Both the position numbers and the translations under genes were made by a program. A DNA stretch of 64,000 bases, taken from positions 100,703 through 164,702 of the forward strand of contig CAZBPV010000001.1 in the NCBI GenBank assembly GCA_964493885.1, given 5' to 3'. Source of the DNA: Candidatus Woesearchaeota archaeon (GTDB lineage: Archaea; Nanobdellota; Nanobdellia; Pacearchaeales; GW2011-AR1). Of this stretch, positions 1-64,000 are shown one piece after another; position 1 is the stretch's first letter; every line of letters begins with the position of its first letter. The notes under the pieces were generated by a model. It was not told where the DNA came from. It did not search any database and saw only the letters and a list, made by a program, of their open reading frames with translations.

Positions 1-3000
1 ACTTCTGGTTATGATAATGCATCTTTTATTAATAACATTTTAGAAGATGAAGTTAATTTTTCAACATCTGAATTTAGTTTTGTGACTATAAAAGTGAATA
101 ATACCCCCCCTGCAATTCCAAGCGGAAAAAGAAGTATTAATAATTACTTAACAATCAACAGTCTTGGAGCTGGAAGTTATATTAACTTTAGCTTGGCATA
201 TAATGATACTGATGTTAATTTTGTAGAGGATACATTAAGGGTTTATAGATATAATGGAAGTTCATGGAGTGCTTGGAATGGAAGTTTTGTTGATACTGCA
301 AATAATATTGTTTATTCTGGAAATGTCACAAACTTTTCTGAATTTGGAGCATTTGGTGATGTTGCATTTGCCAATGATTTAGAGTGCGAGATTAATACAA
401 ATGGAAACTGGAGCAACTGCACTAACTTAACTTATTATATGAACTTGACAAGAATAAGAGTTAATTGCACTGGTTTAATAGATATGGTTAATGCTACATT
501 TAACTTAACAAACATTCCTGATGCAGATACTAAAATATTCTCCAATGCAACTTCTCAGGGGGGGGATTATTTTATCCTAGATAATTCTGATTTATTTATT
601 AGAGATGGTGGAGATTGGAATTTAACAGCTACTTGTATAAGCAATGAATCAGATGAAGTATTAACTTATAGTAATTGGACACTTGCTTGGGGTAATTTAA
701 TCCCTTATATTATAACTGAAAGTAGAGATGTAGGTTATTATAAATTCTTTACATTTGAATCAGGGGTAACTTGTGTTGGCGGAGAATGCGGAAATGTTTC
801 TGCTATACTTGACCCTGAACAAGGAACAAGAGAAATTCAGGCTTGTCCTTGGGATTGTGGGTATTATGATTATTGGTATGGATGTGGTACTGATACTAAT
901 AGTGACTGCGAGACAGAATGCTGTTCATGTCCTTATACAGAAAGTGATTATAGAACAAATTATGGATGCGGTTCTTACTATGATTCTTTATGTGAAACAG
1001 ATTTTTGCGGTTTAGGAAATTGTTGGATAACTTGTGCAGATTATAACATTACATATGGGTGTGACTCTTATCATGACAACAGTTGCGAGAACAATTGTTC
1101 ATTGTATTGTCATCCCCCTGATGAGGACGGAGATGGAATAATAGATACCGAGGATAATTTAACTGGAAATTCATCTACTGTAAATGTGTCTGGAATTACT
1201 GGATTAAATATTACAATTAATGGAACTTGGAATAATAGCCCTAATGAATCTCAAATAGTAGAATTATTCGAAGGAAATAATAAATTCTTTGAGTTTACAT
1301 TTAATTTTAGTCAGGGTAATTTGAATTTAACAAATTTAACTTTGATAAAGAAAACAACACAAGGAATTTATATTGAGGGATTAGAAGGAATTTCAAAAAC
1401 AATTTATATAAACATAACTACTGGAGCAAGAGGAATCTGTATTAGAAATGCTATTGGAGCAATCAGTAGTTTATTAGACTGCTCTGGAAGTGGGGAGATT
1501 TTAGTATTAAATGAAGATTGTGATGGAGGTTCAGTTAGTATTGGAGGGGATACAGTCACTTGTAATATTGTAAATAATCAGTATGTTTTAGATGGATTAA
1601 CCCATTCAGGAGGAGAACCACAAACTAAAGGAATTATCCCAATGAATTCTGGAACACCTTTTTACACAACTTCTGACAATCCAAATAATTCAACTTGTTC
1701 TGGAATGTATGAAGGAGATTCATGCAATGTTTCATGGAGTGTTAATGCTACTGGAAATTACACTGGAAATTCTACATGGATATTTTATACAATATATAAT
1801 GCTACCCAATATACAGATATAGGAAGCAATAACACTGGCACAGTTAATATTACAATTGTTGAATTTATTAATACTGCTCCTGTAATTAATCAGATATTTG
1901 TGAATTCTTCATCTGGAAACAATTTAACAACAGAGAATTTGACTTGCTATGCAAATGCAACTGATGATGATGGAGATAATTTAAGTTATTCTGGATACTG
2001 GTATTTGAATGGAACACAGAATTTAAGTTTCAATACTTCACCTACAAATTACACGCAAGGAACCTTAGAATTAGTTTCCACATTGCTTTCTGGAAACACA
2101 AGTGTTGGACAGAACTGGAGTTGCAATGTAACTGCGTATGATGGAGAAAATTATAGTAGTTATTTATCAAGTGAGAATTTGACAATATTAAATTCAGCTC
2201 CATACTTTAATCCTGATTTAGTTAACCAGAGTGTTGCAGAGAATTCAACATTATATTATGATATTAATTGTTCAGATGCAGATGATGATGTATTGACTTA
2301 TTATATAAATGATACTTCCTTGTTTATAATTAATTCAAGTAATGGGGTAATAAACTGGACTCCTGGATTTGATGATGCTGGAAATTACTCTTATAATGTA
2401 ACTTGTGGAGATGGAAATGTTAATGTTTCACAGGTGTTTAATCTTACTGTTACTGATGTTATTGTTAATACTGCTCCTGTAATTAATTCTGTAATTGTTA
2501 ATTCTTCATCTGGAACTAATCTAACAACAGAGAATTTGACTTGCTATGCAAATGCAACAGATGCTGATAATAATAATGTAAGTTATTCTGGATACTGGTA
2601 TTTGAATGGAGCTCAGAATTTAAGTTTTAATACATCTCCTACAAATTACACGCAAGGAACCTTAGAATTAGTTTCAACATTGTTAAGTGGAAATACAAGT
2701 GTTGGACAGAACTGGAGTTGCAATGTAACTGCTTACGATGGAGAAAATTATAGTAGTTATTTATCAAGTGAGAATTTGACAATACTCACAAGTATTGTCT
2801 GTGGAAATGGGATAGTTGAAACAGGAGAAGATTGTGATTTGACTAATTTGAGTGGGCAGACTTGTGTTACTCAAGGATATGATGCAGGGACTTTATCATG
2901 CACTATTTCATGCACATTTAATATAAGTGCATGTATTTCAGGAGGAGGCGGGGGGGGATGCAGTAATGATTGTTCTTCTGGATCTGAAGAAATAGAGTGT

Positions 3001-4374
3001 GTAAATAGCACTTACTTAAGAACAAGAGATTGTGGAAACTATGACTCTGATTCATGTTTGGAGTGGAGTGACTGGAGTTATGAATCTTGCAGTCCTGGAA
3101 CTTGTGAAAATAATGCTTGTGTTGAAGCATGTGTGGAAGACTGGAATTGTTCTGCGTGGACTCCTTGTTATGATGAAAGCCAGACAAGAACATGCACTGA
3201 CTTAAATAATTGTGGAACAGAAAATAATAAACCAGAAGAACAAAGAAGTTGTGATTGCACAGAAAATTGGGAGTGTTCTTGGAGTATTTGTTTAGTCCAT
3301 GACAGTGAAAGTTATGCTTATGATTGCATAGATTTGAATAATTGCGGAACAGAAGATAATATTCCTACAACAAGAGATTGTGCAGAAAAAAGTTATGGAT
3401 GTGATGTTAATTGGAATTGCACTGATTGGGGAGAGTGTGAATCATATTACACACTTAAGGATTTGCTTGAAAATAGAGAAATAACTGGAATACAAAGAAG
3501 AGAGTGCATTGATACTTTTGGATGTGCTGATAGAGTTATTGAGAAGAGAATTTGTAATTTAGGAATTGATATAAAGGCAAATAAGACTGAATGGTGTTCT
3601 GAGATTTATATTGAAGTTTATGATAAATCAACAAATAAATTAGTAAGTAGAGTTAAGGAATCTGAAGAGACAAGTATAACTGGATTTAACTTAGAGAGAA
3701 TTGATATTTCTTTCTTATTAACAAGTGAATTCACAGGGTATTGTGATTATTGTTATAATGGAGAGAAAGATTATGATGAAGAAGGAATAGATTGCGGAGG
3801 TCCAAATTGTCAGGAGTGTGTGAGAGATATTAGTTTCTTTGATTGGTTATTTTGGCTACTGATTCTTTTATGGGCAAGCGTGGTTATCTTTTCAACTACT
3901 GTTGTTTGGGAAGAGAGATTTGCAATTGTAAGCTTTATTAGAGAGTTAAGAAGAAGAGAATTAGAAGAAGGAATGAAGGGTGTTGAGGAAATGGCTTATT
4001 ATCAGAAGCCTAGGTTATATCCTCGTATAATAAATAAAGAAAAAGGATTAAAATATACTTTTTCAAGAATTTTCCAGCAACCTTCTAAGACAAGTCAATT
4101 TGGAAGCAAAAATACTGAAAAAGGAATTAATATTGCGAGGGCTGGAATTGAGAGTAAATCTAAACTAAAAGATGTTGGAAGCTATAAGGAACAACAGCAA
4201 GCTAAAAAACAATGGAGTGTTGTAAGAAAATTAAGAGAATTTTTTGGAGGGGAACCAAAAAAGACTTTTATTCCCAAAGAAAAATTCCAGCAAATAAAAA
4301 GAAAACCTTTTGGAACTGAAAAAGCAAAGGGGAATATTGGAAGAACACGAGGAGACTTACATAAAAAATTCTAA
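1..4374 (+). CDS. Giant surface protein, 5'-truncated by the window edge. It has Cys-rich modules, a cadherin-like domain, a duplicated 106-aa module, a C-terminal TM anchor and a Lys-rich tail.
   Basis: The frame is open from nt 1, with no stop upstream of the track start at 82. N-x-S/T sequons are very dense. Motifs seen: three YGCG..S.CE modules, DEDGDGIIDTEDN (Ca-binding-like), CGNGIVETGEDCD, repeated W.C..W..C...C.D.NNCGTE.N modules, and the hydrophobic FFDWLFWLLILLWASVVIFSTTVVW near the C-terminus. Confidence 0.85.
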   Translation, partial: TSGYDNASFINNILEDEVNFSTSEFSFVTIKVNNTPPAIPSGKRSINNYLTINSLGAGSYINFSLAYNDTDVNFVEDTLRVYRYNGSSWSAWNGSFVDTANNIVYSGNVTNFSEFGAFGDVAFANDLECEINTNGNWSNCTNLTYYMNLTRIRVNCTGLIDMVNATFNLTNIPDADTKIFSNATSQGGDYFILDNSDLFIRDGGDWNLTATCISNESDEVLTYSNWTLAWGNLIPYIITESRDVGYYKFFTFESGVTCVGGECGNVSAILDPEQGTREIQACPWDCGYYDYWYGCGTDTNSDCETECCSCPYTESDYRTNYGCGSYYDSLCETDFCGLGNCWITCADYNITYGCDSYHDNSCENNCSLYCHPPDEDGDGIIDTEDNLTGNSSTVNVSGITGLNITINGTWNNSPNESQIVELFEGNNKFFEFTFNFSQGNLNLTNLTLIKKTTQGIYIEGLEGISKTIYINITTGARGICIRNAIGAISSLLDCSGSGEILVLNEDCDGGSVSIGGDTVTCNIVNNQYVLDGLTHSGGEPQTKGIIPMNSGTPFYTTSDNPNNSTCSGMYEGDSCNVSWSVNATGNYTGNSTWIFYTIYNATQYTDIGSNNTGTVNITIVEFINTAPVINQIFVNSSSGNNLTTENLTCYANATDDDGDNLSYSGYWYLNGTQNLSFNTSPTNYTQGTLELVSTLLSGNTSVGQNWSCNVTAYDGENYSSYLSSENLTILNSAPYFNPDLVNQSVAENSTLYYDINCSDADDDVLTYYINDTSLFIINSSNGVINWTPGFDDAGNYSYNVTCGDGNVNVSQVFNLTVTDVIVNTAPVINSVIVNSSSGTNLTTENLTCYANATDADNNNVSYSGYWYLNGAQNLSFNTSPTNYTQGTLELVSTLLSGNTSVGQNWSCNVTAYDGENYSSYLSSENLTILTSIVCGNGIVETGEDCDLTNLSGQTCVTQGYDAGTLSCTISCTFNISACISGGGGGGCSNDCSSGSEEIECVNSTYLRTRDCGNYDSDSCLEWSDWSYESCSPGTCENNACVEACVEDWNCSAWTPCYDESQTRTCTDLNNCGTENNKPEEQRSCDCTENWECSWSICLVHDSESYAYDCIDLNNCGTEDNIPTTRDCAEKSYGCDVNWNCTDWGECESYYTLKDLLENREITGIQRRECIDTFGCADRVIEKRICNLGIDIKANKTEWCSEIYIEVYDKSTNKLVSRVKESEETSITGFNLERIDISFLLTSEFTGYCDYCYNGEKDYDEEGIDCGGPNCQECVRDISFFDWLFWLLILLWASVVIFSTTVVWEERFAIVSFIRELRRRELEEGMKGVEEMAYYQKPRLYPRIINKEKGLKYTFSRIFQQPSKTSQFGSKNTEKGINIARAGIESKSKLKDVGSYKEQQQAKKQWSVVRKLREFFGGEPKKTFIPKEKFQQIKRKPFGTEKAKGNIGRTRGDLHKKF
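1870..2187 (+). repeat. Copy 1 of an in-frame 318-nt intragenic repeat
   Basis: Starts AATACTGCTCCTGTAATTAAT and ends GAGAATTTGACAATA. It encodes NTAPVINQIFVNSSSG...SSENLTIL. Confidence 0.9.
2467..2784 (+). repeat. Copy 2 of the in-frame 318-nt intragenic repeat
   Basis: Same sequence 597 nt downstream of copy 1. The proteins differ at 9 of 106 residues by eye. Confidence 0.9.
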
Positions 4375-4503
4375 TTTTTTGAATTGTTAATAATATTTTA
4401 TGAATAATTATCACTTCTTTTATCCAGGGGTTAGATTATTGTTCTTAATAAGTTTATTATTAGAAAATCTTAGCGAAGCTTTATTTGGAGTATTAATTAG
4501 AAG

Positions 4504-5163
4504 TTAATAAGCTGGAACACCAAAAGCCCTTGTTGGTTTTAAATAACTTAATTGAGGGGGAGTTGGTTGATATAATAATTTTTTAATCATGAACTTTGTT
4601 CCAACTATATCTGAGATTATTGCAGTGAAGACAATTCTTCCTAAAGCAACTCTAAAAACTCCTTCTTCAGCAGGTATCTTTGTATGTTCAGAAAAAGTTT
4701 TTACTATATTATTAATCTCTTCTTTTGTTAAGGATATTTCTGTTTCTCTTTCACTTGGAGTCCTTACAATTATTTTTTTATCTGGCCCATGGCACTCTAT
4801 TGTCTGAACCATTGGGTCTTTTATCAAGGGATTTAATTTACCTAAATCCACTTGAATTGGTGTTGGAATTGGTTGTATGTAGGATAGTCTCTCTGGAAAT
4901 CTTTGAATAGGAATTACAAGTCTTTTAGCAAGAATAAATGGTTTTGGCAGAGCTTTGAATTTTGCAAAACTTTTAGAGGGTTTTAATTCTTCTTTTACAA
5001 TATCTTTTATTTTTTCTTTAGTTTCTTGTTTTTCTAGTTCTAATTCAGACTCAAGTTCTAGAACCTCTCCTCCACCTGCATGAATTATTAATTCTCTTGT
5101 GAATGCTAGTAGGAAAAGTTCTTTGAATTTTTCAGAAGTTTCTTGAAGTGACATTTTAATCAC
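4504..5163 (-). CDS. Hypothetical protein whose C-terminal half resembles the N-terminal domain of PilB/FlaI/VirB11-type secretion ATPases, with no ATPase domain
   Basis: LIKDPMVQTIECHGPDKKIIV...ISLTKEEINNIVKTFSEHTKIP...GRIVFTAIISDIVGTKFMIKKL matches the pattern that precedes Walker A in T2SS-E family ATPases. The ORF ends about 30 aa later. Confidence 0.45.
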   Translation of the reverse strand: MIKMSLQETSEKFKELFLLAFTRELIIHAGGGEVLELESELELEKQETKEKIKDIVKEELKPSKSFAKFKALPKPFILAKRLVIPIQRFPERLSYIQPIPTPIQVDLGKLNPLIKDPMVQTIECHGPDKKIIVRTPSERETEISLTKEEINNIVKTFSEHTKIPAEEGVFRVALGRIVFTAIISDIVGTKFMIKKLLYQPTPPQLSYLKPTRAFGVPAY

Positions 5164-5627
5164 ACTGAAGTTTCTTTTTTTACAATAGAACCAGATTTTT
5201 TATATTCTTCTTTCTCAGGAGTAAGTCTTGGTAATTGTTGCATTGGAGGTGGAATTCTTGCAGGAATTTGTTGTTGAGGAGCTGATTCATGAAGCATAGT
5301 AAGTCCCCTTGCTATTATTTTATTTTGTTCTGATAATTCTCCCAGTCTTTCTATTACTTCTTTATTTGATTCTTTAGGAGTTTCTGTTTCCAGTCTAAAT
5401 CCTCTTTTTGATAAGGATTTTGCTGAAAGTTCAAATAATTCAAGCATCTTTGCCATTTGAGTGCTTAAGTCGTCTAATTTAGAAGCTAGATTTGTCATTA
5501 CTTTTTGAAGAGCTACAAAATTATCAACGAGAATTGGTTGCATTTTTATCTCAACTTCTTGCGTAGATACACGGCTTTTTTTAGGCCTGCTCTTTTTATG
5601 GCTCACCTTCTTTTTCTTTTTACTCAT
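5160..5627 (-). CDS. Hypothetical Lys-rich/coiled-coil protein
   Basis: The ORF overlaps the downstream gene by 4 nt (ATGA), so the two are probably an operon. No motif recognised. Confidence 0.5.
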   Translation of the reverse strand: MSKKKKKVSHKKSRPKKSRVSTQEVEIKMQPILVDNFVALQKVMTNLASKLDDLSTQMAKMLELFELSAKSLSKRGFRLETETPKESNKEVIERLGELSEQNKIIARGLTMLHESAPQQQIPARIPPPMQQLPRLTPEKEEYKKSGSIVKKETSV

Positions 5628-5666
5628 ATGCTTTAAAAGCTTTTATTATTTAAAAACTCTTCTAAA

Positions 5667-8300
5667 TTAGAATATATTCAGTCCTGTATCTTCTGGATTT
5701 TCTTTTAAATATTCATCCTTTTCTTTTTCTATTTCTTCACATGCTTTTTCAACATCTTCAACAATTTCTTCTTTAGTATTTACAGCTCCGTTAATCTCTG
5801 GAATTCCGTCTTCTTCTGATTCTGGGTTAAAAGGAGGAATTTCATCTATTTTTTCCTCAGGATTTTCTTCTAGATACTCTTTTTTTTCTTTTTCAATTGC
5901 TTTAATGTCTTTTTGTAATTTTTCAGTATCTGGCTCATATTTTTCTTTTCCTGGGTTAAATTTCATTGGCATCTTAATTTCTTTTTTTGGCTGATACTCT
6001 CTTGGTTCTTTATCTGTTCCTTTAACCATCTCCATTTCTAATTCTGCAATGTAATCAGAGATTTCTTTTGCCATATCTGCATTAACACTTATGCTGTCTA
6101 TTCCTTTTTCAACAAGGAACTTTACCATTTCTTTTTTGCTTCCAGATTGTCCGCATATGCTTGTTTCTACTCCAGCTCTTTTGCAGACTCTAATTACAAA
6201 TTCAAGCTGATAGAGTATTGCAGGGTTCATTTCATTGTAAAGATACTGAACTTTTTCATTTCCTCTATCTATTGCGAGAATATACTGAGTCAAGTCATTT
6301 GTTCCAAATGAGATAAAATCAATTCCTTCTTCTGTTATTTCTCTAATCATCTGCACTGCAGCAGGAGTTTCAATCATTACCCCTACTTTTGCACTCATAA
6401 AATTTATTTGTTTTAGAATTTTTTTTATTTCTTTTATTTCTTCAACTAGAATTAATTGAGGAAGAAGCAGTCCAATTGTTTTTCCCTGCTCTGCAACTCT
6501 TTTCAAGGCATTTAATTCAGCTTTTAGTATATCTGGTTTTTTTAAACTATATCTTATTCCGTGAAGCCCAAGCATAGGATTTGCTTCAATTTCCTTAGGA
6601 GCTCCTTCAAGATTTTGGAATTCATCGCTTCTAATATCTGAGGTTCTAATCCATAACTCTTCAAAGTATTTTGCAATGCTACTTACTCCCTTAAAAATTA
6701 TTTCTTCATAATCTTTAATCTTTCCCTTATTTAAGAAGTATTCTGGGTGTTTTCCTGATTCAGCAATTATTCCTTCAATCCTTGTTAACCCTACTTTTTT
6801 AATTCCTGTTTTAGATGCACGTTCAGCAAAGCTTGGCAAATCCACAATAACTTTTATTTTGGTTTTTGTCTGGCTGGTTACTAGTTGAACTTCTTTTTTT
6901 TCTGTCTCTGCAACTTTTCCCTTATAAATTTTTCCAGTGTATCCATCTAGTGTAATAAATTCTCCTTCCTTTAGTCTTGTTGTTGCTTCTTGTGTTCCAA
7001 CAATGCAGGGAATTCCCATTTCTCGTGAGACTATTGCAGCATGAGCAGTTAATCCTCCTTCATTTGTGATTATTCCTGAAGATTTTTGCATTGTAACCAC
7101 CATGTCAGGATTTGTCATTTTTGTAACCAGAATATCTCCTGTTTGTATTTTTGAAAGGTCTTTTAAATCTTCAATAATCTTTACTTTTCCAGATGCTATT
7201 CCAGGAGAAGCTGCTAATCCAGATAAAATAACCTCTCCTTTAACCTCTTTTAATGATTCCCGTGATACTCTGCTTTCAATTGTTGTTATTGGACGAGTCT
7301 GGACAATAAAAATTTCTCCAGATTCAAGTGCAAATTCAATATCTTGAGGTTTTTTGTAGTGATTTTCTAGTTTTAATGCTATTTCCGAGAGTTTTTTGAT
7401 TTCTGGATTGCTAAGAACCTGTTGATTTGATTTTGATTCTGTTAATTTAACTATTGCTTTTTTTCCTGCAGAGTCACGTGTTATTGCAAGTTTTTTATTT
7501 GCAATTATTTTATTAATAATTTCCAAATCCTCTGAGATAACATATTTATCAGGAGTAATCATTCCAGAAACAATCCCTTCTCCTAATCCCCAGATTGCTT
7601 CAATTATAATTTCATTATTTTTAAATGTAGGGTCTTTTGAGAAAATAACTCCTGATTTGTTTGCATCAATCATTTTCTGAACTACTACTGCAAGGCTGGC
7701 ATCTTCGTGTTTAAATCCTTTCTTATGCCGATAATATGTTGCTCTTGATGTAAATAGTGAAGCAAAACATTTTTTTACACTCTTAAGAAGCTGGTCATTT
7801 CCCTTTATATTTATGTATGTTTCCTGCTGTCCTGCAAAACTAGCCTCTGCTAAATCTTCTGTTGTTGCAGAACTTCTAACAGCTACAAATACTGGTTCAC
7901 TAGAGTGATTAAGAATATCTATTGCTGCTTTTGAAGAGTCAAATCCCCCAATATCCAGGACTTCGTAAGCCTCAATGATTTCATTTTCCATTTCTTTAGG
8001 AATTTTTGAATCAACAATAAATTTTCTTATATTTTTTGTTATTTCATCTAACTGACTTGTGTCCTCATAATCAATTCTTGAAAGGAATTCTTTTATCTTT
8101 TCTTTTATCCCTGCTTTTTCAATAAAGTAATCATATGCCTGAGCTGTAACTACAAATCCTGGAGGCACTGAAATTTTAAGATTATACATCTCTGCAAGAT
8201 TAGCTCCTTTTCCCCCTGCAATCTTTCCAGAAGTTTTATCTAGTTCAGAAAACCATTTAATAAATTTCTCAGAATGTTTAACCTCTTTTGGAATTGCCAT
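5667..8300 (-). CDS. ppsA: Phosphoenolpyruvate synthase (pyruvate, water dikinase) with an acidic C-terminal extension
   Basis: Motifs seen: GGKGANLAEM (ATP-grasp N-domain), GGLTAHAAIVSREMGIPCIVG (phosphohistidine swivel domain), and FISFGTNDLTQY (PEP-utilising TIM barrel). Confidence 0.9.
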   Translation of the reverse strand: MAIPKEVKHSEKFIKWFSELDKTSGKIAGGKGANLAEMYNLKISVPPGFVVTAQAYDYFIEKAGIKEKIKEFLSRIDYEDTSQLDEITKNIRKFIVDSKIPKEMENEIIEAYEVLDIGGFDSSKAAIDILNHSSEPVFVAVRSSATTEDLAEASFAGQQETYINIKGNDQLLKSVKKCFASLFTSRATYYRHKKGFKHEDASLAVVVQKMIDANKSGVIFSKDPTFKNNEIIIEAIWGLGEGIVSGMITPDKYVISEDLEIINKIIANKKLAITRDSAGKKAIVKLTESKSNQQVLSNPEIKKLSEIALKLENHYKKPQDIEFALESGEIFIVQTRPITTIESRVSRESLKEVKGEVILSGLAASPGIASGKVKIIEDLKDLSKIQTGDILVTKMTNPDMVVTMQKSSGIITNEGGLTAHAAIVSREMGIPCIVGTQEATTRLKEGEFITLDGYTGKIYKGKVAETEKKEVQLVTSQTKTKIKVIVDLPSFAERASKTGIKKVGLTRIEGIIAESGKHPEYFLNKGKIKDYEEIIFKGVSSIAKYFEELWIRTSDIRSDEFQNLEGAPKEIEANPMLGLHGIRYSLKKPDILKAELNALKRVAEQGKTIGLLLPQLILVEEIKEIKKILKQINFMSAKVGVMIETPAAVQMIREITEEGIDFISFGTNDLTQYILAIDRGNEKVQYLYNEMNPAILYQLEFVIRVCKRAGVETSICGQSGSKKEMVKFLVEKGIDSISVNADMAKEISDYIAELEMEMVKGTDKEPREYQPKKEIKMPMKFNPGKEKYEPDTEKLQKDIKAIEKEKKEYLEENPEEKIDEIPPFNPESEEDGIPEINGAVNTKEEIVEDVEKACEEIEKEKDEYLKENPEDTGLNIF

Positions 8301-8425
8301 GTAATATAAAAAATAAGATACTTAATAAATATTTTGATAAAATATTTATTGGCAGTTTATTATCACCTCTTTTTGGAGGGGCAATAATTATTAAAAATAT
8401 AAAATAAATTTAATTTACGAGCAAT

Positions 8426-8593
8426 TTACTTGCTTATTGCACTAACAGGGCAGGTGTCAATTGCTTCATCCACGCAATTTGGAGTTTTCTGGCATTTTAC
8501 ATTTGCTTTTCCGTCTTTCATTTCAAAAATTTCAGAACAAATTGAGGCACATGCACCGCATCCAATGCATTTCTTTTTGTCAATTTTTATCAT
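8426..8593 (-). CDS. Small single-cluster [4Fe-4S]/[3Fe-4S]-type ferredoxin (55 aa), absent from the ORF track
   Basis: Hand translation gives MIKIDKKKCIGCGACASICSEIFEMKDGKANVKCQKTPNCVDEAIDTCPVSAISK. It has CxxCxxC and a distal C-P motif. Confidence 0.75.
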   Translation of the reverse strand: MIKIDKKKCIGCGACASICSEIFEMKDGKANVKCQKTPNCVDEAIDTCPVSAISK

Positions 8594-8626
8594 TTTAAAT
8601 AACCTAAAAATATATGCCTCGTTAAG

Positions 8627-8634
8627 TTTATAAA
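8627..8634 (+). promoter_or_regulatory. TATA box TTTATAAA, 29 nt upstream of the ATG at 8656
   Basis: Sequence and spacing read directly from the window. Confidence 0.6.
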
Positions 8635-8655
8635 TTTACTCCTTGTATATATTTA

Positions 8656-9489
8656 ATGGGATTAATTCGAGGAGGATTGTTTACATTGGTTTGTGTATTA
8701 CTTTTTGTATCTTTATTTGCAATGAGCACTCTCTTAACTATTTCAATGTCTTTAAGTCATGATAATGTTCAAGAAGAGCTTGTTTCTATTGTAGGTAATC
8801 AAATTAGAAATCAGACTAGTGTTGCTAGTGATATTAATACTGATTTAAGAGATATGCAGATTTATTGTGCAGATAATATTCAATTTGTTAAGGAGTATAA
8901 TAATTTTGTTTATACCTTTCCTTGTGAAGTTGTGTTTGAAGGTTCAGAATCAGTTGTCACATTTGCTATAAATCAATTTGTAGATGATGTTTATTATAAG
9001 GAGTATGACTGCAATTTTTGGGACTGTGATTTTACACCCCCTTATCATTTGATATCAGCAAAAGCACAGAGCTATTGGACTGGATGGTTTTATTGGAGTT
9101 TGTTTATTTCTCTTGTTTTAGTAGGATTAACTTTTGTTTTAATTGAAGACAGAAAGAACCTTCCTTTTGTAATAGGTGGATTATTAATGATTTCTGCTCT
9201 TCCTTTTATAAGAGTAAGCTGGCTTTTGTCTCTTCTTGGATACTGGGAATTTCTTCAATTTTTTGCTTTGTTTTTTTCTAAATCTTATTCAGTTTTCTTA
9301 ATTTCTTTTGTGATTGGAATATTACTTATTGGAATAGGGCTTGTTTTAAAATTTTTGGGAATTGGAAAGTTTATTGGAGAATTAGTTGGAAGCAATAAAA
9401 GTGGAAAAACAAGTATTGATAAAGAACAATTAAAAGAAGAAATTAAAGAAGAGATAAACATAGAAAACAAAAAAAAGAGTTCTAAGTGA
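8656..9489 (+). CDS. Hypothetical polytopic membrane protein
   Basis: N-terminal TM segment, a Cys-containing extracytoplasmic segment, several C-terminal hydrophobic helices and a Lys/Glu tail. Confidence 0.6.
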   Translation: MGLIRGGLFTLVCVLLFVSLFAMSTLLTISMSLSHDNVQEELVSIVGNQIRNQTSVASDINTDLRDMQIYCADNIQFVKEYNNFVYTFPCEVVFEGSESVVTFAINQFVDDVYYKEYDCNFWDCDFTPPYHLISAKAQSYWTGWFYWSLFISLVLVGLTFVLIEDRKNLPFVIGGLLMISALPFIRVSWLLSLLGYWEFLQFFALFFSKSYSVFLISFVIGILLIGIGLVLKFLGIGKFIGELVGSNKSGKTSIDKEQLKEEIKEEINIENKKKSSK

Positions 9490-9490
9490 G

Positions 9491-10027
9491 ATGATAAAAT
9501 ATGTTTATGAGTTTACAAATAAAAGAAAACTAACTAAAAAAGAATTTATTCATTGGTTTGAAAAGAAGTTTCTTTATACATTAAGGAAATTTAAGATGGT
9601 TAAGAAAGGGGATATTGTTTGCTATGAAAATAAAGGGGATTTTAGGGGAGCTGTTCTTGAGAGTTTGTTAATGATGTTTGCTGAGAGGGGTGTTATTGAG
9701 ATTATTAAGCTCCCTAGCAATAGAAAATACTCTAAGAAAGCAATTACATCCACAACAGATATGGAGGCTGATAAGGTGACTAATATCCTTGTAAAAGGCA
9801 AGATTACTAGATTAAGCGAGCTTAAACCAGTTAATGGAAAAGTGATTAAGCCTTTATTTTTGTTTTTAGATAAAGAGGTTATGCTTTACTGCAAATTAAT
9901 GAATCTTAAGTGCAAGGCACGAATTGAAAAAAAAGATAAGATTTCCAGGTTTGTTGATGATTTAGAGAAAAAACACCCTGAAATAAAACATTCTATTGTT
10001 AAAAGTTTCTTGGAGTTATATCCTTAA
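9491..10027 (+). CDS. Degenerate PP-loop ATPase-like protein (TtcA/Ncs6/TilS-like C-terminal features, no SGGxDS loop)
   Basis: DKEVMLYCKLMNLKC...ISRFVDDLEKKHPEIKHSIVKSF resembles the tail of tRNA thiolation ATP-PPases. The expected PP-loop position instead reads IVCYENKGDFRGAV. Confidence 0.35.
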   Translation: MIKYVYEFTNKRKLTKKEFIHWFEKKFLYTLRKFKMVKKGDIVCYENKGDFRGAVLESLLMMFAERGVIEIIKLPSNRKYSKKAITSTTDMEADKVTNILVKGKITRLSELKPVNGKVIKPLFLFLDKEVMLYCKLMNLKCKARIEKKDKISRFVDDLEKKHPEIKHSIVKSFLELYP

Positions 10028-10029
10028 AA

Positions 10030-10037
10030 TTTATAAA
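10030..10037 (+). promoter_or_regulatory. TATA box TTTATAAA, 29 nt upstream of the antitoxin ATG at 10059
   Basis: Read directly. Confidence 0.6.
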
Positions 10038-10056
10038 CTATAGATGTTCTATAGTT
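10036..10056. promoter_or_regulatory. Candidate TA operator: inverted repeat AACTATAG-N5-CTATAGTT between the TATA box and the start codon
   Basis: Perfect 8-bp arms. The same ACTATAG/CTATAGT palindrome occurs at the second TA locus (20890..20907). Confidence 0.55.
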
Positions 10057-10058
10057 GA

Positions 10059-10289
10059 ATGGTTACAACAATTCAAATTAGGGAAAATGTAAAAAATCAG
10101 CTGGATAAGATGAAGTCTGGAAAAGAGAGTTATGAAGATGTGATAGTTTATCTTATCAAATCTATAGAAGAGCAAAAAAGGAAGAATGAAGAGTTGCTTG
10201 CAGAAGGATGTATTGCCATGGCTGAAGAGAGTCTTAAAATAACTAAAGAATTTGAAGCTATAGAGGACCTTAGTAATTGGGAATGGTAA
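10059..10289 (+). CDS. Type II antitoxin with a CopG/RHH-like N-terminus and an acidic Trp-ending C-terminus (MazE-like role)
   Basis: MVTTIQIRENVKNQLDKMKSGKESYEDVIVYLIK fits a strand-helix-helix pattern. It overlaps the mazF start by 13 nt and ends in SNWEW. Confidence 0.7.
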   Translation: MVTTIQIRENVKNQLDKMKSGKESYEDVIVYLIKSIEEQKRKNEELLAEGCIAMAEESLKITKEFEAIEDLSNWEW

Positions 10290-10633
10290 GTGTCATTAAG
10301 AGAGGAGAAATTTTTCTTGTTAATTTTGAACCTATAAAAGGCAGGGAGCAAGGAGGAATTCGTCCAGCATTAATACTTCAAAATGATATTTCAAACACTT
10401 TTTCTCTGGTTACTATTGTAGCCGCAATAACTTCAAAAATACCTGAAAAAGAATATCCAACAAATGTTTTTGTTCCTAAAAAAGAATCCAGATTAGATAA
10501 AGATTCAACTATCTTATTAAATCAAATAAGAACAATTGATAAAACAAGGTTAATTAAAAGATTAAGCTCCCTTGATAATTTCAAAATGAATCAAGTTGAT
10601 TTAGCAATTAGAATTAGCTTAGGATTAAAGTAG
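10277..10633 (+). CDS. mazF: MazF/PemK-family endoribonuclease toxin
   Basis: RGEIFLVNFEPIKGREQGGIRPALILQND...STILLNQIRTIDKTRL is the typical MazF/PemK signature. Confidence 0.85.
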   Translation: MGMVSVIKRGEIFLVNFEPIKGREQGGIRPALILQNDISNTFSLVTIVAAITSKIPEKEYPTNVFVPKKESRLDKDSTILLNQIRTIDKTRLIKRLSSLDNFKMNQVDLAIRISLGLK

Positions 10634-10658
10634 GTTTAATTAGAACTTTAGTTTATGT

Positions 10659-12662
10659 TCACTTTTCTTTAGCTTTCTTATCACTTTCTAATCTTTTTAT
10701 GAAGTCACTTATGAATTTTTTAGTGTCTTCGCCTCTTTGCCTGACTTCTTTTATTGAATAAACTGGGATTTTGTCTTTTTCGTGCTTTTCTGTTTTTACT
10801 TCTACTACCACCTTGTCATTCATTTTTTCACTTAGAAGTATTTCCCCTTGAGATATTGAAGCAATTTTTTTTGCAGTTGTAATTAAAGTTCCCATGCTCA
10901 TAAACTTTAAAACATCTTTTTCTTTCTTAGCAACAATAGTTCCGTAATTAAGAGAGATTCCAAAATCAATTTTTTGCTTTGCTAATTTATTGTATTTGTC
11001 TAGGGATTCTTTTATTTTCTGAGAAACTTCTATAGCAGTGTTTTGATTCTTGAATGTCTTTGTATTTAATGGAACCCACATATAGAATATATTATTTTGA
11101 TTTTCATATACTGATGCTTTTGAGTCTTCTGCAATTCTTGTTATTTCATTTAATTTTTCCTTTACAGCATCATTTTTTACTAATTCAGTTTCATTTTTTA
11201 GTTTAATGCATGCAATGCTTATGTTTTGCTGTTCTCCTTTTATAGAGAGAGATAATTCTGCTTTATTTTTTGTGCTTATTAGTGATTTGTCTGTTGTTTT
11301 TGTTGCCTGCTGTCTCTCTTCTCTTTTTTTTGTGATATATCCAAAAAAAGCTTTTTTGTATCCTTTTTTATAAATTAAATATGCTACTAGTCCAAGAACT
11401 CCTATTATAAACATCCAAACAAGAGGGTATGCTATCCTTGATATTATCCCATCTGAAATCTTTTCAACTGCAACTGCATTTCCAGTAAGCATAACTCTTT
11501 CATTTAGCTTTTCATCTCCAGCCCGTATTTCCAAGTCATACTCTCCATCGGGAGCACTTAAATAATATTTTTGAACTCCATCAATTGGGAGGCAGATATC
11601 TAAGTTTATTGTATTATTTCCTATTTTTACTATGGTTGTTTTATTATATACAACATTTCCTATGTTTGTTATTATTACTGTGCTGTTTATTACATTAATT
11701 TTTACTGCTTCTTTTTGTGAAATATTGAACTTTTCTTCTGTACTCAATCCCTCAGATTTAATAATAATTATCCATTCATTTGGAGGCTGATTATATGCAA
11801 CTGGAATCTCAATTAGTTCATCTGTTTGCACATCTCTTTGTTCAATTATCTTACTCTTTTCATTTTTTATAGTGATTACTGCATCTGAAATTATTTTTTC
11901 TCCAGTTTGGTCATGAAGTATTGCTGTGACTTTTAAATTGTTTCCAGGTTCTACTGGTTTTTCAAGGTTTATCTCAAGACTGGTTGGAACTTGATTTATT
12001 AAAAGTGAAACACTTGCAGTTCCTTTATTTGAGATATTTCCATCTGATTCTTTTTCATAGATATTTAAGAGTGCAATGTACTCCCCTGCTTTTGCATCTT
12101 TTGGAGCAGAAACATTAAGGAAAATATACCCATTTTTTACTGTATCAGTTATTTTTAGTATTGATTCACCTTTTCTAATTAAGTCTAAATCTGCAAAGCC
12201 TTTTACATTTTCCCCATTTTCTTTTACTGCATTTCCTTTTATAATAATAGGTTCTTCTGGATTAAAGTCTTGTTTTTCTATCTCTGCATTTGCATTAATT
12301 CTGTCTGAGATAGTAAGTTCTTTTGTAAGAGTATATTGTTCTCCAAGAATTGCCTTAATTGAGCAGACTCCAGTTGACCTTCCTATAAAATTAGTGATAA
12401 GTGGGATTGCCGCATTTATTTCTTGTTCTTCTCCAAGTGATAAGAAAATATATTGTTTATGAACCTCAGTTTTAATTCCATTGCAAATAAGCTCCATTGA
12501 GAAAAAATTTGCCACCCCTTCAGTTGTTGCAATTTTTATTGGTATTCGTATTAATTCTCCAAGATTGTATAAGTCTTCTGGTTGTTGAGTAAAAATAAGT
12601 TCTGCAGATGCTAAAGAAGTCATTAATATAATAAATACTAATAGTATTGCTACTCTTTTCAT
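10659..12662 (-). CDS. Single-pass membrane protein with a large extracytoplasmic beta-rich region and a cytoplasmic degenerate class III cyclase-homology-like domain
   Basis: Signal peptide MKRVAILLVFIILMTSLASA and TM segment YPLVWMFIIGVLGLVAYLIY. The C-terminal pattern ISIACIKL...FGISLNYGTIV...MGTLITTAKKIASISQGEILLSEK...IPVYSI mirrors adenylyl/guanylyl cyclase catalytic-domain topology, but the metal-binding Asp residues are missing. Confidence 0.4.
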   Translation of the reverse strand: MKRVAILLVFIILMTSLASAELIFTQQPEDLYNLGELIRIPIKIATTEGVANFFSMELICNGIKTEVHKQYIFLSLGEEQEINAAIPLITNFIGRSTGVCSIKAILGEQYTLTKELTISDRINANAEIEKQDFNPEEPIIIKGNAVKENGENVKGFADLDLIRKGESILKITDTVKNGYIFLNVSAPKDAKAGEYIALLNIYEKESDGNISNKGTASVSLLINQVPTSLEINLEKPVEPGNNLKVTAILHDQTGEKIISDAVITIKNEKSKIIEQRDVQTDELIEIPVAYNQPPNEWIIIIKSEGLSTEEKFNISQKEAVKINVINSTVIITNIGNVVYNKTTIVKIGNNTINLDICLPIDGVQKYYLSAPDGEYDLEIRAGDEKLNERVMLTGNAVAVEKISDGIISRIAYPLVWMFIIGVLGLVAYLIYKKGYKKAFFGYITKKREERQQATKTTDKSLISTKNKAELSLSIKGEQQNISIACIKLKNETELVKNDAVKEKLNEITRIAEDSKASVYENQNNIFYMWVPLNTKTFKNQNTAIEVSQKIKESLDKYNKLAKQKIDFGISLNYGTIVAKKEKDVLKFMSMGTLITTAKKIASISQGEILLSEKMNDKVVVEVKTEKHEKDKIPVYSIKEVRQRGEDTKKFISDFIKRLESDKKAKEK

Positions 12663-12706
12663 ACTCTAAAAATAGAGAAAGTTTATTTATAAATATTTAT
12701 GTAAGT

Positions 12707-12714
12707 TTTAAAAA
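12707..12714 (+). promoter_or_regulatory. TATA box TTTAAAAA, 29 nt upstream of the trpS ATG
   Basis: Read directly. Confidence 0.55.
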
Positions 12715-12735
12715 TAGTAATTACTTATCTAGAAC

Positions 12736-13848
12736 ATGAAAAAAGCAGGTAGTGTTACCCCTTATGAAGTCTCTGGTGAGATTAATTATGATAAATTGAT
12801 TAGGGAATTTGGGGTTCGTAAGATAGATGATGAAATGCTAAATGAAATTAAGAAGTATACTGGGGATTTGCATTTTATGTTAAAAAGAAGAGTGTTTTTT
12901 GCTTCTAGAGACTTGAAATGGTTGCTGGATAAATACGGGAAAAAGGAGAAGTTTTTTCTTTATACTGGGTGCGGGCCTTCAGGACCAATTCATTTAGGGC
13001 ATTTGCAAACATGGATATTTACAAAATGGCTTCAAGATAAATTTGATGTGGAGTTGTGGTTTCAATTTACAGATGATGAGAAGTTTTTATTTAAAGATAA
13101 ATCTTATGAAGAAATCCAAAAATGGACTTATGAGAATATGCTTGATGTTATTGCCCTTGGTTTTAATCCTAAGAAGACACATTTTATTATTGATACTAAG
13201 CATGCTGGATTATTATATCCAGAAGCAATTAAATTTGCTAAGAAAATAAATTTTTCAACAATAAAAGCTGCTTTTGGTTTTAGTGATTCTAATAATATAG
13301 GAAGTATTTTTTATACTGCTATGCAAGCTGTTCCAGCAGTTATTCCAAGTGTATTGGCAAAGAAGAATATACCTTGCTTAATTCCTCTTGCAATTGATCA
13401 AGATCCTCATTTTAGAGTTGCTAGGGATATTTATCCTAAGTTAGGGTATTACAAGCCTGCGATTATTCACGGGATGTTTTTACCCCCATTACAAGGAGTT
13501 AAAGGAAAGATGAGTTCGACTGGAGAACAGATTGCAATTTATACTACTGATAAACCTAATGAAGTAAAAAATAAGATTAACAAGCATGCTTTTTCAGGGG
13601 GAAGAGATACACTGGAAGAACATAGAGAAAAAGGCGGGAATCCTGATATTGATGTTTGTTTTCAGTATCTTAGAATGCTTCTTGAAGAGGATGATGCAAA
13701 GCTTAAGCAAATTGAAGAGGATTATAGGAGTGGCAAGCTTTTGACAGGAGAATTAAAACAATATACTATTGACAAGATAAATAAATTCTTAGAAAAACAT
13801 CAGAAAGCTCGTGAAAGAGCTAAGTCACAGATTAGTAAGTTTCTATGA
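12736..13848 (+). CDS. trpS: Tryptophanyl-tRNA synthetase (archaeal/eukaryotic type)
   Basis: FLYTGCGPSGPIHLGHLQTWIFTKWLQDKFDVELWFQFTDDEKFLF (HIGH region) and KMSSTG (KMSKS-like). Confidence 0.9.
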   Translation: MKKAGSVTPYEVSGEINYDKLIREFGVRKIDDEMLNEIKKYTGDLHFMLKRRVFFASRDLKWLLDKYGKKEKFFLYTGCGPSGPIHLGHLQTWIFTKWLQDKFDVELWFQFTDDEKFLFKDKSYEEIQKWTYENMLDVIALGFNPKKTHFIIDTKHAGLLYPEAIKFAKKINFSTIKAAFGFSDSNNIGSIFYTAMQAVPAVIPSVLAKKNIPCLIPLAIDQDPHFRVARDIYPKLGYYKPAIIHGMFLPPLQGVKGKMSSTGEQIAIYTTDKPNEVKNKINKHAFSGGRDTLEEHREKGGNPDIDVCFQYLRMLLEEDDAKLKQIEEDYRSGKLLTGELKQYTIDKINKFLEKHQKARERAKSQISKFL

Positions 13849-14213
13849 GAACAAAAAAAGTCAGCAAATTTATCTATTGGACTCCAAGAATATTATCAAT
13901 AATCTTTATTCTTTTCTTGGCGATGTTTTCATTAGATATTTTTGACGGCAATTATGGATTTTGGGGAACAATCCTGGGTTTGTTCATGCATAATATTCCA
14001 GTGCTTATCTTGATAGGAGTTCTTATAGTTGCGTGGAAATACGAGGTTGTTGGAGGAATTGCATTTATCCTTGGGGGATTGCTGTATATTGCAATATTAT
14101 TAATCAGTGGATTTGAATGGTATATGCTTTTATGGATTCTGCAGATTTCAGGGATGGCATTTTTAATAGGAATTTTATTTTTAATTAATTGGTGCAAGAA
14201 GAAAAAGAGATAA
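13845..14213 (+). CDS. Small hypothetical membrane protein (about 4 TM)
   Basis: Hydrophobic throughout. Its start overlaps the trpS stop by 4 nt. Confidence 0.55.
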   Translation: MRTKKVSKFIYWTPRILSIIFILFLAMFSLDIFDGNYGFWGTILGLFMHNIPVLILIGVLIVAWKYEVVGGIAFILGGLLYIAILLISGFEWYMLLWILQISGMAFLIGILFLINWCKKKKR

Positions 14214-14219
14214 AAACTA

Positions 14220-14735
14220 TTAATCAGCCCTTTTAGTATAAGTTCTTAATTGTATATTTTTTGGAATTTCAAAATCTAAAAACACAAGTTCTGAACTTGG
14301 AACAACTAATGCTTCTATTCCTTCAATTGGAACTGGTTTTAGTGAAAGAATTTGATTCCATGTCGCATCAGCATATTTATGTCCTTGTCCTTCATATGAT
14401 TGCATCCTTAGTTTTCTTGTAAATTCAAAAAATTGTTCCTCAGAATTTTTTTCTCCGTGTTCTCTGAATTGTTCTATATTTTCTCTCACCCATTCAGGGT
14501 TTAAAACAAAATGATACTCTCCCCAACAACCATAGCTATCACATTCAATCCTCTTTTTTTCTAATGCAGTAAAACAAACAACTTGTGAGCTTGATGTATG
14601 AGCATATTCTGAGTTTTTAGTTTCTTTTGGAGATTTTAATCCTTGTTCAAGAATTTTTTTTACATCACGTAATTCATAAGTTGAATGGACAAGTTTCATT
14701 TTAATCTCCTGCTGCTGAACTTGTTGCTGTAGCAT
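14220..14735 (-). CDS. Hypothetical protein
   Basis: ORF in an operon with 14701..16180. No motif recognised. Confidence 0.45.
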   Translation of the reverse strand: MLQQQVQQQEIKMKLVHSTYELRDVKKILEQGLKSPKETKNSEYAHTSSSQVVCFTALEKKRIECDSYGCWGEYHFVLNPEWVRENIEQFREHGEKNSEEQFFEFTRKLRMQSYEGQGHKYADATWNQILSLKPVPIEGIEALVVPSSELVFLDFEIPKNIQLRTYTKRAD

Positions 14736-15033
14736 ATACTTGTTTTCTTACAAAATTTCTTGCTTCAAGAATCTTAGGGTATTCCAGACATTCAATATCT
14801 TTTCCTTTTTCTTTATCAAAGTAAAATCCAAATCCTGCACATTGTCTGCATTTTTCAAATAATATATCTGAGTTGTGAAAATTTCCAATTGAATCCCTAG
14901 TCACACTTGCTTCATACATTGTTCTGTATGGGCATTTTCCTTTTCCACAAGTTTCAATAAAATCAATATCATTAATTATTAATGGTTGTTCTTGTGTCAT
15001 TTTATTTTGCTCCTGCATTTTCATAATTATCAA
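14701..15033 (-). CDS. Hypothetical Cys-containing small protein; start uncertain
   Basis: CGKGKC and CRQC pairs suggest metal binding. The ORF overlaps both neighbours. Confidence 0.4.
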   Translation of the reverse strand: MIIMKMQEQNKMTQEQPLIINDIDFIETCGKGKCPYRTMYEASVTRDSIGNFHNSDILFEKCRQCAGFGFYFDKEKGKDIECLEYPKILEARNFVRKQVYATATSSAAGD

Positions 15034-16180
15034 CAGCTTTCTGGACTGCTATCCTTATTGAGTCCTCTTGAGTTTTTTGAAGATAATCCTGCATATCCTC
15101 TTCAGTTTTTTGTATTGGTTCAATAAGCTCCCTTGGGGAATATCCTTTTTTTAAAAGATCTTGATAACTTATTGCTCTTTGATAGACTCCAGCATTTTCA
15201 GCAAAAATAAATTTTCCATCCTTGTCTTTTCCAAGATAAAGTGCAACATGAGTTACTTTTCTGTCAGGAGCATTATATTTGCTTTTAGGGTAATAGAAGC
15301 TAACAATACTTACTCCAGGTTTTAATTTATCTTCATATCCTGCTAAATCACCATTAATTTCACTTACAAGCTGATTTCTTTCTGCAAATTCCCATGCATT
15401 AGCGCTATTATACTCTGAACCAGAAATCTGCTTAGCAGCTAGTCTTGCATATTTTGCACAGTCATTCTTTACCACTTCTTTAAATTTTGGTGCATTTGGA
15501 AGAGTTGGAACTTTAGCTTCAAGTCCTTTATTCTCCTTTCTTTTTAATTCATCATAAAAAGTTTTTACATTCCCAACCCAATTTTTATTAAGTCCATCAG
15601 GGTCATTTGGAGCATCAATAGGAGCATAAGTTGCACTAAGAAATTCAATGAAACTTTTGCCTTCATTTTCAGCAAATCTCTCCTTTGCTTTTTTAATAGT
15701 AGCAGCGCACCAAATAGCCTGCTTTTCAAATTCACTAGTATAAGGTATAACTTTGTCATTTTCAACAATCCCTGAATCTTTTCTATACCTGTCATTAGGG
15801 ATTATTCCAAAAGCATATTTCTTGCTATTTTCAGCTTTTCTTATTGCAGTTAAAAGTTCAGGTTCTACTCCAAATCTTTTTGCAGCATAATCAATTATTT
15901 CTTCTTCAGTTTTTTGCTTTTGAGGTTTGACAGATTCTTGACTTTTGCTTTGTTCAGGAGCAGTTACTGCTCTTTCAAGGCTTGGTTTTAAATTAGGTTT
16001 ATAATTTTCTATTGCTTTAGCAAGATATGCCCCTCCAGTAAAAGCTAGAATCATTCCAAGTCCAGTTGCTAGTCCTGTAAGTAAATAGTTCCCCTTTCTT
16101 TTTTGGGGTTTAAATAATTTCTTTAAATAATCTCTAGGTATATATTCCATTTTCCCTAAGTTATTTTCATCCTTTATCAT
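15002..16180 (-). CDS. Membrane-anchored putative cell-wall hydrolase with a lytic-transglycosylase-like segment and an NlpC/P60- or CHAP-like C-terminal domain
   Basis: N-terminal TM segment LLTGLATGLGMILAFTGGAYL. AAKRFGVEPELLTAIRKAENS is SLT-like. The C-terminal NDCAKYARL (candidate Cys nucleophile) followed by VTHVALYLGKDKDGKFIFAEN (His) fits a papain-like amidase pattern. Confidence 0.4.
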   Translation of the reverse strand: MIKDENNLGKMEYIPRDYLKKLFKPQKRKGNYLLTGLATGLGMILAFTGGAYLAKAIENYKPNLKPSLERAVTAPEQSKSQESVKPQKQKTEEEIIDYAAKRFGVEPELLTAIRKAENSKKYAFGIIPNDRYRKDSGIVENDKVIPYTSEFEKQAIWCAATIKKAKERFAENEGKSFIEFLSATYAPIDAPNDPDGLNKNWVGNVKTFYDELKRKENKGLEAKVPTLPNAPKFKEVVKNDCAKYARLAAKQISGSEYNSANAWEFAERNQLVSEINGDLAGYEDKLKPGVSIVSFYYPKSKYNAPDRKVTHVALYLGKDKDGKFIFAENAGVYQRAISYQDLLKKGYSPRELIEPIQKTEEDMQDYLQKTQEDSIRIAVQKAVDNYENAGAK

Positions 16181-16201
16181 ATTTTACATACATCTGAGAT
16201 G

Positions 16202-16209
16202 TTTATAAA
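16202..16209 (-). promoter_or_regulatory. TATA box TTTATAAA (palindromic), 29 nt upstream of the minus-strand ATG at 16180
   Basis: Read directly. Confidence 0.55.
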
Positions 16210-16251
16210 TCTTATGTTTGTGTTACCTAGATAGTAGTAACATTAGGAAGG

Positions 16252-16259
16252 TTTATATA
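16252..16259 (+). promoter_or_regulatory. TATA box TTTATATA, 29 nt upstream of the ATG at 16281
   Basis: Read directly. It supports the internal Met as the true start. Confidence 0.55.
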
Positions 16260-16280
16260 TATTGGAATGCGAATAAATAC

Positions 16281-16904
16281 ATGGAAAAAACACCTTTATA
16301 TGTAAACAGCGAAGGGACTGATGATTTAAGCATTCAGGTAGTTGGTGGTATACAGGATTTTGGAAAACAGGTTTTAAACAGGGATTTTCAACCAACTGGC
16401 TGGCCTAATAATTTACCTAATTTAAGGGATTTTGAAAAAAATGGAGTAATCTGGGTTGATTCTTATAAGCAGGCATTGTGGAATTTATATGATAGAAATA
16501 AGGATGCAACTTTGTTTACTGCAGATATTACAGATGGAATTTTAGTCCCTGATAGATTTCATAGCAGAGTATATGCATCTAGTATTCAGCATCTTAATCC
16601 GGAAAAAGATACAGCAGAATTAATCACTCCAAATAAATCTGGAATTGTTGTCTCAAGAGCTGGCTTTAATCCAAGAGATGGTGAGGCATATAATCAGGCA
16701 ATGGCATATGCATTAGCACTTCATGAAATGGGGCATTTGGCTTTAGGGAGCAAAGTATGTAATTCTGACAATTGTGTATTCTCACATAATTATGATGCAT
16801 TAGAGGGGATAATTCAAAGATTTTCTAGTGATGGCAAGATGCCCATATGTGATGTAGATAAGAAAAGGCTTGAAGAATTCAAAGAAAGATGGGAGATAAA
16901 ATGA
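16281..16904 (+). CDS. amzA: Archaemetzincin-like zinc metallopeptidase
   Basis: HEMGHLALGSKVCNSDNCVF...ICDVD fits the archaemetzincin pattern HExxHxxGxxxCxxxxC plus a distal Cys. Confidence 0.6.
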   Translation: MEKTPLYVNSEGTDDLSIQVVGGIQDFGKQVLNRDFQPTGWPNNLPNLRDFEKNGVIWVDSYKQALWNLYDRNKDATLFTADITDGILVPDRFHSRVYASSIQHLNPEKDTAELITPNKSGIVVSRAGFNPRDGEAYNQAMAYALALHEMGHLALGSKVCNSDNCVFSHNYDALEGIIQRFSSDGKMPICDVDKKRLEEFKERWEIK

Positions 16905-17230
16905 CAAAACCAGAAACATACCAAAAAGTAGCAGATAGATATACTCAGAAATTCAATGAACTTATGGAGATTAACCCAGATAGTAATTTTGGGGATATTT
17001 CTAGAAATATTCTTTCAGGGGTGTATGGTTATTTATATTTTATAATTAAATCTAATAAAGTTACTCCACGAAACAGAAAAGCATTTCTTAGAAGCTTAAG
17101 TAAGATTAGAACTTATTATAAATTAATAGATAAATTTCCAGAATTTAGGCAAGGTGAACTTACTAAAGAAGGAGCTTTTCCTGACTTAAAAGAATTTATG
17201 AATTCAGAAGAAGGAATAAGACAGGCATAG
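16889..17230 (+). CDS. Hypothetical protein
   Basis: The ORF overlaps the upstream gene end. No motif recognised. Confidence 0.45.
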   Translation: MGDKMTKPETYQKVADRYTQKFNELMEINPDSNFGDISRNILSGVYGYLYFIIKSNKVTPRNRKAFLRSLSKIRTYYKLIDKFPEFRQGELTKEGAFPDLKEFMNSEEGIRQA

Positions 17231-17313
17231 AAAGTAGGAATTGAAGGATTTCAGAGTTATTACATTGAATTCTCTAAGCAAAAATTAGAAGGAAAATTAG
17301 CAACTTCATAATC

Positions 17314-17321
17314 TTTAAATA
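17314..17321 (+). promoter_or_regulatory. TATA box TTTAAATA, 29 nt upstream of the thrS ATG
   Basis: Read directly. Confidence 0.6.
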
Positions 17322-17342
17322 CGTGTTTCTGTTATTTCTTTT

Positions 17343-19046
17343 ATGAAAATACTTACCTTGCATGTTGATTACATTAAGTTTAAGCCATTGAAAAAGGCTC
17401 TAAAAAGCATTGCTGATCTAAGTGAAAAAGACAAAAAAGAGCAGGAAGTTAAAGAGGCACTAGTTGTCTTGACTGCTGTTGAAAAAACAGACGCAGATGT
17501 TAAAAAGGCAGTTGAAAGCTATGTTCATGAAATCAAGGATATTGCTTCTCAAGTAAAAGCAAAGACAATTGTTCTTTATCCTTATGCTCATTTATCTAGT
17601 AATTTGTCAAGTCCAGAGACTGCTATGGCTGTTCTTGATAGTGCTGAAAAAGCACTCAAGGATTTCAAAGTTGTAAGAGCTCCTTTTGGATATTATAAAG
17701 AATTTGAATTAAAAGTTAAGGGGCATCCATTAAGTGAATTGTCAAGAGACATCAAGTTAGAACCTGGGAAAATAAATGTTGAAGAAGTTTATGATTATAA
17801 GAGGCTTCTTAATGAGATTTCAAAAACCAAGCTTGATACTTCCAAAATCAAGGAAAATGACCATAGAATTATAGGAAAGCAAATGGATTTGTTTTCATTT
17901 AGCGAGACTGCTCCTGGCATGGTGTTTTGGCATAATAATGGATGGATTATTTACAAACAACTTGTTGAATTCTGGAGAGAGCTGCATAAAAAATATGGAT
18001 ATCAGGAAATTTCAACTCCACAAATACTTGATAAAAGATTATGGCAGATTTCAGGGCACTGGGAAAAATATAGAGATAATATATTCCTAACAGATTATGA
18101 AAAAAGACAGTTTGCTATAAAACCAATGAATTGCCCTGGAGGAATGCTTATTTATAGGAATTCTCCTAAGAGTTACAGGGATTTTCCATTGAGAACAGCA
18201 GAGCTTGGAACAGTTCATAGGCAGGAGCTTTCAGGAGTTTTAGCTGGATTGTTCAGGGTTATCAAGTTTACACAAGATGATGCTCATATTTTTTGTTTGA
18301 ATGAAAAAATGCTTGAAAATGAAATTATTGGAGTTCTTGAATTAGTTGATGAAATATATTCTAAATTTGGATTTAAGTATAAGATGGAACTTTCAACACG
18401 TCCTGAAAAAAGAATCGGAAGCGATGAAATGTGGGATAGAGCTGAGAATGTTCTTGAAATAGTATTAAAGAAAAAGAAGATTAAATATAAGGTAAATAAA
18501 GGAGATGGCGCATTTTATGGGCCTAAGATTGATTTTCATTTAGAAGATTCTCTTGGAAGAACTTGGCAGTGTGGAACTATACAAGTTGATTTTGCAATGC
18601 CTGAAAGATTTGATTTGGAATACACTGATAAGGACAATTCAAGGAAGCGTCCGATTATGATTCATAGAGCAATTTATGGAAGCTTGGAAAGATTTATTGG
18701 AGTTTTAATTGAACACTATAGTGGATGGTTTCCAATATGGCTTGCTCCTGTTCAAGTTAGAGTCTTAAATTTTACAGATAGGAATGATAAGGGAGCTCAA
18801 AAAGTCTTTGATAAATTAAAAGAAATTCCAGGAATAAGAATAGATAATGATTTTTCACAGACAAGCATTCCTTCTAAGGTTAAGGAAGCATCATTGATGA
18901 GAATACCATATATTATTGTTATAGGAGACAAAGAAGAAAAAGAGAAAACTCTTGCTGTTAGAGTAAGAGGAGATAGTAAAATACAATCTTTTAAATTAGA
19001 AGAGTTTGTTAAGAAACTTGAAAAAGAGATTTGTAACAGGGAATAA
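17343..19046 (+). CDS. thrS: Threonyl-tRNA synthetase, archaeal type with an N-terminal editing domain
   Basis: [20 protein letters not shown] is the archaeal ThrRS editing-domain start. Class II motifs [14 protein letters not shown] and [10 protein letters not shown] are present, as is a C-terminal anticodon-binding region. Confidence 0.9.
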
Positions 19047-19047
19047 A

Positions 19048-19551
19048 ATGAATTTTCAATTCTATTTAGAGAAACTAATGGCCTCTGAAAGTTTTAAGAA
19101 TTTTATCACAGAGAATAAAGATGCTTTTCCTGTTTCTGGGTTTTTTGTTATTGACTTAGAAGGAAAAGATAACAAACAACATTTTGATTATTTTATTCCA
19201 TCGACAAATAAGATGTTTAGTTTTCAATTAGAAAGCAAATGTGATTTAGTGCCTATTGAAATAATAGGAGATAAGCCAGAAAAGATTTCAATGAATTATA
19301 ATTTTGATTTTAGTGATGTTAAAAAATTAATCCAGAAAGAAATGGCAACACGAGGCATAACTAACAAGATACAGAAAATGCTTTTTTCATTGCAGCATAA
19401 GGATTTAAAAGATTATCTTATCGGGACTATATTTATTTCTAATTTTGGGATGATTAAAGTTAATATTGACATAACTGACATGAAAGTCATACTTTTTGAA
19501 AAGAAAAGTTTTTTTGACATGCTTAAGATAGTGAAGAAAGGAGAAAAGTAA
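19048..19551 (+). CDS. Hypothetical protein; start moved to the ATG just after the thrS stop
   Basis: MNFQFYLEKLMASE... The track start at 19006 would overlap the thrS 3' end. Confidence 0.5.
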   Translation: MNFQFYLEKLMASESFKNFITENKDAFPVSGFFVIDLEGKDNKQHFDYFIPSTNKMFSFQLESKCDLVPIEIIGDKPEKISMNYNFDFSDVKKLIQKEMATRGITNKIQKMLFSLQHKDLKDYLIGTIFISNFGMIKVNIDITDMKVILFEKKSFFDMLKIVKKGEK

Positions 19552-19552
19552 A

Positions 19553-19744
19553 ATGGAAGATGAAAAAATAGACCCAACAATTGCAGAGACAATTGCACAG
19601 CTTGCAACAAACTACAAGCTTAGCCAGAAACCATCTGAGAAAGCAAAAATAGAGAAACAAGCAAGGGAATTTATTAAAGATATTTCAGTTGATGAGGCAG
19701 ATAAAGAAAAATGGACTGCAATGTATAATGAAATGAAGAGTTAA
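19553..19744 (+). CDS. Small hypothetical protein
   Basis: 63-aa ORF tightly following the previous gene. Weak pattern similarity to 20144..20362. Confidence 0.4.
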   Translation: MEDEKIDPTIAETIAQLATNYKLSQKPSEKAKIEKQAREFIKDISVDEADKEKWTAMYNEMKS

Positions 19745-19783
19745 TTATAATTATTCTTATAAACTTCGCATTTTTCTTTTTTT

Positions 19784-20107
19784 ATGGTTTTAAGATTAGA
19801 TTCTCAAACTTGGAAAGAACTCCAGAATCCTTATATTCTTCTTAGGCCTTTTAATTTTAAAAATGAAGATGGGGATATAACTTTGAATTCTGAAACTTTT
19901 GGAAGTGTAAGAGATTTTATTTATAATCCTATGAAACAGACAATTATTTTTAATGAAGGAGAAGAATCATGTTCTTATCAAGTTTATAGTGTTTCCAGAA
20001 ATGGGGAACAGATAATTAATTCAGATTTTTTAGGGTATGTTGGTGAGGATGTAGTAAGAAGCTTTTTCCCGCGGGCATATAAAGAAGCTCGAAGCCATGT
20101 TTCTTAG
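19784..20107 (+). CDS. Hypothetical protein
   Basis: ORF only. Confidence 0.4.
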   Translation: MVLRLDSQTWKELQNPYILLRPFNFKNEDGDITLNSETFGSVRDFIYNPMKQTIIFNEGEESCSYQVYSVSRNGEQIINSDFLGYVGEDVVRSFFPRAYKEARSHVS

Positions 20108-20143
20108 AGCAAGCTTTTTAAAATATCTAATATTTTAATTAGC

Positions 20144-20362
20144 ATGAACTTAACAGAACGAAGCGCGGTTTTAAATGCACTTGAAAGATTTGCAGGCAAT
20201 TATAGAATTGCTAATGGTGAACAAGAAATAGAGAAGGTTAATTATTGGGCTTATGGTTTTATAGATTCTATGACTTTAGACGAGACTGAAAGACAAGATT
20301 TTAGAGAAATTTATAAGGATAAGACAGGAATAAGAGATAGAGCTATTGCTTCTGTGCAATAA
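20144..20362 (+). CDS. Small hypothetical protein
   Basis: ORF only. Confidence 0.4.
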   Translation: MNLTERSAVLNALERFAGNYRIANGEQEIEKVNYWAYGFIDSMTLDETERQDFREIYKDKTGIRDRAIASVQ

Positions 20363-20364
20363 AA

Positions 20365-20616
20365 TTAATCATAAATATTTTTTCTATGTCCTATTTTAAG
20401 AATAAGGATTATTAATTCTTCATTAATTATTTTATAGATTATTCTGTAATCTCCTATTCTCAATTTCCACTGCCCTGCAAGATTTCCTATGAGAGGAATT
20501 CCTTCTTTTGGATTTTGTTTTAATTTTTCAATCTTTTTTCCGATTCTTTCCTGAAGATTTTTATCCAGTTTGTTAAAGAAATCTATTGGTTGTTTTTCAA
20601 AAATAATCTTATACAT
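20365..20616 (-). CDS. relE: RelE/ParE-superfamily toxin
   Basis: MYKIIFEKQPIDFFNKLDKNLQERIGKKIEKLKQNPKEG..L.G.L.G.WKLRIGDYRIIYKI..E.LIILILKIGHRKNIY is a typical RelE/StbE pattern. Confidence 0.85.
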   Translation of the reverse strand: MYKIIFEKQPIDFFNKLDKNLQERIGKKIEKLKQNPKEGIPLIGNLAGQWKLRIGDYRIIYKIINEELIILILKIGHRKNIYD

Positions 20617-20884
20617 TTAATTTGAGTTTCCTTTTTATCTCTTCAAAATCTGTGCCTTCGCCTCTGTTATATGCTTCTAACCCTTCTGCAATATCCCTCA
20701 TGGTTTCTGGGTCAGATAAAACTTCAATTGTTGCAATTAAACTTTCTCTGCTTGCAGTTTCCAGAGTGTTAATATTCCCATTAATTAATCTGGAGATTAT
20801 TTCATTATATGTTTCTCTTTGATGAACTTTTAGAGAATCCAGCTTTGCTTTTATGCCATTATCTAATTGTATTGTTGTTACCAT
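20609..20884 (-). CDS. Type II antitoxin with the same RHH-like N-terminus as 10059..10289 and a RelB/Phd-like C-terminus
   Basis: MVTTIQLDNGIKAKLDSLKVHQRETYNEIISRLI. It overlaps the relE start by 8 nt. Confidence 0.75.
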   Translation of the reverse strand: MVTTIQLDNGIKAKLDSLKVHQRETYNEIISRLINGNINTLETASRESLIATIEVLSDPETMRDIAEGLEAYNRGEGTDFEEIKRKLKLNV

Positions 20885-20889
20885 AGTAG

Positions 20890-20907
20890 ACTATAGTGTG
20901 CTATAGT
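20890..20907. promoter_or_regulatory. Candidate TA operator: ACTATAG-N4-CTATAGT immediately upstream of the antitoxin start
   Basis: Perfect 7-bp arms. It lies between a TATA-like box (plus 20907..20914, TTTAAATA on the minus strand) and the ATG at 20884. Confidence 0.55.
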
Positions 20908-20909
20908 AT

Positions 20910-21512
20910 TTAAACTTTTGTTTTTTCAACTATAAAATTAATCATCATCTCTGTATTATGGCCGGAGAGGATTTTGAATCCTGCTTTTTTAAATAAATCA
21001 TGAATTTCTTTTTCATCAAATAGATAATAGTATCTTTTTCCTTTAGTTGTCCAGGCAATTAATTTTTCTTTTGGAGAATTCTTAAATCTCTTGGATTTTA
21101 TATTCCAGACTCCTATTTCAGCTTTTGCTCCTGGCTTAAGAACCCGAAATAATTCTTTTACTACCTTTAATTGGTTTTTTTTAGAAATACAGTGAAGAGA
21201 GGAGATTGCAATAGCAGAGTTGAAGAAATTATTTTCATAAGGAAGTTTTGTTAAATCAGCAACTGCAAACTCTGCTGGAATTTTTAACTTTTTTGCTTTT
21301 TTCTTTGCTAGTGAAATCATTTCTTTTGAAAAATCAACTAAATACATTCTCCCGCTTTTGATTTTTGCAAGATGTCTCCCACTTCCACTTCCTAAGTCAA
21401 GAACATTTCCTTTTTGTTTTTTTAGGAATTTTATTGTATGCTCTGCTGGAATTTGTTTGTACTCGTGCCATTCAGGGGCTATTTTATCCCAGATTTCCTG
21501 CTGGTTTTCCAT
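20910..21512 (-). CDS. Class I SAM-dependent methyltransferase
   Basis: VLDLGSGSGRH (motif I) with a Rossmann-like layout. Confidence 0.75.
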   Translation of the reverse strand: MENQQEIWDKIAPEWHEYKQIPAEHTIKFLKKQKGNVLDLGSGSGRHLAKIKSGRMYLVDFSKEMISLAKKKAKKLKIPAEFAVADLTKLPYENNFFNSAIAISSLHCISKKNQLKVVKELFRVLKPGAKAEIGVWNIKSKRFKNSPKEKLIAWTTKGKRYYYLFDEKEIHDLFKKAGFKILSGHNTEMMINFIVEKTKV

Positions 21513-21554
21513 ACTATAGAAAGAATTATTAAGCTTAAAAAAACTGCTATTTAT

Positions 21555-22499
21555 ATGAAGAAGGTTGTTACAATTGGCGGAGGGACTGGACAGTATACTC
21601 TTCTTAGAGGGCTTAAAAAATATGATATTAAATTAAGTGCTATTGTTTCTATGATTGACAATGGGGGGAATACAGGGCAATTAAGAGTTGAATTTGGAAC
21701 TCTTCCTCCAGGAGATTTAAGAAATTGTCTTTTGGCACTAAGTGATGAAGCTGAATTAAAGGAGATAATGAGATTATTTGAGTATAGATTTTCAGGAAAA
21801 AATAATGGAAATCTTTTTAATTACAGCCTTGGAAATATGATTCTTACTGCTCTTACTGATATTGAGGGGGATATTGCAAAAGGTGTAAGGGCTTGTTCTA
21901 AAATACTTAGATTAAAGGGAGATATTTTTCCTGTATCTTTAGATAATTCTCATGTTTACGGAGAGACTCTTGATGGAAGGGATTTATTTGGGCAGGTAAA
22001 TGTAAGTTATCCTCAAAAAAATGAGAAGATAAAAAAAGTCTGGCTTGAACCTGATGCATTTATTTATAGTGATACAGCAAAAGCAATTAGAGAGGCAGAT
22101 TTAATTGTCTTATGCCCAGGAGATTTATATGGAAGTTTGATTCCTAATTTTTTAGTAAAAGGATTTAAAGAAGCATTGCAAGAATCTCATGCAAAAATTG
22201 TTTATGTATGCAATCTTGTAACAAAGCAAGGAAGTTACGAGTTTAAAGCAAGTGATTTTCTTGCAGAGGTTCAGAAATACTTAGGAAAAAATGTAGATTA
22301 TGTTATTTGCAACACAAAAAAACCAACTCAAAATATTGTTGATAAGTATCTTGAAGAAGATAGTTTTTTTGTTGACCCTGATTTAGAAGGAGATTCTATT
22401 ATTAAAGAAGATTTATTGCTTGAGCTTGAGATCAATAATAAAATAACTGCAAGGCATGATTCTGAGAAGATTACAAGAATTATAATGGGGCTGTTGTAA
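21555..22499 (+). CDS. YvcK/CofD-family protein (UPF0052; gluconeogenesis factor / 2-phospho-L-lactate transferase-like)
   Basis: VVTIGGGTGQYTLLRGLKKY and DNGGNTGQLR. The start is set at the internal ATG to avoid overlapping the divergent gene. Confidence 0.75.
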   Translation: MKKVVTIGGGTGQYTLLRGLKKYDIKLSAIVSMIDNGGNTGQLRVEFGTLPPGDLRNCLLALSDEAELKEIMRLFEYRFSGKNNGNLFNYSLGNMILTALTDIEGDIAKGVRACSKILRLKGDIFPVSLDNSHVYGETLDGRDLFGQVNVSYPQKNEKIKKVWLEPDAFIYSDTAKAIREADLIVLCPGDLYGSLIPNFLVKGFKEALQESHAKIVYVCNLVTKQGSYEFKASDFLAEVQKYLGKNVDYVICNTKKPTQNIVDKYLEEDSFFVDPDLEGDSIIKEDLLLELEINNKITARHDSEKITRIIMGLL

Positions 22500-22500
22500 A

Positions 22501-23871
22501 ATGCTTAAACCTAGCAAAGGGGAGATTAGAAAACCTACAAAGACTATTTCTGGGATTACTCCTGTAGCAGTTATGCTGCCTCCGAGAAAATGTGAGCATG
22601 GAGCGTGTGTGTATTGTCCTAATCTTAATGTACCTCAATCATACACTCCAAGAAGTCCGGTTGTTATGAGAGCAATGAGAGTAAATTACAATGCTTTTAA
22701 GCAGGTTAAGGCAAGGTTGGAGGCATTTAGTGTAATGAATCATCCTACTGACAAGATTGAATTAATAATAATGGGAGGAACTTTTTTGCAGTATTCTAAG
22801 GAATTTCAGTATAATTTTATTAAAGAGTGTTACGATGCTCTTAATAATAAAATTTCTAAAAATCTTGAAGATGCTAAAAAATTAAATGAAACTGCAAAAC
22901 ATAGATGTGTAGCATTATGCATTGAAACACGTCCAGATGCTTGCATAGAATTTATACCAAGATTACTTGAATTTGGATGCACAAGGATTGAATTAGGAGT
23001 TCAAATCATTGATGATAAGATTTATAAAATAATCAAAAGAGGACATAGTATTAAAGAGGTTGTTGAAACTACTAAGGCGCTGAAAGATGCTGGGTTTAAA
23101 ATAGGGTATCATATTATGCCTGGTTTGCCTGGAAGCAATCCTAAAAAAGATTTAAAATTATTTAAGAAATTATTCTCTGATTCTAGGTTTAAACCAGATC
23201 AATTAAAATTATATCCGTGCCAAGTAATGCCAGGAAGTGAGCTTGAAAATTGGTATTGGGGGAAGAAGTATCTTCCGTATTCAAAAGAACAAATTGAAAA
23301 AATACTTATTGAAATGCTTAAGGTAATTCCAAGATACTGTAGAGTTATGAGAGTTATGAGGGAGATTCCTCCAGAGTATATTGTTGCAGGAACAACAAGA
23401 ATTGATTTAAGAGCTGATATTGAAGCAGAATTAAGAAAAAAAGATTCTAAAATACATGAAATAAGATTTCGTGAAATAGGATTTGCATTGCGTGATAAAA
23501 GAGAAGTTAATTTAGATTTAAAATTAAAGATTACTCAGTATAAAGCATCAAAAGGAACAGAGTACTTTTTTGAGATTATTAATAAAGATGATGTGCTTTT
23601 TGGATTATTAAGATTAAGAATTAACAGAAATAATGCCATTATTCGTGAGCTTCATGTTTATGGACAGGCTCTTAAAATAGGACAGAGATTAAAGATTGCT
23701 TCTCAACATCAGGGATTAGGAAAATGGCTGATGCAAGAAGCTGAAAAAATTATAAAAAAGAAAAAGATTAAAAAATTAAGAATTATTTCTGGAGTTGGTG
23801 TTAGAGGGTATTATAAAAGATTAGGTTATAAATTTGAAGATAATTATATGGTGAAACAATGGAAAAAATAA
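22501..23871 (+). CDS. elp3: Elp3-family radical SAM/GNAT tRNA-modification enzyme
   Basis: Radical-SAM Cys cluster CEHGACVYCP, Elp3-type TIM-barrel region, and a C-terminal acetyltransferase motif HQGLGKWLMQEAEKI. Confidence 0.85.
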   Translation: MLKPSKGEIRKPTKTISGITPVAVMLPPRKCEHGACVYCPNLNVPQSYTPRSPVVMRAMRVNYNAFKQVKARLEAFSVMNHPTDKIELIIMGGTFLQYSKEFQYNFIKECYDALNNKISKNLEDAKKLNETAKHRCVALCIETRPDACIEFIPRLLEFGCTRIELGVQIIDDKIYKIIKRGHSIKEVVETTKALKDAGFKIGYHIMPGLPGSNPKKDLKLFKKLFSDSRFKPDQLKLYPCQVMPGSELENWYWGKKYLPYSKEQIEKILIEMLKVIPRYCRVMRVMREIPPEYIVAGTTRIDLRADIEAELRKKDSKIHEIRFREIGFALRDKREVNLDLKLKITQYKASKGTEYFFEIINKDDVLFGLLRLRINRNNAIIRELHVYGQALKIGQRLKIASQHQGLGKWLMQEAEKIIKKKKIKKLRIISGVGVRGYYKRLGYKFEDNYMVKQWKK

Positions 23872-24710
23872 TTATTAAAAATTCTCAAGAATTTGAAGAA
23901 AAGAAAAAAAGGATTGCTGAAGCTGGAGCAGGAAAATTGCATGTTATTTCTGATTTTGATAGAACAATCACTTATGGAACCACTCCTCAAGGGAAAAGAA
24001 CAGAAACAGTTATTTCTCAATTAAGAAGCAGTCCAAAATATCTTGGAGAGGCTTATTTTAAGAAAGCTCATGAACTTTGGAGTATTTATTATCCAATTGA
24101 AATTGATTCCAAAATTCCATTAGAAGAAAAAAAGCAAAAAATGTATGAATGGTGGAAAAAACACTTTGAATTGCTTATTCAATGCGGGCTTAGCAAAAAG
24201 ATAATAGAACAGGTAGTCAAGGAAAAAGATTTGAGATTTAGACAAGGAGCTTTGGATTTTATTAAAACTCTAGATAAATATGAAATACCTTTAATTTTTA
24301 TGTCTGCTGCTCCTGGTGATATGCTTGTTGAATACTTAAAAAAAGACAAACTTTTTACAGAAAATGTGCATGTTATATCAAATAGATATGAATTTGACAA
24401 GAATGGAAAAGCAATTAGAATTTTAGAGCCAATTATTCATGTTCTAAATAAAACTGAAACTTCTCTTAAGGATTTTCCTTTATATGAACAAATAAAAGAC
24501 AGAAAAAATATAATTTTATTAGGTGATGAAATAGGTGATATTGGAATGGCTGAAAGAAGTGATTATAATAATATTATTAAGATAGGATTTTTAAATGAAA
24601 ATGTTGAAGAAAGATTGGAATTATACAAAGATAATTTTGATGTTGTGGTTTTAGGAGATGGGGATATGAGTTTTGTGAATGATTTTGTAAAAGAGATAAA
24701 ATCAATTTAA
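23859..24710 (+). CDS. HAD-superfamily pyrimidine 5'-nucleotidase, eukaryotic cN-III/UMPH-1-like
   Basis: GAGKLHVISDFDRTIT (DxDxT), FMSAAPGDML and IILLGDEIGDIGMA are colinear with the NT5C3 family as I recall it. Confidence 0.65.
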   Translation: MEKIIIKNSQEFEEKKKRIAEAGAGKLHVISDFDRTITYGTTPQGKRTETVISQLRSSPKYLGEAYFKKAHELWSIYYPIEIDSKIPLEEKKQKMYEWWKKHFELLIQCGLSKKIIEQVVKEKDLRFRQGALDFIKTLDKYEIPLIFMSAAPGDMLVEYLKKDKLFTENVHVISNRYEFDKNGKAIRILEPIIHVLNKTETSLKDFPLYEQIKDRKNIILLGDEIGDIGMAERSDYNNIIKIGFLNENVEERLELYKDNFDVVVLGDGDMSFVNDFVKEIKSI

Positions 24711-25546
24711 ACCTTAATCTTGCCTTGTTGCCAGTCTTTTATTATTAACCTGGCTGTAGTGTCTTCATTTACTTTCCCGCCTCTTTTTAAGAATCCTTTT
24801 TTTCTTCCTAGCTCTTCTAATAATATTTCTGAGTCACCTTTTGCATCTATACCATAGTATTTTTCAAGAACTCCTTTAAAGTCATTCATTATTGTTGCAA
24901 TTATCATATCTGGCTCTTTGATTTGGCTATATGAACGCCCCCCGACTTTTGCGTGTTTTGCTATTTTTTCAGTTAAGGTTTGAGAGTATTCTTCTTCAGG
25001 AATAACTCCTGGAGAATCAACTAATTGTATATCAGAAGTTAAATTTATCTTTTGAATTCCTCTTGTAAACCCTGCATCTGCTCCTGTTCCTGCAGAGTGT
25101 TTTCCAACAAGCATATTAATCAAAGAACTTTTTCCTGTATTAGGATATCCAATAACTCCTATGCTTACTTTTCCCAGGTCCCTTATTGGCTTTTCTATTT
25201 TCTTAGCTTCTATTTTCATTCTGCTTCTAAGTTCTTTATTTCCTCTTTTTGTAGTAGCAGAAATAAGAACATAAGGATAAATTTCACTTAATTCTTCTTT
25301 TTTTATTTTTTTTATTAAATCTATTTTATTTAAAACATAAATTATTCTTTTTCCTGTTTTTTTTATATGCTCTTCAAGCTTTTTATTTCGTGTTTCTTCT
25401 ATGAATCTTGCGTCTAGAACTTCAAGTATTATGTCAGCATTGTCAATAACTTCTTTTGCAATTACTGGGTATGTCTTTCTTTGTTTACGAATGTTCTCAA
25501 GATGTCCTGTTCTTCTTGATGAAAAACTATACCTTACTCTTACCAT
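24707..25546 (-). CDS. Circularly permuted ribosome-biogenesis GTPase (YlqF/RbgA/Nug-like)
   Basis: Motif order is G4 (LNKIDL), then G1 (GYPNTGKSSLIN), then G3 (DSPGV). Confidence 0.8.
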   Translation of the reverse strand: MVRVRYSFSSRRTGHLENIRKQRKTYPVIAKEVIDNADIILEVLDARFIEETRNKKLEEHIKKTGKRIIYVLNKIDLIKKIKKEELSEIYPYVLISATTKRGNKELRSRMKIEAKKIEKPIRDLGKVSIGVIGYPNTGKSSLINMLVGKHSAGTGADAGFTRGIQKINLTSDIQLVDSPGVIPEEEYSQTLTEKIAKHAKVGGRSYSQIKEPDMIIATIMNDFKGVLEKYYGIDAKGDSEILLEELGRKKGFLKRGGKVNEDTTARLIIKDWQQGKIKV

Positions 25547-25586
25547 GATGCCCTTAAGAAATAGTAGTTAATAAGCTTATTCCAGA

Positions 25587-25829
25587 TTACTTAATTATCT
25601 TAACTTCCCCTAAAAGATGAAGGTTTTTTTTAACACTTTTAGAAAGTTCTTCAAACTCTTTGACATTAAGTTCTATTATTCCTGAAGTATTTTTTCCTCT
25701 GAAACATAATGCAATAGATTCATCACTATGATGCAAGAAATCTTCATTTATCCTAACTTCTTTTATTTCCCCAGAAGTTTCAAGTTTAACAACTCCATCA
25801 GAATTCATCTTTTTTATCCTAACTTTCAT
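25587..25829 (-). CDS. Hypothetical small protein
   Basis: ORF only. Confidence 0.4.
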   Translation of the reverse strand: MKVRIKKMNSDGVVKLETSGEIKEVRINEDFLHHSDESIALCFRGKNTSGIIELNVKEFEELSKSVKKNLHLLGEVKIIK

Positions 25830-25902
25830 GAGTAATTAAGTTGCTTTTATTATATAAGTATTTGTTCAATTTGAAATATACTTAGAAGTCTATTTTTAAT
25901 CT

Positions 25903-26553
25903 TCATTTTGCAATGCTTTCTCCTATATCCACTTTATCTCCTTCTTTAACTAAAAATTTTTGATGATGAGGAAAACAAAGAATCATGCTTGAGCCCAGAC
26001 TAAAATATCCGCATGGAACCCCTTTTTTGTAATTTTTTTGTTCTTCATAATCCATGCAAATTTTATTAACATTTAAAGAACCTATGGCTATCATTGCTAT
26101 TGGAAAACTTTTTGTTTGAAGTATTGAGCCTATTGATGCATTTATCTTTACTGCTTTATCTAAAAGTTCTATACCTAATAAATCTTCTAATCTAACACAT
26201 ATTGGTATCCAGGATTTACCTTCATTTTTTTGTGTATAAACAAATTTGCCATCACAAGGCATAACCCAAAAATGTTTATTTAATGGAGCTAAATAAAAAG
26301 TGATATAAGTTCCTCCAAAAAATTTGGCAGCAAAATGTCCAATAAGGGAATTAAGATTTATCTTTTTATTATTTTTTGAGATAATTGTCCCTTTTTCGTC
26401 TATTCTTCCGATATGAGCAACTTTAGCTTCAACAGGACTTATTATACTGGTTCCATCATCAATCTTAATTCTTTTATATTTATGAAAGTATTTATTTAAA
26501 CCAATTAAATCTAGCAGTTTTCCCATTAAAGAATCCTTAGTTGAGATTGTCAT
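25903..26553 (-). CDS. psd: Phosphatidylserine (archaetidylserine) decarboxylase-related proenzyme
   Basis: FSLGSSMILCFP matches the LGS(T/S) self-cleavage site region. The C-terminal GDKVDIGESIA is also typical. Confidence 0.65.
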   Translation of the reverse strand: MTISTKDSLMGKLLDLIGLNKYFHKYKRIKIDDGTSIISPVEAKVAHIGRIDEKGTIISKNNKKINLNSLIGHFAAKFFGGTYITFYLAPLNKHFWVMPCDGKFVYTQKNEGKSWIPICVRLEDLLGIELLDKAVKINASIGSILQTKSFPIAMIAIGSLNVNKICMDYEEQKNYKKGVPCGYFSLGSSMILCFPHHQKFLVKEGDKVDIGESIAK

Positions 26554-26559
26554 CTTAAT

Positions 26560-26859
26560 CTAAATTGCTTTAGATATATCCCCAGACATTTCCTTGAACT
26601 TAATCTTTTTTTCTTTTAAGGCAAACTCCATATTTGGGCCTAATCTTCCTGCATATACCAAGTCCACTTTTTTATCTGCAAGCATGTAAGCCACACTCCA
26701 TCCAGCTCCTCCGCTTCCAAGTGCAAAAGGATTTTTTATTGTTTCTATAAGCTTTTTATTTTCAAAAATCAAGTAATATGGAGCTCTTGCTCCTCTTAAG
26801 CTGATTTCTGAGTTCATATCTTTTCCTTCTGATGCTATTGCAATTCTTTGTTTTTTCAT
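26560..26859 (-). CDS. NifB/NifX-type (dinitrogenase FeMo-cofactor-binding-like) domain protein
   Basis: RIAIASEGKDMNSEISLRGARAPYYLIFE is a typical N-terminus for this small domain family. Confidence 0.6.
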   Translation of the reverse strand: MKKQRIAIASEGKDMNSEISLRGARAPYYLIFENKKLIETIKNPFALGSGGAGWSVAYMLADKKVDLVYAGRLGPNMEFALKEKKIKFKEMSGDISKAI

Positions 26860-27353
26860 TTTATTTCCATTACCTTATTAATTAAGATTCCTTGAATAAC
26901 AGACATTAGAATCATCACAAAACTTAAGACAATAACATATTTCCAGCTGAAATATAAAATGATAAGTGGAAGCAAGGGAATTTTTATTGCCCTGTTATAT
27001 AAAAAACATGCAATTAATCCATTGCTTAATCCTTTGTGTTTTAATTCAGCTAAAAGAGGATACCACATATAAATTGGGCCTGAAGACAAGATTCCTCCAA
27101 TTACTGCAAAAAACCATTTTTTAATTCCTCTTCCTTTTGTGTATTTTATAATTAATTCAGTTGTGATAAAATAATTAGACAAAATCATTAGTATAATAAC
27201 CATGATGAAAACAGGGATAATGCTCTGAAGGACATTTCCAAAAAAAGACATAGAAGAATCAAATATTTCTTCATTAAAATAAAACAGTAGAGCATAAATA
27301 AATAACATAATAATAAGAAAATATGTTGATGGAGTAATTTGAATTTTTCTCAT
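26856..27353 (-). CDS. Putative permease, C-terminal half of a split two-gene permease
   Basis: Polytopic membrane protein. It abuts 27354..27833 with no gap. Confidence 0.5.
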   Translation of the reverse strand: MRKIQITPSTYFLIIMLFIYALLFYFNEEIFDSSMSFFGNVLQSIIPVFIMVIILMILSNYFITTELIIKYTKGRGIKKWFFAVIGGILSSGPIYMWYPLLAELKHKGLSNGLIACFLYNRAIKIPLLPLIILYFSWKYVIVLSFVMILMSVIQGILINKVMEIK

Positions 27354-27833
27354 TTAAATCACCTCAAAAATAGCAACTGTTATTATTGCTACAATAATTG
27401 CAAATATAAAAGACAGAATATTCCTATAAAGAGCAAATCTTTTTCCAAGAATCATTGATTCAGCAGGCAGTTGTATAAATCCAACAGTTACCCAAGCAAC
27501 AATAAAAGCAGTAACAGCAATTAAATTAACTCCTTGTTTTAATAACTCCCCCCCAATAATGTAGCTTACAACTGGATTTCCTGCAGATATACTTCCAATA
27601 AAACTCCCAATAAATGGGTCAATAACTACATTGCCTTGGAATATTTTTAAATAAAAACTTTGAGGAATCCATGTTACAAGTAAACTTATAAGAAGAATTG
27701 TTCCGAATATTAATGGAAGTGCATTTCCAAATGTTTTTAATGCTTTTATTATTGCTTCTTTAAATGTTCTTTCTTGCATTTTAAATTTTATAAATTCTTT
27801 AGGATTTATGCTCTTGTCATTAGGGTGCTGCAT
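27354..27833 (-). CDS. Putative permease, N-terminal half of a split two-gene permease
   Basis: Polytopic membrane protein in an operon with the DUF134 gene. Confidence 0.5.
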   Translation of the reverse strand: MQHPNDKSINPKEFIKFKMQERTFKEAIIKALKTFGNALPLIFGTILLISLLVTWIPQSFYLKIFQGNVVIDPFIGSFIGSISAGNPVVSYIIGGELLKQGVNLIAVTAFIVAWVTVGFIQLPAESMILGKRFALYRNILSFIFAIIVAIITVAIFEVI

Positions 27834-28315
27834 TTAGGGCATTTCTTACTCATGCATGGTTGTCCTCTTACTTGCTGTTCTTCATAACCACATGTTGGGC
27901 ATTTGCAATTTCCTCCTGGACCTGCTGCAAAACCTCCCATTCTTCCTCCAGGGCCGATTCCTAATCCTCTTCCTTGTCCTTGTCCTAAGCCCCTTCCCAT
28001 TCCTAACCCTCTTCCTCTTGGTTGTGCCATTTTATATGTACCTCCTTGAATCTTTATTGCCTTTCCATTGATTATTGCGTCTGACAGCTTTTTTCTTGCG
28101 CTTTTCAATAATCTTGAAAGTGTTGGCTGGCTGATTTTCATTTGCTTTCCTGCTTTGCTCTGCTCTGTTTCTTCTAAGTCAACTAGTCTTATTGCTTCAA
28201 ATTCTTCAAGAGTTAGGATAGTTTCAGTTAAGTCTATCATTCTTACTCCAGCTGGCTTGAAGTAAGTGACTCCTGGCTGAAATCTGATTCTTCTGCAAAG
28301 TCTAGGGCGTGGCAT
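27806..28315 (-). CDS. DUF134/UPF0251-family DNA-binding protein with a Gly-rich linker and a C-terminal zinc ribbon
   Basis: MPRPRLCRRIRFQPGVTYFKPAGV...LTLEEFEAIRLVDLE...ISQPTLSRLLKSARKKL, then GRGLG repeats, then CKCPTCG...CPKC. Confidence 0.75.
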   Translation of the reverse strand: MPRPRLCRRIRFQPGVTYFKPAGVRMIDLTETILTLEEFEAIRLVDLEETEQSKAGKQMKISQPTLSRLLKSARKKLSDAIINGKAIKIQGGTYKMAQPRGRGLGMGRGLGQGQGRGLGIGPGGRMGGFAAGPGGNCKCPTCGYEEQQVRGQPCMSKKCPKCSTLMTRA

Positions 28316-28320
28316 GTTGA

Positions 28321-28767
28321 TTAAATCCATCTCCTTACATCATCTTTGTATTTTGAATAATCTTTTTTAAATCTCTTTTCCATTATTTTTTCTTCAATTG
28401 GAACATACCATTTGTTTATTATTACCCAAAATAATAGAGGTATGCTGAAAGTTATTAATTTTCCAGATAAGACTGACATTCCAATAAGAATCAATAACAT
28501 TCCTAGATACATTGGGTTTCTGCTGAACTTATATACACCTATTTTAATGAATTTGTTTGGTTGCTTAAATGGGTTTTGGGTTGTTTTATTTTTTATAAAT
28601 AATAGCCATGCCCATGTGTTTAGTAAAACTCCAATTATAACAAACCCTATTCCTATTAAATTATAAGGATAGGTAATTATTCTAAAAAAAGGAAAAATAA
28701 AATGTAACAAAATAATAAAAAATATTCCAAAATAGAAAAAAGTTGGAGGTATAATTTCTCTTTTCAT
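28321..28767 (-). CDS. Isoprenylcysteine carboxyl / phospholipid methyltransferase-family membrane protein
   Basis: FSRNPMYLGMLLILIG motif with about 4 TM helices. Confidence 0.65.
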   Translation of the reverse strand: MKREIIPPTFFYFGIFFIILLHFIFPFFRIITYPYNLIGIGFVIIGVLLNTWAWLLFIKNKTTQNPFKQPNKFIKIGVYKFSRNPMYLGMLLILIGMSVLSGKLITFSIPLLFWVIINKWYVPIEEKIMEKRFKKDYSKYKDDVRRWI

Positions 28768-28774
28768 ATTATCT

Positions 28775-29056
28775 TTATGCTTTTAGTTCTTTTAACCTTT
28801 TCTCTATTTCCTTTCTATCTAAGTCAAGTTCCTTTAACTCTTGTTCAAGGATTTTCTTTTCATCTGCTTCGCTAAAAGCAACTTGCTGAACTGGTTGCCC
28901 AGCTAAAGCAAATCCTCTTCCGAATCCAAATCCTCTGCCGAGTCCTCTACCCCTGCCTCTGTTGAATCCTGTTCTGAATCCAGCTCCGCAAGGTCCAAGT
29001 CCTCTGCCTGTTAAAGGGCCTTGTCCTAAAGGTCCTGTTTGGTCCATTCCTGGCAT
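28775..29056 (-). CDS. DUF5320-family protein with a Gly-rich N-terminus and a coiled-coil C-terminus
   Basis: MPGMDQTGPLGQGPLTGRGLGPCGAG... followed by EKKILEQELKELDLDRKEIEKRLKELK. Confidence 0.65.
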   Translation of the reverse strand: MPGMDQTGPLGQGPLTGRGLGPCGAGFRTGFNRGRGRGLGRGFGFGRGFALAGQPVQQVAFSEADEKKILEQELKELDLDRKEIEKRLKELKA

Positions 29057-29070
29057 TTTATTTTCTCCTA

Positions 29071-29089
29071 GTCGTTTAGAATAAACGAC
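29071..29089. promoter_or_regulatory. Inverted repeat GTCGTTTA-GAA-TAAACGAC enclosing the TATA-like box of the DUF5320/DUF134 operon
   Basis: Perfect 8-bp arms. The minus-strand TTTATTCT begins 29 nt upstream of the ATG at 29056. Confidence 0.5.
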
Positions 29090-29101
29090 TTATGTTTAGT
29101 T

Positions 29102-29117
29102 ATGAATACGTATTCAT
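29102..29117. promoter_or_regulatory. Perfect 16-bp palindrome ATGAATACGTATTCAT (candidate operator)
   Basis: Read directly. It lies upstream of the operon promoter. Confidence 0.5.
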
Positions 29118-29140
29118 TAAACTATTTAAATGTTTCGTTT

Positions 29141-29154
29141 TGAATGAGTATTCA
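29141..29154. promoter_or_regulatory. Second copy of the operator-like 14-mer (TGAATGAGTATTCA versus TGAATACGTATTCA)
   Basis: Two mismatches. It starts 38 nt from the first copy. Confidence 0.4.
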
Positions 29155-29198
29155 TAATATTTATTAAAAACGATTAAATAAGAACTAAAAAGATTAAT

Positions 29199-29690
29199 TT
29201 ACCCTTCACTTGGCTCTTCTTCAACTTCTGCTTCCTCTTCTTCAGAATCTTCTTCTTCATCTTCTGATGTTAAATCTTCATCTTCCTCTTCACCTTCACT
29301 ATCATCATCTTCCCCCTCTTCTTCAATTAATTCTACCTTTTCCATAGCATTAAGTATTTTATCTAATTTAGCATTAAGTTGTTTAAATTGTTCTGAAGAT
29401 ATTCCTGATTGAGAACTTGAACCTCTTTCTTGTCTTGAACTGCTACCCCCACTTTGTCTGAAACAATCACTGCAAAGAACAGGTTTATCTCCACTTGGTT
29501 TAAATGGAACTTGACACTCTTTTTTACATTTATCACAAATAACATCATACATTTCAACTGGTCTTCTATCTCTATTTCTATTGAATCCTCCTCTGTCACT
29601 AAATCCACCTCTACTTCCTCCAAATCCGCTAGATCTGCTTCTAAAGCTATCTCTTCTTCCTCCTCTATCGTTTGATCTGAAGTTTCCCAT
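29199..29690 (-). CDS. RGG-rich CxxC-x17-CxxC zinc-ribbon protein with an acidic C-terminal tail
   Basis: CDKCKKECQVPFKPSGDKPVLCSDC has exactly 17 residues between the Cys pairs. It is a paralog of 63031..63222. Confidence 0.7.
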   Translation of the reverse strand: MGNFRSNDRGGRRDSFRSRSSGFGGSRGGFSDRGGFNRNRDRRPVEMYDVICDKCKKECQVPFKPSGDKPVLCSDCFRQSGGSSSRQERGSSSQSGISSEQFKQLNAKLDKILNAMEKVELIEEEGEDDDSEGEEEDEDLTSEDEEEDSEEEEAEVEEEPSEG

Positions 29691-29711
29691 GTGTATTTAT
29701 TTAAATTAACG

Positions 29712-29719
29712 TTTATAAA
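29712..29719 (-). promoter_or_regulatory. TATA box TTTATAAA, 29 nt upstream of the minus-strand ATG at 29690
   Basis: Read directly. Confidence 0.55.
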
Positions 29720-29953
29720 AGTATGTTATTGTGTTCCCACACTGAAAATCAGAAATTTTCGTAAGGTTCATTTTGCAAATCAAAACGCCCTCATTTGGAT
29801 TTATACGAATGAGTAGGGATTTTGAAAAAACACGCCCCGACCGAGCTTTATAGTAAAATGTTATCCTCAAGGGATTTCTTTATTTTTATTATAATTTGTG
29901 TAGATGTAAGGGATTTTTAAGGGTTATCGACTACCTATGCGTAGTCAATCAAT

Positions 29954-31375
29954 TTAAATTTTTGAAGCATGTTCTTCACAAACATCACAATCATTACAAT
30001 AAAAGTTATAACATTCGGGCAACTCTTTAAATTTGCTAGGATCTTTACTTTTAAAAATTCTAAGAATGTATTCCACTTTCTTTTTAATTTCATTAATATC
30101 TTTAAAAGAAACCTCTAAAACTCGGAATTTTTTTGTTAGGTTAGGCAAATATTCAAAAATATATCCTTTAGAGACATTATGTAATGCACAAATCAGACCT
30201 AATTCTGCCATCGGATAAGAGGGTTTGAATGCAAGATATCCTTCTTTTTTACTCAAACAGACAGAAACAACATAGGGCATAATCTTCCCATCAGGTTTTT
30301 GATGTGTCTTTAAGAAAATCCATTTATTATGATCCCTTATTTTTTTATTTATAATTGAGGGTTTTTGAGTTATATCTGTACCATTATTAACTCTTAAATT
30401 ATATGCTAACTTGTCAATATAGCCCTTAGATAAATTTTTCTCGATATCTATTTCATATTTATCTGACAATCCCCATTCTAATATATTTGTGTAAAAATAT
30501 TTCCTAGAATTCAGTAAATTATTAATGCTATACAAATTGTCCTCACCATTCCATTTATTTTTTGCATCTTGGAGTTTAGTATTAAATTCTAAATCTTCTT
30601 CAATGTTAACTAAATTGCCTATCTCTAACGCATTATTTTTATCTAGCCACTTACAAATTCCTTCCTTATAATAACCACATTCTTTTCCTAAGCAATAATT
30701 ACATTTAGGCAATTCGGATAAATCTAAATCTCCTTTTAGCACATTATCTAACAGGTTTATACGATTAAACATCAAATCTCTAATTTTATCCGGATCTTTT
30801 AGAGTTATTTTAAAAGATTTTAACTTTTGCTCTGAACCTTGAGATATAAACACCAAGTAATTAATAATGGGGTGTGTCGGATCTAAAGCAGAATAAAACA
30901 TTAATTGTTCGATATCATGAGGATATTTCTCAATTATTTCCTTAGGAGTTTCTGGGATTTTTTCCTTTGATTTGAAATCGACTATATTTTCATTTATCTT
31001 ACAGTCAATTTTTCCAGTAACTGGAATATCCAATAGGAATCCATCTAATTTGGATTCAGAAGAAACACAACCTTCAACGTTTTTGATCCATATTTCAGCG
31101 AATCCGTGTATTTTGTCTCCTTTTATGAATTTTTTTTGAATTTCAATATCTGTAGGGATTGTTGGAAACTTAGTTACTAAATATTTCTTAGTAGGATTAA
31201 CTAAATCTGTTACAAAATAATACCCTCTTGGAGAATTAATTTTTATCTTAAGTTCATTTTTATCCAAGTTAATTAGAAATCCTCTTAATGATTCACTTTC
31301 ACTTGTATCTGCTAAATTATTAACAAAAGTAATAAAATCTCCTACATCTAATTGTTCATTTTTAATATCTTCCAT
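29954..31375 (-). CDS. Cas4/RecB-like PD-(D/E)XK nuclease-domain protein with two Cys clusters
   Basis: GKIDCKINENIVDFKSKEK (D...D-x-K), then QLMFY (QxxxY), then CNYCLGKECGYYKEGIC. The C-terminus has CYNFYCNDCDVC. Confidence 0.45.
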   Translation of the reverse strand: MEDIKNEQLDVGDFITFVNNLADTSESESLRGFLINLDKNELKIKINSPRGYYFVTDLVNPTKKYLVTKFPTIPTDIEIQKKFIKGDKIHGFAEIWIKNVEGCVSSESKLDGFLLDIPVTGKIDCKINENIVDFKSKEKIPETPKEIIEKYPHDIEQLMFYSALDPTHPIINYLVFISQGSEQKLKSFKITLKDPDKIRDLMFNRINLLDNVLKGDLDLSELPKCNYCLGKECGYYKEGICKWLDKNNALEIGNLVNIEEDLEFNTKLQDAKNKWNGEDNLYSINNLLNSRKYFYTNILEWGLSDKYEIDIEKNLSKGYIDKLAYNLRVNNGTDITQKPSIINKKIRDHNKWIFLKTHQKPDGKIMPYVVSVCLSKKEGYLAFKPSYPMAELGLICALHNVSKGYIFEYLPNLTKKFRVLEVSFKDINEIKKKVEYILRIFKSKDPSKFKELPECYNFYCNDCDVCEEHASKI

Positions 31376-31414
31376 AAATTTACATAAAACTCTAAATTTA
31401 TAATATCTTCTATA

Positions 31415-31693
31415 TTATTCTTCCTTATACAAAAACATCAAAATAGGCATTAATTTCTTATCTCTCATAATCCCCTTCAGGGCTTCTACCATTTCTTCTT
31501 CATTTCTCCCAAAAATCATCTCATAAGAGAATTTAGATCTTTTCTCTTTTAATTGCTTAAATTCATTAAGAAATTCTGTCTTAAGTTTAATGGTATTCCA
31601 TGCTTGATTGCTCTCGCTATAATGGACTTTTCCCTCTACGCTAATTACTTTCCTTGGAGCAAGAGGCATTTTCTCTTTGGAAGTCATTTGCAT
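31415..31693 (-). CDS. Hypothetical small protein
   Basis: ORF only. Confidence 0.4.
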   Translation of the reverse strand: MQMTSKEKMPLAPRKVISVEGKVHYSESNQAWNTIKLKTEFLNEFKQLKEKRSKFSYEMIFGRNEEEMVEALKGIMRDKKLMPILMFLYKEE

Positions 31694-31782
31694 GGTAAAT
31701 CATCTTATCACCTCTTAACCTTAAGCTAATATTCTAAAGTTTCCATTTATGTTAAATGTATTGATTAGGTTTTTTTTACTAT

Positions 31783-32814
31783 ATGGGAAAAGTTTATAAA
31801 ATATCCCCATTCTGGGATTATATGACTAAATTAGATAAACCATCTTTATCATGGAAAGAAAAGAAAATTTTAAGAGAATTGGATTTGAATGCTAGACAGA
31901 GTGCTTCTTCTATCGGAAATAAGATTCACATGTCAAAACAAGTTGTAAAATATAACCTTGAAAATATGATTAAGAAAGGAGTAATCAAGGAGTTTATTAC
32001 CTATATTGATACGGAAAAATTAGGTTACACTTTTTATAATGTCTTCATTAAAATGAAATACACTTCTAATGAGGAAAGGAGAGGGATTACTAATAGACTT
32101 AAATCTATTCCGAATATTGTCTGGCTTGTATCATTAAGAGGAGAATGGCAGATGATTATCTCAACTCTTGCTAAAGACATTGCTGAATTTAGCCTCCTTC
32201 TTGAGGAAATATTGAATGTGCTTAAGGGAAAATTATTAGATTATAGCTTTTTTATTGTAATTAATGCTTCCCAGTTAGGGTATAAAAGTATTTACGCTAG
32301 CACCGGAAAAGGGTATAATTATCAAGCTAAGGTAGGACGTAAGGATATTGCAAATCTTTCAGAAAATGATCTTAAAGTTCTGAAACTTGTCTCAAATCAT
32401 GCTAGGTTATCTAATGTAGAAATTGCGAGAAAAACTAAAATGACTCTAGAAAAAGTGAGATATTCCTTAAAAAAACTAGAAAGAGATAAAGTAATACAAG
32501 GATTTAAGCCATTATTGGACATGTTCAAACTAGGTTATCTATGGCATCTTATGTTTTTAAGATTAAAATCATCTACTGAAAAACAAAAAGAAGAATTAAT
32601 TGATTATCTAAAGAGTCTTCCTCAGGTTTTTTATGTAATTAGAGGGGTGGGAAATTGTAATCTAACTATCGAGTTCCAAACTAAGAATTTAGATGAATTG
32701 GAGAAGATAAAGGATATCATTGCCACAAAGTTTAGTAATTTAATCGCAGATGAGAAGACAGTTCAGTTAATTGAGGAGCATAAATGCACTTATTTTCCCG
32801 GAAGTTTAATTTAA
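31783..32814 (+). CDS. Tandem-duplicated Lrp/AsnC-like winged-helix transcription regulator
   Basis: There are two HTH units: KILRELDLNARQSASSIGNKIHMSKQVVKYNLENMIKKGVI and LKVLKLVSNHARLSNVEIARKTKMTLEKVRYSLKKLERDKVI. Each is followed by an alpha/beta region. Confidence 0.6.
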   Translation: MGKVYKISPFWDYMTKLDKPSLSWKEKKILRELDLNARQSASSIGNKIHMSKQVVKYNLENMIKKGVIKEFITYIDTEKLGYTFYNVFIKMKYTSNEERRGITNRLKSIPNIVWLVSLRGEWQMIISTLAKDIAEFSLLLEEILNVLKGKLLDYSFFIVINASQLGYKSIYASTGKGYNYQAKVGRKDIANLSENDLKVLKLVSNHARLSNVEIARKTKMTLEKVRYSLKKLERDKVIQGFKPLLDMFKLGYLWHLMFLRLKSSTEKQKEELIDYLKSLPQVFYVIRGVGNCNLTIEFQTKNLDELEKIKDIIATKFSNLIADEKTVQLIEEHKCTYFPGSLI

Positions 32815-33155
32815 TCCACTATCCTATATTGGTCTGGAGTCCATTTAGGAGAATTCATAACTGCTAAAACCAATTTGCTTCCATCCACCCAATATCTTTC
32901 CCCTCTTTCAAAATGATAAGAATCTCCTTGATTAAGATTAAAATCGCCTCTGTCTGAATGAATACTCCCTGATCCAGATAGAGCATAATATATCTGTTCA
33001 CAACTGAGATTTGTAGCTCTCTTTTCTTGAGGGTATCTCCCATCAATTAATGCTGTTGCGAAACTTAGGCTTTCTGTAGGATGGTTGTGTTCCCACACAC
33101 TGCAAGTATTATCGGAGTTATCATACCTTTTTGCACCCTCTTTTTTAACTAGCAT
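32811..33155 (-). CDS. Cupin-domain protein
   Basis: YALSGSGSIHSDRGDFNLNQGDSYHFERGERYWV fits a cupin beta-barrel pattern. Confidence 0.5.
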   Translation of the reverse strand: MLVKKEGAKRYDNSDNTCSVWEHNHPTESLSFATALIDGRYPQEKRATNLSCEQIYYALSGSGSIHSDRGDFNLNQGDSYHFERGERYWVDGSKLVLAVMNSPKWTPDQYRIVD

Positions 33156-33257
33156 CTTAGGATGAATATAGAACTATTTTTAATCTTTTAGGCGATATAT
33201 TACTATTAATCCTTAATAATCAATAAAGTCTATAAACAATATCTTCCTCATTTTTTA

Positions 33258-34625
33258 ATGTCAAAAAATATGTGGATTTTAACTGAAGAAAGACCTAAAA
33301 AAGAAGTTTTAAAAAAAATTATAGAAAAATTTTGTTTAGATAGAGGAATTAAAGCTAATTTTTCCACTCTCAGAATAAACCCTCTTATGGATGGTAATAA
33401 GTTTACATTCACTTATGAATTGGAGGGCATTAGTTCAAAAGATATAAATAAATTCTATATAAAGACAGTAAGTGGAAATAGTAGTTTTGTAGATTTTCTT
33501 ATATTCTTTCAAGAAAAAGAACCAATTGAAGGTGAAGAGCCACTTTATGCCATTGAGGAAACAAAAACCGATGATAGTGAATCAAGAAATACTGGGGTTT
33601 ATCAAAGATGTTCTAAATTTGTCTATCTTAACTTTTATTATCCTAATTGTAAGAAGATAATGCTTTATAATTTGAGGGTTATTCAAAAAGATAAACCAAC
33701 ACAAACAAATATATTCGGGACAAGAATGTTATTAACTTTGGGGGTAGAGATATTGGGTAAAAGATTAGATCCAGAAGTTTTCAAAAGATTTGATAATCTT
33801 GAGGATTTAATTAGTTTCAAAGAAGCGATGAGAAAAGCTCCTAAAGGAAATACTCCTATATTCATAACTAAAGATACAAATAGCATTTCTGTATCTGGTA
33901 GGTTATTTAAGGCAGGAGGTTTGAGCCACGATCCTAATATGGGGGCATTATCCTTAATCTGTCAAACTATCCGAAAATTGGGTTGGGATAAAGAAATAAA
34001 AATCATATTACATGGATTATCTCAAAAGAATCTAACTGGAAGAAATAAATTTATTAAAATTGCAAATAAATTGAACATTAAATTAGATGGATTAAATTTA
34101 CCAACAAGTGATTTATCTGAAAAATATTGGCATTACGAAAGAAATTCAGAAAAAATAGGAACTATTTTTGTTCATTTGATTTTAGAAGAATTAAATGGAA
34201 TAAAATCAATATATGAAAATCATGCCGGTTGTGAAAGAGGATATTTATATTGCCCGAGTGGAATTTGTATAGCGATTCATAAGTACATTGAGAATAAAAA
34301 AGAAAATGGAGCAATACCCAAATTGCCTGATTTGATTATCCTTAATGAACCAGAAAGTAGATTATATGAATTTGAGGGAAAAACTTCTGTAAATGTTAAT
34401 GAAGGAATATCGGAGATAAACCTTTTTGGAATTATAGAAAAAGAATATTTAAAGAAATATTACCCCAAATATGCGGTTGAAAGGGGAGTAATTCTATTTG
34501 GAGGTAATGAAGATAGAATCAAGGAAAAAGAAGTAATTTTCTTGATGACTTCTAATGGAAAGATAGTGTTATCTAAAAATACCCCAAAAATTATCTTAGA
34601 CGCTTTGAATAATCTTAATTCTTAA
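33258..34625 (+). CDS. Candidate type II restriction endonuclease (PD-(D/E)XK motifs)
   Basis: SFVDFLIFF...PLYAIEETK (D...ExK) and PDLIILNE...LYEFEGK. The gene is convergent with the Dam-like MTase gene and overlaps it by 11 nt. Confidence 0.45.
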   Translation: MSKNMWILTEERPKKEVLKKIIEKFCLDRGIKANFSTLRINPLMDGNKFTFTYELEGISSKDINKFYIKTVSGNSSFVDFLIFFQEKEPIEGEEPLYAIEETKTDDSESRNTGVYQRCSKFVYLNFYYPNCKKIMLYNLRVIQKDKPTQTNIFGTRMLLTLGVEILGKRLDPEVFKRFDNLEDLISFKEAMRKAPKGNTPIFITKDTNSISVSGRLFKAGGLSHDPNMGALSLICQTIRKLGWDKEIKIILHGLSQKNLTGRNKFIKIANKLNIKLDGLNLPTSDLSEKYWHYERNSEKIGTIFVHLILEELNGIKSIYENHAGCERGYLYCPSGICIAIHKYIENKKENGAIPKLPDLIILNEPESRLYEFEGKTSVNVNEGISEINLFGIIEKEYLKKYYPKYAVERGVILFGGNEDRIKEKEVIFLMTSNGKIVLSKNTPKIILDALNNLNS

Positions 34626-35655
34626 CCTCTACCAAAAACAAAAGTTCTTTAAGATCTTCTTTAAGCCCGCTTCCATTAGAATTACTTTTGTACCTTCTAT
34701 ATTCTTTATGGTAGACTTTAACCTTCCCCTTCTCAGATAATATCCTCTTTATTTCCTCACATGGAATTATCCCTTCACTATTATAACTTAAAAGAATAAA
34801 TTTGCATTTTGCATTTTTTATCAAATCTTCAAAAACCCGTATGCATTTAGAGGAATAACAATAATTTGATTTTTGCTTTTCATAATATCTTAACCCTGTT
34901 TTATTATTTATTATCTCTTTATCCCAAACAGCAATCGTTTCTAATAAATGGTAATTTGTAGCATATTGCCTATTATTATAGGGAGGATCAATATAAAGAA
35001 TATCACAGGATATCTCTTTAATTAATTTATTAGAATCTTCTTTATGGCATTCATGTTTTAATTCACTTTCGATTAATGTTGGGATTTCTAATAACAATGG
35101 TTTAAATTTTCTTGGATCATCGATTTTCATAAATGCCCCATAAGTTCCAGCGATATTTGAGACGGAAGGAACAACCTCTAAAAGAGAACATAATAAGATA
35201 TAAAACTCCTCATCAGTTATCTTTTTACTATCTTTCCATTCTTGAAGTTTATCTCGGATAGCATCTATTTTTTTAGCATTTTCGGAGGAGAAATAATTTC
35301 TAGTATGTTCTTTATCTTCTGTCCCCTCTGGACAATAATTATTATAAATAAAACCTTTCTTTCCATTTAACTCATTAAGAAAAGAGATTACTTTGAAGAT
35401 ATCTGGATTCTTAATATCCTCCGATAACCCTTCAAAAGAAGGAACCTTATTATTACAAATATAAGCTCTTTCAAAAACATAGGAATAAGTCATAAAATCA
35501 TTTGAGATTATTCTAAAACCCTTTTTCTTAAAAAACTTAGAAACGCTTGTAGTTCCGGAAAAAATATCACAGAATATTCCCTTGGGAAGATTATTCTCAG
35601 TAACAACTGAATAAATAAATTCTAAGAGTTTTGATTTATTCCCAATATATCTCAT
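34615..35655 (-). CDS. D12-class (Dam-like) N6-adenine DNA methyltransferase
   Basis: MRYIGNKSKLL start, FCDIFSGTTSV (motif I) and YIDPPYNNRQY (motif IV). Confidence 0.85.
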   Translation of the reverse strand: MRYIGNKSKLLEFIYSVVTENNLPKGIFCDIFSGTTSVSKFFKKKGFRIISNDFMTYSYVFERAYICNNKVPSFEGLSEDIKNPDIFKVISFLNELNGKKGFIYNNYCPEGTEDKEHTRNYFSSENAKKIDAIRDKLQEWKDSKKITDEEFYILLCSLLEVVPSVSNIAGTYGAFMKIDDPRKFKPLLLEIPTLIESELKHECHKEDSNKLIKEISCDILYIDPPYNNRQYATNYHLLETIAVWDKEIINNKTGLRYYEKQKSNYCYSSKCIRVFEDLIKNAKCKFILLSYNSEGIIPCEEIKRILSEKGKVKVYHKEYRRYKSNSNGSGLKEDLKELLFLVEVKN

Positions 35656-36194
35656 TTTTCTTTTTTGAATATTTTAATCTTATCAAACAATTCCTGTATG
35701 CTCTTTAGTTCTTCATCATATAATACATAATTGTCTAAATATCCATTATTCTCTATTCGATTGATTATTAATAAATCTTTTTTGGAAAACCAGCCAAGCA
35801 ATACTCCCTCTTTCCTATCGGGATACAATCTTACAGAAATATAAATATCTTTAGGTTTCTTCCTAAATTGCTCTACCATCTCCAGAGTTCTTGTATGAAA
35901 CTCCTGTGTTCTAGTCTTAATATCTATTGTTGATTTGTCAGGTAAGATGAAATCATATGAATCGGGATCTTTATGACTTGTTTTATCTTCTTCAAAGTTA
36001 ATATTATTCTCTATCAGAAACATTTTGAATATTTTTTCACCAAGTTTTCCTTCGAACATCTTTCTCTGTTTAGCATCCAAACCTCCCTCATGAAAATCAT
36101 GTCGATTAGAAGTAAATTTTTTTGAAATAATGGCGTAAATCCACGCTTCTTTAATTAGTTCATCTGAAATTTTATATATTTTTCTTAGAATCAT
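35652..36194 (-). CDS. Small PD-(D/E)XK-like nuclease candidate, the R subunit between two MTase genes
   Basis: DPDSYDFILPDKSTIDIKTRT (D...D-x-K). Coding overlaps with both flanking MTase genes. Confidence 0.4.
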   Translation of the reverse strand: MILRKIYKISDELIKEAWIYAIISKKFTSNRHDFHEGGLDAKQRKMFEGKLGEKIFKMFLIENNINFEEDKTSHKDPDSYDFILPDKSTIDIKTRTQEFHTRTLEMVEQFRKKPKDIYISVRLYPDRKEGVLLGWFSKKDLLIINRIENNGYLDNYVLYDEELKSIQELFDKIKIFKKEK

Positions 36195-37161
36195 CTTCTT
36201 CTTTCCTAAATATCAGAATATATTGGTGAAGTTGATTAGCAACAAAAGAGAAAGGATATCCATAAGGATAGAGATTTAATGTTTTATCATACCAGATTTT
36301 ATATCCTTTAAATTGAAGTCCATCAATTTTTGAAAGACTTGAGACTATATCTGCATGTAAAAGGTTATGATGGTTCTTACTTGGTTGCATATCTTTACAA
36401 AATACTACAAGATAACCTCTATTCTTTAAAAATTTTAATGATTTTTTTATAATTATTTCAAACTCCCCAAAAAATTCTTCATAACCGATATTCCCTAAAT
36501 CTCTTTCGTCCTCTGTAAAGTTGCCTTTATCTTTTCTATCCCCCCCCGTTCTCTTTTTAGAAAGCATATTAGCATAGGGAGGATCTGTTAAGATTAAATC
36601 AAATTCATGAGAGATAACCTCCGGGATTTTATCAAGATTCCTCGCATCTTGTTTTATTGTGATCTGTTGTTTTAATCCTTCTTGATTAGCTACTTTTTTA
36701 TAAACTTCTAAATAATTTTGTTCTAAATCTATGCCGACAGCATGTCTTATGGGATCACATAAAGAAGCTCCTAATAATGTTCCTCCTACACCTACAAATG
36801 GGTCTAAAACCCATCCATCTGCTTTTGTAAAAAATCTAATTAGATCCCTCATTAGAGTAGGGGGTTTTGGAGATGGATGAATCTTCCTAAGTTTATGTCC
36901 TACCGAATCCTTTCCATTAGTAGTATAATGGGTAGGGATTATAGAATCCTGCAAGAATTTCCAAAGTTCAAGTTCATCTTCATTTGAGGCAAAATCTGTT
37001 TCCATAATAGAGTTTATAAAATGAGTCCATTCTTTACCAGTTAAATCATTTAATTTATTTCGAATATCATATGTTCCCCTTTGTCCCAAATCTCTTCCAT
37101 ATTTCTTAACTTTAGGAGCACCTTCAATTAATCTCTTTAATTCCTCTTTTATCATAAACAA
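36172..37161 (-). CDS. N6/N4 DNA methyltransferase (motif I before DPPY), containing a G8 homopolymer
   Basis: VLDPFVGVGGT (motif I) and LILTDPPYANM (motif IV). The C8/G8 run at 36540..36547 encodes TGGD. Confidence 0.8.
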   Translation of the reverse strand: MFMIKEELKRLIEGAPKVKKYGRDLGQRGTYDIRNKLNDLTGKEWTHFINSIMETDFASNEDELELWKFLQDSIIPTHYTTNGKDSVGHKLRKIHPSPKPPTLMRDLIRFFTKADGWVLDPFVGVGGTLLGASLCDPIRHAVGIDLEQNYLEVYKKVANQEGLKQQITIKQDARNLDKIPEVISHEFDLILTDPPYANMLSKKRTGGDRKDKGNFTEDERDLGNIGYEEFFGEFEIIIKKSLKFLKNRGYLVVFCKDMQPSKNHHNLLHADIVSSLSKIDGLQFKGYKIWYDKTLNLYPYGYPFSFVANQLHQYILIFRKEEDDSKKNI

Positions 37162-37303
37162 AAATAACCCCGAATATATATAAATCTTGTCTAATCAAAT
37201 TAGTCACTAACCAGTTTATGGTTCTATATGCCGAGTGACTCTTTAACCTTTTCCTAATACTTTAGCCTCGATAAAGAGATAAAATAGCATGAAAAAAGCC
37301 TGC

Positions 37304-40300
37304 CTAGTTTTTAGCGGTTTTTATAATCTTATCTAAATTAGTCTTTAGGTATCTTAAATCGATGGTTTTTCCAAATCTAGAATAATTTTTTACCTTATTT
37401 CTATTGGTTACAACAAAAAACCATTCATCATAGCCTTGATTTAATAATTCTATTTTAGTTTTCAAGTGATTTACATTAGAAAGTACTGCTCCGGTTTCTA
37501 CTTCTATGGCTTGTCTTTTATTATTCAAGATAAATATTACATCTGCAGTTTTAGTTAAAGAAATTTGTGCATTAATCTTATTTTTATTTAGATAGTTCGC
37601 AATATCATGCATCACGAAGAAATGTTTTTCAGATTCCTTAAATCTAGGTTTTAGCAAATAGTATTCTTCTTTTTCAGAATTAATGCTTTTCTGTTTAGAG
37701 ATTACATAGTTCTTAGCTAGAAGATATTTCACCTCATTTTCATTCAAATCCTTTTTTCTAAAGAATCTTTGACTTTCATCAACCTTAATATCTATTCTTT
37801 TAGCAAGTTCTTTCTTCTTTTTTTGGGCTTTCTTTTTTTGCTTTAATTCGGGTTTTTTTACTTCGATTTTAGATTCTGTCTCAAGTATCTTAATCTCCTT
37901 TACTTCTTCAACCGGATTTTTATCTTCTTTCACTATTTTTTCTGTATCTATTACCCTTTCAATCGGCTTTTTTCCATTAGCCAAAATCTCATCAGCATTA
38001 GTTGTGATTAAATCATGTTCTTTTTTAGAGGCAATTATCTTTAAGTTAGAATGCTCATCTTCAATAATCAAAATTCCCTCCCCCAACAATGCAGTCAAAA
38101 GAGCTATCCTTTCTGAGCTACTCAAATGGAATACTTTTTGAATGTCATCTATAACCGCAGGTTTTTGCTTTAATAAGATAGTATAGGAGCTATTTGCTAA
38201 AACAGATCTCCCTGCTTTAGAATTTAGCATATCTTCTACTTCTTGATTAATTAAGAATAAACCTAGATTAAACTTCCTGCAGGTTTTAACTATTTCAAAG
38301 ATATAAGACGCTTCATGGGTTTTGCTTAATAAGGACCAAGCCTCATCTATTACTAACAATTTCCTCTCTAAATCTCCCTTCATCTTAGTATAAACATAAT
38401 CTAAAACAAGGAACATCATAATCGGTTTTACTTGTTTTGGGAGATTTCCGATATCCACACATACAAATTTATTATTAAAATCTATTTTTGTATGCTTATT
38501 TAGGAAAGAGAATACTCCCGTAACATAGAGATTTAATCTATTCATTAAACTCCTTATTGTAGTCTTTTCTAGGCTAGTTGCTTTTTTTTCGATATTTTCT
38601 AGGATCTTCAGGAGATCGCTTAAAATCGGGGGCTCGTTGCCCCAAGAATCCCTATCATTCATATATATCCCTTTTCTTTCATAAGTTTCTGTTAAAGCCT
38701 TATCCAAGATAGCTTTTTGAGGCTCAGATATATCTCCTAACATAACAGGCATTAAATCCATTAAAGTAAGCCTTTTCTCGGGATAATCATGTCCCATTAA
38801 ATCTAAAGGATTAATTATAGTATTTGAGGTTCTGCTTAAATCTATTAATTGCCCATTAAATTTCTTTACTAGGTTTTTGTATTCTCCCTGAGGATCTATC
38901 ACAATAACTTTATTCCCATTAAGGAGATACCTCGAAATGAATAATTTAGCCATATAGCTCTTTCCTGCTCCAGAACTAGCTAAACAAATGCCATTTGCAT
39001 TAGAAAGTTTGAATATATCCCGAATTATTGGAATCTTATTTTTATTTAATCCAAACCATATTCCAGTATCATCAATCTTAAGGAAAGAAGATGTAAAAGG
39101 AAAAAACGCAGACAATCCTGTCGTAGTGATATTTCTCCTCATATTTATAGAATCTTGATTAAGAGGCAGGCAAGATTTAAACCCTTGAATCATTCTAAAA
39201 TCTGCTTGCTTAGGAATTATTAATAGAGAATTAAGCTCCGACTCTACTTTTTTAGTAAGCAAATCTAACTCTTTTTCTGTATCTGCCTTGCAATTAATAT
39301 ATAAACTAACATTAAACAACTTCTCATTTCCTTTTTGGAGATTCTCTAATGTCTTTAAAGTATCTTTATATTGAATTTGAAGGCTTGGGTTTAACTGGTT
39401 TTTAATCTTAGCTGAATACAAATCTGCCCTTTGTTTTTGTAGTTCTTTATTTAATATAATCATAGTTTGCTCTAGAAGTAATGGTTCGATATGCAATGAA
39501 AGATTAAAGTCTCCTAAGGAACTCACAATTTTATCCAAAAAACCAGATTCAACGATTCTAGGATAACCATGAGCATAGATTGTCCTACTGAACTTATCAT
39601 TTATTTTAACATGAGAGGGTTTATTCTCAATCTTTTCTGGCAGATAAGTATCTTTATTGCTAATATTAAACAATTGCGTTAAAAGAGCAGTTAATTGTTT
39701 ATTATGCAATCTCTGTGTTCTTAGGTTTAAACCATTCAGTCTTTCCTCGCAAATCTTTATTTGTATATCAATATCTGTTTTTTCAGGAATTACAACATAA
39801 AAATTCCTATTTGAAACGCTATTTTCACTTATTATCTCTTGCATATGCGTTTTATATTCTTCAAATATCTCTTTAGAGTGTTCATTATTTATCCTAGATT
39901 CCAAACTCTTGAAATAATCTTTTATGCTTAGATTCTCCGTAGTCATTAAAATTTGAATAGGAAAATCCAAGGAATTAAGAAATTTCTGAAATGCTAATGT
40001 TATAGTTTCCTGTTCTTTTTCTGGTTTAATTTGAAAGTTAATAGAATCTATTTTTAACACCGCTAATTTTTCTTTTTGAGTAAAGATTAGATTATCATCT
40101 ATCTTCTTAATTGCAAAAAATTGCTCTATCTTTTCTTTAAGGTTCATTTCTCTTAATCTATACCATGTAATCCACTTTTTGAGTTTAGATCCTAAATCAA
40201 AGAATATGAATCCAATTCCTAAAAGACAAGGGAATAAGGCAAAGATAAATCTTACATAAATATTTACCCCCCATTTAAAGAAGATTAAAAAGGAGATTGG

Positions 40301-40390
40301 AAAGAATACAAAAGCATAAGCTAGTTGGCTAAATGTTAAGCCAAACACTATTTTCTCTTTATATTCTAGTTGTTGAGGTATTTCGTACAT
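37304..40390 (-). CDS. Fusion protein: PrgI/VirB3-like N-terminus, VirB4/TrbE-type ATPase, and a C-terminal PD-(D/E)XK-like domain
   Basis: MYEIPQQLEYKEKIVFGLTFSQL plus 2 TM helices. Walker A is GICLASSGAGKSY and Walker B is LLVIDEAW. The C-terminus reads SEKHFFVMHD...ADVIFILNNKRQAIEVETG. Confidence 0.7.
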   Translation of the reverse strand: MYEIPQQLEYKEKIVFGLTFSQLAYAFVFFPISFLIFFKWGVNIYVRFIFALFPCLLGIGFIFFDLGSKLKKWITWYRLREMNLKEKIEQFFAIKKIDDNLIFTQKEKLAVLKIDSINFQIKPEKEQETITLAFQKFLNSLDFPIQILMTTENLSIKDYFKSLESRINNEHSKEIFEEYKTHMQEIISENSVSNRNFYVVIPEKTDIDIQIKICEERLNGLNLRTQRLHNKQLTALLTQLFNISNKDTYLPEKIENKPSHVKINDKFSRTIYAHGYPRIVESGFLDKIVSSLGDFNLSLHIEPLLLEQTMIILNKELQKQRADLYSAKIKNQLNPSLQIQYKDTLKTLENLQKGNEKLFNVSLYINCKADTEKELDLLTKKVESELNSLLIIPKQADFRMIQGFKSCLPLNQDSINMRRNITTTGLSAFFPFTSSFLKIDDTGIWFGLNKNKIPIIRDIFKLSNANGICLASSGAGKSYMAKLFISRYLLNGNKVIVIDPQGEYKNLVKKFNGQLIDLSRTSNTIINPLDLMGHDYPEKRLTLMDLMPVMLGDISEPQKAILDKALTETYERKGIYMNDRDSWGNEPPILSDLLKILENIEKKATSLEKTTIRSLMNRLNLYVTGVFSFLNKHTKIDFNNKFVCVDIGNLPKQVKPIMMFLVLDYVYTKMKGDLERKLLVIDEAWSLLSKTHEASYIFEIVKTCRKFNLGLFLINQEVEDMLNSKAGRSVLANSSYTILLKQKPAVIDDIQKVFHLSSSERIALLTALLGEGILIIEDEHSNLKIIASKKEHDLITTNADEILANGKKPIERVIDTEKIVKEDKNPVEEVKEIKILETESKIEVKKPELKQKKKAQKKKKELAKRIDIKVDESQRFFRKKDLNENEVKYLLAKNYVISKQKSINSEKEEYYLLKPRFKESEKHFFVMHDIANYLNKNKINAQISLTKTADVIFILNNKRQAIEVETGAVLSNVNHLKTKIELLNQGYDEWFFVVTNRNKVKNYSRFGKTIDLRYLKTNLDKIIKTAKN

Positions 40391-40391
40391 C

Positions 40392-41204
40392 TTATTTCAT
40401 TAAATTAACCATTTGTTTTAATTTATTGACTTTAAGTGCAGCTTTTACAATTACAAAAAGCAGTAGAAGTGCTGTTGAGATAATTATCATATCTAAAGTT
40501 CCGACCATTATCATTGTCTTAAAATCCCTAAAAGCAGACAACTCAGATATTTTAGAGCCTATGAGAAACATAATTGAATAAAAGAAAGGTAGAAAAATCA
40601 AGGTGCATAATCCATTGATGATTAATCTTCCATATTGGTTTAAGGGAGAGAAAAAATAAAAGAAAATTCCTATTGCAAAAAATATAACCCCCGAACTAAC
40701 AGAGATATATCTTAATAAGAGAAGAACTAAAACAACGATTAAGTGAATTAAATAAAGAATCCCAAAGACTAAATCAAATCCAAAATTGTAATAATGACTT
40801 AGTGTTAATTGAAAGAAATTGTTTCCGACTAAATTTAATATTGTCTTTGTTAGTGCAGAGGAGATTGCAATAATTAAGTCATAAAGGTGGTAGCTTCCTT
40901 GAACAAGAATCATCATGATGATTATACTCTTTAAATCTCCTTTTGCCTCTGTTCTTTTTTCAGGAGATTCTGCAGAAACTATAAATTTCAATCCGATCCA
41001 TACTAAAAGCAATCCATAAAACATTGAGAGAATATAAACAATAATTCCCCAAATGCTTGCAAATACTGAAATATTGACTGGTTCTGATAAAAACTTATGA
41101 ACAAGATTAAGAAAAGGAGTGCATGCTAAATTGATTGCATCAAGAATAAACTCAAAGAGAGTCTCAACTATGCATGCCCCTAAATTTGTCAAACTGCATT
41201 CCAT
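40392..41204 (-). CDS. Polytopic membrane protein in the VirB6/TrbL (CedA/TedA-like) position
   Basis: At least 6 hydrophobic helices. There is a 1-nt gap to the ATPase gene. The assignment rests on context only. Confidence 0.4.
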   Translation of the reverse strand: MECSLTNLGACIVETLFEFILDAINLACTPFLNLVHKFLSEPVNISVFASIWGIIVYILSMFYGLLLVWIGLKFIVSAESPEKRTEAKGDLKSIIIMMILVQGSYHLYDLIIAISSALTKTILNLVGNNFFQLTLSHYYNFGFDLVFGILYLIHLIVVLVLLLLRYISVSSGVIFFAIGIFFYFFSPLNQYGRLIINGLCTLIFLPFFYSIMFLIGSKISELSAFRDFKTMIMVGTLDMIIISTALLLLFVIVKAALKVNKLKQMVNLMK

Positions 41205-41205
41205 T

Positions 41206-41529
41206 TTAACCCAGTATTAGATTAACTACAAAAGGAGCTGCCCAAATAACCATCAATCCAATAATCACATACATAATCATATTCTTTGCGTTCTCTCTTT
41301 TCATTGGATCTGCCCCACTTGTGATGTAGGTTATTCCTGCAAAAAGCATCACTATTCCTGCGATGATAGTAGCAGAATACTTAACTAAGTTATAGACAGT
41401 AGTCAATGGTTGCAAAATCTCTGAAAAATTGTCTGAAGCACTAACCAAGACAAGCTGAACTATCAGCAAAGCCAAAAATCCCAAAATAACTACTATTCTC
41501 TTATCTCCTCTGCATTCTTTATATGACAT
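41206..41529 (-). CDS. VirB2/TrbC-pilin-like small protein
   Basis: Signal-like N-terminus VVILGFLALLIVQLVLVSA followed by two hydrophobic helices separated by SGADPMKRENAKN. A GGAGG sits 6 nt upstream of the ATG. Confidence 0.45.
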   Translation of the reverse strand: MSYKECRGDKRIVVILGFLALLIVQLVLVSASDNFSEILQPLTTVYNLVKYSATIIAGIVMLFAGITYITSGADPMKRENAKNMIMYVIIGLMVIWAAPFVVNLILG

Positions 41530-41648
41530 TTTAACCTCCTTTCAAGTTCTTTAAAATCTGGGTATTTTCTTCTCAAAACTTCCAAACAACTATAACAAAA
41601 ATATTTTTCATATATTCTCAATATAGCATTACATAAAAGGCATTTCAT
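41493..41648 (-). CDS. Small zinc-finger ORF (51 aa), not in the track; candidate first gene of the transfer operon
   Basis: Hand translation gives MKCLLCNAILRIYEKYFCYSCLEVLRRKYPDFKELERRLKCHIKNAEEIRE, with CxxC...CxxC. A TATA-like TTTAATTTATAAT lies about 29-32 nt upstream. Confidence 0.3.
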   Translation of the reverse strand: MKCLLCNAILRIYEKYFCYSCLEVLRRKYPDFKELERRLKCHIKNAEEIRE

Positions 41649-41768
41649 AAAATCCGGAGACTGCAGGATTATAAATTAAATCGGAGAAGGATTGGGAGCT
41701 AAAAAGTAGTGTGAGAAATAGCTATTTTTTCTCCTATTTGTTATAAAGTTTTCAAGATTATTTTTCTC

Positions 41769-41891
41769 ATGATAGAAAAAGATATTGGGGAGGAAATTAT
41801 TCTGAAACTGAAACAATTGATTAGAGAATTGGAAAAATTAAGGGATATTCATGAAAAAAAACTCGCATATTCACATAGTGATAGAAACTGA
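41769..41891 (+). CDS. Possible 40-aa helical ORF
   Basis: MIEKDIGEEIILKLKQLIRELEKLRDIHEKKLAYSHSDRN. A TATA-like TTATAAAG lies about 28 nt upstream. It overlaps the next ORF out of frame. Confidence 0.2.
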   Translation: MIEKDIGEEIILKLKQLIRELEKLRDIHEKKLAYSHSDRN

Positions 41892-42054
41892 ATATATAGA
41901 TAAGTTAAGGAAAGAGGCAGAAGAAAAAGGGGTGACTCTTTCCGAGTTATGCAGACAGAAATTAAGATGTTTTACCCAATTGGATAAGATAGAAACAATG
42001 CTTGAAAAATTTTGCAAAGATGGAAAAGAATATTCCCTTAAACCAAATAATTAA
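41851..42054 (+). CDS. Ribbon-helix-helix (CopG/Arc-like) protein, a possible controller for the downstream methyltransferase
   Basis: SHIHIVIETEYIDKLRKEAEEKGVTLSELCRQKL fits a strand-helix-helix pattern. Confidence 0.5.
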   Translation: MKKNSHIHIVIETEYIDKLRKEAEEKGVTLSELCRQKLRCFTQLDKIETMLEKFCKDGKEYSLKPNN

Positions 42055-42673
42055 AGGAGATTGTATAGAATTTTTGAAAACTCTCCCCAATAATTGTATT
42101 AACCTGATTATTACGGATCCTCCTTATGGTGACAATGTGGCTTATGGTTGGAACAATAAAACAATAAAAAATAATGAGAATCCTTTAATTTGCTGTCAGG
42201 CTTTAGCAGAATGCTATCGGGTTCTGAAACAAAACTCCTCTCTTTATACTTTTACTAACTGGAAACACTACCCTTTCCTAGTGGAATTCATAACAAGATA
42301 CACTAAATTCAGAATAAGGCATTTAATTGTCTGGAAAAAACATAACTTTGGACTAGGATGGGCATTTAGGCATCAATATGAGCTAATTCTCGTTTTAGAA
42401 AAAGGTAAGCCCAAGTATAATTTAACTAATTTCTCCGATGTTCAAACTTGCAGTCATATTAATCATAACAAGGAAAATCACCCTCATGAAAAGCCGATTG
42501 ATTTAATCCATAAGATGATAGAACATAGCTCAAAGAAGGGAGATTTAATTCTAGATCCTTTTTGTGGAAGTGGGGCTGTTTGTTTAGCTTGCCAGCAGGC
42601 AAATAGGGATTTTATTGGAGTTGAGTTAGATAAGAGATATGTTGAGATGGCTCGAGAGAGGGTTAAGTTTTAA
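42020..42673 (+). CDS. Beta-class N6/N4 DNA methyltransferase (DPPY before FxGxG)
   Basis: LIITDPPYG (motif IV) is N-terminal and ILDPFCGSGAV (motif I) is C-terminal. The start is set at the ATG at 42020. Confidence 0.85.
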   Translation: MEKNIPLNQIIKGDCIEFLKTLPNNCINLIITDPPYGDNVAYGWNNKTIKNNENPLICCQALAECYRVLKQNSSLYTFTNWKHYPFLVEFITRYTKFRIRHLIVWKKHNFGLGWAFRHQYELILVLEKGKPKYNLTNFSDVQTCSHINHNKENHPHEKPIDLIHKMIEHSSKKGDLILDPFCGSGAVCLACQQANRDFIGVELDKRYVEMARERVKF

Positions 42674-44669
42674 GAGGATTACTTCCTTTTTCTTTAGCTA
42701 ATCGAATAACCACAGAACGTTCAGTCAATTTTTTCGCAGTATTTAAGTCTTCAACTAATTTCTCCTTTTCTAGTCTTAATTTAGAATCTAAGAATTCATA
42801 AGCCATATCAAATTCATCAAAAATATCACACCACCTTTTAACATATATCTTAAAACTACCTACAGAATAAGCTAAGTTAGGTTCACCATGATTCTTGTTA
42901 CTTTCTATTTGTCCTCCAATAAATCCTTCATCATCAAAATTATTCCCTATTAAAATAAAATCCCATTTAGCATGATTAGATTTAAACTCGGGTTGTTGGA
43001 GTATCATCATCCTATATTTATCTACTTGAAGGTATTCTTTTGAACCTAATTTGACTTTGGGACTTTTTAATTCGACTAAGACATTTTTAATAACATCTCT
43101 TTCTTTTCTTCGCTTACATAGAAAAAGATCTAATCTTTTTTTTCGATATTCTTCTATTTTTATCTCTGGTTTTTTGGACTCCCCATCTAATATCCAAAGA
43201 TAATTTTCTAAGGATTTTTGAAATCCTTCATCTTCAGAAACAAGATTATATTGCTCACCAAAAATCCAATAATTATTAGCTATAATTTTTTGAAGATGAT
43301 CTCTTTCATTGGCATTCAATTCTTTTTCAAAAACCAATTTCTTTAAACATTCAATAACCCTAAATCTTTCAGTTAGAAGATTTATTGTTTTTATAATCCT
43401 CCCCATCTTAGTATATTGCAAAACTCCTTGTAACTCAGTTCTTTCTTGTGGGGTTAATTTAACAATTTGATCGATTATATCTAATACTCTCTCTCTTTCA
43501 TCAGAATCTAAGACTAAATCTAAAAAACCCATAAAAATTTTTCTCTGATCAGGTTTTAAATCCTTAAATACAATTGGATGAATCTCATAAATCTCCTTTA
43601 TCACTTCTTTTAAATCCTCATTTTTTATTTTCTCAAAACTATCTTCAACATCTTTTTTTATTATTCCTTCATCCTCTAATTGAATTATTAATTTGTCAGA
43701 ATTTTCTTTTAATAAAGGCTTTCTTTTTTGTAAAAGATAATTATAAATCTCGCTATGTATTTCCTTAAAAATCTTATCATTCCTTGTTAGTCCCATCAAC
43801 GCTTTCTGAGAATCTTCTTTGGAATGAAAATTAAAATCTTTAAAATATTTATTGGCTATATAGATGCTTGGATAGAAAAAATCCCCTTGTCTATTAAATG
43901 AGCTGTATTCTTTATAGATTTCATTTAATTCAGAATCTAAATAATATATTTTAGATCCTTCTTCATTTATTGAATCCTTCCATCGTATATATTTAACCTT
44001 AAATGATTCTTTTTCTCCAGTGGGATTGATTTTAAACTCATCTTTTTCGGCAATTATACTGGAATAATCTAGTTCTTTATTATTTAAAGTTATTTTATAA
44101 TTTTTATTTTTATTCAATTCTAAGAACCATCCAAATTCTTTTTTTAGATATTCCTGCAATTCCTTAATTAAATTATCTTTGTTTACCTCTTTTAAAAAAC
44201 CTTCAAAAATTACATTTGTACCTAAAGGATTCTTACTTTCTTTGGGAGAATCATTTTCATAATTTTGTATATCATTCGATCCTATCTTTATTACATATTT
44301 CATATTCTTATCCTTATCTAAGTAAATTGTTTCCCATCTAACTCTACAAGCAAATTTAAAGAAAGTAAGTCTACCATACCCATTTCTACCATGTAATCTT
44401 GAATGATGAAAATCATCTTCATCTTCTTTGTGAGAATCATAAAAAGGCTTGAATTTTTTTGTAAGCTGAGTATAATCTATGCCAGATCCGTTATCCTTAA
44501 TTTCTAATTTCTGGAGGATTCCACCATTAAAGCCACAGACAATTTCTACATTATCTGCTCCAGCATCAAAACCATTCCAGATATATTCAGAAACAGCCCT
44601 ACAAAAATTATATTTATTTAAAACCTTTCTAATTCCTTTAGAACTAATCTCAACTTTTTCTTTCATCAT
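42663..44669 (-). CDS. GHKL/MORC-like ATPase fused to a Shedu (DUF4263)-like PD-(D/E)XK nuclease domain
   Basis: The N-terminus has AVSEYIWNGFDAGADNVEI (N box) and IKDNGSGID (G1 box). The C-terminus has NNYWIFGEQY...KKRLDLFLCKRR...NVLVELKSPKVKL...LQVDKY. Confidence 0.55.
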   Translation of the reverse strand: MMKEKVEISSKGIRKVLNKYNFCRAVSEYIWNGFDAGADNVEIVCGFNGGILQKLEIKDNGSGIDYTQLTKKFKPFYDSHKEDEDDFHHSRLHGRNGYGRLTFFKFACRVRWETIYLDKDKNMKYVIKIGSNDIQNYENDSPKESKNPLGTNVIFEGFLKEVNKDNLIKELQEYLKKEFGWFLELNKNKNYKITLNNKELDYSSIIAEKDEFKINPTGEKESFKVKYIRWKDSINEEGSKIYYLDSELNEIYKEYSSFNRQGDFFYPSIYIANKYFKDFNFHSKEDSQKALMGLTRNDKIFKEIHSEIYNYLLQKRKPLLKENSDKLIIQLEDEGIIKKDVEDSFEKIKNEDLKEVIKEIYEIHPIVFKDLKPDQRKIFMGFLDLVLDSDERERVLDIIDQIVKLTPQERTELQGVLQYTKMGRIIKTINLLTERFRVIECLKKLVFEKELNANERDHLQKIIANNYWIFGEQYNLVSEDEGFQKSLENYLWILDGESKKPEIKIEEYRKKRLDLFLCKRRKERDVIKNVLVELKSPKVKLGSKEYLQVDKYRMMILQQPEFKSNHAKWDFILIGNNFDDEGFIGGQIESNKNHGEPNLAYSVGSFKIYVKRWCDIFDEFDMAYEFLDSKLRLEKEKLVEDLNTAKKLTERSVVIRLAKEKGSNPLKT

Positions 44670-44717
44670 CTGAGAACTTAATCAAATTATATAAATTTAC
44701 CTAAATCAAGAATATTT

Positions 44718-45863
44718 TTAATTCTCCACCACAATCAACCCTTTATCCACCAACTGCAATATCCTCTGCATTTGACTCTCCATATTCCCCATTTTATCCT
44801 TTAAAATTTCATTCTCTCTTTTGAGTCTTACTTGCTCTTGTTCTAATTCAGTCTTTGTTGTATCTATCAGAATATCTTCTTCACTAATTGTGTCTCTCAT
44901 TCCTAACATCTCACTATAATAATAAATCTTATCCGACTTCTTCCAACCAAATCTGAATTTTAAAGCAGATTCTGATTTATACCTAGGAAGCCAATAACAA
45001 CAAGAGCAATGTCTGAAATCATACATCGTTAATTCAGAATACTTTTTTCCTGCGGGGCTTTTGCAGTCTCCAAATAATCTCCCTGCGATTCTCTTGAGAT
45101 ATTGATTTACTGCAGGAGGGCTGATTTTAAACAAATAATCTTCAGGAGAGAGTCTATTGGACTGAACGAACTCCTTAACTAGCTCGGAACAGAGCATAAG
45201 TTTAATCCTTCTCCCAAAAGTCTTACTTATTTCCTCTCTGATGCAAACCTCTTTATAGTCTTTATAGAAATCTGAAACCTTAATATTCATTAATTCTGTT
45301 GGAGATCTTATGCCCGAATCAAATAAAAACATAATCAAAACTCTGTAATTAGGTTTAACATTCTCAGCAAGTTTCTTTATCTGATTCTCATCTAAATATA
45401 CCCATTCAGGTTTTTCTTGACTCATATCCAGATCAATAGTTATATCCTCTACTTCCTCCCCTCTTTTCCGGCTAGATTTTTGATGCCAATGCCAAAAAGC
45501 TTTGAAAACTTTAATGTAATCTGATACGGATTTGTAGATACCGCCATCTAATCTTGTAATTATCCCATTTCTCATGTCTGAAAAATAATTATGCAGTTGC
45601 TGTTCATTTATCTTCCTTAAATCGCTTATCCCAAACCTCTTTTCAAATTGCTTAGACATGAATATCATTCTCTGCTTTAAATTATTGAGTCGAATAAAAC
45701 TTCTAGAGCCTTTTGAAGATCCTATATTTAGCCCCTTTTCCATATCTGCTAGATAAGATAATATAAACTCAGAGTTGCTTTTAGAAATGTCCGGAATGAT
45801 TAATGAGTTGTTTTCTTTCCATTTAAGGTATCTTTCTTTGTGTTTATAGGGATCTATTTTCAT
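44718..45863 (-). CDS. Tyrosine recombinase/integrase
   Basis: FDSGIRSPTEL (catalytic Arg region), MYDFRHCSCCYW (HxxR-type box) and a C-terminal Tyr-rich KIYYYSE. The gene is adjacent to the tRNA 3' end. Confidence 0.8.
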   Translation of the reverse strand: MKIDPYKHKERYLKWKENNSLIIPDISKSNSEFILSYLADMEKGLNIGSSKGSRSFIRLNNLKQRMIFMSKQFEKRFGISDLRKINEQQLHNYFSDMRNGIITRLDGGIYKSVSDYIKVFKAFWHWHQKSSRKRGEEVEDITIDLDMSQEKPEWVYLDENQIKKLAENVKPNYRVLIMFLFDSGIRSPTELMNIKVSDFYKDYKEVCIREEISKTFGRRIKLMLCSELVKEFVQSNRLSPEDYLFKISPPAVNQYLKRIAGRLFGDCKSPAGKKYSELTMYDFRHCSCCYWLPRYKSESALKFRFGWKKSDKIYYYSEMLGMRDTISEEDILIDTTKTELEQEQVRLKRENEILKDKMGNMESQMQRILQLVDKGLIVVEN

Positions 45864-45946
45864 ATTCTTTTTTAAGCCTATGTTTTTTATAACATATATG
45901 GCTCGAAGTTGTCATAAAATCCCATCAAAATAACAAAATACTAAAA

Positions 45947-46059
45947 CGCCCCAACCGGGAGTCGAACCCGGATCGCATCCGTTCTGCGAATCTGAAACCA
46001 TATTTGAAGGGTTTCATTCTCGCGACAGGGATGAGTCATAGCCGCTAGACCATTGAGGC
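45947..46059 (-). tRNA. tRNA-Asp (GUC) with a 41-nt intron at or next to the canonical position in the anticodon loop
   Basis: Hand fold: acceptor GCCTCAA/TTGGGGC with discriminator G, anticodon stem CATCC/GGATG, loop CTGTC(G/A)C, T-arm CCGGG-TTCGACT-CCCGG. The intron contains a TGAAACC/GGTTTCA hairpin. Total is 113 nt, made of 72 plus 41. Confidence 0.75.
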
Positions 46060-46109
46060 ACAATTAAATTAGATGTAAAATAATTTTTAAATCTTTGCTA
46101 TTACCAAAT

Positions 46110-46117
46110 TTTAAATA
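46110..46117 (+). promoter_or_regulatory. TATA box TTTAAATA, 29 nt upstream of the ATG at 46139
   Basis: Read directly. Confidence 0.6.
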
Positions 46118-46138
46118 CTGCAATTATCTTATTCAAAT

Positions 46139-46960
46139 ATGGCTGATGCAAAAAAGGGGTATGTAAAATGGCTTGTTACAGCAATAACATTATCTTTTCT
46201 TCTATTTATTATATTTATTGGAATATACTTTTATCTTTCATTTAATAAGGAATTTAATGCAATAACTTCCACTCTAAATGTTTTAAGAAATGGAGGAGCA
46301 AACCTTGAATTAATAAATAACATAAAAACTAATCTTGCTGATGCAACTTTTTTATTCACCTCTCAGGCAGCTACTTTTATTGCAGCAATAATCTGCCTTA
46401 TAATAGGATTATGGTATAGCCTTCAATTATACCTGGTTGAAAAAAGAAATGCCTTGATTGACCCTTTAACTCAATTATATAATAGAAAGGCAGTTTTCTT
46501 TGAACTAAAAAGGGAATTAAGAAAATCAGAAAGATACGGACACCCAACAAGTGTTGCAATGCTTGATTTAGATTTTTTCAAGAAATACAATGATAATCTC
46601 GGGCATATTGCTGGTGATAGATTATTAAAAAGATTCGCAATGATTCTAAAAGAAAATGTAAGAGAGTATGATATTTATGGAAGATATGGCGGGGAAGAAT
46701 TTATTATTGTCTTTCCAGAAACAGGTGTTAGTGATGCAGGAAAAGTATGCCACAGAATACGTGAATCTCTTGAAAGAACTAAGTTTTATGGACAGGATAA
46801 AATGCCTTTTAAGAAAATAACAGTAAGTGTTGGTGTTGCAGAGGTGAAAGGAAGAAGAAAAATAAAAAAAGAGACACTAATTCATAATGCAGATGTTTGC
46901 CTGTACAAGGCAAAAGAATCAGGCAGAAATCAAGTCCAAGAGTGCCCTTTTGGTGCGTGA
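46139..46960 (+). CDS. Membrane-anchored diguanylate cyclase (GGDEF domain with an RxxD I-site)
   Basis: Two N-terminal TM helices. Motifs seen: DPLTQLYNR, LDLDFFKKYND, REYDIYGRYGGEEF and LYKAKESGRNQV. Confidence 0.85.
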   Translation: MADAKKGYVKWLVTAITLSFLLFIIFIGIYFYLSFNKEFNAITSTLNVLRNGGANLELINNIKTNLADATFLFTSQAATFIAAIICLIIGLWYSLQLYLVEKRNALIDPLTQLYNRKAVFFELKRELRKSERYGHPTSVAMLDLDFFKKYNDNLGHIAGDRLLKRFAMILKENVREYDIYGRYGGEEFIIVFPETGVSDAGKVCHRIRESLERTKFYGQDKMPFKKITVSVGVAEVKGRRKIKKETLIHNADVCLYKAKESGRNQVQECPFGA

Positions 46961-47083
46961 TTGATAACTCCTAATTGGATTTAATCACAATTATTCTATT
47001 AATTCAAAAAACCTTATATTTATGAGAAACTACTTGCAATAATATTTTAATCTATAAAGTTAAAAAGAGGGGATAACTTCTTC

Positions 47084-48349
47084 TCATTTTTTCTTTTCAA
47101 TCTTTTTCATTCCATTCATATAAGGCTGTAAAATTTTAGGAATATTTATACTTCCGTCTTTATTTTGATTGTTTTCAATTAATGATATAAGTAATCTCGG
47201 AGTTGCCAACCCGCTTCCATTTAGAGTATGAACAAACTTTAATCCATCTTTTCCCTGATATCTTGTATTCATTCTTCTTGCCTGGAAATCAGTACAGTTG
47301 CTGCATGATGAAGTCTCAAGATATTTCTTCATTGCAGGGCTCCAGACTTCTAAATCATAAGTCTTGGCAGAAGCAAATGAAGCATCAGCTGTTGCAAGAA
47401 CAATTACTCTGTAAGGAAGTTCTAAAAGTTGCAATAATTTTTCAGCCCTCTTTGTCATTTCCTCATGCAATTGCCATGAATCTTCTTGTCTACAAATATA
47501 AACCATCTCAACTTTTTCAAATTCATGAAGCCTAAATATCCCAGGAGTCTCGCTTCCATGTTTCCCAGCTTCTGTCCTATAACACTGAGTAAAAGCAACA
47601 AACTTTTTAGGAAGCTCTTTTTCAACAAGAGTCTCATCAGCATAAATATTTGTTACAGGAACCTCTGCAGTGGGAATTGGATAAAGCCCTTCTCTTGTCT
47701 TGTATAAGTCACATTCAAATTTAGGAAGATTTCCAGTTCCAAACATTATTTTTTCATTAACTAATTGAGGAGGATTTATCTCAATAAACCCATCTTTAAC
47801 ATGAAAATCAAGCATAAAATTAATCAAAGCTCTCTCTAATCTTGCTAAATCTCCTTTAAATAAATAAAAACCACTTCCAGATATCTTTGCTCCTCTTTCC
47901 ATATCCAGCAATCCAAGATTCTTAAGAAGCTCGTCATGACTCTTTACTGGAAAATCAAACTTAGGAAGTTTTCCGCCTTTTCTAATCTCTTTATTTTTAT
48001 CTTCTCCTCCAACAGGCACACTCTTGTCTTGAAAATTAGGTATTACAGCAAGTAAATTAAATATCTCTAACTCTAATTTTTTTCTCTTTTCTCCTTGCTT
48101 TTCAATCTCAATAGGAATCTTTTTTGCTTCAGCAATCTCTTTTTTAGCTGTTTTGCCTTGTTTTTTTAATTCATTTATTTTCTGAGAAATCTCATTTCTT
48201 TGTTTTCTTAATCCATCTTCTTTGTATTTTATTTTTCTCCACTCTGTATCAAGTTTGATAATCTTTCCAACATCAACTTCATACCCTCTTTCTTTAACAC
48301 TCTTTTTTACAAGCTCAGGATTTTCCCTGATATGCTTTATATCTATCAT
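47084..48349 (-). CDS. serS: Seryl-tRNA synthetase
   Basis: MIDIKHIRENPELVKKSVKERG with a coiled-coil arm and class II motifs (FRLHEFEKVE, GSGLATPR). Confidence 0.9.
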   Translation of the reverse strand: MIDIKHIRENPELVKKSVKERGYEVDVGKIIKLDTEWRKIKYKEDGLRKQRNEISQKINELKKQGKTAKKEIAEAKKIPIEIEKQGEKRKKLELEIFNLLAVIPNFQDKSVPVGGEDKNKEIRKGGKLPKFDFPVKSHDELLKNLGLLDMERGAKISGSGFYLFKGDLARLERALINFMLDFHVKDGFIEINPPQLVNEKIMFGTGNLPKFECDLYKTREGLYPIPTAEVPVTNIYADETLVEKELPKKFVAFTQCYRTEAGKHGSETPGIFRLHEFEKVEMVYICRQEDSWQLHEEMTKRAEKLLQLLELPYRVIVLATADASFASAKTYDLEVWSPAMKKYLETSSCSNCTDFQARRMNTRYQGKDGLKFVHTLNGSGLATPRLLISLIENNQNKDGSINIPKILQPYMNGMKKIEKKK

Positions 48350-48370
48350 CTATCAAAGAGTAAAATATTG

Positions 48371-48378
48371 TATTTAAA
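48371..48378 (-). promoter_or_regulatory. TATA box TTTAAATA (minus strand), 29 nt upstream of the serS ATG
   Basis: Read directly. Confidence 0.6.
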
Positions 48379-48435
48379 TCTTGTGTGGAAAAATATTGGT
48401 TTTGCTAATCTTTTTTAAAAAGATTAATTGAAAGA

Positions 48436-48443
48436 TTTAAAAA
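48436..48443 (+). promoter_or_regulatory. TATA box TTTAAAAA, 29 nt upstream of the ATG at 48465
   Basis: Read directly. Confidence 0.55.
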
Positions 48444-48464
48444 TAGTATCAACTTCAAGTAGTT

Positions 48465-49100
48465 ATGGCAGTATTTCAAGGAATAGGTGAAGTTTTATTA
48501 GCAGCATACGAGTCTCTTATCTCTGCAGTTCCTATAACTGTTCAGTTATTTATAAAATTCTTTGTACTTGCTTTATTAATTGTTCTTTATGCTCTCTTTG
48601 TCTGGAAATTTTATCAATCAATTGGGAAAAAGAATCTTATTGAGCTTAATCTCAGCAAATATAATAAATCAAAACATCCTTTTTTTGAGAAACTTCTTGC
48701 TGGAGCACTTTTTCTCTTAGAGTATATAATTATTATCCCTATTGCAATCTTTTTGTGGTTTGCGTCCTTCACAATCTTTTTAATCCTTCTTACTGAAAAT
48801 GTTTCTATAAATTTAGTCCTTATACTTTCTGCAACAACAATAGCAGCAATAAGAATGATTTCTTATCATAATGAAGATTTAGCAAAAGATGTTGCTAAAC
48901 TAATTCCATTTACACTTCTTGCAACTTCATTGCTAGCTCCTGGATTTTTTTCAGTTGAAAGAATTTTAGGACAGATAAAGAATATTCCCTCAGGATTTGG
49001 GAGCATACTCATTTATTTAATGTTTATTATATTCCTTGAAGTAGTATTAAGGGCTCTTGATTTTATAATTTCAATATTTGAATTTGGCGAAGAAGAATAA
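48465..49100 (+). CDS. Hypothetical polytopic membrane protein
   Basis: Multiple hydrophobic helices. Confidence 0.55.
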   Translation: MAVFQGIGEVLLAAYESLISAVPITVQLFIKFFVLALLIVLYALFVWKFYQSIGKKNLIELNLSKYNKSKHPFFEKLLAGALFLLEYIIIIPIAIFLWFASFTIFLILLTENVSINLVLILSATTIAAIRMISYHNEDLAKDVAKLIPFTLLATSLLAPGFFSVERILGQIKNIPSGFGSILIYLMFIIFLEVVLRALDFIISIFEFGEEE

Positions 49101-49113
49101 AAGATTAAATTCT

Positions 49114-49311
49114 TCATCCCAATCTTCTTTGGAGATTTTTTTCAATCCAGCTCATAGCTCTATCTGCCTCTCTATGGGTTGCTTCAATCTCTTCATCAGT
49201 TAAATAAGATGTATCATCTGTTAAAGGATCTTCTAAAAATCCAACATCTGTTACAGGAGGTCTTATATTTAAGACATACCAATCATAAATTCTTTGAAAT
49301 AGTTTATTCAT
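49114..49311 (-). CDS. Small hypothetical protein
   Basis: 65-aa ORF with a TATA-like box about 30 nt upstream. Confidence 0.4.
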   Translation of the reverse strand: MNKLFQRIYDWYVLNIRPPVTDVGFLEDPLTDDTSYLTDEEIEATHREADRAMSWIEKNLQRRLG

Positions 49312-49363
49312 TTTAATTAATTCAATTTACTACTTTTTAAATATAATTATGAAGCAGAATAAA

Positions 49364-51070
49364 TTAATCTTTTTCTACTTCAGGATGATCCTGCTTTTTT
49401 AAGAATCTTTCTTTAAGTATTTTTAATTCCTTTATCTTTTCTTTTTCATATACTGATTTGTCGTCTTTAGCACCCCTAATTAACTTTGCAGTATACTCTC
49501 CTCCAAGGAAATGCGGAAGAATAACATAATCTGCTCCTGAATTATACAGCTCAACAGCATCGGAGATTTGCCTTGCAGTTAAAATCTTTATTGCAGAAGA
49601 TTTGTTTCTTTTCAATACATCAAGTATTAAGTGATTTGTTTCTATATCAGGCACAGTAGAAACAATTAATGATGCCTTTGAAATTCCAATATCTTCTAAA
49701 AATTCTGAATCATCAACATCTCCATATACTGCCCTTATCCTCATTTTTCTCAAATCTCTTACTATCTCAGGATTATAATCCACTACTAAGAAATTATTTG
49801 TTATTCTTGAAAATGCTTTAATTATTGAAAATCCAATACGATTATGCCCAAGTAAAATATATTTGTAATTCTTTTTTGCAATCTTCTTCTCTTGGATATC
49901 TTTTCTCTCAAATATAGACAAAGACTTAGAAATCTTATTATAAATTGAGTCTGAATAAATTATCATATATGTAGAACCTGCAATTGTAATCAAACCAATT
50001 AAAGTAACAAAAGATAGTATTTCATTAGAAAGATGTCCCACTCTTACTCCTAATGCAATTAATATTAATGAAAACTCAGATATTTGAGCAACAGTAAGCC
50101 CTGCCATAAATCCTGTTTTTTTACTGTATCCTAATAATCCCATCAATACCATTACAATTAATGGATTTCCTATAAGGATAAACAATGAAAATATTATCGC
50201 AGGAACAATCAAATTAGAAATATCTCCAAATACCATCTGGCTTCCAAGAATTATGAAAAAGAAGATTATGAAAAAGTCCCTTAATGGTTTTAATTTTGAA
50301 CTAATCTCATAACTATATGGAGACATTGAGAGCATAATTCCTGCAATTAATGCTCCTACTTCAATTGAAAACCCAGCATAAAGGAATAACATTGCTAATG
50401 CAAATCCCCATGATAATGAAAATAAAAATAAAAATTCTTGAGATTTAGCAAAAAAATCCTCCATCTTAGGCAAAAAATAATATGCAATTGGGATAAGCAG
50501 AGCAACAATAGCAAGCCCTTTTAATATTGTTGAGAAAAATAAATTACTTACATTTGTTCCATTTGATAAAGAAGAAACTACAATCAAGATTAATATAGCT
50601 GCTAAATCCTGCACTAGCAAAAACCCAATAGAAATCTTTCCGTAAAGTTTTTCCAATGCATCTTTGTCTGACAAGAGTTTCATTATTATAATTGTAGAAG
50701 AAAAAGTAAGAGCAATTGCGATGTATATAGAAGTTATAACAGAAAAACCAAGCATAACTCCTATAAAATACCCAATTATCGAAGTAAATATTATCTGCCC
50801 TAACCCAGTAACTAATGACACCTTACCAACTTCTTTTATAACTTTGGGAGATAGATGCAAACCAACAATAAACAACAAAAAAGCTATCCCCATCTCTGAG
50901 AAAACAGATATTGTTTCACTTCCATTTATAAGATTAAAAAAAAGCGGACCAACAAGAATACCAGAAATTATATATCCTATAATCAATGGTTGTTTTAAAA
51001 GCCGGATTACAAGCGAGACTCCAAAGACAACTAACAAGATGAGTCCAAATTGTATAAATTGATTAATCAT
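49364..51070 (-). CDS. CPA2-family cation/proton antiporter (Kef-like) with a C-terminal RCK/TrkA-N domain
   Basis: About 12 TM helices with Na_H-exchanger-like composition, followed by a Rossmann-like segment YILLGHNRIGFSIIKAF...VVDYNPE. Confidence 0.75.
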   Translation of the reverse strand: MINQFIQFGLILLVVFGVSLVIRLLKQPLIIGYIISGILVGPLFFNLINGSETISVFSEMGIAFLLFIVGLHLSPKVIKEVGKVSLVTGLGQIIFTSIIGYFIGVMLGFSVITSIYIAIALTFSSTIIIMKLLSDKDALEKLYGKISIGFLLVQDLAAILILIVVSSLSNGTNVSNLFFSTILKGLAIVALLIPIAYYFLPKMEDFFAKSQEFLFLFSLSWGFALAMLFLYAGFSIEVGALIAGIMLSMSPYSYEISSKLKPLRDFFIIFFFIILGSQMVFGDISNLIVPAIIFSLFILIGNPLIVMVLMGLLGYSKKTGFMAGLTVAQISEFSLILIALGVRVGHLSNEILSFVTLIGLITIAGSTYMIIYSDSIYNKISKSLSIFERKDIQEKKIAKKNYKYILLGHNRIGFSIIKAFSRITNNFLVVDYNPEIVRDLRKMRIRAVYGDVDDSEFLEDIGISKASLIVSTVPDIETNHLILDVLKRNKSSAIKILTARQISDAVELYNSGADYVILPHFLGGEYTAKLIRGAKDDKSVYEKEKIKELKILKERFLKKQDHPEVEKD

Positions 51071-51207
51071 TTTCCTCTTTATTCTTTATATTCATTAGTA
51101 AAAAGCATATAAAAAGGTTTTTAAACTATTCTTGAAATTTAATCTAAGGTAAATCAATGGTTATGTATACTAATGAAGAGTTAGTATAAGAAAACCAGGA
51201 TTATAAG

Positions 51208-51516
51208 ATGCCAAAAGTAAGAATAAAACTAAACAGCACAAACATTGACATGCTTAATGAAATTTGTAATTCTATTAAGGAAATAGCAATAAGTTCAGGC
51301 ATCGCAATCTCAGGCCCTATTCCTCTTCCTACAAGAAAACTAAAAGTCACTACAAGAAAATCACCTTGTGGGAATGGAACAGCTACTTTTGATAGATTTG
51401 AGATGAGAATTCATAAAAGACTTATAGACTTGCCAGCAAATGAAAAGGTTCTTCATCATATAATGAGAATGAGAATCCCTAAAAATGTTAATATCAAGAT
51501 TGAGATGAAAGATTAA
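51208..51516 (+). CDS. rps10: 30S ribosomal protein uS10
   Basis: KVRIKL.S...D.L..IC..IKEIA...G..ISGPIPLPTRKLKVTTRKSPCG.GT.TFDRFEMRIHKRLIDL. Confidence 0.9.
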   Translation: MPKVRIKLNSTNIDMLNEICNSIKEIAISSGIAISGPIPLPTRKLKVTTRKSPCGNGTATFDRFEMRIHKRLIDLPANEKVLHHIMRMRIPKNVNIKIEMKD

Positions 51517-51541
51517 AAGTATATTTCTAATTACATAATTG

Positions 51542-51549
51542 TTTATAAA
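51542..51549 (+). promoter_or_regulatory. TATA box TTTATAAA, 29 nt upstream of the ATG at 51571
   Basis: Read directly. It supports the 51571 start over the track start at 51556. Confidence 0.6.
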
Positions 51550-51570
51550 TCATGATTGTATTTTTTGATT

Positions 51571-52614
51571 ATGGCAGAAGAGGGAAGAACCGAAAGAGAG
51601 TGGTTTGAGGAATGTACAAGATTAAATGATAATCCTATTATAAATAGAGAGTATGAAAGACTTCAGCAAGAAGGAAAAGTAGGAGTCCAATATTCTGGGG
51701 GGAGAGGAGATATCCCAATAATTTTTGCAAATGGAACTAATCTTGCAGAAGCTTGGGAAAATTCTATGATTTGTCTATGGAAAAATGGAACATTTGTTAG
51801 GACTCAATATGATGCTAAAGATAAGAAAACTGGATTATATACTGAAGCACCTGCAAAAGATGCTACAATGATTACTACAATAGTAGAACCTTTATCAGAT
51901 CCTAGAATTCATCGAGGATTCCCTGGAGGACTGGAAGATTTAGAAGAATATAGGCAAGAAGTTTGTGATGGAATCAAAGACCATTGGGTTAGAGATCAAA
52001 AAAACCCAGATGATGAAAGATGGGAATATACTTATCATGGAAGACTTTTCAAATATGATGTTCCAGGATTAGATGGGGTAATTAATCAGTTTGAAGAAAT
52101 GGCTAAAGCATTAGCAAAAAGTCCAATAACAAGAAGAGCAGAAATGATAACTTGGAAACCTTGGGAAGATTTAAACATTCACGATCCTGCATGCTTGCAA
52201 TCTTTTTGGGGTAGAGCACTTAGAGATAATCCAGAATGTCCTATAACCCTTTACTCAGATGAAGAAAACGGAGAATTAAACTTAAATATGAACATGAGGT
52301 TTAGAAGCAGAGATGCTTATGACGCTGCGTTCATGAATGACTTTGCATTTGTTCACTTAATCCAAAAAATGGCTCAGAGAATATCTGAACTAAGGAACGA
52401 ACCAGTTAGAGTAGGAAGATTCATGGACATGTCAGATTCATATCACATTTATGGAAGAAGATTAAATCATTTTTTGGGGAACTTTGTTGCACAAGTTAGT
52501 TCAAGAAGTTTTGAAGACAGAACATGGAATTTGGAATTTGCACAGCCTATTTTTGACGAAGCAAAGCCCATAATCAAAGCTAAAATAGAGAATGTAGATA
52601 ATCAAAGGAAATAA
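51571..52614 (+). CDS. thyA: Divergent, enlarged ThyA-family thymidylate synthase-like enzyme
   Basis: YTYHGRLF, INQFEEMAKALAKSPITRRAEMITW, DPACLQSFW (catalytic Cys region), RFRSRDAYDAAFMNDFAF and DSYHIYG are colinear with ThyA motifs. Confidence 0.65.
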   Translation: MAEEGRTEREWFEECTRLNDNPIINREYERLQQEGKVGVQYSGGRGDIPIIFANGTNLAEAWENSMICLWKNGTFVRTQYDAKDKKTGLYTEAPAKDATMITTIVEPLSDPRIHRGFPGGLEDLEEYRQEVCDGIKDHWVRDQKNPDDERWEYTYHGRLFKYDVPGLDGVINQFEEMAKALAKSPITRRAEMITWKPWEDLNIHDPACLQSFWGRALRDNPECPITLYSDEENGELNLNMNMRFRSRDAYDAAFMNDFAFVHLIQKMAQRISELRNEPVRVGRFMDMSDSYHIYGRRLNHFLGNFVAQVSSRSFEDRTWNLEFAQPIFDEAKPIIKAKIENVDNQRK

Positions 52615-52619
52615 TTCTT

Positions 52620-53300
52620 ATGCCACGTGGAAAAACATTTGTTCTTGAAGGCACAGACAAATCAGGCAAAAATACCCAGAGCGATTATCTTCTAGCCTCA
52701 ATAAGAGCGCTTGGTTTAAATTGTCAAAAAATGAGCTTTCCTCGTTATCATACTCCAACAGGAAGAATTGTCGGACAATGTTATCTTGGAAAAATTCTAG
52801 GCCCAGGAGATAGAGCCTGGTTTGGAGATGCAAATTTAGTTCCTCCAGAAGTTGCAAGCATATATTATGCAGCAGATAGATTAGCAGCTGTTCCAGAAAT
52901 TGAAGAAATTTTATCCTCTAGAAGTCATCTTATCTTAGATAGGTGGGTTGAATCTAATATGGGGCATCAAGGAGGAAAAGCAAAAACTCCAGAGCAAAGA
53001 GCAGGTATAATTGAATTTATAAGCCACCTTGAGTATGGAGTATTGGATCTACCAAAACCAGATGCAGTTATATTTCTTTATATGCCATATGAAGTTGCAA
53101 GAACTCTTCCAAGGGCAGAAGCTGCTGATGGCCATGAATCTAATGAAGAGCATCTAAGAAATGCAGAAGAAACTTATCTTTATCTTGCAAAAAGATTTAA
53201 TTGGAAACAAATTAACTGTGCTCCTAATGGAAAAATTAGAAGCATAGATGATATTCATCAAGAAGTTTTTGAGATTGTCAAACCTTATTTATCTCTCTGA
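52620..53300 (+). CDS. tmk: Thymidylate kinase
   Basis: FVLEGTDKSGKNTQ (P-loop) and LILDRW (DRY/DRW-like). Confidence 0.8.
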   Translation: MPRGKTFVLEGTDKSGKNTQSDYLLASIRALGLNCQKMSFPRYHTPTGRIVGQCYLGKILGPGDRAWFGDANLVPPEVASIYYAADRLAAVPEIEEILSSRSHLILDRWVESNMGHQGGKAKTPEQRAGIIEFISHLEYGVLDLPKPDAVIFLYMPYEVARTLPRAEAADGHESNEEHLRNAEETYLYLAKRFNWKQINCAPNGKIRSIDDIHQEVFEIVKPYLSL

Positions 53301-53317
53301 TTTCTCATCATAAAAGA

Positions 53318-53515
53318 TTAATGATTTGATTCTTCAAAATCCATTTTATAAGTACAAATATCATTCATATAAATCGGAACATGTGTTTTATAATGACACT
53401 CTCCTTTAAATGTGCAATTTCTTATCCCTAATTTCTCTTGTTCTTCATTAAAATCTTCTGGATTTCCACATGAAGGAAGAATTAATATCTGGGCTGCATC
53501 TTTTTCTAATCCCAT
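53318..53515 (-). CDS. Small hypothetical Cys-containing protein, start trimmed to avoid tRNA-Ser
   Basis: The internal Met MGLEKD... has a TATA-like TATATAAG about 28 nt upstream. The track start at 53581 overlaps the tRNA. Confidence 0.35.
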   Translation of the reverse strand: MGLEKDAAQILILPSCGNPEDFNEEQEKLGIRNCTFKGECHYKTHVPIYMNDICTYKMDFEESNH

Positions 53516-53552
53516 GATAAACTTAATAAGCCACTTCTTATATACTTTTTCA

Positions 53553-53632
53553 TGCCTGCATCGCATAATGGTATTGCACATGCTTGGAAAGCATGACCCT
53601 TTGGGCCCCCAGGTTCGATTCCTGGTGCAGGC
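53553..53632 (+). tRNA. tRNA-Ser (GGA) with a long variable arm
   Basis: Hand fold: acceptor GCCTGCA/TGCAGGC with discriminator G, anticodon stem CATGC/GCATG, loop TTGGAAA, 13-nt variable arm ACCCTTTGGGCCC, and T-arm CCAGG-TTCGATT-CCTGG. Confidence 0.8.
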
Positions 53633-53694
53633 GTCACAAAATAAAAATTCAATTATATCATCAAATTTTTAAATAACAATTTCCTTATTTTATT

Positions 53695-54921
53695 ATGAAA
53701 AAGAGGAAACCAAATCTGCTTATACTTGGAGCATCTGGAGGAGTTGCAAATGCACTGCTTCATTATCTTGTGCATCACAGGGATTTCTTTGATAAATTAA
53801 TTCTCCTTGACAAGAGAAAAAAAGTCTTGTCTGACCATTACATAGACCACAAGTCATTAAATTACAAGTTCATTCACAAGGAATTAATTCTTCCTGAAAA
53901 AGAAAAAGAATACATTGATATATTAAAAAAAGAAAAAGTAGATATTGTTTTGGATATTACTGACTATAAGTCAGTGCCAATAATAGAAGCAACAGACAAA
54001 GCAGGAATAAGCTGCATAAATACAGGCATGAATCAAGATGGCAAGACAGTCACTGAATTAATGCTTAATACTTACAAAAACAGAAACAAATACAAAAATG
54101 CAGCTCATCTTCTTTGCACTGGCATGAATCCTGGAGTTGTAAATATGTGGACAGTTTATGGAATGAAAAAATTTGGAAAACCAAAAGAAATAATAGAATT
54201 TGAATATGACAGCTCTCAAATAGCAAGAAAATGGCATATCATGATGACCTGGTCTCCTCATGAGTTTCTTGAAGAAGTTGTAAATGACCCTGCTGGATTA
54301 ATGAAGGGAAAAGATAAAGCATTTGAATTTAATCACAATGCTCTTGTGGGAAAAACAGACATGACTCCAATCTTAAAGCCAATAATGAAACTCCACAAAT
54401 ATCCCAAAGGTTTTCTCGTTGTTCATGAAGAAATGATTTCAATGTCAGAGAAATATGACATTCCCTCAAGATATATTTATGCAATTAATATGAAGACAAC
54501 TGAAGCTTTAATGAAACTCTATAATAAAAAAAAGAAAATTACTATTCATGATTTGCCTCTTGCAGACAACACGCATGATACACTCGACGGCTGCGATAAT
54601 ATTGGGGTGCTTTTAAAATATCCAGACAAGGATGTTTATTATTTTAATAAAATGCCTAATGTTTCAAGCATAGGAACAAATGCAACCTATATTCAGGTAA
54701 TAACTGGAATCTGCGCAGGATTATTCACACTAATGTTTGATAATCTAAAAAAAGGATTGTATTTTGTAGAGGATTTGTATGACACTCATTATAAGGATTT
54801 TTTATTTGACAATATGAGAGTAGAAGAATTTGTATTTAAAGGAAAAAGAAATAACAAAAAACTAACTCACTTTAATCCATGGGTTAGAATAAAGCACAAG
54901 CATCAATTTATTTACCTATAG
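53695..54921 (+). CDS. Saccharopine dehydrogenase / homospermidine synthase-like NAD(P)-binding enzyme
   Basis: LLILGASGGVANALLHYL (Rossmann) and LCTGMNPGVVNMW. Confidence 0.5.
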   Translation: MKKRKPNLLILGASGGVANALLHYLVHHRDFFDKLILLDKRKKVLSDHYIDHKSLNYKFIHKELILPEKEKEYIDILKKEKVDIVLDITDYKSVPIIEATDKAGISCINTGMNQDGKTVTELMLNTYKNRNKYKNAAHLLCTGMNPGVVNMWTVYGMKKFGKPKEIIEFEYDSSQIARKWHIMMTWSPHEFLEEVVNDPAGLMKGKDKAFEFNHNALVGKTDMTPILKPIMKLHKYPKGFLVVHEEMISMSEKYDIPSRYIYAINMKTTEALMKLYNKKKKITIHDLPLADNTHDTLDGCDNIGVLLKYPDKDVYYFNKMPNVSSIGTNATYIQVITGICAGLFTLMFDNLKKGLYFVEDLYDTHYKDFLFDNMRVEEFVFKGKRNNKKLTHFNPWVRIKHKHQFIYL

Positions 54922-54951
54922 TTTTTTAAACCAAAATTTCTTTTCCAAAAT

Positions 54952-55491
54952 ATGAACAAGAAAATACTAACATTTATAATAATTCTTTTTTTAGTTTTAA
55001 CATCAATAGGAATTTACTATAAGATGAAATCAAATTCAACACGAATTTTGCTTGAAACAAATATGGGGGATATTACAATTGAACTATATTCTGATATGCC
55101 AATCACAGCTGGAAATTTTAAAAAATTAGTTGAACAAGGATTTTATGATGGGATTATTTTTCACAGAGTTATTAACGGGTTTATGATTCAGGGTGGAGAC
55201 CCAACAGGAACAGGAAGTGGAGGCCCGGGATATAAAATAAAAGATGAATTTGCAAGTCCAATTCATCCTAATTCAAGAGGAACAATTTCAATGGCAAATG
55301 CAGGCCCTAATACAGGCGGAAGCCAGTTTTTCATAAATCTTGTTGATAATAATTACTTAGATTCAAAGCATCCTGTATTCGGAGAAGTAATTGAAGGAAT
55401 GGATATAGTGGATAGCATTGCAGAAGTTGAAACAGATTCTCAAAATAGACCTATTAAAGAAATTAAAATCATTAAAGCAAGTTTAATTTAA
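54952..55491 (+). CDS. Cyclophilin-type peptidyl-prolyl isomerase with an N-terminal membrane anchor or signal
   Basis: FHRVINGFMIQGGDPTGTGSGGPGY and GTISMANAGPNTGGSQFFI. The N-terminus is ILTFIIILFLVLTSIGIYY. Confidence 0.9.
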   Translation: MNKKILTFIIILFLVLTSIGIYYKMKSNSTRILLETNMGDITIELYSDMPITAGNFKKLVEQGFYDGIIFHRVINGFMIQGGDPTGTGSGGPGYKIKDEFASPIHPNSRGTISMANAGPNTGGSQFFINLVDNNYLDSKHPVFGEVIEGMDIVDSIAEVETDSQNRPIKEIKIIKASLI

Positions 55492-55637
55492 GTTCAATTG
55501 ATAAATCATAATCAGATTTTATCATGATTATTCTCCTCGGAATTTTATTAAGATAAAAATTTTCTAAGCATTGTTTAACTTAATTGCAAGTAAACTACTA
55601 ATTCTCATCAAAAGAGGTGATAACAAATATCACAAAC

Positions 55638-55645
55638 TTTAAATA
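55638..55645 (+). promoter_or_regulatory. TATA box TTTAAATA, 29 nt upstream of the ATG at 55667
   Basis: Read directly. Confidence 0.6.
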
Positions 55646-55666
55646 ATCCTTATCTAATTATCAATC

Positions 55667-55939
55667 ATGGAAAAAGATTTAGGAAAGATAACAAAAAACC
55701 CTACTGCGGATATTGTAGTAAGAATTGATGACTTTGGAGGAAAGCGAGGATTAACAATTCGTGAGTTTGTGACTTCTGAGAGATATACAGGATTCACAAA
55801 AGCAGGAGTTAGAATCCCAGCATCTGAATTCCCAAAGTTTAAGCAAATGATTGATTCAATATCAGATAGTGACATGAAAGAAGAAGTTAAAGCAGAAGAG
55901 CCTGAAAAAGCAGGACAAGAAGAGCTTCCAGACTACTGA
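55667..55939 (+). CDS. PC4/YdbC-like single-stranded DNA-binding protein with an acidic tail
   Basis: DIVVRIDDFGGKRGLTIREFVTSERYTGFTKAGVRIPASEFPKFKQMI is colinear with the PC4 C-terminal domain ([20 protein letters not shown]...KGISL...W..L) as I recall it. Confidence 0.55.
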   Translation: MEKDLGKITKNPTADIVVRIDDFGGKRGLTIREFVTSERYTGFTKAGVRIPASEFPKFKQMIDSISDSDMKEEVKAEEPEKAGQEELPDY

Positions 55940-55987
55940 AACCAGTTGCTTCAAAACATTTAAAAAAAGATTTTACTATTCTTATAA

Positions 55988-56326
55988 ATGAAAAAAAGCA
56001 GTCTGATTACTTTTGCAGTAATTCTAGCAGTAATACTCCTTGCAGTAATTGTCTTAACTCGTTCTCATCCAGAAACCTCAGAGGAGATAGCTCAATGCAT
56101 AGGTGAAAATTCTGTTTTGTATACTCAATTAGGCTGTCATGCCTGCAAATATCAAGAAGATTTATTTGGAGAAAATTACAAATATCTTAATGTTGTTGAC
56201 TGCTTTTTTGAGCAGGACAAATGTATCCAAGAAGAAATCAGAGCAACTCCAACTTGGATAATAAAAGGAGAAAAGTATGTTGGTGCTCGTTCAGTAGAAC
56301 AATTAAAAGAGCTTGCAGGTTGCTAA
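55988..56326 (+). CDS. Membrane-anchored extracytoplasmic thioredoxin-fold protein (CxxC)
   Basis: N-terminal TM helix. LGCHACKYQEDLFG...VDC...C...ATPTWII.G..Y.G resembles the VKOR-associated Trx domain. Confidence 0.6.
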   Translation: MKKSSLITFAVILAVILLAVIVLTRSHPETSEEIAQCIGENSVLYTQLGCHACKYQEDLFGENYKYLNVVDCFFEQDKCIQEEIRATPTWIIKGEKYVGARSVEQLKELAGC

Positions 56327-56335
56327 GAAAATAAA

Positions 56336-57049
56336 ATGACTCCAATTTTTGACGGTGTAAATTTTCTAAGGATAACTGCTTTGGCACTGGCAGATTCAGT
56401 TAATCCATGTGCTATTGCAGTTCTTACAATGGTTTTGGTTTCTATATTAATTCATAATCCAGAGAAAAAAAGAAGAGTTTTATATGCTGGCTTAGCATTT
56501 ATTGTAGCTGTTTATATTGGATATTTGTTTTATGGAGCAGTAATAATTCAGTTCTTTACTGCTTTTGCTCAGTTTATGAGAGAAAACTCTGGATTTGTTT
56601 ACAAAGGATTGGCAATCTTTGCCATGATTCTCGGAGCATTAAATGTTAAGGATTATTTTTATTATGAACCAGGAGGAGTTGCAACTGAGATGCCAATGCA
56701 AATGCGTCCTTATGCAAAATTAACAGCAAATAAAATTACTTCTCCATTAGGAGCCTTTTTCATAGGATTTTTAGTCACTGTCTTTTTATTACCTTGCACA
56801 ATCGGCCCATATATCATTGCTTCTGGACTTTTATCTGAACTTGGTTTTTTAAAAGCTCTCCCATGGTTATTATATTATAATTTCTTGTTTATCCTTCCAA
56901 TGGCAGCAATTGTTGGATTAGTCTACTGGGGATTTTCCAAGGTTCAGGATGTCTCTGGATGGAAGGAAAGAAACATCAGAAGACTGCATTTAATTGCTGG
57001 AATATTATTATTCTTAGTTGGATTATTCCTTCTTTTAGGATGGTTGTAA
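56336..57049 (+). CDS. ccdA: CcdA/DsbD-family transmembrane thiol-disulfide electron transporter
   Basis: ALADSVNPCAIAVL and LPCTIGPY motifs in a polytopic membrane protein. Confidence 0.7.
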   Translation: MTPIFDGVNFLRITALALADSVNPCAIAVLTMVLVSILIHNPEKKRRVLYAGLAFIVAVYIGYLFYGAVIIQFFTAFAQFMRENSGFVYKGLAIFAMILGALNVKDYFYYEPGGVATEMPMQMRPYAKLTANKITSPLGAFFIGFLVTVFLLPCTIGPYIIASGLLSELGFLKALPWLLYYNFLFILPMAAIVGLVYWGFSKVQDVSGWKERNIRRLHLIAGILLFLVGLFLLLGWL

Positions 57050-57101
57050 GTATATTTCTCTAAACATAAATCCTTAAAAAAGAATTCTTGCTTTATTTTT
57101 T

Positions 57102-58178
57102 ATGATTATTGGACTAACAGGAACTAAAGCTTCTGGAAAACAAAAAATTGCAGATTTGTTAAAGGAAAGAGGATTTTTTTATTCCTCTACATCAGATAGA
57201 GTAAGAGAAGAAGCTGAAAAAAGAAGAGGCGATGATAAATACACAACAAAAGAATTGCAAGATATTGGCAATGACTTGAGAGATAAGTATGGATTAGACA
57301 TACTTGCAAGAAGAACTCTTGAAAGGATTAGAACTGATGATTGTGCAGTTATTGATGGCATTAGAAACCTGGGAGAAATTGCATTTTTAAGAAAAAATGC
57401 TCCTGACTTTTATCTTGTTTCAGTTGATGCTCCAAGGGAAATTAGATTCCAAAGACTAAAGGGAAGAGGAAGACCAAGTGACCCTAAAACTTGGGAAGAA
57501 TTTCTTGCAATGGATGAAAGAGATTTGGGAAAAGGAGAAGAAAAATCAGGACAGCAAACTTACCAATGCATGCAAGAAGCAGATTATTTTGTGCAAAATA
57601 CTAGAACACTTGAAGATTTGCAAAATAGTTTTTCTTTTGCTCCAGATTCTTTTCTAACCCTATTTCCTGCTGATAAAAGGAGGCGTCCAAGCTTTAATGA
57701 AATGTTCATGAGGCAGGCATGGGAGTGGAGCTATCGTTCCAAATGTCTAAGAAGAAAAGTTGGAGCAGTAATAAGCACAGTCAATGATGACAAGCGTCTT
57801 AATAATATTCCTATTTCTTCAGGTTATAATGGCCCAGCAAGAGGAGCACCTCATTGCGATGAAGTTGGATGCTTGAGAACTCAACTGAATATTCCTTCAG
57901 GGCAAAGGCAGGAAATTTGCAGAGCAGTTCATGCAGAAGAAAACGCAATTTTAAATGCAGGCATGATTGGAGCAAGAGTTCTTGGAGCAAAAATGCATGC
58001 AACAGCACATCCATGCTCCTATTGTGCAAAAACAATAAGCCAGTCAGGAATAGCAAAAGTAATTTATCTGGGAGATTATCCAGACCCAATAGCTAATGGG
58101 ATATTCAAAGACGGAGAAGTAGAGGTAGTTCCTTATCAGGGTGTCTCTCCTCAAGCTTTCTCTAGAATTTGGGGTTAA
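57102..58178 (+). CDS. Fusion of a UPF0200-like nucleotide kinase (P-loop) domain and dCMP deaminase
   Basis: The N-terminus has MIIGLTGTKASGKQKIADLL...VIDGIRNLGEIAFL...RFQRLKGRGRPSDP. The C-terminus has HAEENAI and PCSYCAKTI (zinc-binding CDA motifs). Confidence 0.75.
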   Translation: MIIGLTGTKASGKQKIADLLKERGFFYSSTSDRVREEAEKRRGDDKYTTKELQDIGNDLRDKYGLDILARRTLERIRTDDCAVIDGIRNLGEIAFLRKNAPDFYLVSVDAPREIRFQRLKGRGRPSDPKTWEEFLAMDERDLGKGEEKSGQQTYQCMQEADYFVQNTRTLEDLQNSFSFAPDSFLTLFPADKRRRPSFNEMFMRQAWEWSYRSKCLRRKVGAVISTVNDDKRLNNIPISSGYNGPARGAPHCDEVGCLRTQLNIPSGQRQEICRAVHAEENAILNAGMIGARVLGAKMHATAHPCSYCAKTISQSGIAKVIYLGDYPDPIANGIFKDGEVEVVPYQGVSPQAFSRIWG

Positions 58179-58471
58179 TAAGAAGGTAAAAGTTCATTAT
58201 GCCCGAATTGAATGATTAAGTCAATCTTTTTCTCCAGCTCTTTTCCTAAAATAGGTGTATCGCAAGCACCAAAACAAGATTCCATCCATATAATAAACTC
58301 AACCTTGCCTTTAGTCTGTTCTCTTAAATAATCAACAACAGCAGTTGCATATAATTTTAATCCATCTGGAAACTGCAATAAAACAAGCTTGGCGTTGTTT
58401 TTCTTTATATTTGCAATTACTTTGTCTAATTCTAAGTCATAGAATTCATTTAATTCATTAAGTGTTTTCAT
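58175..58471 (-). CDS. dph2: Dph2 (diphthamide synthesis) N-terminal fragment only, 98 aa; truncated gene or mini-protein
   Basis: YDLELDKVIANIKKNNAKLVLLQFPDGLKLYA...CFGACD...DLIIQFGHN matches only the first third of archaeal Dph2. The stop overlaps the convergent deaminase gene. Confidence 0.6.
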   Translation of the reverse strand: MKTLNELNEFYDLELDKVIANIKKNNAKLVLLQFPDGLKLYATAVVDYLREQTKGKVEFIIWMESCFGACDTPILGKELEKKIDLIIQFGHNELLPSY

Positions 58472-58492
58472 AAAAATTTAATTAATTGTTTA

Positions 58493-58500
58493 TTTTTAAA
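58493..58500 (-). promoter_or_regulatory. TATA box TTTAAAAA (minus strand), 29 nt upstream of the ATG at 58471
   Basis: Read directly. Confidence 0.5.
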
Positions 58501-58569
58501 TGCTTTGAACAGCCTGGCAATTATCTTTCATTTGTATTAATTTAAACATAGTAAGAAACACTTAAAAAA

Positions 58570-58668
58570 GCTGAATTCTTATGGAAATTGTCTAACTTCG
58601 GTTAGATATGCTTGACTTCGGTCAAGTATTGGAGGTTCGGACTTCGGTTTTAACCTCCTATTTTTTTA
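58570..58668 (+). ncRNA. Candidate structured small RNA: three consecutive UUCG-capped hairpins followed by an oligo-T tract
   Basis: Hairpins are TCTAAC-TTCG-GTTAGA (58591..58606), ATGCTTGAC-TTCG-GTCAAGTAT (58608..58629) and GGAGGTT..GGAC-TTCG-GTTT..AACCTCC (58631..58658), followed by TATTTTTTTA. The TATA-like TTTAAACA at 58541..58548 predicts a start near 58570. There is no ORF. Confidence 0.45.
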
Positions 58669-58711
58669 TGCCTTTAGAAATCTTTTTAACCTACTTTAAT
58701 CATTCTTAATC

Positions 58712-60451
58712 ATGGCAAATATTCGTCAACCAATAGTGACTGTCTGCGGGCACGTAGACCATGGAAAAACATCTATCCTTGATGCTATTAGGGGTAGCTG
58801 TGTCCAGGAAGCTGAAGCAGGAGGAATAACTCAAAAGATTTCCTTTACAATGTATCCTATAAACAAACTAAAAACAGCTTTCCCATTAATAGAAAAATCA
58901 GGGATTAAATTAAATATCCCAGGTTTCTTATTTATAGACACTCCCGGACATGCAGCATTTACTAATCTTAGAAAAAGAGGGGGAGCTCTTGCTGACCTAG
59001 CAGTTTTAGTTATTGATATAAATGAAGGAATCAAGCCTCAGACAGCAGAAGTAATACAGATTCTAAAATTAAATAAAACTCCTTTTGTAATTGCAATGAA
59101 TAAAATAGATAATATCTCTGGGTGGAGAACTAAAAAAGATTCGGGAATAAGAGAAAGCATTGAATCTCAGCCTCCGCATGTTAATCAAGTCTTTCAAGAA
59201 AGATACATGACACTAATAGGTTCTTTAAACAGCTACGGGTTTGATGCAGATTTATTTTATAATATAGAAGATTTCACAAAAAAAATAGCACTAGTTCCAG
59301 TATCTGCTCGTACAAAAGAAGGAATACAAGAACTAATAACAATGCTTTGTGGTTTAAGCCAGAAATATCTTGCAAATAGATTAGAATTAGGAAAAGATGC
59401 AAAAGGAGTAATGCTTGAAGTAAAGACAATTAAAACAATTCACTATAATGAAGCAATTCTTTATGACGGAGAACTCTCAAAAGAACAGGAAATTGCAATC
59501 TCAAATCTAGAAGGAGAACCAATTATAACTAAGATAAGAATTCTTGAAGAAATAGAGCCATTATGCGCTAAATTTAAGCCAAAAGAAAAAGTAAAAGCTT
59601 CAACTGGATTAAGAATGCAGTTAATTGAAAAGGCAGGAATTCTTCCAGGAATGCCTTTTGAAGTATTCAAAGGAAATCTAGATAAAATAAAAAAGAAATT
59701 CAAAAAAGAGATTTCAGAAAACATAAAAACTCAAAAGCAAGGAATAATTGCCAAGGCAGATTCACTAGGAAGCCTTGAAGCACTGCTTGTATTACTAAAA
59801 GAAAATCATGTGCCTGTTGTAAAAGCAGGAATAGGAAGCATAAATAAAATAGATTTAACTTCGGCAAAAGCAAATCTTGATATAAATGAGCTTGATGCAG
59901 TAATTATTGGATTTAATGTTAATATGGATGAAGAAGCAAAAGAAATTCAAAAAAATGTAAAAGTAATAACTAATGATGTTATCTACAAATTAATTGACGA
60001 TTTAGTTTTATACAGAAAGGAAAAATCAAAAGAAATTGAAAAAAGAAGATTAATGGAATTAGCAACTATTGGGAAAGCAGAGATTCTTCATCAGTATGTG
60101 TTTAGAAATACAAAGCCAGCAATCTTTGGAGTAAGAATTAATGCTGGAAAAATCAGGCCAGAACTTACTTTAATTGATGAAACAGGAGAAAAAGTAGGGC
60201 GATTAAAAAATATTCAGTTAGACAAAGCCTCAGTTAAAGAAGCTACAGAAGGAATGGAAGTAGCAGTATCTCTTCCAGGGGTTAATTTTGAAAGGCAAGT
60301 AAAAGATAGAAAATTCTTATTCTCTGAACTTTCTGAAAGCCAGTTCAGGACATTTAAGAAAAATAAAGATTTACTAACTCAGTCAGAAATCAAGGCTCTT
60401 CAGGAAATTGCTGACATAAAACGAAAAATCAAGCCTGAATGGGGAATTTAA
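58712..60451 (+). CDS. infB: Translation initiation factor aIF5B
   Basis: RQPIVTVCGHVDHGKTSILDAIRG, DTPGH and NKID, with aIF5B domain order. Confidence 0.9.
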   Translation: MANIRQPIVTVCGHVDHGKTSILDAIRGSCVQEAEAGGITQKISFTMYPINKLKTAFPLIEKSGIKLNIPGFLFIDTPGHAAFTNLRKRGGALADLAVLVIDINEGIKPQTAEVIQILKLNKTPFVIAMNKIDNISGWRTKKDSGIRESIESQPPHVNQVFQERYMTLIGSLNSYGFDADLFYNIEDFTKKIALVPVSARTKEGIQELITMLCGLSQKYLANRLELGKDAKGVMLEVKTIKTIHYNEAILYDGELSKEQEIAISNLEGEPIITKIRILEEIEPLCAKFKPKEKVKASTGLRMQLIEKAGILPGMPFEVFKGNLDKIKKKFKKEISENIKTQKQGIIAKADSLGSLEALLVLLKENHVPVVKAGIGSINKIDLTSAKANLDINELDAVIIGFNVNMDEEAKEIQKNVKVITNDVIYKLIDDLVLYRKEKSKEIEKRRLMELATIGKAEILHQYVFRNTKPAIFGVRINAGKIRPELTLIDETGEKVGRLKNIQLDKASVKEATEGMEVAVSLPGVNFERQVKDRKFLFSELSESQFRTFKKNKDLLTQSEIKALQEIADIKRKIKPEWGI

Positions 60452-60771
60452 TCAGCCAACATTATATCTAGATTTTCATCTTCAACAAGTATTTCCACGC
60501 CTTTTTTTCTAATCATCTTATCAAACATATCTCTGTCTTGAGGGGGCATGTTACTAACAATATCCATATAATTCCTCATTATTTGAGATGTGTAAGCATA
60601 AAACAAAGGATTATAATCTGAATCAGGACTATATGCTTCTTGAGCATTTTTTATTAAATCTCTTGATTTTTTATCCCAGTCTTCAAATGCCTCTTGCGCA
60701 CTTTTATACTTAAATTTGTCTCTTCCAATTAATATATCATACCACTTTCCTAGTGTTTGTGTGAGTCCCAT
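60448..60771 (-). CDS. Hypothetical protein
   Basis: 107-aa ORF. TATA TTTAAAAA (plus 60793..60800) lies 29 nt upstream. Confidence 0.5.
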   Translation of the reverse strand: MGLTQTLGKWYDILIGRDKFKYKSAQEAFEDWDKKSRDLIKNAQEAYSPDSDYNPLFYAYTSQIMRNYMDIVSNMPPQDRDMFDKMIRKKGVEILVEDENLDIMLAD

Positions 60772-60854
60772 TATCTTTCTTAAAACTATTTGTTTTTAAA
60801 TATATAGACAAAAAATAAAAGAAGACTTTTAGCTATAAACTTCCCAAGAGAAAC

Positions 60855-60862
60855 TTTATAAA
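60855..60862 (+). promoter_or_regulatory. TATA box TTTATAAA, 29 nt upstream of the ATG at 60884
   Basis: Read directly. Confidence 0.6.
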
Positions 60863-60883
60863 CCAAAATTTCAATACATAACT

Positions 60884-61432
60884 ATGTTCAAGTTTAATAT
60901 CTCAACAAAAGACGGAAAAACCTACAAGCTAGAAGCAGAAGCTTTAGGATTAATTCAGAAACAGCTTGGAGATGTTATTAAAGGAGAAGAAATCTCTCCA
61001 GATTTAGCAGGATATGAATTAAAAATTACTGGTACAAGTGATTTATCAGGATTTGCTTCTATGGAAGAAGTAGAAGGAATTGGATTAAAAAAAGTTCTTT
61101 TAACTTATGGAAAAGGTTTGCACAAGCGTCCAAAAGGACTTACAAAAAAAGGAAAGGCTCCAATAAAAGGATTAAGAATGAGAAAAACAGTGAGAGGAAA
61201 AATTATATCTGAGGCAATTTCTCAAATTAATACTGCTGTAATTAAACAAGGAAGCAAGAAACTGTCAGAAATTTTCCCAGAACAAAACAAAATAGAAGCT
61301 CCGCCTGCTCAAGAACAAGCAGAATCAGTAGTTGAAAGCCCGCAGCAAAAAGAACAAAAAGCTGAATTAGCTAATCCTGAACAAGAACCAAAAGAAAAGC
61401 TTCCTCCTAAAGCAGAAGAGCAAGTAGAATAA
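60884..61432 (+). CDS. rps6e: 30S ribosomal protein eS6 with a Glu/Pro/Gln-rich C-terminal extension
   Basis: MFKFNISTKDGKTYKLEAE...GYELKITGTSDLSGF...GLRMRKTVRG. Confidence 0.85.
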   Translation: MFKFNISTKDGKTYKLEAEALGLIQKQLGDVIKGEEISPDLAGYELKITGTSDLSGFASMEEVEGIGLKKVLLTYGKGLHKRPKGLTKKGKAPIKGLRMRKTVRGKIISEAISQINTAVIKQGSKKLSEIFPEQNKIEAPPAQEQAESVVESPQQKEQKAELANPEQEPKEKLPPKAEEQVE

Positions 61433-61444
61433 GGAATAAAAACC

Positions 61445-61452
61445 TTTAATAA
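61445..61452 (+). promoter_or_regulatory. TATA box TTTAATAA, 29 nt upstream of the ATG at 61474
   Basis: Read directly. Confidence 0.55.
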
Positions 61453-61473
61453 TAAACTTTTTCTTGAAAATAC

Positions 61474-62688
61474 ATGACTAAAGAAAATAAAGAAGATAAA
61501 ACTTCGAAAGAACTTCCTGAAATGAATGTTGGTGTTGTGGGGCATATTGACCATGGAAAAACAACTCTTCTTAGCAAGCTCACTGGAAAATTTGCAGATA
61601 CTCACTCAGAAGAATTAAAGAGAGGAATTACAATAAAATTAGGTTATGCAGAAGCTACAATTTCTAAAGACAAAAAAGGTTATAATATAGAGGGAAAAGG
61701 CACTCCTATCAGATATGTCAGTTTTATTGACGCTCCTGGGCACGAGATGCTTATGGCAACAATGCTTTCTGGTGCTGCAATAATTGATGCTGCAATACTG
61801 GTAGTAGCTGCAAATGAAGGAATCAAACCTCAGACAATGGAGCATTTCTTAGCTCTTCAGGCAAAGAATATCAAAAATATTATAATTGTGCAAAATAAAA
61901 TTGACTTAGTCAGCCAAGAACAAGCCTTAAAAAATTACCAAGATATTAAAAAATTTGTAAAAGGAACAATTGCAGAAAATTCTCTGATAATCCCAGTCTC
62001 TGCTCAGCAAGGAATTAATATAGATAAAATATTAGAAGAATTAACAAAAATAGAAATTCCTAAAAGAGACAAAGAATCTGTTCCAATCTTCCTAGTTGCA
62101 AGAAGTTTTGATATAAACTATCCAGGAGAAAAAGTTAAGGATTTGCATGGAGGGATTTTAGGAGGACTCTTAAAAAAAGGAACTCTTAAAATTGGAGATG
62201 AAATTGAAATAAAACCAGGTTTAACAACTAAAAAACACAATGAACAGATTTACCAGACTCTTACTACAAAAATTATTTCTCTTCACAAAGGAAATAATTC
62301 TGTAAAGGAAATTAAACCAGGAACAAGTATTTCAATTGAAACAGAACTTGACCCAATCCTCACAAAAACAGATTCATTAACAGGATGCCTAGTATCAAAA
62401 AGAGGAGAGCTTCCGGAGATAACTTACAAGATAAAGTTAAAATACAGTTTATTTGAGAAGGTATTTGGGACTACAGAGCATCAAAAAGTTGAACCATTAA
62501 AAACCGGAGAAATCCTCATGCTTAGTGTTAATACAACAACAACTGTTGGAAAAGTAGAGAAAATAAAGAATAATGAAATTGAGATTTTATTAAAAATTCC
62601 TATAATTGCAATTACAGGAGATAATGTTGGAATGGCAAGAAATATCAACAACCACTGGAGACTAATTGGTTGGGGGAACTTAATTTAG
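61474..62688 (+). CDS. Translation initiation factor aIF2 gamma subunit, lacking the Cys4 knuckle
   Basis: NVGVVGHIDHGKTTL, SEELKRGITIKLGYA, FIDAPGHE and QNKIDL, with domains II/III following. Confidence 0.9.
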   Translation: MTKENKEDKTSKELPEMNVGVVGHIDHGKTTLLSKLTGKFADTHSEELKRGITIKLGYAEATISKDKKGYNIEGKGTPIRYVSFIDAPGHEMLMATMLSGAAIIDAAILVVAANEGIKPQTMEHFLALQAKNIKNIIIVQNKIDLVSQEQALKNYQDIKKFVKGTIAENSLIIPVSAQQGINIDKILEELTKIEIPKRDKESVPIFLVARSFDINYPGEKVKDLHGGILGGLLKKGTLKIGDEIEIKPGLTTKKHNEQIYQTLTTKIISLHKGNNSVKEIKPGTSISIETELDPILTKTDSLTGCLVSKRGELPEITYKIKLKYSLFEKVFGTTEHQKVEPLKTGEILMLSVNTTTTVGKVEKIKNNEIEILLKIPIIAITGDNVGMARNINNHWRLIGWGNLI

Positions 62689-62872
62689 AAAGAATATTTT
62701 TTAATTTACCCTTTTTAACCATTTCAAATATTCCATCTTGACATAGCATTTCCAAAATACTTTTTCTTCTTAATATATTAGCAGATATCTGAGGGATCCT
62801 CCCCCCTAATCTAGCCTTAATCCTTCCTAAAAAAGATGTCTTAAACTCCCTGTAATAGTTTCTTTCATCCAT
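62645..62872 (-). CDS. Small hypothetical protein, possibly winged-helix
   Basis: 75-aa ORF with a TATA-like TTATAAAA about 28 nt upstream. Its 3' end overlaps aIF2-gamma convergently by 44 nt. Confidence 0.35.
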   Translation of the reverse strand: MDERNYYREFKTSFLGRIKARLGGRIPQISANILRRKSILEMLCQDGIFEMVKKGKLKNILSKLSSPNQLVSSGC

Positions 62873-63030
62873 AATTTCAGCATGAGATGCGATTTTATAA
62901 GAATTTCTATGATAATAATTTTAACAAAAAAGCAATGCCAAGCTTTATAAAACCTCAATTTCTCAGTAAATGATAGAATAATATAAAGCAACTCGCTGTT
63001 TCTTTATGTTATAATACGGAGGATTAACTA

Positions 63031-63222
63031 ATGGGAGATTTCAATAGAGGACCTAGAAGAGATTTTGGTTCAAGAGGACCAAGAAGAGATTTTGATGGTC
63101 CAAGAACAATGCATAAGGCAACTTGTACAAAGTGTGGAAAAGAATGCGAAGTTCCTTTCAAACCAACTGAAGGAAAACCAGTATTTTGCCAAGAATGCTA
63201 TAGAAAAGAAAAGAGATTCTAA
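63031..63222 (+). CDS. RGG-rich CxxC-x17-CxxC zinc-ribbon protein, the short paralog
   Basis: CTKCGKECEVPFKPTEGKPVFCQEC. A GGAGGA lies 8 nt upstream of the ATG. Confidence 0.7.
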   Translation: MGDFNRGPRRDFGSRGPRRDFDGPRTMHKATCTKCGKECEVPFKPTEGKPVFCQECYRKEKRF

Positions 63223-63325
63223 ATCATCTTTTCAAAGATAATTTTTATTTTTTTATTTATAATTTATATATTTCTGTGTATTTTTATTCAATAAAATTTA
63301 TATAATCTGATTCTTTTTTGAAATA

Positions 63326-64000
63326 ATGGTAAAAACATATTCCAACTCTAGATTAAGCACTTTTGAGCAATGTCCATTAAAGTTCAAGTATCGTTATATA
63401 GATAAGATTTTTCCTGAAGTTGAAAAAACAATAGAAACTCATCTTGGAAGTTGTGTTCATAATATTTTAGAATGGGTTTACAATCAAGTAAAAGAAGGAA
63501 ATATTCCAACTCTTGATGATACAATTGTTTATTATTCTGACATATGGAAAAAAGACTATAAATCAAGCATGATAATTGTAAATCAGTCCTTAACCCAAAA
63601 AGATTACTTTGACAAAGGAATTCAGTTTCTTATTGATTATTATACAAAACATCAACCATTTCAAGATGGAACAATTGAGCTTGAAAAAGAAATACGAATT
63701 GCTCTTGATGAATCAGGAGAGTATGAAATAGTAGGATTTATCGATAGGTTAGTCAAAAATCTTCAAACAGGGGAATATGAAATCCATGATTATAAAACAG
63801 CAAATTCTCTTCCAACCCAGGAAAAAGTAGATTCAGACAGGCAATTAGCACTCTATGCAATTGCAATAAAAGAAATGTTTAACACTGAAGAAGTCTGTCT
63901 TATCTGGCACTATCTAGCGCATAATAAAAAAATCTGTTCTAAAAGAACAAATGAACAATTACAAAAATTAAAGCAAGAAACACTTGAATTAATAAAAAAA
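63326..64000 (+). CDS. PD-(D/E)XK (RecB/Cas4/AddB-type) nuclease-family protein, 3'-truncated by the window edge
   Basis: Hand translation is open to nt 64000. It reads MVKTYSNSRLSTFEQCPLKFKYRYI...VGFIDRLVKN..TGEYEIHDYKT...DRQLALYAIA (D, ExK-like DYK, QxxxY). Confidence 0.65.
   Translation, partial: MVKTYSNSRLSTFEQCPLKFKYRYIDKIFPEVEKTIETHLGSCVHNILEWVYNQVKEGNIPTLDDTIVYYSDIWKKDYKSSMIIVNQSLTQKDYFDKGIQFLIDYYTKHQPFQDGTIELEKEIRIALDESGEYEIVGFIDRLVKNLQTGEYEIHDYKTANSLPTQEKVDSDRQLALYAIAIKEMFNTEEVCLIWHYLAHNKKICSKRTNEQLQKLKQETLELIKK

What the first reader, a model, noticed from the sequence alone, without database searches (positions are those of the whole stretch)
37304..41648. Minimal VirB2/VirB6/VirB3-VirB4-like DNA-transfer module whose ATPase carries an extra C-terminal nuclease-like domain
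Four co-directional, tightly packed genes sit on the minus strand. The gaps at 40391 and 41205 are 1 nt each.

1. A 51-aa CxxC...CxxC ORF that is absent from the ORF track.
2. A 107-aa protein with a signal-like N-terminus and two hydrophobic helices separated by SGADPMKRENAKN. This is VirB2/TrbC pilin-like topology.
3. A 270-aa polytopic membrane protein in the VirB6/TrbL position.
4. A 1028-aa fusion protein. Its parts are a PrgI/VirB3-like N-terminus (MYEIPQQLEYKEKIVFGLTFSQL plus 2 TM helices), a VirB4-type ATPase (GAGKSY, and VIDEAW which is characteristic of VirB4/TrbE), a Lys-rich linker, and a roughly 150-aa tail. The tail (SEKHFFVMHD...ADVIFIL...QAIEVETG) looks like a PD-(D/E)XK, Hjc/YraN-like fold.

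I can recognise no relaxase, VirD4-type coupling protein, VirB11 or replication initiator anywhere in the element. The triad parallels the archaeal Ced/Ted DNA-import and conjugation machinery, which is established to combine a VirB4/HerA-like ATPase, a polytopic membrane protein and small VirB2-like proteins. I cannot match the VirB3-VirB4-nuclease fusion in a DPANN-like host to a described system. The nuclease-like tail could substitute for a relaxase or process incoming DNA.
Basis: partly seen in the sequence, partly recalled or inferred. Interest (0 to 1): 0.85.

Follow-up and report, generated by a model that had tools for sequence, protein, structure and literature searches.

The report
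DPANN integrated element: VirB4 fused to nuclease
A tiny symbiotic archaeon carries a ~16-kb element inserted in a tRNA gene that encodes a stripped-down DNA-transfer machine, and the motor ATPase of that machine has a conserved DNA-cutting-type domain fused to its end, which may explain how archaea prepare DNA for transfer without a relaxase.

Summary
Four tightly packed minus-strand genes encode:
- a conserved 51-aa Zn-ribbon protein
- a VirB2/TrbC pilin (Pfam hits above cut-off)
- a VirB6-like polytopic protein: its N-terminal hairpin is homologous to the pilin (HHalign 95%), and its top four PDB fold matches are all TrwI/VirB6, though with weak E-values
- a 1028-aa VirB3-VirB4 ATPase of the monoderm (CD1110 / Mycoplasma-ICE) type

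The ATPase's last ~160 residues are a confidently modelled (pLDDT 94) PD-(D/E)xK-fold domain. Its H, PD, ExE, K and Y positions are nearly invariant across 150 diverged clusters.

New findings:
- The module lies inside a tRNA-Asp-integrated, integrase-bearing element of about 16 kb (about 29.8-46.0 kb). The tRNA-Asp has an intron and was missed by the tRNA finders.
- Relatives show exact att repeats in two loci.
- The element has type II R-M cargo. No relaxase, coupling protein, VirB11 or Rep was found.
- The same nuclease domain also occurs on its own, directly after the same integrase family, in VirB4-less mini-elements, and as membrane-anchored versions.

Best reading: an ICE-like archaeal conjugation or DNA-transfer module in Nanoarchaeota (Pace-/Woesearchaeota) whose nuclease domain acts as the DNA-processing (relaxase-analogous) enzyme. 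That role is inferred, not shown. I found no description of it in the searchable literature.

The parts
37304..40390 (-). 1028-aa VirB3-VirB4-nuclease fusion protein (whole gene including stop)
   Evidence: ORF. NCBIfam VirB4_plasma 1.5e-95 and CD1110 1.2e-94. Pfam P-loop_TraG, DUF87 and AAA_10 above cut-off. PDB VirB4 4ag5 4e-33. More than 1000 homologs, the best 120 all about 860-1100 aa and, where named, almost all from Nanoarchaeota MAGs.
40151..40390 (-). PrgI/VirB3-like N-terminal segment (aa 1 to ~80) with two hydrophobic helices
   Evidence: Pfam PrgI E 2.3e-4, 22.1 bits, below the 27-bit cut-off, residues 4-77. PF12666 is recorded for many homologs. The Mycoplasma-ICE VirB4 model aligns from residue 4.
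38003..40063 (-). VirB4 N-domain plus P-loop ATPase (aa ~110-796). Walker A is ASSGAGKS and Walker B is LLVIDEAW.
   Evidence: Motifs read from the translation. The reference VirB4 models end at about residue 795, so everything after that is extra.
37781..38002 (-). Lys/Glu-rich low-complexity linker (aa ~797-870)
   Evidence: Sequence. No family match. Length varies among homologs.
37307..37780 (-). C-terminal PD-(D/E)xK-fold nuclease-like domain (aa 871-1028). A small N-terminal beta-alpha-beta-beta subdomain is followed by the alpha-beta-beta-beta-alpha-beta core. Conserved positions: E919, H923, P/A-D950, E963-x-E965-T-G, K979, Y1003.
   Evidence: AF2 pLDDT 93.8, pTM 0.88. Foldseek PDB top list is Cdn1, Hjc, XPF, RecU, VRR-NUC and YaeQ. 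Foldseek viral top list is endonucleases, REases and PD-(D/E)XK proteins. Near-invariant site over 150 clusters.
40392..41204 (-). 270-aa VirB6/TrbL/CedA-like polytopic membrane protein
   Evidence: AF2 all-helical, pLDDT 82.5. The top 4 of 350,542 PDB chains are TrwI/VirB6 of R388 (E 0.05-0.09, prob 0.87-0.97, full length). The N-terminal hairpin is homologous to the pilin: HHalign 95%, E 4e-8, and Pfam T4SS_pilin 1e-5. PF19590 TrbL_3 is recorded for homologs.
41206..41529 (-). 107-aa VirB2/TrbC-type pilin precursor (signal-like N-terminus, two hydrophobic helices)
   Evidence: Pfam T4SS_pilin 1.9e-13 (50.7 bits, cut-off 26.6) and TrbC 2.6e-9 (37.6 bits, cut-off 27.9). NCBIfam Mbov_0395 pilin-like 9.5e-8, below its cut-off.
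41493..41648 (-). 51-aa CxxC...CxxC Zn-ribbon protein, first gene of the operon, overlapping the pilin start
   Evidence: ORF. Conserved with the same overlap in L001-L004. The family is present in 34 of 48 full-length loci.
41769..42673 (+). Divergent, overlapping three-gene unit: 40-aa coiled-coil-like ORF (41769-41891), 67-aa RHH-like protein (41851-42054) and 223-aa N4/N6 DNA methyltransferase (42002-42673)
   Evidence: Pfam N6_N4_Mtase 1.3e-38 and weak NikA-like/ORF56/RelB RHH hits. On the opposite strand in 30 (MTase), 26 (RHH) and 22 (small ORF) of 48 loci.
42663..44669 (-). 668-aa GHKL (HATPase_c_3) protein, element cargo
   Evidence: Pfam HATPase_c_3 3e-16. Homologs found in only 1 of 85 loci, so it is variable cargo. 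No PADLOC hit.
44718..45863 (-). 381-aa tyrosine recombinase (integrase) of the element
   Evidence: NCBIfam XerA_Arch 1.9e-11, below cut-off. Homologs match at E about 1e-150. The L082 and L003 homologs hit Phage_integrase, 39.3 bits against a 27.1 cut-off. Always lies next to a tRNA gene.
45947..46059 (-). Intron-containing tRNA-Asp(GTC). Its 3' end (45944-45961) is the presumed attL.
   Evidence: Found by similarity to the tRNA-Asp genes upstream of the integrase in 8 related loci. Cloverleaf with an insertion after the anticodon loop. Missed by ARAGORN and Rfam.
29830..29845 (-). Candidate degenerate attR (CTCGGTCGGGGCGTGT against attL CCCGGTTGGGGCGTTT)
   Evidence: 3 mismatches in 16, intergenic, and 2 of 500 shuffles do as well. 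By analogy with the exact 15-nt att pairs in L003 and L045. Probable, not proven.
33258..37161 (.). Restriction-modification cargo directly downstream of VirB4: type II REase (33258-34625, +), Dam-type MTase (34615-35655, -), 180-aa unknown (35652-36194, -) and N4/N6 MTase (36172-37161, -)
   Evidence: PADLOC REase_II 5.8e-63 and MTase_II 3.8e-98 / 7.7e-84. Pfam. Other loci carry type I R-M or other cargo at the same place.
31415..31693 (-). 92-aa conserved protein of unknown function that lies near the attR end of these elements
   Evidence: Family in 17 of 48 VirB4 loci, on the same strand. It is the last or second-to-last gene before attR in L045 and L003.

Best explanation
The four genes are the transfer (mating-pore) module of an ICE-like element of about 16 kb, integrated into the 3' end of tRNA-Asp in a Nanoarchaeota (Pace-/Woesearchaeota-type DPANN) chromosome.

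Proposed mechanism:
1. The VirB2-like pilin is exported and assembled on a VirB6-like membrane platform.
2. Assembly and transfer are powered by a membrane-anchored VirB3-VirB4 ATPase.
3. Together these form a minimal archaeal type IV secretion apparatus that moves DNA between cells.
4. A PD-(D/E)xK nuclease domain hangs on a flexible Lys-rich linker from the cytoplasmic end of VirB4. It cuts or nicks the excised element (or other substrate DNA) at the channel entrance. In doing so it takes over the roles that a separate relaxase and coupling protein play in bacteria.

The tyrosine recombinase next to the tRNA excises and integrates the element. The divergent RHH/methyltransferase unit regulates the operon and protects the DNA.

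Shown here: gene identities and folds, the conserved active-site-like residues, the integration architecture, and the absence of recognisable relaxase or T4CP.

Inferred: that the tail is catalytically active, that its substrate is the transferred DNA, and the direction of transfer.
For: Components:
- VirB4 of the monoderm type.
- VirB2 pilin above Pfam cut-offs.
- VirB6-like protein.
- Operon conserved in 34-43 of 48 loci.

Tail:
- pLDDT 93.8 with the canonical alpha-beta-beta-beta-alpha-beta order.
- Fold matches are almost exclusively PD-(D/E)xK nucleases.
- Conservation over 150 clusters that are no more than 50% identical to each other: H923 150, D950 149, E963 149, E965 150, K979 146, Y1003 148.

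Mobile-element context:
- tRNA-Asp followed by the integrase in the window and in 8 related loci.
- Exact 15-nt att repeats bracket 20.2 kb (L003) and 14.7 kb (L045), with 0 of 300 shuffles matching.
- Candidate attR in the window.
- Variable R-M cargo.
- Two to three copies in some genomes.

Link between the tail and element DNA processing:
- In 9 loci the same domain is a separate gene directly after the same integrase family, with no VirB4. One of these (L082) has a probable att pair 6.9 kb apart. This mirrors the bacterial pattern of IME (integrase + relaxase) versus ICE (integrase + relaxase + T4SS).
- One assembly (CAZETU01) holds both kinds.
- Other paralogs are membrane-anchored through their own TM helices and a coiled coil.

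Precedent from the literature:
- MOB_C relaxases are PD-(D/E)XK enzymes (PMC12857230).
- No relaxase is known in any archaeal conjugative element (PMC9905601, PMC12857230).
Against: - There is no biochemical evidence.
- Foldseek E-values for the tail are weak: the best PDB value is 3.7e-3 and none is at or below 1e-3.
- No sequence-level link to MOB_C or any nuclease family was found in Pfam, NCBIfam, PADLOC, PDB or the plasmid collection.
- The motif is ExE rather than ExK.
- The window's attR is degenerate (3 mismatches). Six related loci show no attR within the fetched flanks, so some copies may be fixed or domesticated.
- No T4CP, VirB8, VirB1 or VirB11 was found, so whether three proteins suffice for DNA export is unknown.
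- The homologous Ced and Ted systems import rather than export DNA (PMC9905601).
- The related Patescibacteria T4SS has been co-opted for epibiotic growth (PMC12102498).
Confidence: 0.55

Rival explanations
1. Host-interaction or scavenging apparatus. As in Patescibacteria, the T4SS-like machine serves the episymbiotic lifestyle. The pilus and channel take up host DNA, and the VirB4-tethered nuclease degrades it to feed nucleotide salvage.
For: - DPANN host.
- Patescibacteria carry a relaxase-less MPF_FATA-like T4SS with VirB2 pilins that is essential for epibiotic growth (PMC12102498, PMC12857230).
- A nuclease sits at the cytoplasmic face of the channel.
- Nucleotide-salvage genes are present in the window: thymidylate kinase, dCMP deaminase and pyrimidine 5'-nucleotidase.
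Against: - The module sits in a tRNA-integrated, integrase-bearing element with variable cargo and exact att repeats in relatives.
- It was found in only 137 loci among 185,579 species genomes, and it is multi-copy in some genomes.
- The nuclease domain also pairs with the integrase in elements that have no channel at all.
- The salvage genes lie outside the element.
Confidence: 0.17
2. Ced/Ted-like domesticated DNA importer used for recombinational repair, with the tail processing incoming DNA.
For: - It has the same three-part logic (VirB2-like pilin, VirB6-like channel, VirB4-like ATPase) and lacks a relaxase (PMC9905601).
- Some copies lack a detectable attR.
Against: - The VirB4 is of the monoderm conjugative CD1110/Mycoplasma-ICE type by HMM score. 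Ced and Ted components share no recognisable sequence similarity even with each other (PMC9905601).
- Integrase, att sites, R-M cargo and multi-copy occurrence point to a mobile element rather than a housekeeping system.
- The distribution is patchy.
Confidence: 0.1
3. The tail is not the transfer nuclease. It is instead a DNA-binding or anchoring module, an entry-exclusion or restriction-type nuclease acting on foreign DNA, or a recombination accessory factor of the integrase, and it became fused to VirB4 secondarily.
For: - It lies adjacent to the integrase in 9 loci.
- It sits in R-M-rich surroundings.
- The motif is ExE instead of canonical ExK.
- PD-(D/E)xK folds are common in defence proteins.
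Against: - Near-invariance of four acidic/His residues plus Lys and Tyr over 150 diverged clusters argues for catalysis, not mere binding.
- No PADLOC defence model matches it.
- Standalone copies are not accompanied by a methyltransferase.
- Independent membrane tethering, by VirB4 fusion or by its own TM anchor, fits action at a translocon.
Confidence: 0.15

Closest known systems
MPF_FA/FATA VirB4 ATPases of monoderm conjugation systems (CD1110 family; Mycoplasma ICE Mbov_0397; PrgJ/TcpF type)
   Same: - Best HMM matches: 318-321 bits over residues 4-795.
- P-loop_TraG, AAA_10 and TraC-like domains, with a VirB3/PrgI-like TM segment at or next to the N-terminus.
- The MPF_FATA class is known to include Archaea (PMC12102498).
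   Different: - It scores just below (CD1110: 318 against 325) or far below (Mbov_0397: 321 against 590) the curated equivalog cut-offs.
- It carries about 230 extra C-terminal residues (linker plus nuclease-fold domain) that lie beyond the end of those models.
- No partner T4CP or relaxase is present.
Ced (Sulfolobales) and Ted (Thermoproteales) DNA-import systems
   Same: - A minimal archaeal triad of VirB2-like pilin, VirB6-like channel whose N-terminus resembles the pilin, and VirB4-like ATPase.
- No relaxase (PMC9905601).
   Different: - Ced and Ted are chromosomal, domesticated importers. This module is inside a tRNA-integrated element with an integrase and cargo.
- No nuclease fusion is reported for CedB or TedB. 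For those systems HerA-NurA was proposed as the source of ssDNA.
MOB_C relaxases (TraX of pAD1, MobC of CloDF13)
   Same: - DNA-processing enzymes for conjugation built on a PD-(D/E)XK restriction-endonuclease-like catalytic domain.
- No covalent DNA intermediate is formed (PMC12857230).
   Different: - No detectable sequence similarity.
- MOB_C proteins are free-standing and bacterial, and work with a T4CP.
- Here the domain is fused to VirB4 or membrane-anchored, and the motif is ExE.
Patescibacteria (CPR) type IV secretion system
   Same: - Ultra-small episymbiont host.
- MPF_FATA-related VirB4 with VirB2-like pilins.
- Usually no relaxase (PMC12102498, PMC12857230).
   Different: - The CPR loci are near-universal (about 80% of genomes). 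In Saccharibacteria they also encode VirB1-, VirB8- and VirD4-like parts and pilin arrays.
- This system is patchy, element-borne and much smaller, and it has the nuclease fusion.
Archaeal conjugative plasmids and integrated elements (pNOB8-type, pT33-3, thaumarchaeal ICEs)
   Same: - VirB4-containing.
- No relaxase identified.
- Tyrosine-recombinase integration into tRNA genes (PMC9905601, PMC12857230, PMC6563490).
   Different: - Those elements are large (tens to about 100 kb) and usually have a VirD4-like ATPase.
- As far as the searched literature shows, none is reported from DPANN/Nanoarchaeota or with a nuclease-fused VirB4.
Archaeal Holliday-junction resolvase Hjc and CARF-nuclease Cdn1 (PD-(D/E)xK fold)
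   Same: - Closest solved folds: Foldseek prob 0.96-1.0.
- The acidic residues lie on alpha1, beta2 and beta3 in the canonical order.
   Different: - Only 12-22% identity, with E of 3.7e-3 or worse.
- ExE replaces ExK.
- Extra invariant His, Lys and Tyr, and an additional N-terminal subdomain.
- No evidence for junction-specific activity.

Membership tests
VirB4/TraC-type T4SS ATPase | Sequence membership in VirB4 family models | tested here: met
   Pfam P-loop_TraG 87.3 bits (cut-off 25.8), AAA_10 46.2 (27.5) and DUF87 49.9 (23.2). NCBIfam CD1110 318 bits (cut-off 325, just below) and Mbov_0397 320.7 bits (cut-off 590). The sole PDB match is VirB4 4ag5, 4.3e-33. No HerA or FtsK chain matched at E<=0.01.
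VirB4/TraC-type T4SS ATPase | Intact Walker A and Walker B motifs | tested here: met
   ASSGAGKS and LLVIDEAW, read from the translation.
VirB4/TraC-type T4SS ATPase | Membrane association via VirB3 (adjacent gene or fusion) | tested here: inconclusive
   PrgI match of 22.1 bits is below the 27-bit cut-off (E 2.3e-4), residues 4-77. PF12666 is recorded for many homologs. Two hydrophobic helices are visible in the sequence.
VirB4/TraC-type T4SS ATPase | ATP-dependent assembly or translocation activity | not testable with these tools
   Needs biochemistry or genetics.
VirB2/TrbC conjugative pilin | Match to pilin family models above cut-off | tested here: met
   T4SS_pilin 50.7 bits (cut-off 26.6) and TrbC 37.6 bits (cut-off 27.9).
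VirB2/TrbC conjugative pilin | Signal-like N-terminus followed by two hydrophobic helices joined by a short polar loop | tested here: met
   Sequence (…LVLVSASD…; SGADPMKRENAKN loop). Conserved in the 12-member alignment A4. No dedicated TM or signal-peptide predictor was run.
VirB2/TrbC conjugative pilin | Assembles into a lipid-containing pilus | not testable with these tools
   Needs cryo-EM or cryo-ET.
VirB6/TrbL/CedA/TedA channel protein | Polytopic alpha-helical membrane protein encoded next to virB4 | tested here: met
   AF2 model with 7-8 long helices, pLDDT 82.5. Its stop codon lies 1 nt before the VirB4 start, and this adjacency is seen in nearly all full-length loci; the family is present in 43 of 48 loci.
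VirB6/TrbL/CedA/TedA channel protein | N-terminal region homologous to the cognate pilin (feature described by Beltran et al. 2023) | tested here: met
   HHalign A4 against A3: 95% probability, E 4e-8, pilin 46-97 to p270 52-103. Pfam T4SS_pilin 1e-5 on residues 52-100. Pairwise BLASTP alone is not significant.
VirB6/TrbL/CedA/TedA channel protein | Fold or sequence similarity to a solved VirB6 | tested here: inconclusive
   The top 4 Foldseek hits are all TrwI/VirB6 (prob 0.87-0.97), but E is 0.05-0.09 and TM 0.32-0.37. The profile search against PDB sequences found nothing. PF19590 TrbL_3 hits in homologs are only 'faint'.
PD-(D/E)xK nuclease superfamily | alpha-beta-beta-beta-alpha-beta core fold | tested here: met
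   DSSP order H61-76, E81-83, E91-95, E98-105, H113-126, E129-134 in a pLDDT 93.8 model. The top fold matches are Hjc, Cdn1, XPF, RecU, VRR-NUC and phage REases, though E-values are 1e-3 or weaker.
PD-(D/E)xK nuclease superfamily | Catalytic signature: acidic residue on alpha1, (P)D at the start of beta2, (D/E)xK on beta3 | tested here: inconclusive
   E919, (P/A)D950 and E963 occupy the expected elements and are near-invariant. The third motif is E963-x-E965, not ExK, and an invariant K979 lies on the following helix. From memory, ExE variants are known (BamHI); this was not checked here.
PD-(D/E)xK nuclease superfamily | Metal-dependent phosphodiester cleavage | not testable with these tools
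   Needs a nuclease assay.
MOB_C relaxase | Sequence homology to TraX or MobC | tested here: not met
   No hit for the tail in Pfam, NCBIfam or PDB. tblastn of the tail against 72,556 plasmids found no match. A direct comparison with CloDF13 MobC failed because the record is poorly annotated and frameshifted.
MOB_C relaxase | Site-specific nicking at an oriT, required for transfer | not testable with these tools
   No oriT is defined. Needs experiments.
Integrative and conjugative element (ICE) | Integrase adjacent to an attachment site in a tRNA gene, with direct repeats at both ends | tested here: met
   tRNA-Asp followed by the integrase in the window and 8 loci. Exact 15-nt att pairs in L003 and L045, with 0 of 300 shuffles matching. 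The window's attR is degenerate, with 2 of 500 shuffles doing as well.
Integrative and conjugative element (ICE) | Encodes a mating-pair-formation system with VirB4 | tested here: met
Integrative and conjugative element (ICE) | Encodes a relaxase and a type IV coupling protein | tested here: not met
   No such Pfam family among the 49 window ORFs scanned, which include all ORFs of 179 aa or more. No conserved extra ATPase family across the 48 loci. Several ORFs have no family match at all, so a divergent one cannot be excluded.
Integrative and conjugative element (ICE) | Excises and transfers between cells | not testable with these tools
   Needs read-level or experimental evidence.
Ced/Ted DNA-import system | Orthology of the ATPase to CedB or TedB | not tested
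The best HMM matches are to bacterial monoderm VirB4 families.

The most novel reading that the evidence does not exclude
The C-terminal PD-(D/E)xK domain is the long-missing archaeal counterpart of the conjugative relaxase. It is fused to VirB4, so one polypeptide combines the DNA-nicking, substrate-coupling and motor functions. The 'integrase + free nuclease' mini-elements are the first archaeal mobilisable elements (IME analogues), and they parasitise the VirB4-nuclease elements.
Probability: 0.3. Interest if true: 0.88.

Novelty: new variant of a known kind. Interest (0 to 1): 0.72.

Why it matters
How archaea prepare DNA for conjugation is an open question. No relaxase has been recognised in any archaeal plasmid, ICE, or Ced/Ted system (PMC9905601, PMC12857230). 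A strictly conserved nuclease-fold domain welded to the transfer ATPase, and otherwise found next to the element's integrase, gives a concrete and testable candidate for that missing step.

It also documents ICE-like, tRNA-targeting mobile elements carrying R-M cargo in Nanoarchaeota (DPANN). Horizontal gene flow, host dependence and cell-cell contact are central to the biology of this group and are poorly understood. Finally, it defines perhaps the smallest pilin-containing T4SS gene set seen so far.

Tried and rejected
- **Sequence searches for the tail.** Pfam, NCBIfam, a PDB profile search, PADLOC and tblastn against plasmids gave nothing significant. Only fold comparison was informative.
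- **Direct comparison with a MOB_C relaxase.** The CloDF13 record is incompletely annotated and its ORFs look frameshifted, so I abandoned this.
- **Generic direct-repeat search of 28-48.5 kb for att sites.** It returned only short AT-rich chance matches. The att logic emerged only after tRNA genes were seen next to the integrase in related loci.
- **Exact or <=3-mismatch 18-mer search for attR.** It found only attL itself. A 16-mer scan found one candidate.
- **tRNA finders.** ARAGORN and Rfam missed the intron-containing tRNA-Asp.
- **Pairwise BLASTP of pilin against p270.** Not significant. A profile-profile comparison was needed.
- **AF2 on a p270 alignment built from locus ORFs.** I repeated it with database homologs.
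- **PDB profile searches.** The p270 search found nothing. The pilin search gave only spurious TM-protein hits (RNase K).
- **IMG/VR scan for the tail domain.** No relatives found, so a viral origin is rejected.
- **R-M pair idea (tail plus the divergent MTase).** Rejected as a general explanation, because standalone tail genes lack an accompanying MTase.
- **'wHTH' label for the first ~50 residues of the tail.** Dropped, because the model shows beta-alpha-beta-beta, not a classical winged helix.

Full report
**Observation.** Two 1-nt intergenic gaps are present, and the 51-aa ORF overlaps the pilin start by 37 nt. The window is AT-rich (about 30% GC) throughout, with no compositional break at the locus.

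**Host.** The host is an archaeon of the DPANN group.
- Nearly all named close homologs of the large protein come from Nanoarchaeota, Pacearchaeota or Woesearchaeota MAGs.
- The rest of the window encodes archaeal housekeeping genes: ThrRS with the archaea-specific editing domain, aIF2-gamma, aIF5B, SerRS and ribosomal protein S10.

**The ATPase.**
- Residues 4-795 align end to end with NCBIfam's Mycoplasma-ICE VirB4 model (320.7 bits), and residues 112-777 align with the CD1110 VirB4 family (318 bits, cut-off 325).
- Pfam P-loop_TraG, AAA_10 and DUF87 score above their cut-offs.
- The only PDB sequence match is the VirB4 of Thermoanaerobacter (4ag5, 4e-33). The 'HerA/FtsK instead of VirB4' refutation therefore fails.
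- The N-terminal 80 residues give a weak PrgI/VirB3 match (22 bits, below the cut-off). Many homologs carry PF12666. VirB3-VirB4 fusion is therefore likely but only moderately supported.
- The reference VirB4 models end at about residue 795. Beyond that lie a Lys/Glu-rich linker and a ~160-residue domain.

**The tail.**
- It is present in 118 of the 120 best homologs at 33-56% identity.
- An alignment-based AlphaFold model is very confident (pLDDT 93.8, pTM 0.88). It shows a small beta-alpha-beta-beta subdomain followed by the alpha-beta-beta-beta-alpha-beta order typical of PD-(D/E)xK nucleases.
- Foldseek finds no PDB match at E <= 1e-3. Even so, PD-(D/E)xK nucleases make up most of the top of the list, with Foldseek probability up to 1.0: Cdn1, Hjc from four species, XPF, RecU, VRR-NUC, YaeQ and BspD6I.
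- The viral structure library returns phage 'endonuclease', 'restriction endonuclease', 'PD-(D/E)XK' and 'VRR-NUC' proteins.
- The conserved residues fall where the catalytic residues of the fold belong: E919 before helix 1, (P/A)D950 at the start of strand 2, and E963-x-E965 at the end of strand 3.
- Across 150 representative clusters, each no more than 50% identical to the others, conservation is H923 150/150, D950 149, E963 149, E965 150, G967 150, K979 146 and Y1003 148.
- The motif is therefore PD...ExE, with the Lys displaced onto the next helix. It is not the canonical ExK. Such strict conservation argues for catalysis, but the chemistry remains unproven.

**The other three genes.**
- The 107-aa protein is a VirB2/TrbC pilin by Pfam: T4SS_pilin 50.7 bits and TrbC 37.6 bits, both above cut-off.
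- The 270-aa protein has few relatives (183, all about 260-300 aa except one 389-aa protein with an extra methyltransferase domain; every named source is Nanoarchaeota-type). It models as a bundle of long helices (pLDDT 82.5).
- Its four best matches among 350,542 PDB chains are all TrwI/VirB6 of plasmid R388, aligned over the full length (prob 0.87-0.97), though E is only 0.05-0.09.
- Its N-terminal hairpin is homologous to the adjacent pilin (HHalign 95%, E 4e-8). Beltran et al. reported this same feature for CedA/CedA1 and VirB6/VirB2 (PMC9905601).
- The 51-aa CxxC...CxxC ORF is a real gene. It is conserved, with the same overlap onto the pilin start, in every locus I inspected, and its family occurs in 34 of 48 loci.

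**Conserved neighbourhood.** A genome-wide scan with the tail profile found 137 loci among 185,579 species-representative genomes. Essentially all are Nanoarchaeota-type MAGs, and several assemblies hold two or three copies. Clustering all ORFs of 85 loci gave the following counts among the 48 loci with a full-length VirB4-tail:

| Family | Loci (of 48) | Strand relative to VirB4 |
|---|---|---|
| VirB6-like | 43 | same |
| pilin | 39 | same |
| Zn-ribbon | 34 | same |
| N4/N6 DNA methyltransferase | 30 | opposite |
| RHH protein | 26 | opposite |
| ~45-aa ORF | 22 | opposite |
| ~385-aa protein, 2-8 kb upstream | 15 | same |

- An optional secreted, C-terminally anchored protein of ~127 or ~449 aa sits between the pilin and VirB6-like genes in 29 loci. 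The window lacks it, so the window holds the minimal version.
- No further conserved ATPase, relaxase or VirB8/VirB1-like family appeared.
- Pfam scans of 49 window ORFs, including every ORF of 179 aa or more, found no relaxase, T4CP, VirB11 or Rep.

**Mobile-element context (new).**
- The ~385-aa protein is a divergent tyrosine recombinase: XerA-like at 1.9e-11, and its homologs reach Pfam Phage_integrase above cut-off.
- In related loci it lies immediately downstream of a tRNA gene. That gene is tRNA-Asp(GTC) in eight VirB4 loci, and tRNA-Ser, tRNA-Gly or tRNA-Gln in others.
- The window has the same arrangement. An intron-containing tRNA-Asp(GTC) lies at 45947-46059 (-), directly upstream of the integrase. 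ARAGORN and Rfam both missed it.
- In L003 and L045 the last 15 nt of the tRNA are repeated exactly 20.2 kb and 14.7 kb downstream (0 of 300 shuffles). The repeats bracket the integrase, the divergent MTase unit, the transfer operon and variable cargo.
- The window has one candidate attR at 29830-29845: 3 mismatches in 16, intergenic, and 2 of 500 shuffles do as well. This implies an element of about 16.1 kb.
- Cargo differs between loci. The window carries a type II R-M set and a GHKL ATPase. Other loci carry type I R-M or a Dcm/MutH-like pair.
- The element family was not found on IMG/VR viral contigs.

**The nuclease domain outside VirB4 (new).** An exhaustive profile search found 714 clusters of the domain. 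Of the 150 best, 121 have no VirB4 part. They fall into two groups.
- Free ~165-220-aa proteins.
- ~260-376-aa proteins with one or two N-terminal TM helices and a coiled-coil or Lys-rich linker. These are a second, independent way of tethering the domain to the membrane.

In nine loci the free form is encoded directly after, or overlapping, the same integrase family, with no VirB4 nearby. One such mini-element (L082) begins at a tRNA-Gly and has a probable att repeat 6.9 kb away. One assembly carries both a mini-element and a full VirB4-tail system.

**Interpretation.** The domain's two partners are an integrase and a transfer ATPase. This matches the bacterial pattern in which mobilisable elements carry integrase + relaxase and ICEs carry integrase + relaxase + T4SS. 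Several other facts point the same way.
- The domain has a nuclease fold with a conserved active-site-like cluster.
- It sits at the cytoplasmic end of VirB4 on a flexible linker.
- No relaxase or coupling protein is present.

The most economical mechanism is that it cuts or nicks the element's DNA at the channel and so substitutes for a relaxase.

There is precedent. MOB_C relaxases are PD-(D/E)XK enzymes that form no covalent intermediate, and TcpM is a tyrosine-recombinase-like relaxase (PMC12857230).

No sequence link to MOB_C could be shown, so this is functional analogy, not membership. The direction of transfer, the substrate and the catalytic activity are all inferred.

Three alternatives remain open and are scored as rivals: uptake and degradation of host DNA (Patescibacteria-like co-option), Ced/Ted-like import for repair, and a defence or accessory role for the tail.

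**Novelty.** VirB4 genes in DPANN MAGs are already auto-annotated ('DUF87', 'VirB4-like, CD1110 family'). VirB4-like domains have also been noted in the giant SPEARE proteins of nanohaloarchaea (PMC10266531).

Six full-text searches found no description of any of the following:
- this pilin/VirB6/VirB3-VirB4 operon
- the nuclease fusion
- the tRNA-integrated elements in Nanoarchaeota

Subscription-only literature could not be searched. I rate it a new variant of a known kind (an archaeal ICE-like element or minimal T4SS). Its unusual, testable feature bears on the open question of how archaea process DNA for transfer.

Noticed in passing
window 45947-46059 (-): Intron-containing tRNA-Asp(GTC), with an insertion of about 41 nt after the anticodon loop. 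ARAGORN (bacterial mode) and Rfam at gathering threshold both missed it. It is the integration target of the element.
   Followed up: yes
window 46139-46960 (+): A 273-aa protein with a strong GGDEF diguanylate-cyclase domain (Pfam 2.3e-44) in a DPANN archaeon. It lies just outside the element, between tRNA-Asp and SerRS. From memory, c-di-GMP signalling proteins are unusual in archaea.
   Followed up: no
window 82-4374 (+): A 1430-aa protein whose only match is a He_PIG Ig-like domain. It may be a giant surface adhesin of the kind seen in episymbiotic DPANN.
   Followed up: no
window 33258-37161: Type II R-M cargo directly downstream of VirB4: REase (PADLOC 5.8e-63), a Dam-type MTase, a second N4/N6 MTase, and an overlapping 180-aa ORF with no family match. 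The whole element carries three DNA methyltransferases.
   Followed up: partly
window 42663-44669 (-): A 668-aa GHKL (HATPase_c_3, MutL-like N-terminus) protein with a weak HSDR_N-like C-terminal match. It lies between the integrase and the transfer module, has no PADLOC hit, and is found in only this locus among 85. It may be a novel defence gene.
   Followed up: partly
window 29954-31375 (-) and 31415-31693 (-): At the attR-proximal end of the element there is a 473-aa protein with a weak PDDEXK_1 match (E 0.0024). Next to it is a 92-aa protein of a family that recurs near attR in 17 of 48 related elements. Both functions are unknown.
   Followed up: partly
L001 8798-9181; L010 47-1360; 29 of 48 related loci: An optional gene between the pilin and VirB6-like genes. 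It encodes a signal peptide, an 'ATAFNC' motif, an ectodomain (~127-aa or ~449-aa forms) and a C-terminal TM anchor, with no family match. It could be an adhesin or a VirB5-like tip protein. The window lacks it.
   Followed up: partly
P0122, P0129, P0146, P0252; loci L066, L067, L072: Paralogs of the nuclease domain anchored to the membrane by their own N-terminal TM helices and a coiled-coil or Lys-rich linker (about 260-376 aa). Their genomic context contains no integrase or VirB4 homolog within the ORFs inspected.
   Followed up: partly
L013 and L029 (contig JAIORZ010000011.1); L007/L010/L033 (assembly JAAOYJ01): Multiple VirB4-nuclease copies per genome: two full systems 40 kb apart on one contig, each with its own integrase homolog, and three copies in another assembly.
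   Followed up: partly
L011 7901-7996: The last 22 nt of a tRNA-Gln are repeated 74 nt downstream, ahead of an integrase + free-nuclease pair. This may be the scar of an earlier integration or a tandem att site.
   Followed up: no
L036 121-3609: In this short contig the integrase gene is followed directly (1-nt spacing) by the VirB4-nuclease gene, with no pilin or VirB6-like gene in between.
   Followed up: no

Follow-up and report, generated by a model that had tools for sequence, protein, structure and literature searches.

We analysed a 64,000-nucleotide stretch of Candidatus Woesearchaeota archaeon contig CAZBPV010000001.1, hereafter the window, in which an intact 668-aa gene (42663..44669, minus strand) encodes a predicted GHKL ATPase-nuclease of paraMORC3, or Shedu type I-D, architecture with every catalytic residue present. 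Its translation contains EYIWNGFDAGADNVEI, IKDNGSGID, NNYWIFGEQY, RLDLFLCKRR, NVLVELKSPKVKL and LQVDKY, all of them where an earlier note on this DNA had placed them. Reading of the sequence upstream of the ATG finds an archaeal TATA-box-like element, TTTATATA (44688..44695, minus strand), at a distance of about 20 nt, which suggests a putative promoter of the gene's own and a near-leaderless mRNA. Converging on this gene is a beta-class N6/N4 DNA methyltransferase of 217-223 aa (42020..42673, plus strand, alternative start 42002; Pfam N6_N4_Mtase, E 1.3e-38), with DPPY near the N-terminus and FCGSG near the C-terminus in the motif order of its class. The stop ends of the two genes overlap, with the 11 nt at 42663..42673 common to both. 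The methyltransferase start is itself overlapped by a 67-aa RHH-like gene (41851..42054, plus strand), whose matches are weak and fall in RHH-type families only (NikA-like, 0.0085; ORF56, 0.009; RelB, 0.037). The tail-to-tail layout, the DPPY...FxGxG methyltransferase and the RHH protein preceding it had all been read from the letters by the earlier note and are borne out, the last of them by these weak matches.

These genes lie within a conjugative element. A conjugation module (37304..41529, minus strand) that is transcribed divergently from the RHH-methyltransferase pair comprises a VirB4/TraC-like ATPase of 1028 aa, a 270-aa membrane protein and a TrbC/VirB2-type pilin (Pfam P-loop_TraG, 1e-24; T4SS_pilin, 1.9e-13; TrbC, 2.6e-9), with orthologues of 46-65% identity in related loci. 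A tyrosine recombinase (44718..45863, minus strand; NCBIfam XerA_Arch, 1.9e-11) is the integrase of the element and forms the right-hand end of its cargo slot; the 668-aa gene begins 48 nt downstream of it on the same strand.

By motifs, profile and fold, the N-terminus of the 668-aa protein is a GHKL (Bergerat-fold) ATPase domain (approximately aa 1-160; 44190..44669, minus strand), in agreement with the GHKL/MORC-like assignment made earlier. Pfam HATPase_c_3 matches with an E-value of 3e-16 and 60.1 bits against a curated cut-off of 25. The motif I N-box (ExxxNxxD; E28, N32 and D35), the motif II G1 box (D59xG61xG63) and the motif III G2 box of the ATP lid (G94xxG97xG99) are invariant in an alignment of 50 homologues at 39-79% identity, so the ATP-lid motif on which the earlier assignment had been made to depend is conserved. 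Residues 78-95 of the structural model have low pLDDT, in keeping with a flexible ATP lid. In Foldseek searches the N-terminal half matches Hsp90, TRAP1, MutL, MLH1, Topo II and MORC4 at E-values of 1e-9 to 1e-11.

The full-length AlphaFold model (pLDDT 81) suggests the domain order GHKL ATPase, transducer-like domain, helical linker and C-terminal PD-(D/E)xK nuclease. Because the alignments to Hsp90 and MutL cover 320-450 columns, they reach past the ATPase domain, and together with the secondary structure of the model their span delimits a predicted beta-rich, S5-like transducer domain (approximately aa 164-290; 43800..44180, minus strand). The long helical middle region described from the sequence appears in the model as a linker (approximately aa 299-447; 43329..43775, minus strand) with helices at 299-333, 344-363, 373-387, 392-402, 407-417 and 421-447. 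Beyond the GHKL boxes, the same 50 homologues share invariant E455, H458, Q460, W468, G471, E472, D514, E533, K535, Q548 and Y552, and the catalytic residues of both domains are kept in homologues of only 24-28% identity; this conservation indicates that the motifs are not chance matches.

The nuclease domain (approximately aa 455-612; 42834..43307, minus strand) is delimited by its invariant residues, fold match and HMM matches, and its predicted catalytic set consists of E472 (in WIFGE), D514, E533-x-K535 and Q548xxxY552, all of which proteobacterial homologues of 24% identity retain. A separate model of the C-terminal 254 aa (pLDDT 81) finds E. coli SduA, from the SduA-DNA complex 8ps5_A, as its best PDB fold match (Foldseek probability 0.99 over 240 columns), although the match is modest (E 5.3e-3, TMq 0.43); McrC and then type II and type IV restriction endonucleases rank below it. 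A profile search adds a weak HSDR_N_2 match in the same region. By its residues and model, the C-terminus is a PD-(D/E)xK nuclease domain of SduA-like fold.

Sequence-level membership in DUF4263 is only weakly indicated. The Pfam SduA_C model PF14082 does not match the 668-aa protein at E <= 0.1, does not appear among the Pfam domains precomputed for 120 homologues and finds no match in three distant, proteobacterial homologues; profile searches of PDB sequences likewise do not recover SduA. The PADLOC SduA model gives a weak E-value of 0.029 for the protein itself; at E <= 0.01 it picks up nine of 50 family members, the strongest at 3.9e-5, and those matches that were inspected individually share a co-linear segment, aa ~410-500 against profile positions 201-284. 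Alignment with hhalign gave an E-value of 0.079 against 36 PF14082 proteins and of 1e-3, at a probability of 21%, against approximately 150 diverse PF14082-type proteins, the catalytic motifs E, D, ExK and Q lining up in the latter. The Shedu (DUF4263)-like nuclease of the earlier note stands as a fold, SduA being the top structural match; the Pfam DUF4263 model itself gives no match. Since the Pfam model misses the clade of the 668-aa protein, Shedu censuses based on PF14082 under-count it.

Searches recover 901 homologues from Bacteria and Archaea, most of them full length. The closest is 79% identical (contigs L084 and L085) and all further ones are at most 49% identical; the sources of the nearest relatives are archaea (DPANN and methanogens) and CPR bacteria. 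The family reaches DPANN and CPR lineages with its catalytic residues all intact. Most homologues are chromosomal, among defence-type genes (PIN, NERD, TIR, Drt2, Abi and R-M), while of 42 that are plasmid-borne 14 are on conjugative plasmids. About one-fifth lie within R-M operons of other types, for example in type I operons ordered hsdR, homologue, hsdS, or in an operon with a PLD-SNF2 helicase and an Eco57I-type methyltransferase; the rest have no conserved neighbour. Some family members may therefore work with methyltransferases. The type found in the window, N6_N4, accounts for 1 of 64 upstream neighbours, and most homologues have no adjoining methyltransferase at all; linkage to it is confined to the 79%-identical relative. 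When the window methyltransferase was compared with the proteins of 80 homologue loci, it gave two weak matches only (E 2e-5 and 2e-4).

The methyltransferase is far more conserved than the nuclease: its homologues form over 120 clusters of 72-100% identity that carry DPANN archaeal names wherever a source is named, and full-length homologues occur on at least 5000 plasmid records, 3729 of them conjugative. Related elements share the backbone order VirB4, pilin, RHH, methyltransferase and then integrase, with methyltransferase orthologues 73-85% identical and 47% identical orthologues of the RHH-like gene kept upstream of them. What follows the methyltransferase varies: the integrase itself (orthologues at 60% identity abut the methyltransferase directly), a type I R-M system or other genes. 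Across the 45 related loci with a complete methyltransferase-to-integrase interval, the content of this slot runs from zero genes to assorted defence genes spanning 6 kb, and defence-type domains abound in its cargo (C5 and D12 methyltransferases, GmrSD_N, RloB/AAA_21, Z1, PLD, Vsr and other HATPase_c_3 proteins). In 44 of the 45 the methyltransferase and RHH gene occur without this type of nuclease or with unrelated cargo, and in eight or more the integrase lies directly against the methyltransferase or overlaps it. The sole GHKL-nuclease among these slots (L108) is 28% identical and lies on the strand opposite to that in the window. The RHH and methyltransferase pair is conjugative element backbone, not cargo. 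The RHH protein possibly has an oriT-binding or regulatory role, and the methyltransferase, by analogy with those of conjugative plasmids, is probably an orphan enzyme protecting transferred DNA.

This context bears directly on how the convergent genes should be read. The earlier note had proposed that the methyltransferase protects self DNA while an ATP-gated nuclease attacks non-self DNA, in an R-M-like or paraMORC-like module. Spelled out as an R-M-like two-gene module, this reading has a methyltransferase under RHH control that marks self, and incoming DNA lacking the mark is cut by the GHKL-nuclease. The convergent 11-nt overlap and the small upstream DNA-binding protein do resemble type II R-M operons, the 79%-identical relative keeps the same convergent methyltransferase, certain family members belong to R-M operons of type I or Eco57I type, and fusions of a Shedu nuclease with an N6_N4 methyltransferase domain have been described as possible R-M equivalents (10.1101/2023.08.10.552793). 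Against this, the RHH-methyltransferase pair is conserved without the nuclease, the one distant GHKL-nuclease in a slot has a different orientation, and the co-occurrence comparison finds homologues without conserved linkage to this methyltransferase type. The overlap itself is tight gene packing at the slot edge, as the 3' end of the methyltransferase also overlaps HsdM (by 4 nt) and the integrase (by 9 nt) in other elements, and VcSduA, of the same architecture, works alone in E. coli (PMC12137116). The two-gene module is largely refuted by this comparative context, and we hold it to be quite improbable; the pairing of nuclease with protective methyltransferase reads as a synteny artefact of a cargo slot beside a backbone gene. 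Because the 79%-identical relative retains the convergent methyltransferase, a coupling specific to this lineage is conceivable, in which, in the window lineage and that relative, the cargo nuclease would be coupled to the backbone methyltransferase whose mark defines self. We give this narrower version similarly little credence; were it true, DPANN archaea would have an opportunistic R-M-like system that combines one gene of the element backbone with one of its cargo.

The gene might instead serve the element rather than the host, through entry exclusion, destruction of rival plasmids, viruses or ICEs, action as an addiction or stabilisation nuclease, or processing of transfer DNA. Its position on a conjugative element, close behind the integrase and on the same strand, fits such a role, as do the plasmid-borne homologues and the fact that defence cargo of ICEs is commonly aimed at rival mobile elements. 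Most homologues, however, reside in chromosomes near other defence genes, and absence from 44 of 45 related elements implies that the gene is not part of the transfer machinery. We consider an element-serving role unlikely as an alternative, and more a nuance than a true rival, since anti-MGE and anti-phage roles are compatible. That the gene has decayed or lost its activity, or that its C-terminal domain is a module which binds DNA without catalysis, would agree with the missing Pfam DUF4263 match; it is very hard to reconcile with a full-length reading frame that is co-linear with homologues from residue 2 to approximately 650, with intact and invariant catalytic residues in both domains and with a plausible, putative promoter of its own, and we regard it as highly implausible.

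The reading that we favour, and consider likely, is that the 668-aa gene encodes a nuclease (paraMORC3, or Shedu type I-D) that acts as a one-gene system against phages or MGEs and is carried as accessory cargo of a DPANN-like archaeal ICE, in the variable slot from backbone methyltransferase to integrase; in its present host it would serve in defence. As in other GHKL enzymes and VcSduA, the GHKL domains would dimerise on ATP binding, and the dimer, together with the transducer and helical regions, would form a DNA-engaging clamp. ATP binding and hydrolysis may then license the C-terminal nuclease (E472, D514, E533 and K535) to cut invading DNA, and the protein would act without need for the adjacent RHH-methyltransferase. 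The gene itself carries little weight, as the fusion was first described in 2008 and was moved to Shedu type I-D in 2023-2025, and one member of that class has been validated by experiment; it adds a member to a known single-gene defence family. Its setting is more useful: in the DPANN ICE family to which the element belongs, the methyltransferase-to-integrase interval may represent an archaeal defence-cargo hotspot not described before, a well-defined site that gathers diverse defence systems and could be mined for archaeal immunity genes.

The fusion, which the earlier note had not recognised although it had suggested a paraMORC-like module, is already described. Iyer, Abhiman and Aravind (2008, PMC2292703) defined paraMORC3 as GHKL and S5 domains followed by a C-terminal RE-fold nuclease with E-D-ExK motifs, often standalone and mainly from proteobacteria and bacteroidetes. 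Matched against this published description, the 668-aa protein has the same predicted order of GHKL and S5-like domains, invariant E472, D514 and E533xK535 and RE-fold matches. Like paraMORC3, its family is sporadic across bacteria and archaea, with many standalone members and others in R-M or helicase neighbourhoods, whereas the protein and its nearest relatives belong to archaea and CPR bacteria; the full-length proteobacterial homologues at 24% identity are consistent with paraMORC3 membership but do not prove it. The 2008 study also described paraMORC R-M systems with SF2 helicases and methyltransferases, and some homologues occur in such operons; the window gene differs in having no helicase and no cognate methyltransferase, its neighbour being element backbone. 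That neighbour aligns end to end with the orphan methyltransferases of NCBIfam PRK13699 type of conjugative plasmids (E 9e-33, residues 15-221 against profile positions 3-205 of 226), although its 114 bits fall below the curated cut-off of 244 and the plasmid versions are only ~33-36% identical. It resembles them as a conserved backbone gene beside transfer genes, here in an archaeal host, and by this analogy we infer an anti-restriction role.

Canonical SduA (E. coli 8ps5, B. cereus and PF14082 proteins) shares with the 668-aa protein the motif order E, D, ExK and QxxxY, at a sequence similarity below Pfam detection. In place of SduA's DNA-end-sensing clamp, the 668-aa protein carries a predicted GHKL ATPase as its N-terminal sensor, so that ATP dependence would be expected, and it probably forms a dimer, the state predicted for VcSduA, in contrast to the canonical tetramer. 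Gu (2023, 10.1101/2023.08.10.552793) classed GHKL-Shedu proteins as type I-D, a Shedu nuclease fused to an enzymatic N-terminal domain. The nearest experimental parallel is VcSduA of the Vibrio cholerae WASA lineage, which alone protects E. coli from phage and loses protection with E27A or K557A (Adams 2025, PMC12137116). Compared by architecture alone, both proteins have a GHKL ATPase at the N-terminus and a Shedu-type PD-(D/E)xK nuclease at the C-terminus, with a clamp-like region between them; VcSduA is reported with a recognisable DUF4263, whereas the 668-aa protein and its relatives lack a PF14082 match. They also differ in host, here a DPANN-like archaeon, and in carrier, a conjugative element. 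VcSduA is nonetheless likewise a single-gene system on a mobile island, its catalytic Glu has nearly the same position (E27 against E28), and K557, the Lys of its nuclease, occupies the same region as K535 here.

The GHKL-nuclease, a 668-aa protein with an N-terminal GHKL ATPase and a C-terminal nuclease, is encoded at 42663..44669 on the minus strand and shares 11 nt (42663..42673) with the stop-codon region of the window methyltransferase, a beta-class N6/N4 enzyme of 217 or 223 aa (42020 or 42002 to 42673, plus strand), whose start is overlapped by a 67-aa RHH ORF at 41851..42054 (plus strand). The ORF list bears out every coordinate in the earlier note, and all of the motifs quoted there are found in the GHKL-nuclease and methyltransferase ORFs. 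GC content is ~30% throughout the window, with no compositional break at the GHKL-nuclease locus. A TATA-like sequence, TTTATATA (44688..44695, minus strand), sits within the 48-nt gap between the integrase gene (a tyrosine recombinase, 44718..45863, minus strand) and the GHKL-nuclease ATG, ~20 nt upstream of the latter; the position of this candidate archaeal TATA box would fit separate transcription of the GHKL-nuclease gene into a near-leaderless archaeal mRNA. Scanning for sigma-70 promoters and terminators gave background level only, the sigma-70 model being inapplicable to archaea, and the sole match in an Rfam scan was tRNA-Ser.

A database search returned 901 homologues of the GHKL-nuclease. 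Among the 120 listed, lengths run from 648 to 723 aa and query coverage is 93-100%, the closest of these being 79% identical and all others at most 49%. Their named sources span Archaea (Woesearchaeota, Methanophagales) and Bacteria (Bacillota, Bacteroidota, Chloroflexota). Pfam HATPase_c_3 matches residues 20-135 (E 3e-16; score 60 bits, cut-off 25). The ATP-lid/G2 motifs, whose absence the earlier note would have counted against its reading, are present, since the GHKL motifs E28/N32/D35, D59/G61/G63 and G94/G97/G99 are invariant in a 50-sequence alignment. An AlphaFold model built on that alignment (mean pLDDT 81) comprises the N-terminal GHKL domain, then a transducer-like domain rich in beta strands (~164-290), a helical stretch at 299-447 and an alpha/beta domain (455-612) followed by terminal helices. 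The N-terminal 320-450 residues of the model superpose on Hsp90/TRAP1, MutL/MLH1, Topo II and MORC4 with E-values of 1e-9 to 1e-11. Because this GHKL half dominated the Foldseek matches of the full-length model, the C-terminal 254 aa were modelled separately.

The 50-sequence alignment also contains an invariant C-terminal set, E455, H458, Q460, W468, G471, E472, D514, E533, K535, Q548 and Y552, which by motif corresponds to the E-D-ExK-QxxxY pattern of RecB-like PD-(D/E)xK nucleases. W468, E472, D514, E533, K535, Q548 and Y552 are kept in proteobacterial plasmid homologues of just 24% identity, and a 28%-identical homologue combines full-length similarity with a retained D...ExK motif. The model of residues 415-668 (pLDDT 81) has as its top PDB match the E. 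coli SduA-DNA complex 8ps5_A, the Shedu nuclease (probability 0.99, E 5.3e-3, 240 aligned columns), with McrC and several restriction enzymes ranking below it.

Sequence profiles gave fainter signals. PF14082, the Pfam DUF4263 model, matches neither the GHKL-nuclease nor any listed homologue or distant relative, and NCBIfam gave no DUF4263 match on the GHKL-nuclease. SduA was not found among PDB sequences with the family profiles, full-length or C-terminal, which returned GHKL proteins only or nothing. The PADLOC SduA HMMs score the GHKL-nuclease at E 0.029 and reach E 0.01 or lower (best 3.9e-5) in 9 of 50 family members, and the matches viewed individually form one co-linear segment pairing residues ~410-500 with profile positions 201-284. 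For profile-profile comparison, bona fide PF14082 proteins were collected by seeding from the Shedu gene that follows one GHKL-nuclease homologue; hhalign brought the motifs E, D, ExK and Q into register, with E 0.079 and, for a more diverse profile, E 1e-3 at a probability of 21%. A representative-library search seeded with the short Shedu subfamily of that gene returned that subfamily in all of its best 150 matches, with no GHKL-fused forms. We read the C-terminal domain as a Shedu-like PD-(D/E)xK nuclease by predicted fold and motif order, apparently a divergent branch whose sequence lies below detection by Pfam. The earlier domain reading, a GHKL ATPase joined to a Shedu/DUF4263-like nuclease, is largely right.

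To describe the genomic setting of the family, we took 80 homologue loci from species-representative genomes and searched the directly adjacent genes for Pfam families. Type I HsdR is the upstream neighbour in 9/64 loci and HsdS the downstream neighbour in 8/65, and in loci so flanked the GHKL-nuclease gene lies inside the type I operon. The order hsdR, GHKL-nuclease, hsdS recurs in nine loci from Bacteroidota and others, with an hsdR of ~930 aa at a gap of 4 nt or less, an hsdS overlap of 11-17 nt and hsdM further downstream. This subclade may act together with type I enzymes. Other methyltransferases among the 64 upstream neighbours are N6_Mtase (three), Eco57I (one) and N6_N4_Mtase (one), and on two methanogen-type contigs a PLD-SNF2 helicase and an Eco57I-type methyltransferase precede the homologue. 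No neighbour recurs among the other loci, which lie close to genes for PIN, NERD, TIR, HipA, Fic, Drt2, Abi and unrelated R-M systems. Compared with all proteins of the 80 loci, the window methyltransferase has two weak matches only (E 2e-5 and 2e-4). The nuclease-side context is a mixed R-M-linked and standalone pattern, as reported in 2008, with no link to small beta-class methyltransferases. In one Saccharicrinis MAG (L019, 8001..10884), a paraMORC3 homologue is followed at a 29-nt overlap by a 307-aa bona fide Shedu gene (PF14082 E 1.7e-19), a single case of two Shedu-type nucleases in tandem.

The window methyltransferase is far more highly conserved than the GHKL-nuclease: it has over 120 cluster representatives that are 72-100% identical to it, the named ones labelled Nanoarchaeota, Pacearchaeota or "archaeon". 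Contigs bearing its orthologues have a common backbone, which comprises a VirB4/TraC-like ATPase at 57% identity, a membrane protein of 270 aa (46-63%) and a TrbC-type pilin (63-65%). Divergent from the pilin side come the small RHH gene (47%) and, after it, the methyltransferase (80-82%), with a tyrosine recombinase (60%) beyond. In the window these shared backbone genes lie within 37304..45863; the conjugative-element family includes the related loci L086-L094 and L098-L177, and the RHH-methyltransferase pair is a backbone module of an integrative conjugative element (ICE) family in DPANN-like archaea. The alignment of the methyltransferase with PRK13699, a subfamily of plasmid methyltransferases, runs end to end but scores below the curated cut-off, and the enzyme also aligns with at least 5000 plasmid records, 3729 of them conjugative; these matches suggest that it may shield transferred DNA from recipient restriction. 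The VirB4-like protein of the window (37304..40390, minus strand; 1028 aa) has a PrgI-like N-terminal segment and a C-terminal extension of ~130 aa with the motif ADVIFILNNKRQAIEVETG, which resembles a small PD-(D/E)xK/NERD-like module.

What lies beyond the methyltransferase differs among these elements. On three contigs the integrase itself converges on it with a 9-nt overlap, on another a type I HsdM gene does so with a 4-nt overlap, and on L093 a set of small unknown genes is followed by the integrase, beyond which lies a seryl-tRNA synthetase gene as it does in the window. The integrase end adjoins the seryl-tRNA synthetase gene in both the window and L093, which suggests a common integration region; a comparison of 45800..48500 with 1..41800 gave no att direct repeat longer than 16 nt and none that was convincing. 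A metagenome scan added 80 methyltransferase loci, in 45 of which the methyltransferase-to-integrase interval is complete, its content ranging from zero genes (8 loci, with gaps of at most 220 bp) to ~6 kb. The 69 cargo proteins of at least 140 aa are a typical defence-island mix, including four HATPase_c_3 proteins, three C5 and two D12 methyltransferases, GmrSD_N, RloB with AAA_21, Z1, PLD, SNase, Vsr, DUF4411 and DUF2326. A GHKL-nuclease homologue is present in a single interval, where it runs in the same direction as the methyltransferase; with 28% identity and this orientation, it is probably an independent acquisition. The GHKL-nuclease is one of many alternative cargo genes in a methyltransferase-integrase hotspot. 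A quick literature search found no description of such a DPANN conjugative-element hotspot, which is the more interesting by-product of the analysis.

These data bear on the earlier suggestion that the methyltransferase is the partner of the nuclease, which is not supported: 44 of 45 intervals lack a GHKL-nuclease, and N6_N4_Mtase makes up 1/64 upstream neighbours. The sole other case of the window arrangement is the 79%-identical nuclease relative, which occurs on short contigs with the same methyltransferase (82% identity), and most simply the two represent one element lineage. A restriction-modification pairing would be a lineage-specific possibility only, and we consider it quite improbable. 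An element-centred anti-MGE role for the GHKL-nuclease is compatible with the main reading, and we give it a low probability. That the gene is a pseudogene or encodes a non-catalytic protein is contradicted by the complete conservation of the catalytic residues, and we give this reading almost no weight.

Other genes in the window also merit description. Immediately left of the VirB4 gene, three overlapping co-directional genes (34615..37161, minus strand) encode a D12/Dam-class methyltransferase (34615..35655; Pfam 4e-41), a 180-aa protein with a PD...D-x-K-like motif, DFILPDKSTIDIKTR (35652..36194; no family match and no match in a PDB sequence search), and a 329-aa N6_N4 methyltransferase (36172..37161; PADLOC MTase_II 8e-84). 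The trio resembles a type II R-M system that has a pair of methyltransferases and a small, unrecognised putative endonuclease. Between the integrase and seryl-tRNA synthetase genes, 46139..46960 (plus strand) encodes a diguanylate cyclase of the GGDEF type (Pfam 2.3e-44) whose N-terminus contains transmembrane segments. Such proteins are uncommon among archaea; an Elp3-like radical SAM+GNAT protein (22501..23871), CofD and the XerA-like integrase suggest an archaeal genome.

The fusion, which the earlier note did not recognise, is not new. In the definition given by Iyer, Abhiman and Aravind (2008, PMC2292703), paraMORC3 combines GHKL+S5 with a conserved C-terminal domain of restriction-endonuclease fold that carries E-D-ExK motifs. 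They found it sporadically distributed across bacteria and archaea, and noted that nuclease-bearing paraMORC members are often standalone, without a conserved neighbourhood. Type 1D of Gu et al. (2023 preprint 10.1101/2023.08.10.552793; Mol Cell 2025) includes Shedu homologues with HATPase_c_3 N-terminal domains and a GHKL-type middle domain. In VcSduA of V. cholerae (A1552VC_00276), for which an entwined dimeric clamp is predicted, a GHKL ATPase is joined to a DUF4263 nuclease, an organisation that Adams 2025 (PMC12137116) equates with paraMORC3 and type I-D Shedu; alone, VcSduA protects E. coli and V. cholerae from phages without host killing (Adams 2025, PMC12137116). In the most likely mechanism, modelled on the GHKL paradigm and VcSduA, the N-terminal GHKL domains would dimerise on ATP, and dimerisation would close a clamp on DNA, licensing the C-terminal nuclease. 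The GHKL-nuclease is a new archaeal, ICE-borne member of this known single-gene defence family, and by its architecture it is a candidate orthologue of VcSduA. Protection by VcSduA requires E27 of the ATPase and K557 of the nuclease (Adams 2025, PMC12137116), to which E28 and K535 are the equivalent residues in the GHKL-nuclease.

Follow-up and report, generated by a model that had tools for sequence, protein, structure and literature searches.

Features of the locus

The window analyzed here is the whole 64,000-nucleotide stretch of archaeal DNA given above. The locus under study in it carries a gene for a GGDEF protein and the following features.

44718..45863, minus strand: tyrosine integrase on the 3' side of the tRNA-Asp gene (PHROG integrase, E = 8.4e-16)
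45947..46059, minus strand: tRNA-Asp(GUC) gene, divergent from the GGDEF gene (Rfam, 44.1 bits)
46110..46117, plus strand: TATA box TTTAAATA, beginning 29 nt upstream of the ATG
46139..46960, plus strand: gene of the 2TM-GGDEF protein (open reading frame with ATG start, 273 aa), a predicted membrane-anchored diguanylate cyclase
47084..48349, minus strand: seryl-tRNA synthetase (SerRS), assigned by Pfam, convergent with the GGDEF gene

The tRNA-Asp gene has an intron of 41 nt at position 37/38, which the Rfam alignment shows as 44 inserted positions in the anticodon loop. ARAGORN in bacterial mode overlooks this tRNA. Archaeal markers are found on both flanks of the GGDEF gene on one contig, namely ThrRS with its archaea-specific editing domain, eS6, aIF2-gamma and aIF5B; the last three and the intron-containing tRNA had been named in the original prediction and all of them were confirmed.

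The position of the TATA box at -29 implies a predicted leaderless or near-leaderless transcript. Octamers of the TTTAAATA class start exactly at -29 in 12 of the 57 genes of the window (29 hits at any position), and for this reason the placement is not attributed to chance. The claim that the GGDEF gene has the local promoter layout thus holds, as 11 other genes of the window are alike. The box is kept at -29 in the orthologues of loci L001, L006 and L007 and is weaker in L005.

Chimeric assembly of the contig, or wrong binning of a bacterial fragment, was also considered. Bacterial contamination as a possible source of c-di-GMP genes in archaeal MAGs is the subject of a warning by Galperin et al. 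2018 and Galperin & Chou 2021, and one member of the protein family described below is labelled Minisyncoccales (a CPR-bacterium label is borne by member P0074). This explanation is hardly credible here, since the archaeal markers lie on either side of the gene in a single contig, the integrase-tRNA-GGDEF-SerRS junctions are collinear with the independent assembly of a relative at ~70% nucleotide identity, and the same gene order is repeated in independent assemblies of ENA, JGI, Logan and NCBI. The archaeal TATA box at -29 and the GC content, which is flat across the region, also speak against it; the gene itself has a GC of 0.32 and a GC3 of 0.205, both typical of the genome. The absence of contig chimerism, first argued from the promoter, is hence supported on several sides, and the evidence supports a GGDEF cyclase that is complete, apparently active and native to an archaeal contig, its inhibitory site (I-site) being intact.

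Protein architecture and fold

The open reading frame, Pfam and hydropathy agree with the expected 273-aa protein with two transmembrane (TM) helices and a full GGDEF domain. It is 100% identical to the NCBI entry 'GGDEF domain-containing protein [Candidatus Nanoarchaeia archaeon]'. The protein is divided into the following segments, for which hydropathy and an AlphaFold2 (AF2) monomer model were used.

46169..46237, plus strand, residues ~11-33: TM helix 1, from hydropathy, within AF2 helix 3-52
46238..46348, plus strand, residues ~34-70: extracytoplasmic tip of the helical hairpin, poorly conserved, AF2 turn at 53-55
46349..46450, plus strand, residues 71-104: TM helix 2 and cytoplasmic stalk/linker, from hydropathy, AF2 helix 56-105
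46451..46933, plus strand, residues 105-265: GGDEF catalytic domain, Pfam PF00990 positions 1-161 of 161

The match to PF00990 places the protein in this Pfam family, with 151.5 bits (E = 2.3e-44) where 23.8 is the cut-off. Hydropathy reaches its maximum of 2.56 over residues 11-29 in TM helix 1, which is preceded by a Lys-rich N-terminus annotated as cytoplasmic, and every full-length member of the protein family has a TM segment at this position. The hydrophobic segment of TM helix 2 covers residues ~71-95, and in the AF2 model the TM2/stalk helix runs unbroken into the start of the GGDEF domain. The stalk/linker holds an invariant Y98 and the family-specific motif VEKRNALID. Mean column conservation is 0.39 in the hairpin tip versus 0.70 in the GGDEF domain.

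The AF2 monomer (pLDDT 88.4, and 94-98 over the GGDEF domain) consists of a long helical hairpin followed by a GGDEF fold. Foldseek matched it to diguanylate cyclases with probability 1.00, the best being SiaD, WspR, PleD, DgcR and DgcB, and the palm-like fold is evident from target-normalised TM-scores of 0.85-0.92 against the isolated GGDEF domains 3ign, 3i5b and 4zmm. By sequence the GGDEF domain matches SiaD, PleD and WspR in the PDB with E-values of 1e-31 to 1e-33. In Foldseek the helices 3-52 and 56-105, predicted to form the hairpin and stalk, look like the stalks of SiaD, DgcB and DgcR. A search of 1.84 billion representatives with the N-terminal 104 aa gave only six matches at E<=1e-3. 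The strongest of these are of the 2TM-GGDEF type, and among the representatives searched the N-terminal module is essentially found only in the 2TM-GGDEF family.

Catalytic and inhibitory residues

The motifs DPLTQLYNR (residues 108-116), LDLDFFKKYND (142-152), REYD and RYGGEEF (182-188), which the original prediction had listed, were all recovered in the translation, and the spacer between the RxxD and the GGEEF is exactly five residues as it had stated. The two sites are located as follows.

46661..46672, plus strand, R175-E-Y-D178: primary I-site, equal to PleD R359/D362 by alignment
46688..46702, plus strand, G184-G-E-E-F188: A-site, equal to PleD 368-372, invariant in the family

Both R175 and D178 are invariant across 81 family members, and the order of RxxD, five residues and GGEEF is kept in 86/86 members having that region. 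The secondary I-site arginine R206 (PleD R390) is present and invariant, which assigns the protein to the product-inhibited class. The Mg2+ ligands, i.e. G184-G-E-E-F188 and D143 (PleD E370/E371 and D327), are invariant in the 81 members; the guanine contacts N151 and D160 (PleD N335, D344) and the phosphate contacts K148, K259 and R263 (PleD K332, K442, R446) are at least 98% invariant. Equivalents of PleD D327, K332, N335, H340, D344, R359, D362, R366, GGEEF, R390, K442 and R446 are all present, each of them at least 98% invariant in the 81 members, and the concern that the domain might lack other catalytic residues is answered by this complete set of catalytic, guanine and I-site positions. 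The Ser that characterizes Hypr-GGDEF enzymes (cGAMP synthases) at the PleD D344 position is not found, D160 being an invariant Asp. With its GGEEF motif and its Mg2+ and phosphate ligands all intact and invariant, the domain does not resemble a degenerate GGDEF receptor or scaffold.

Family distribution and inheritance

The protein belongs to a family of ~85 proteins (clusters at 90% identity) of the same architecture and the same size, with identities of 36-80%, which come from metagenome contigs of the Nanoarchaeia/Pacearchaeota type. All full-length members keep the RxxD, the 5-residue spacer, the GGEEF and two TM segments. A search of metagenome contigs with a 6-sequence N-terminal alignment gave at least 13 loci. 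The original prediction had reckoned with the family being common and already characterised. Common it is (~85 clusters, auto-annotated by NCBI); characterised it is not in the searchable literature, where no description or discussion of the family was found. The gene is not an oddity, and we consider it likely, jointly with its identity as a cyclase, that the family to which it belongs is specific to the DPANN class Nanoarchaeia.

The phylogenetic placement proposed earlier was performed by neighbor joining. In this unrooted distance tree a single bipartition, with a bootstrap of 150/200 (75% support), sets the family apart from the 50 closest bacterial domains. The matches listed for the full-length protein in genome contigs are all bacterial GGDEF domains; the best of them reach at most 45% identity over the domain only, and no close bacterial donor occurs among them. 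This listing and that of the metagenome loci give lower bounds for the taxonomic breadth of the family and for any bacterial members of it.

In 12/21 family loci the opposite strand carries SerRS at a distance of 0.5-5.3 kb; the two genes are usually convergent, and SerRS serves the family as its conserved syntenic anchor. The identities to the window for GGDEF and SerRS are 74/74, 78/82, 47/43 and 44/42% at four loci (r = 0.72 overall), and are discordant at L092 (73% vs 47%) and L095 (43% vs 63%), so that the family largely co-diverges with SerRS. Seven independent contexts carry archaeal hallmarks, i.e. RadA, Rpo11, aIF2-beta, TFE, GatD/E, deoxyhypusine synthase and Archease/RtcB.

The gene is under purifying selection, with a dN/dS of 0.20 as compared to 0.14 for SerRS. 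A remnant gene, functionless today and decaying since an old transfer, would agree with the reductive nature of DPANN genomes and with the failure to find partner genes in the window or related loci, but it is refuted by the conservation pattern and has next to no probability: dN/dS stays near that of SerRS, 42 columns including all functional residues are at least 98% invariant in proteins down to 36% identical, and the gene is kept in highly reduced genomes, at one locus even as two intact tandem copies.

The neighborhood of the tRNA-Asp gene was analyzed for mobile elements. With the integrase as its first gene, an ICE-like island extends to ~33.2 kb and carries T4SS and restriction-modification (R-M) genes as cargo. 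No att-type repeat of the tRNA-Asp was found when it was looked for to delimit the island, and the far boundary therefore rests on the collinearity of the island core in L001. The GGDEF gene could be recent horizontally acquired cargo of this island, as the integrase with its island is less than 300 bp from the tRNA-Asp that borders the gene, and the original prediction had taken this proximity to an integration hotspot as a hint of acquisition. The hint is not supported and the cargo explanation is largely refuted, leaving it very improbable. The tRNA-Asp stands between the two, with the GGDEF gene on its 5' side and the integrase and island on its 3' side; in L003 and L004 the gene adjoins SerRS with no integrase nearby; the GC3 of the gene is typical of the genome, whereas that of the integrase is 0.34. 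The SerRS adjacency, the largely shared divergence with SerRS and the low identity of the bacterial relatives among the matches listed point the same way. The gene thus shows none of the features of tRNA-Asp element cargo (integrase side, co-occurrence, odd composition). Because synteny is kept without an integrase and divergence is roughly in step with SerRS, any bacterial transfer of the gene must be ancient.

Signaling partners and the product of the enzyme

Neither EAL, HD-GYP and PilZ domains nor a c-di-GMP riboswitch were found in the 64-kb window or ~20 related loci, where the absence of EAL is based on Pfam scans only. For the window this agrees with the original prediction and was established by Pfam over ~55 open reading frames of at least 100 aa. 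The Pfam lists of ~10 related loci likewise hold no c-di-GMP partner domains, and 321 kb of family loci hold no HD-GYP signature. A complete c-di-GMP system, i.e. one with a phosphodiesterase and a receptor, was thus not seen in the window or related loci.

Candidate partners and other roles were examined and rejected. The HD protein of L003 is a generic HD and not an HD-GYP phosphodiesterase, and the DHH/DHHA1 protein of L088 is not specific. An anti-phage defence cyclase (Cas10 palm, CBASS-like) was rejected as there is no PADLOC match and no cas genes are nearby; the weak or faint Cas10-Cmr2_palm2 Pfam matches in some homologues are ascribed to shared fold ancestry. Control of the neighboring Na+/H+ exchanger (TrkA_N), by analogy with c-di-AMP and RCK_C, was rejected because there is no space for an RCK_C domain past residue 519. 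This exchanger is conserved next to the GGDEF gene in what looks like plain synteny.

It is also conceivable that the protein has the GGDEF fold but, as an enzyme or receptor, a role other than c-di-GMP synthesis. It might form another product (3',3'-cGAMP, c-di-AMP or linear pppGpG) or serve mainly as a nucleotide-binding scaffold, and this would explain why the canonical c-di-GMP partners and the riboswitch are absent from the window and related loci. No detection of c-di-GMP in an archaeon has been reported (PMC10249747), and a passage of the same review cites Hypr-GGDEF enzymes as a case of this fold with a changed product. We regard this explanation as unlikely. D160 is an invariant Asp and not the Hypr Ser, N151 is invariant, the GGEEF with the Mg2+ and phosphate ligands is intact, and an invariant I-site is sensible only in a protein that binds c-di-GMP or a dinucleotide very much like it. 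The protein is hence probably, as predicted from its residues and fold, an archaeal membrane-anchored and product-inhibited diguanylate cyclase of a DPANN (Nanoarchaeia) family.

Proposed mechanism

In the proposed diguanylate cyclase the Lys-rich N-terminus and the GGDEF domain would lie on the cytoplasmic side, while the two TM helices would pair as a hairpin with a short and variable extracytoplasmic tip. TM2 would be prolonged as a stalk helix straight into the GGDEF domain. We infer from the monomer model that two protomers may dimerise via the hairpin and stalk, and such a dimer would juxtapose two GTP-loaded GGDEF domains so that 2 GTP are condensed to c-di-GMP. Mg2+ would be held by D143 and E186/E187, the guanine by N151 and D160 and the phosphates by K148, K259 and R263. 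Binding of c-di-GMP at the I-site (R175xxD178 and R206) would shut off the enzyme non-competitively and cap the level of the messenger. The register of the stalk helix may let membrane or envelope cues tune the activity, a signal input that is likewise suggested by the monomer model.

A further possibility, which we hold tentatively and somewhat more doubtful than not, is that c-di-GMP is a genuine second messenger of this DPANN clade, made by one self-limiting cyclase and read and removed by proteins other than EAL, HD-GYP and PilZ. If so, this would be an archaeal c-di-GMP circuit whose effectors are all non-canonical. DPANN organisms of this kind are thought to be episymbionts, and for this reason the circuit may govern host attachment or the cell envelope. 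In a more radical variant the dinucleotide would be delivered to or sensed by neighboring cells as an inter-domain signal.

Value of the findings

The c-di-GMP field regards this messenger as essentially bacterial. Reviews up to 2023 report c-di-GMP as undetected in any archaeon (PMC10249747), and GGDEF and HD-GYP open reading frames of archaeal MAGs have been treated as possible contamination whose presence "needs to be confirmed in archaeal contigs" (PMC5847659, PMC10086821, bioRxiv 10.1101/2021.11.05.467447). This confirmation is now supplied for one GGDEF family by long contigs flanked with archaeal markers, archaeal promoters, synteny, largely parallel divergence with SerRS and invariant catalytic and feedback sites.

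The use of c-di-GMP in archaea can now be tested on a defined protein of 273 aa, and DPANN genomes are a place to seek non-canonical c-di-GMP receptors and degradation routes. As judged from its residues, the predicted enzyme is canonical and only the domain of life is unexpected; the advance accordingly lies in phyletic distribution and biology and not in mechanism.

Comparison with known systems

The GGDEF domain shares 35-39% identity (E ~1e-32) with those of PleD (1w25, 2v0n, 2wb4) and WspR (3bre, 3i5a). The fold is the same, the GGEEF A-site and the Mg2+, guanine and phosphate ligands are identical, and both the RxxD five residues upstream and the secondary Arg (PleD R390 = R206) are shared. 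The archaeal protein differs in having no REC domains, their place in input and dimerisation being taken by a predicted helical hairpin of two TM segments, in its predicted leaderless promoter with a TATA box, and in lacking, across the window and related loci, a matching phosphodiesterase or effector.

By sequence and fold together the best PDB matches are SiaD (7e6g), Caulobacter DgcB (6ttr) and DgcR (6zxb/6zxm), which like the archaeal protein are ~260-290 aa long and have a long N-terminal helix leading straight into the GGDEF domain. These three are soluble, whereas the helices of the archaeal protein are predicted to be membrane-embedded; SiaD moreover requires the activator SiaC and DgcR carries a REC domain. 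The N-terminal 104 residues of the archaeal protein have no detectable homologue outside its family.

Among anchored cyclases, YfiN has a folded periplasmic sensor and a HAMP domain, and SadC has multiple TM segments. Both YfiN/TpbB (4iob, 7a7e) and SadC (4wxo), which are also PDB matches, are likewise TM-anchored with a cytoplasmic catalytic domain, but the extracytoplasmic part of the archaeal protein is a variable hairpin tip of ~35 residues and there is no HAMP domain.

Within archaea, RCIX2274 (CAJ37382) of Methanocella arvoryzae is reported as the sole GGDEF (and HD-GYP) open reading frame in a complete archaeal genome (PMC5847659; bioRxiv 10.1101/2021.11.05.467447), and like the present gene it is archaeal and codes for a GGDEF domain. 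It is a single multidomain REC-PAS-PocR-GGDEF-HD-GYP protein of one methanogen with an architecture of bacterial type. By this description the DPANN 2TM family differs from it in being lineage-wide, with a single output domain and conserved synteny.

Sequence and structure of the predicted cyclase

The translation of the GGDEF gene was read for motifs and analyzed against Pfam, and the following features were obtained.

46139..46960, + strand: GGDEF gene, ORF of 273 aa
residues 108-116: DPLTQLYNR
residues 142-152: LDLDFFKKYND
residues 175-178: REYD
residues 182-188: RYGGEEF

The entire GGDEF model (PF00990) matched residues 105-265 with 151.5 bits (cut-off 23.8) and the spacer between RxxD and GGEEF is exactly 5 residues, so the ORF, motifs and spacing of the original prediction are as described. 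The two TM helices claimed there were recovered by hydropathy (about residues 11-33 and 71-95) and again by a confident AlphaFold2 model built from a 51-sequence family alignment (mean pLDDT 88.4, pTM 0.73), where long helices 3-52 and 56-105 form a hairpin and the second helix runs continuously into a canonical GGDEF fold. At probability 1.00, the Foldseek search of the PDB returned diguanylate cyclases only, namely SiaD, WspR, PleD, DgcR and DgcB.

Functional residues were mapped by phmmer alignment to PleD, the literature PleD number being that of the GGDEF protein plus 184; the roles are those of the PleD structures 1w25 and 2v0n.

PleD residues, their equivalents in the GGDEF protein and their roles in PleD
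D327, D143: Mg2+ binding
K332, K148: phosphate contact
N335 and D344, N151 and D160: guanine recognition
H340, H156: conserved residue of the GH motif
R359 and D362, R175 and D178: primary I-site
R366, R182: arginine of RYGGEEF
GGEEF 368-372, 184-188: A-site motif
R390, R206: secondary I-site
K442 and R446, K259 and R263: phosphate contacts

Every mapped position carries the canonical residue, and the proposal of a complete cyclase with an intact I-site thus holds at the level of predicted residues.

Archaeal surroundings and promoter

It has been cautioned that c-di-GMP genes in archaeal MAGs may be bacterial contamination (Galperin et al., PMC5847659), with the same caution for 70 archaeal HD-GYP ORFs (Galperin & Chou, bioRxiv 10.1101/2021.11.05.467447), and that the presence of GGDEF proteins would "need to be confirmed in archaeal contigs" (Römling 2022, PMC10086821). 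About 55 window ORFs were annotated with Pfam and the tRNA with Rfam, and archaeal markers were found to flank the gene to its left and right.

17343..19046: ThrRS with archaea-specific editing domain PF08915 (159 bits), left of the gene
left of the gene: Elp3-like protein
45947..46059, - strand: tRNA-Asp(GUC) with a 41-nt intron at 37/38 (Rfam, 44.1 bits)
right of the gene: uS10
58712..60451: aIF5B, right of the gene
60884..61432: eS6, right of the gene
61474..62688: aIF2-gamma, right of the gene

The archaeal setting, first noticed from aIF2-gamma, aIF5B, eS6 and the intron-bearing tRNA, is thus confirmed and extended by the ThrRS. GC is flat throughout the window at about 31%, and the GGDEF gene (GC 0.32, GC3 0.205) resembles housekeeping genes. 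Its TATA box, TTTAAATA (46110-46117), starts at -29 from the start codon. The local TATA-at-minus-29 layout already proposed can be generalized, as a TATA-type octamer starts exactly at -29 in 12 of 57 window genes and matches at most twice at any other position; the set includes the GGDEF gene (46110), SerRS (48371-48378), ThrRS (17314-17321) and eS6 (60855-60862). This layout is expected for leaderless archaeal transcripts, and its frequency implies that TATA spacing is very rigid and that most mRNAs of this organism are leaderless. A TATA-like box is retained at -29 before the GGDEF orthologues of loci L001, L006 and L007 and is weaker in L005; those of L003/L004 have AGGAG immediately 5′ of the ATG in its place.

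Other features of the window were also recorded. The tRNA-Asp(GUC) orthologue at the same position in L001 (9836-9907, - strand), a relative at about 70% nucleotide identity, has 72 nt and no intron, which is a recent gain or loss. An ORF of 1430 aa (82-4374, + strand), with a He_PIG Ig-like domain as sole Pfam match, is probably a surface or adhesion protein of large size, and near the GGDEF genes of L003 and L089 there are also giant beta-helix or Laminin_G proteins. A PemK/MazF-type toxin gene occurs at 10277-10633 (+ strand), and in L089 a MazE-PemK pair (7118-7696) lies directly 5′ of the GGDEF orthologue. UMPH-1 pyrimidine 5′-nucleotidases are known mainly from eukaryotes, and a strong full-length match to this family (233 bits) at 23859-24710 (+ strand) is unexpected for a DPANN archaeon.

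Distribution of the family and its separation from bacterial domains

An NCBI entry from a 172,970-bp contig, [quoted passage not shown], matches this protein with 100% identity, and NCBI taxonomy assigns the class to Archaea; Nanobdellati (DPANN); Nanobdellota. Further relatives of the same length (about 260-295 aa, 36-80% identical) form about 85 clusters at 90% identity, several labelled Pacearchaeota; below them the scores fall to bacterial REC-GGDEF and GAF-GGDEF proteins, which align in the catalytic domain only. RxxD, 5 residues and GGEEF occur in 86/86 members where the region is present, and the two TM segments of full-length members fall at equivalent positions. The family alignment of 81 sequences has 42 columns with invariance of 98% or more, every mapped functional residue among them; conservation is lowest in the extracytoplasmic loop (0.39 vs 0.70 for the GGDEF domain). 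The N-terminal 104 residues gave only six phmmer matches at E<=1e-3 among 1.84 billion representative proteins, so the membrane module is lineage-specific; of the strongest three, all of 2TM-GGDEF type, two belong to the family.

Phylogenetic placement, as the original prediction had proposed, was done with the GGDEF domain alone: in a distance-based NJ tree 84 members are separated from the 50 closest bacterial domains by one bipartition (150/200 bootstraps, 75% support). The GTDB species-genome scan gave, among the matches listed, bacterial domains only, at 45% identity or less.

Archaeal hallmarks were found in seven independent contexts, the window among them.

L001/L091: uS10, diphthamide synthase
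L003/L004
L005: Archease, RtcB
L007/L097: RadA, Rpo11, aIF2-beta
L088: TFE, GatD/GatE, deoxyhypusine synthase
L089

One member (P0074 at L006; GCA_048625535.1, JBMCQP010000055.1) is labelled "Minisyncoccales bacterium", and true presence of the family in CPR bacteria is conceivable. Its 4.3 kb contig, which bears a TATA-like box at -29 together with part of a class II aaRS (39% identity to the window SerRS), is probably archaeal and mis-binned. In L095 (1630-3300) two intact tandem 2TM-GGDEF paralogues, 261 and 258 aa long and each with REMD, 5 residues and GGEEF, are a lineage-specific duplication.

Synteny, descent and the integrase island

By all-ORF clustering, SerRS lies 0.5-5.3 kb 3′ of the GGDEF gene on the opposite strand in 12/21 family loci, followed in closer relatives by a conserved membrane protein, a Na+/H+ exchanger with TrkA_N, and uS10.

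Amino acid identity to the window, GGDEF / SerRS
L001: 74 / 74%
L090: 78 / 82%
L003: 47 / 43%
L007: 44 / 42%
L092 (discordant): 73% vs 47%
L095 (discordant): 43% vs 63%

The identities correlate with r = 0.72 over 11 loci, which include two pairs duplicating the same species, and dN/dS for the window-L001 pair is 0.20 (GGDEF) and 0.14 (SerRS). Taken together, synteny, paired identities and dN/dS indicate that the gene has long been resident, has descended mainly vertically and is under purifying selection. Despite this overall co-divergence, L092 and L095 hint at occasional recombination, paralogue replacement or within-lineage transfer.

Acquisition through the tRNA-Asp integration hotspot had been suggested earlier. 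An ICE-like element (33200-45863) lies on the 3′ side of this tRNA.

44718..45863, - strand: tyrosine integrase (PHROG, E = 8e-16)
42663..44669: HATPase_c_3 protein (phrog_6203)
42002..42673 and 36172..37161: DNA methyltransferases
41206..41529: TrbC/VirB2-type pilin, bacterial-type T4SS
40392..41204: TrbL-like protein, bacterial-type T4SS
37304..40390: VirB4/TraC ATPase, bacterial-type T4SS
34615..35655 and 33258..34625: type II restriction-modification pair
within the island: HNH-like ORF

The integrase and T4SS core occupies the same site in L001/L091 and is collinear with L001 at 66-74% nucleotide identity, with differing cargo; a search for an att repeat found none. The GGDEF gene, which had no PADLOC match, lies beyond the 5′ end of the tRNA, and L003/L004 keep the GGDEF-SerRS pair without an integrase. 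Both facts rule out the gene as island cargo, and the hotspot route was not borne out.

Signalling partners and significance

No EAL, HD-GYP or PilZ domain was found by Pfam in window ORFs of at least 100 aa, as the original reading had it, and the Pfam lists precomputed for related loci showed none either. The window and five related loci gave no c-di-GMP riboswitch, and the HD-GYP signature occurred 0 times in 321 kb of family loci vs 3 times in bacterial control loci totalling 847 kb; the EAL regex, lacking a positive control, is given no weight. On this local view the cyclase is an "orphan". At 49364-51070 (- strand), a Na+/H+ exchanger fusion with TrkA_N (RCK_N) is kept two genes from the GGDEF gene in close relatives; it has no RCK_C domain, and no tie to cyclic-dinucleotide control was established.

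A 2023 review states that c-di-GMP was not detected in archaea (PMC10249747), and bulk surveys counted "c-di-GMP-related genes" in 6% of archaeal MAGs (PMC12781772) and diguanylate cyclases in ultra-small prokaryotes (PMC9938205). No description of the 2TM-GGDEF family was found in the searchable literature on DPANN, Pacearchaeota, Woesearchaeota or Nanoarchaeota. The central interpretation, a GGDEF cyclase encoded by an archaeon, is supported and the finding is real: the sequences point to a gene family that is native to DPANN archaea, conserved and apparently functional. This evidence exceeds what that literature records and makes archaeal c-di-GMP signalling testable.

Proposed mechanism and comparison with known cyclases

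The N-terminus and GGDEF domain would be cytoplasmic, given the positive-inside rule (K5, K6, K10) and the enzyme's need for GTP. The TM helices may pair as a hairpin, giving in the dimer a four-helix membrane bundle from which the TM2 helices would extend as a parallel stalk bearing the two GGDEF domains, whose GTP-loaded A-sites would condense 2 GTP to c-di-GMP. The invariant I-site (R175xxD178 and R206) would bind the product and immobilize the domains, limiting the messenger level. With no phosphodiesterase partner visible, such self-limitation may be the main control of the enzyme, in keeping with an I-site that is absolutely conserved. A conserved small-molecule sensor in the extracytoplasmic tip is disfavoured because the tip is variable; more likely, the enzyme responds to the state of the membrane or envelope or is simply active constitutively.

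The proposed TM2 stalk resembles those of SiaD, DgcB and DgcR. Hypr-GGDEF cGAMP synthases have Ser at the specificity position, whereas this protein has Asp (D160), and its residues predict a GTP-specific, product-inhibited diguanylate cyclase. As the enzyme is canonical and belongs to a known family, its mechanistic novelty is low.
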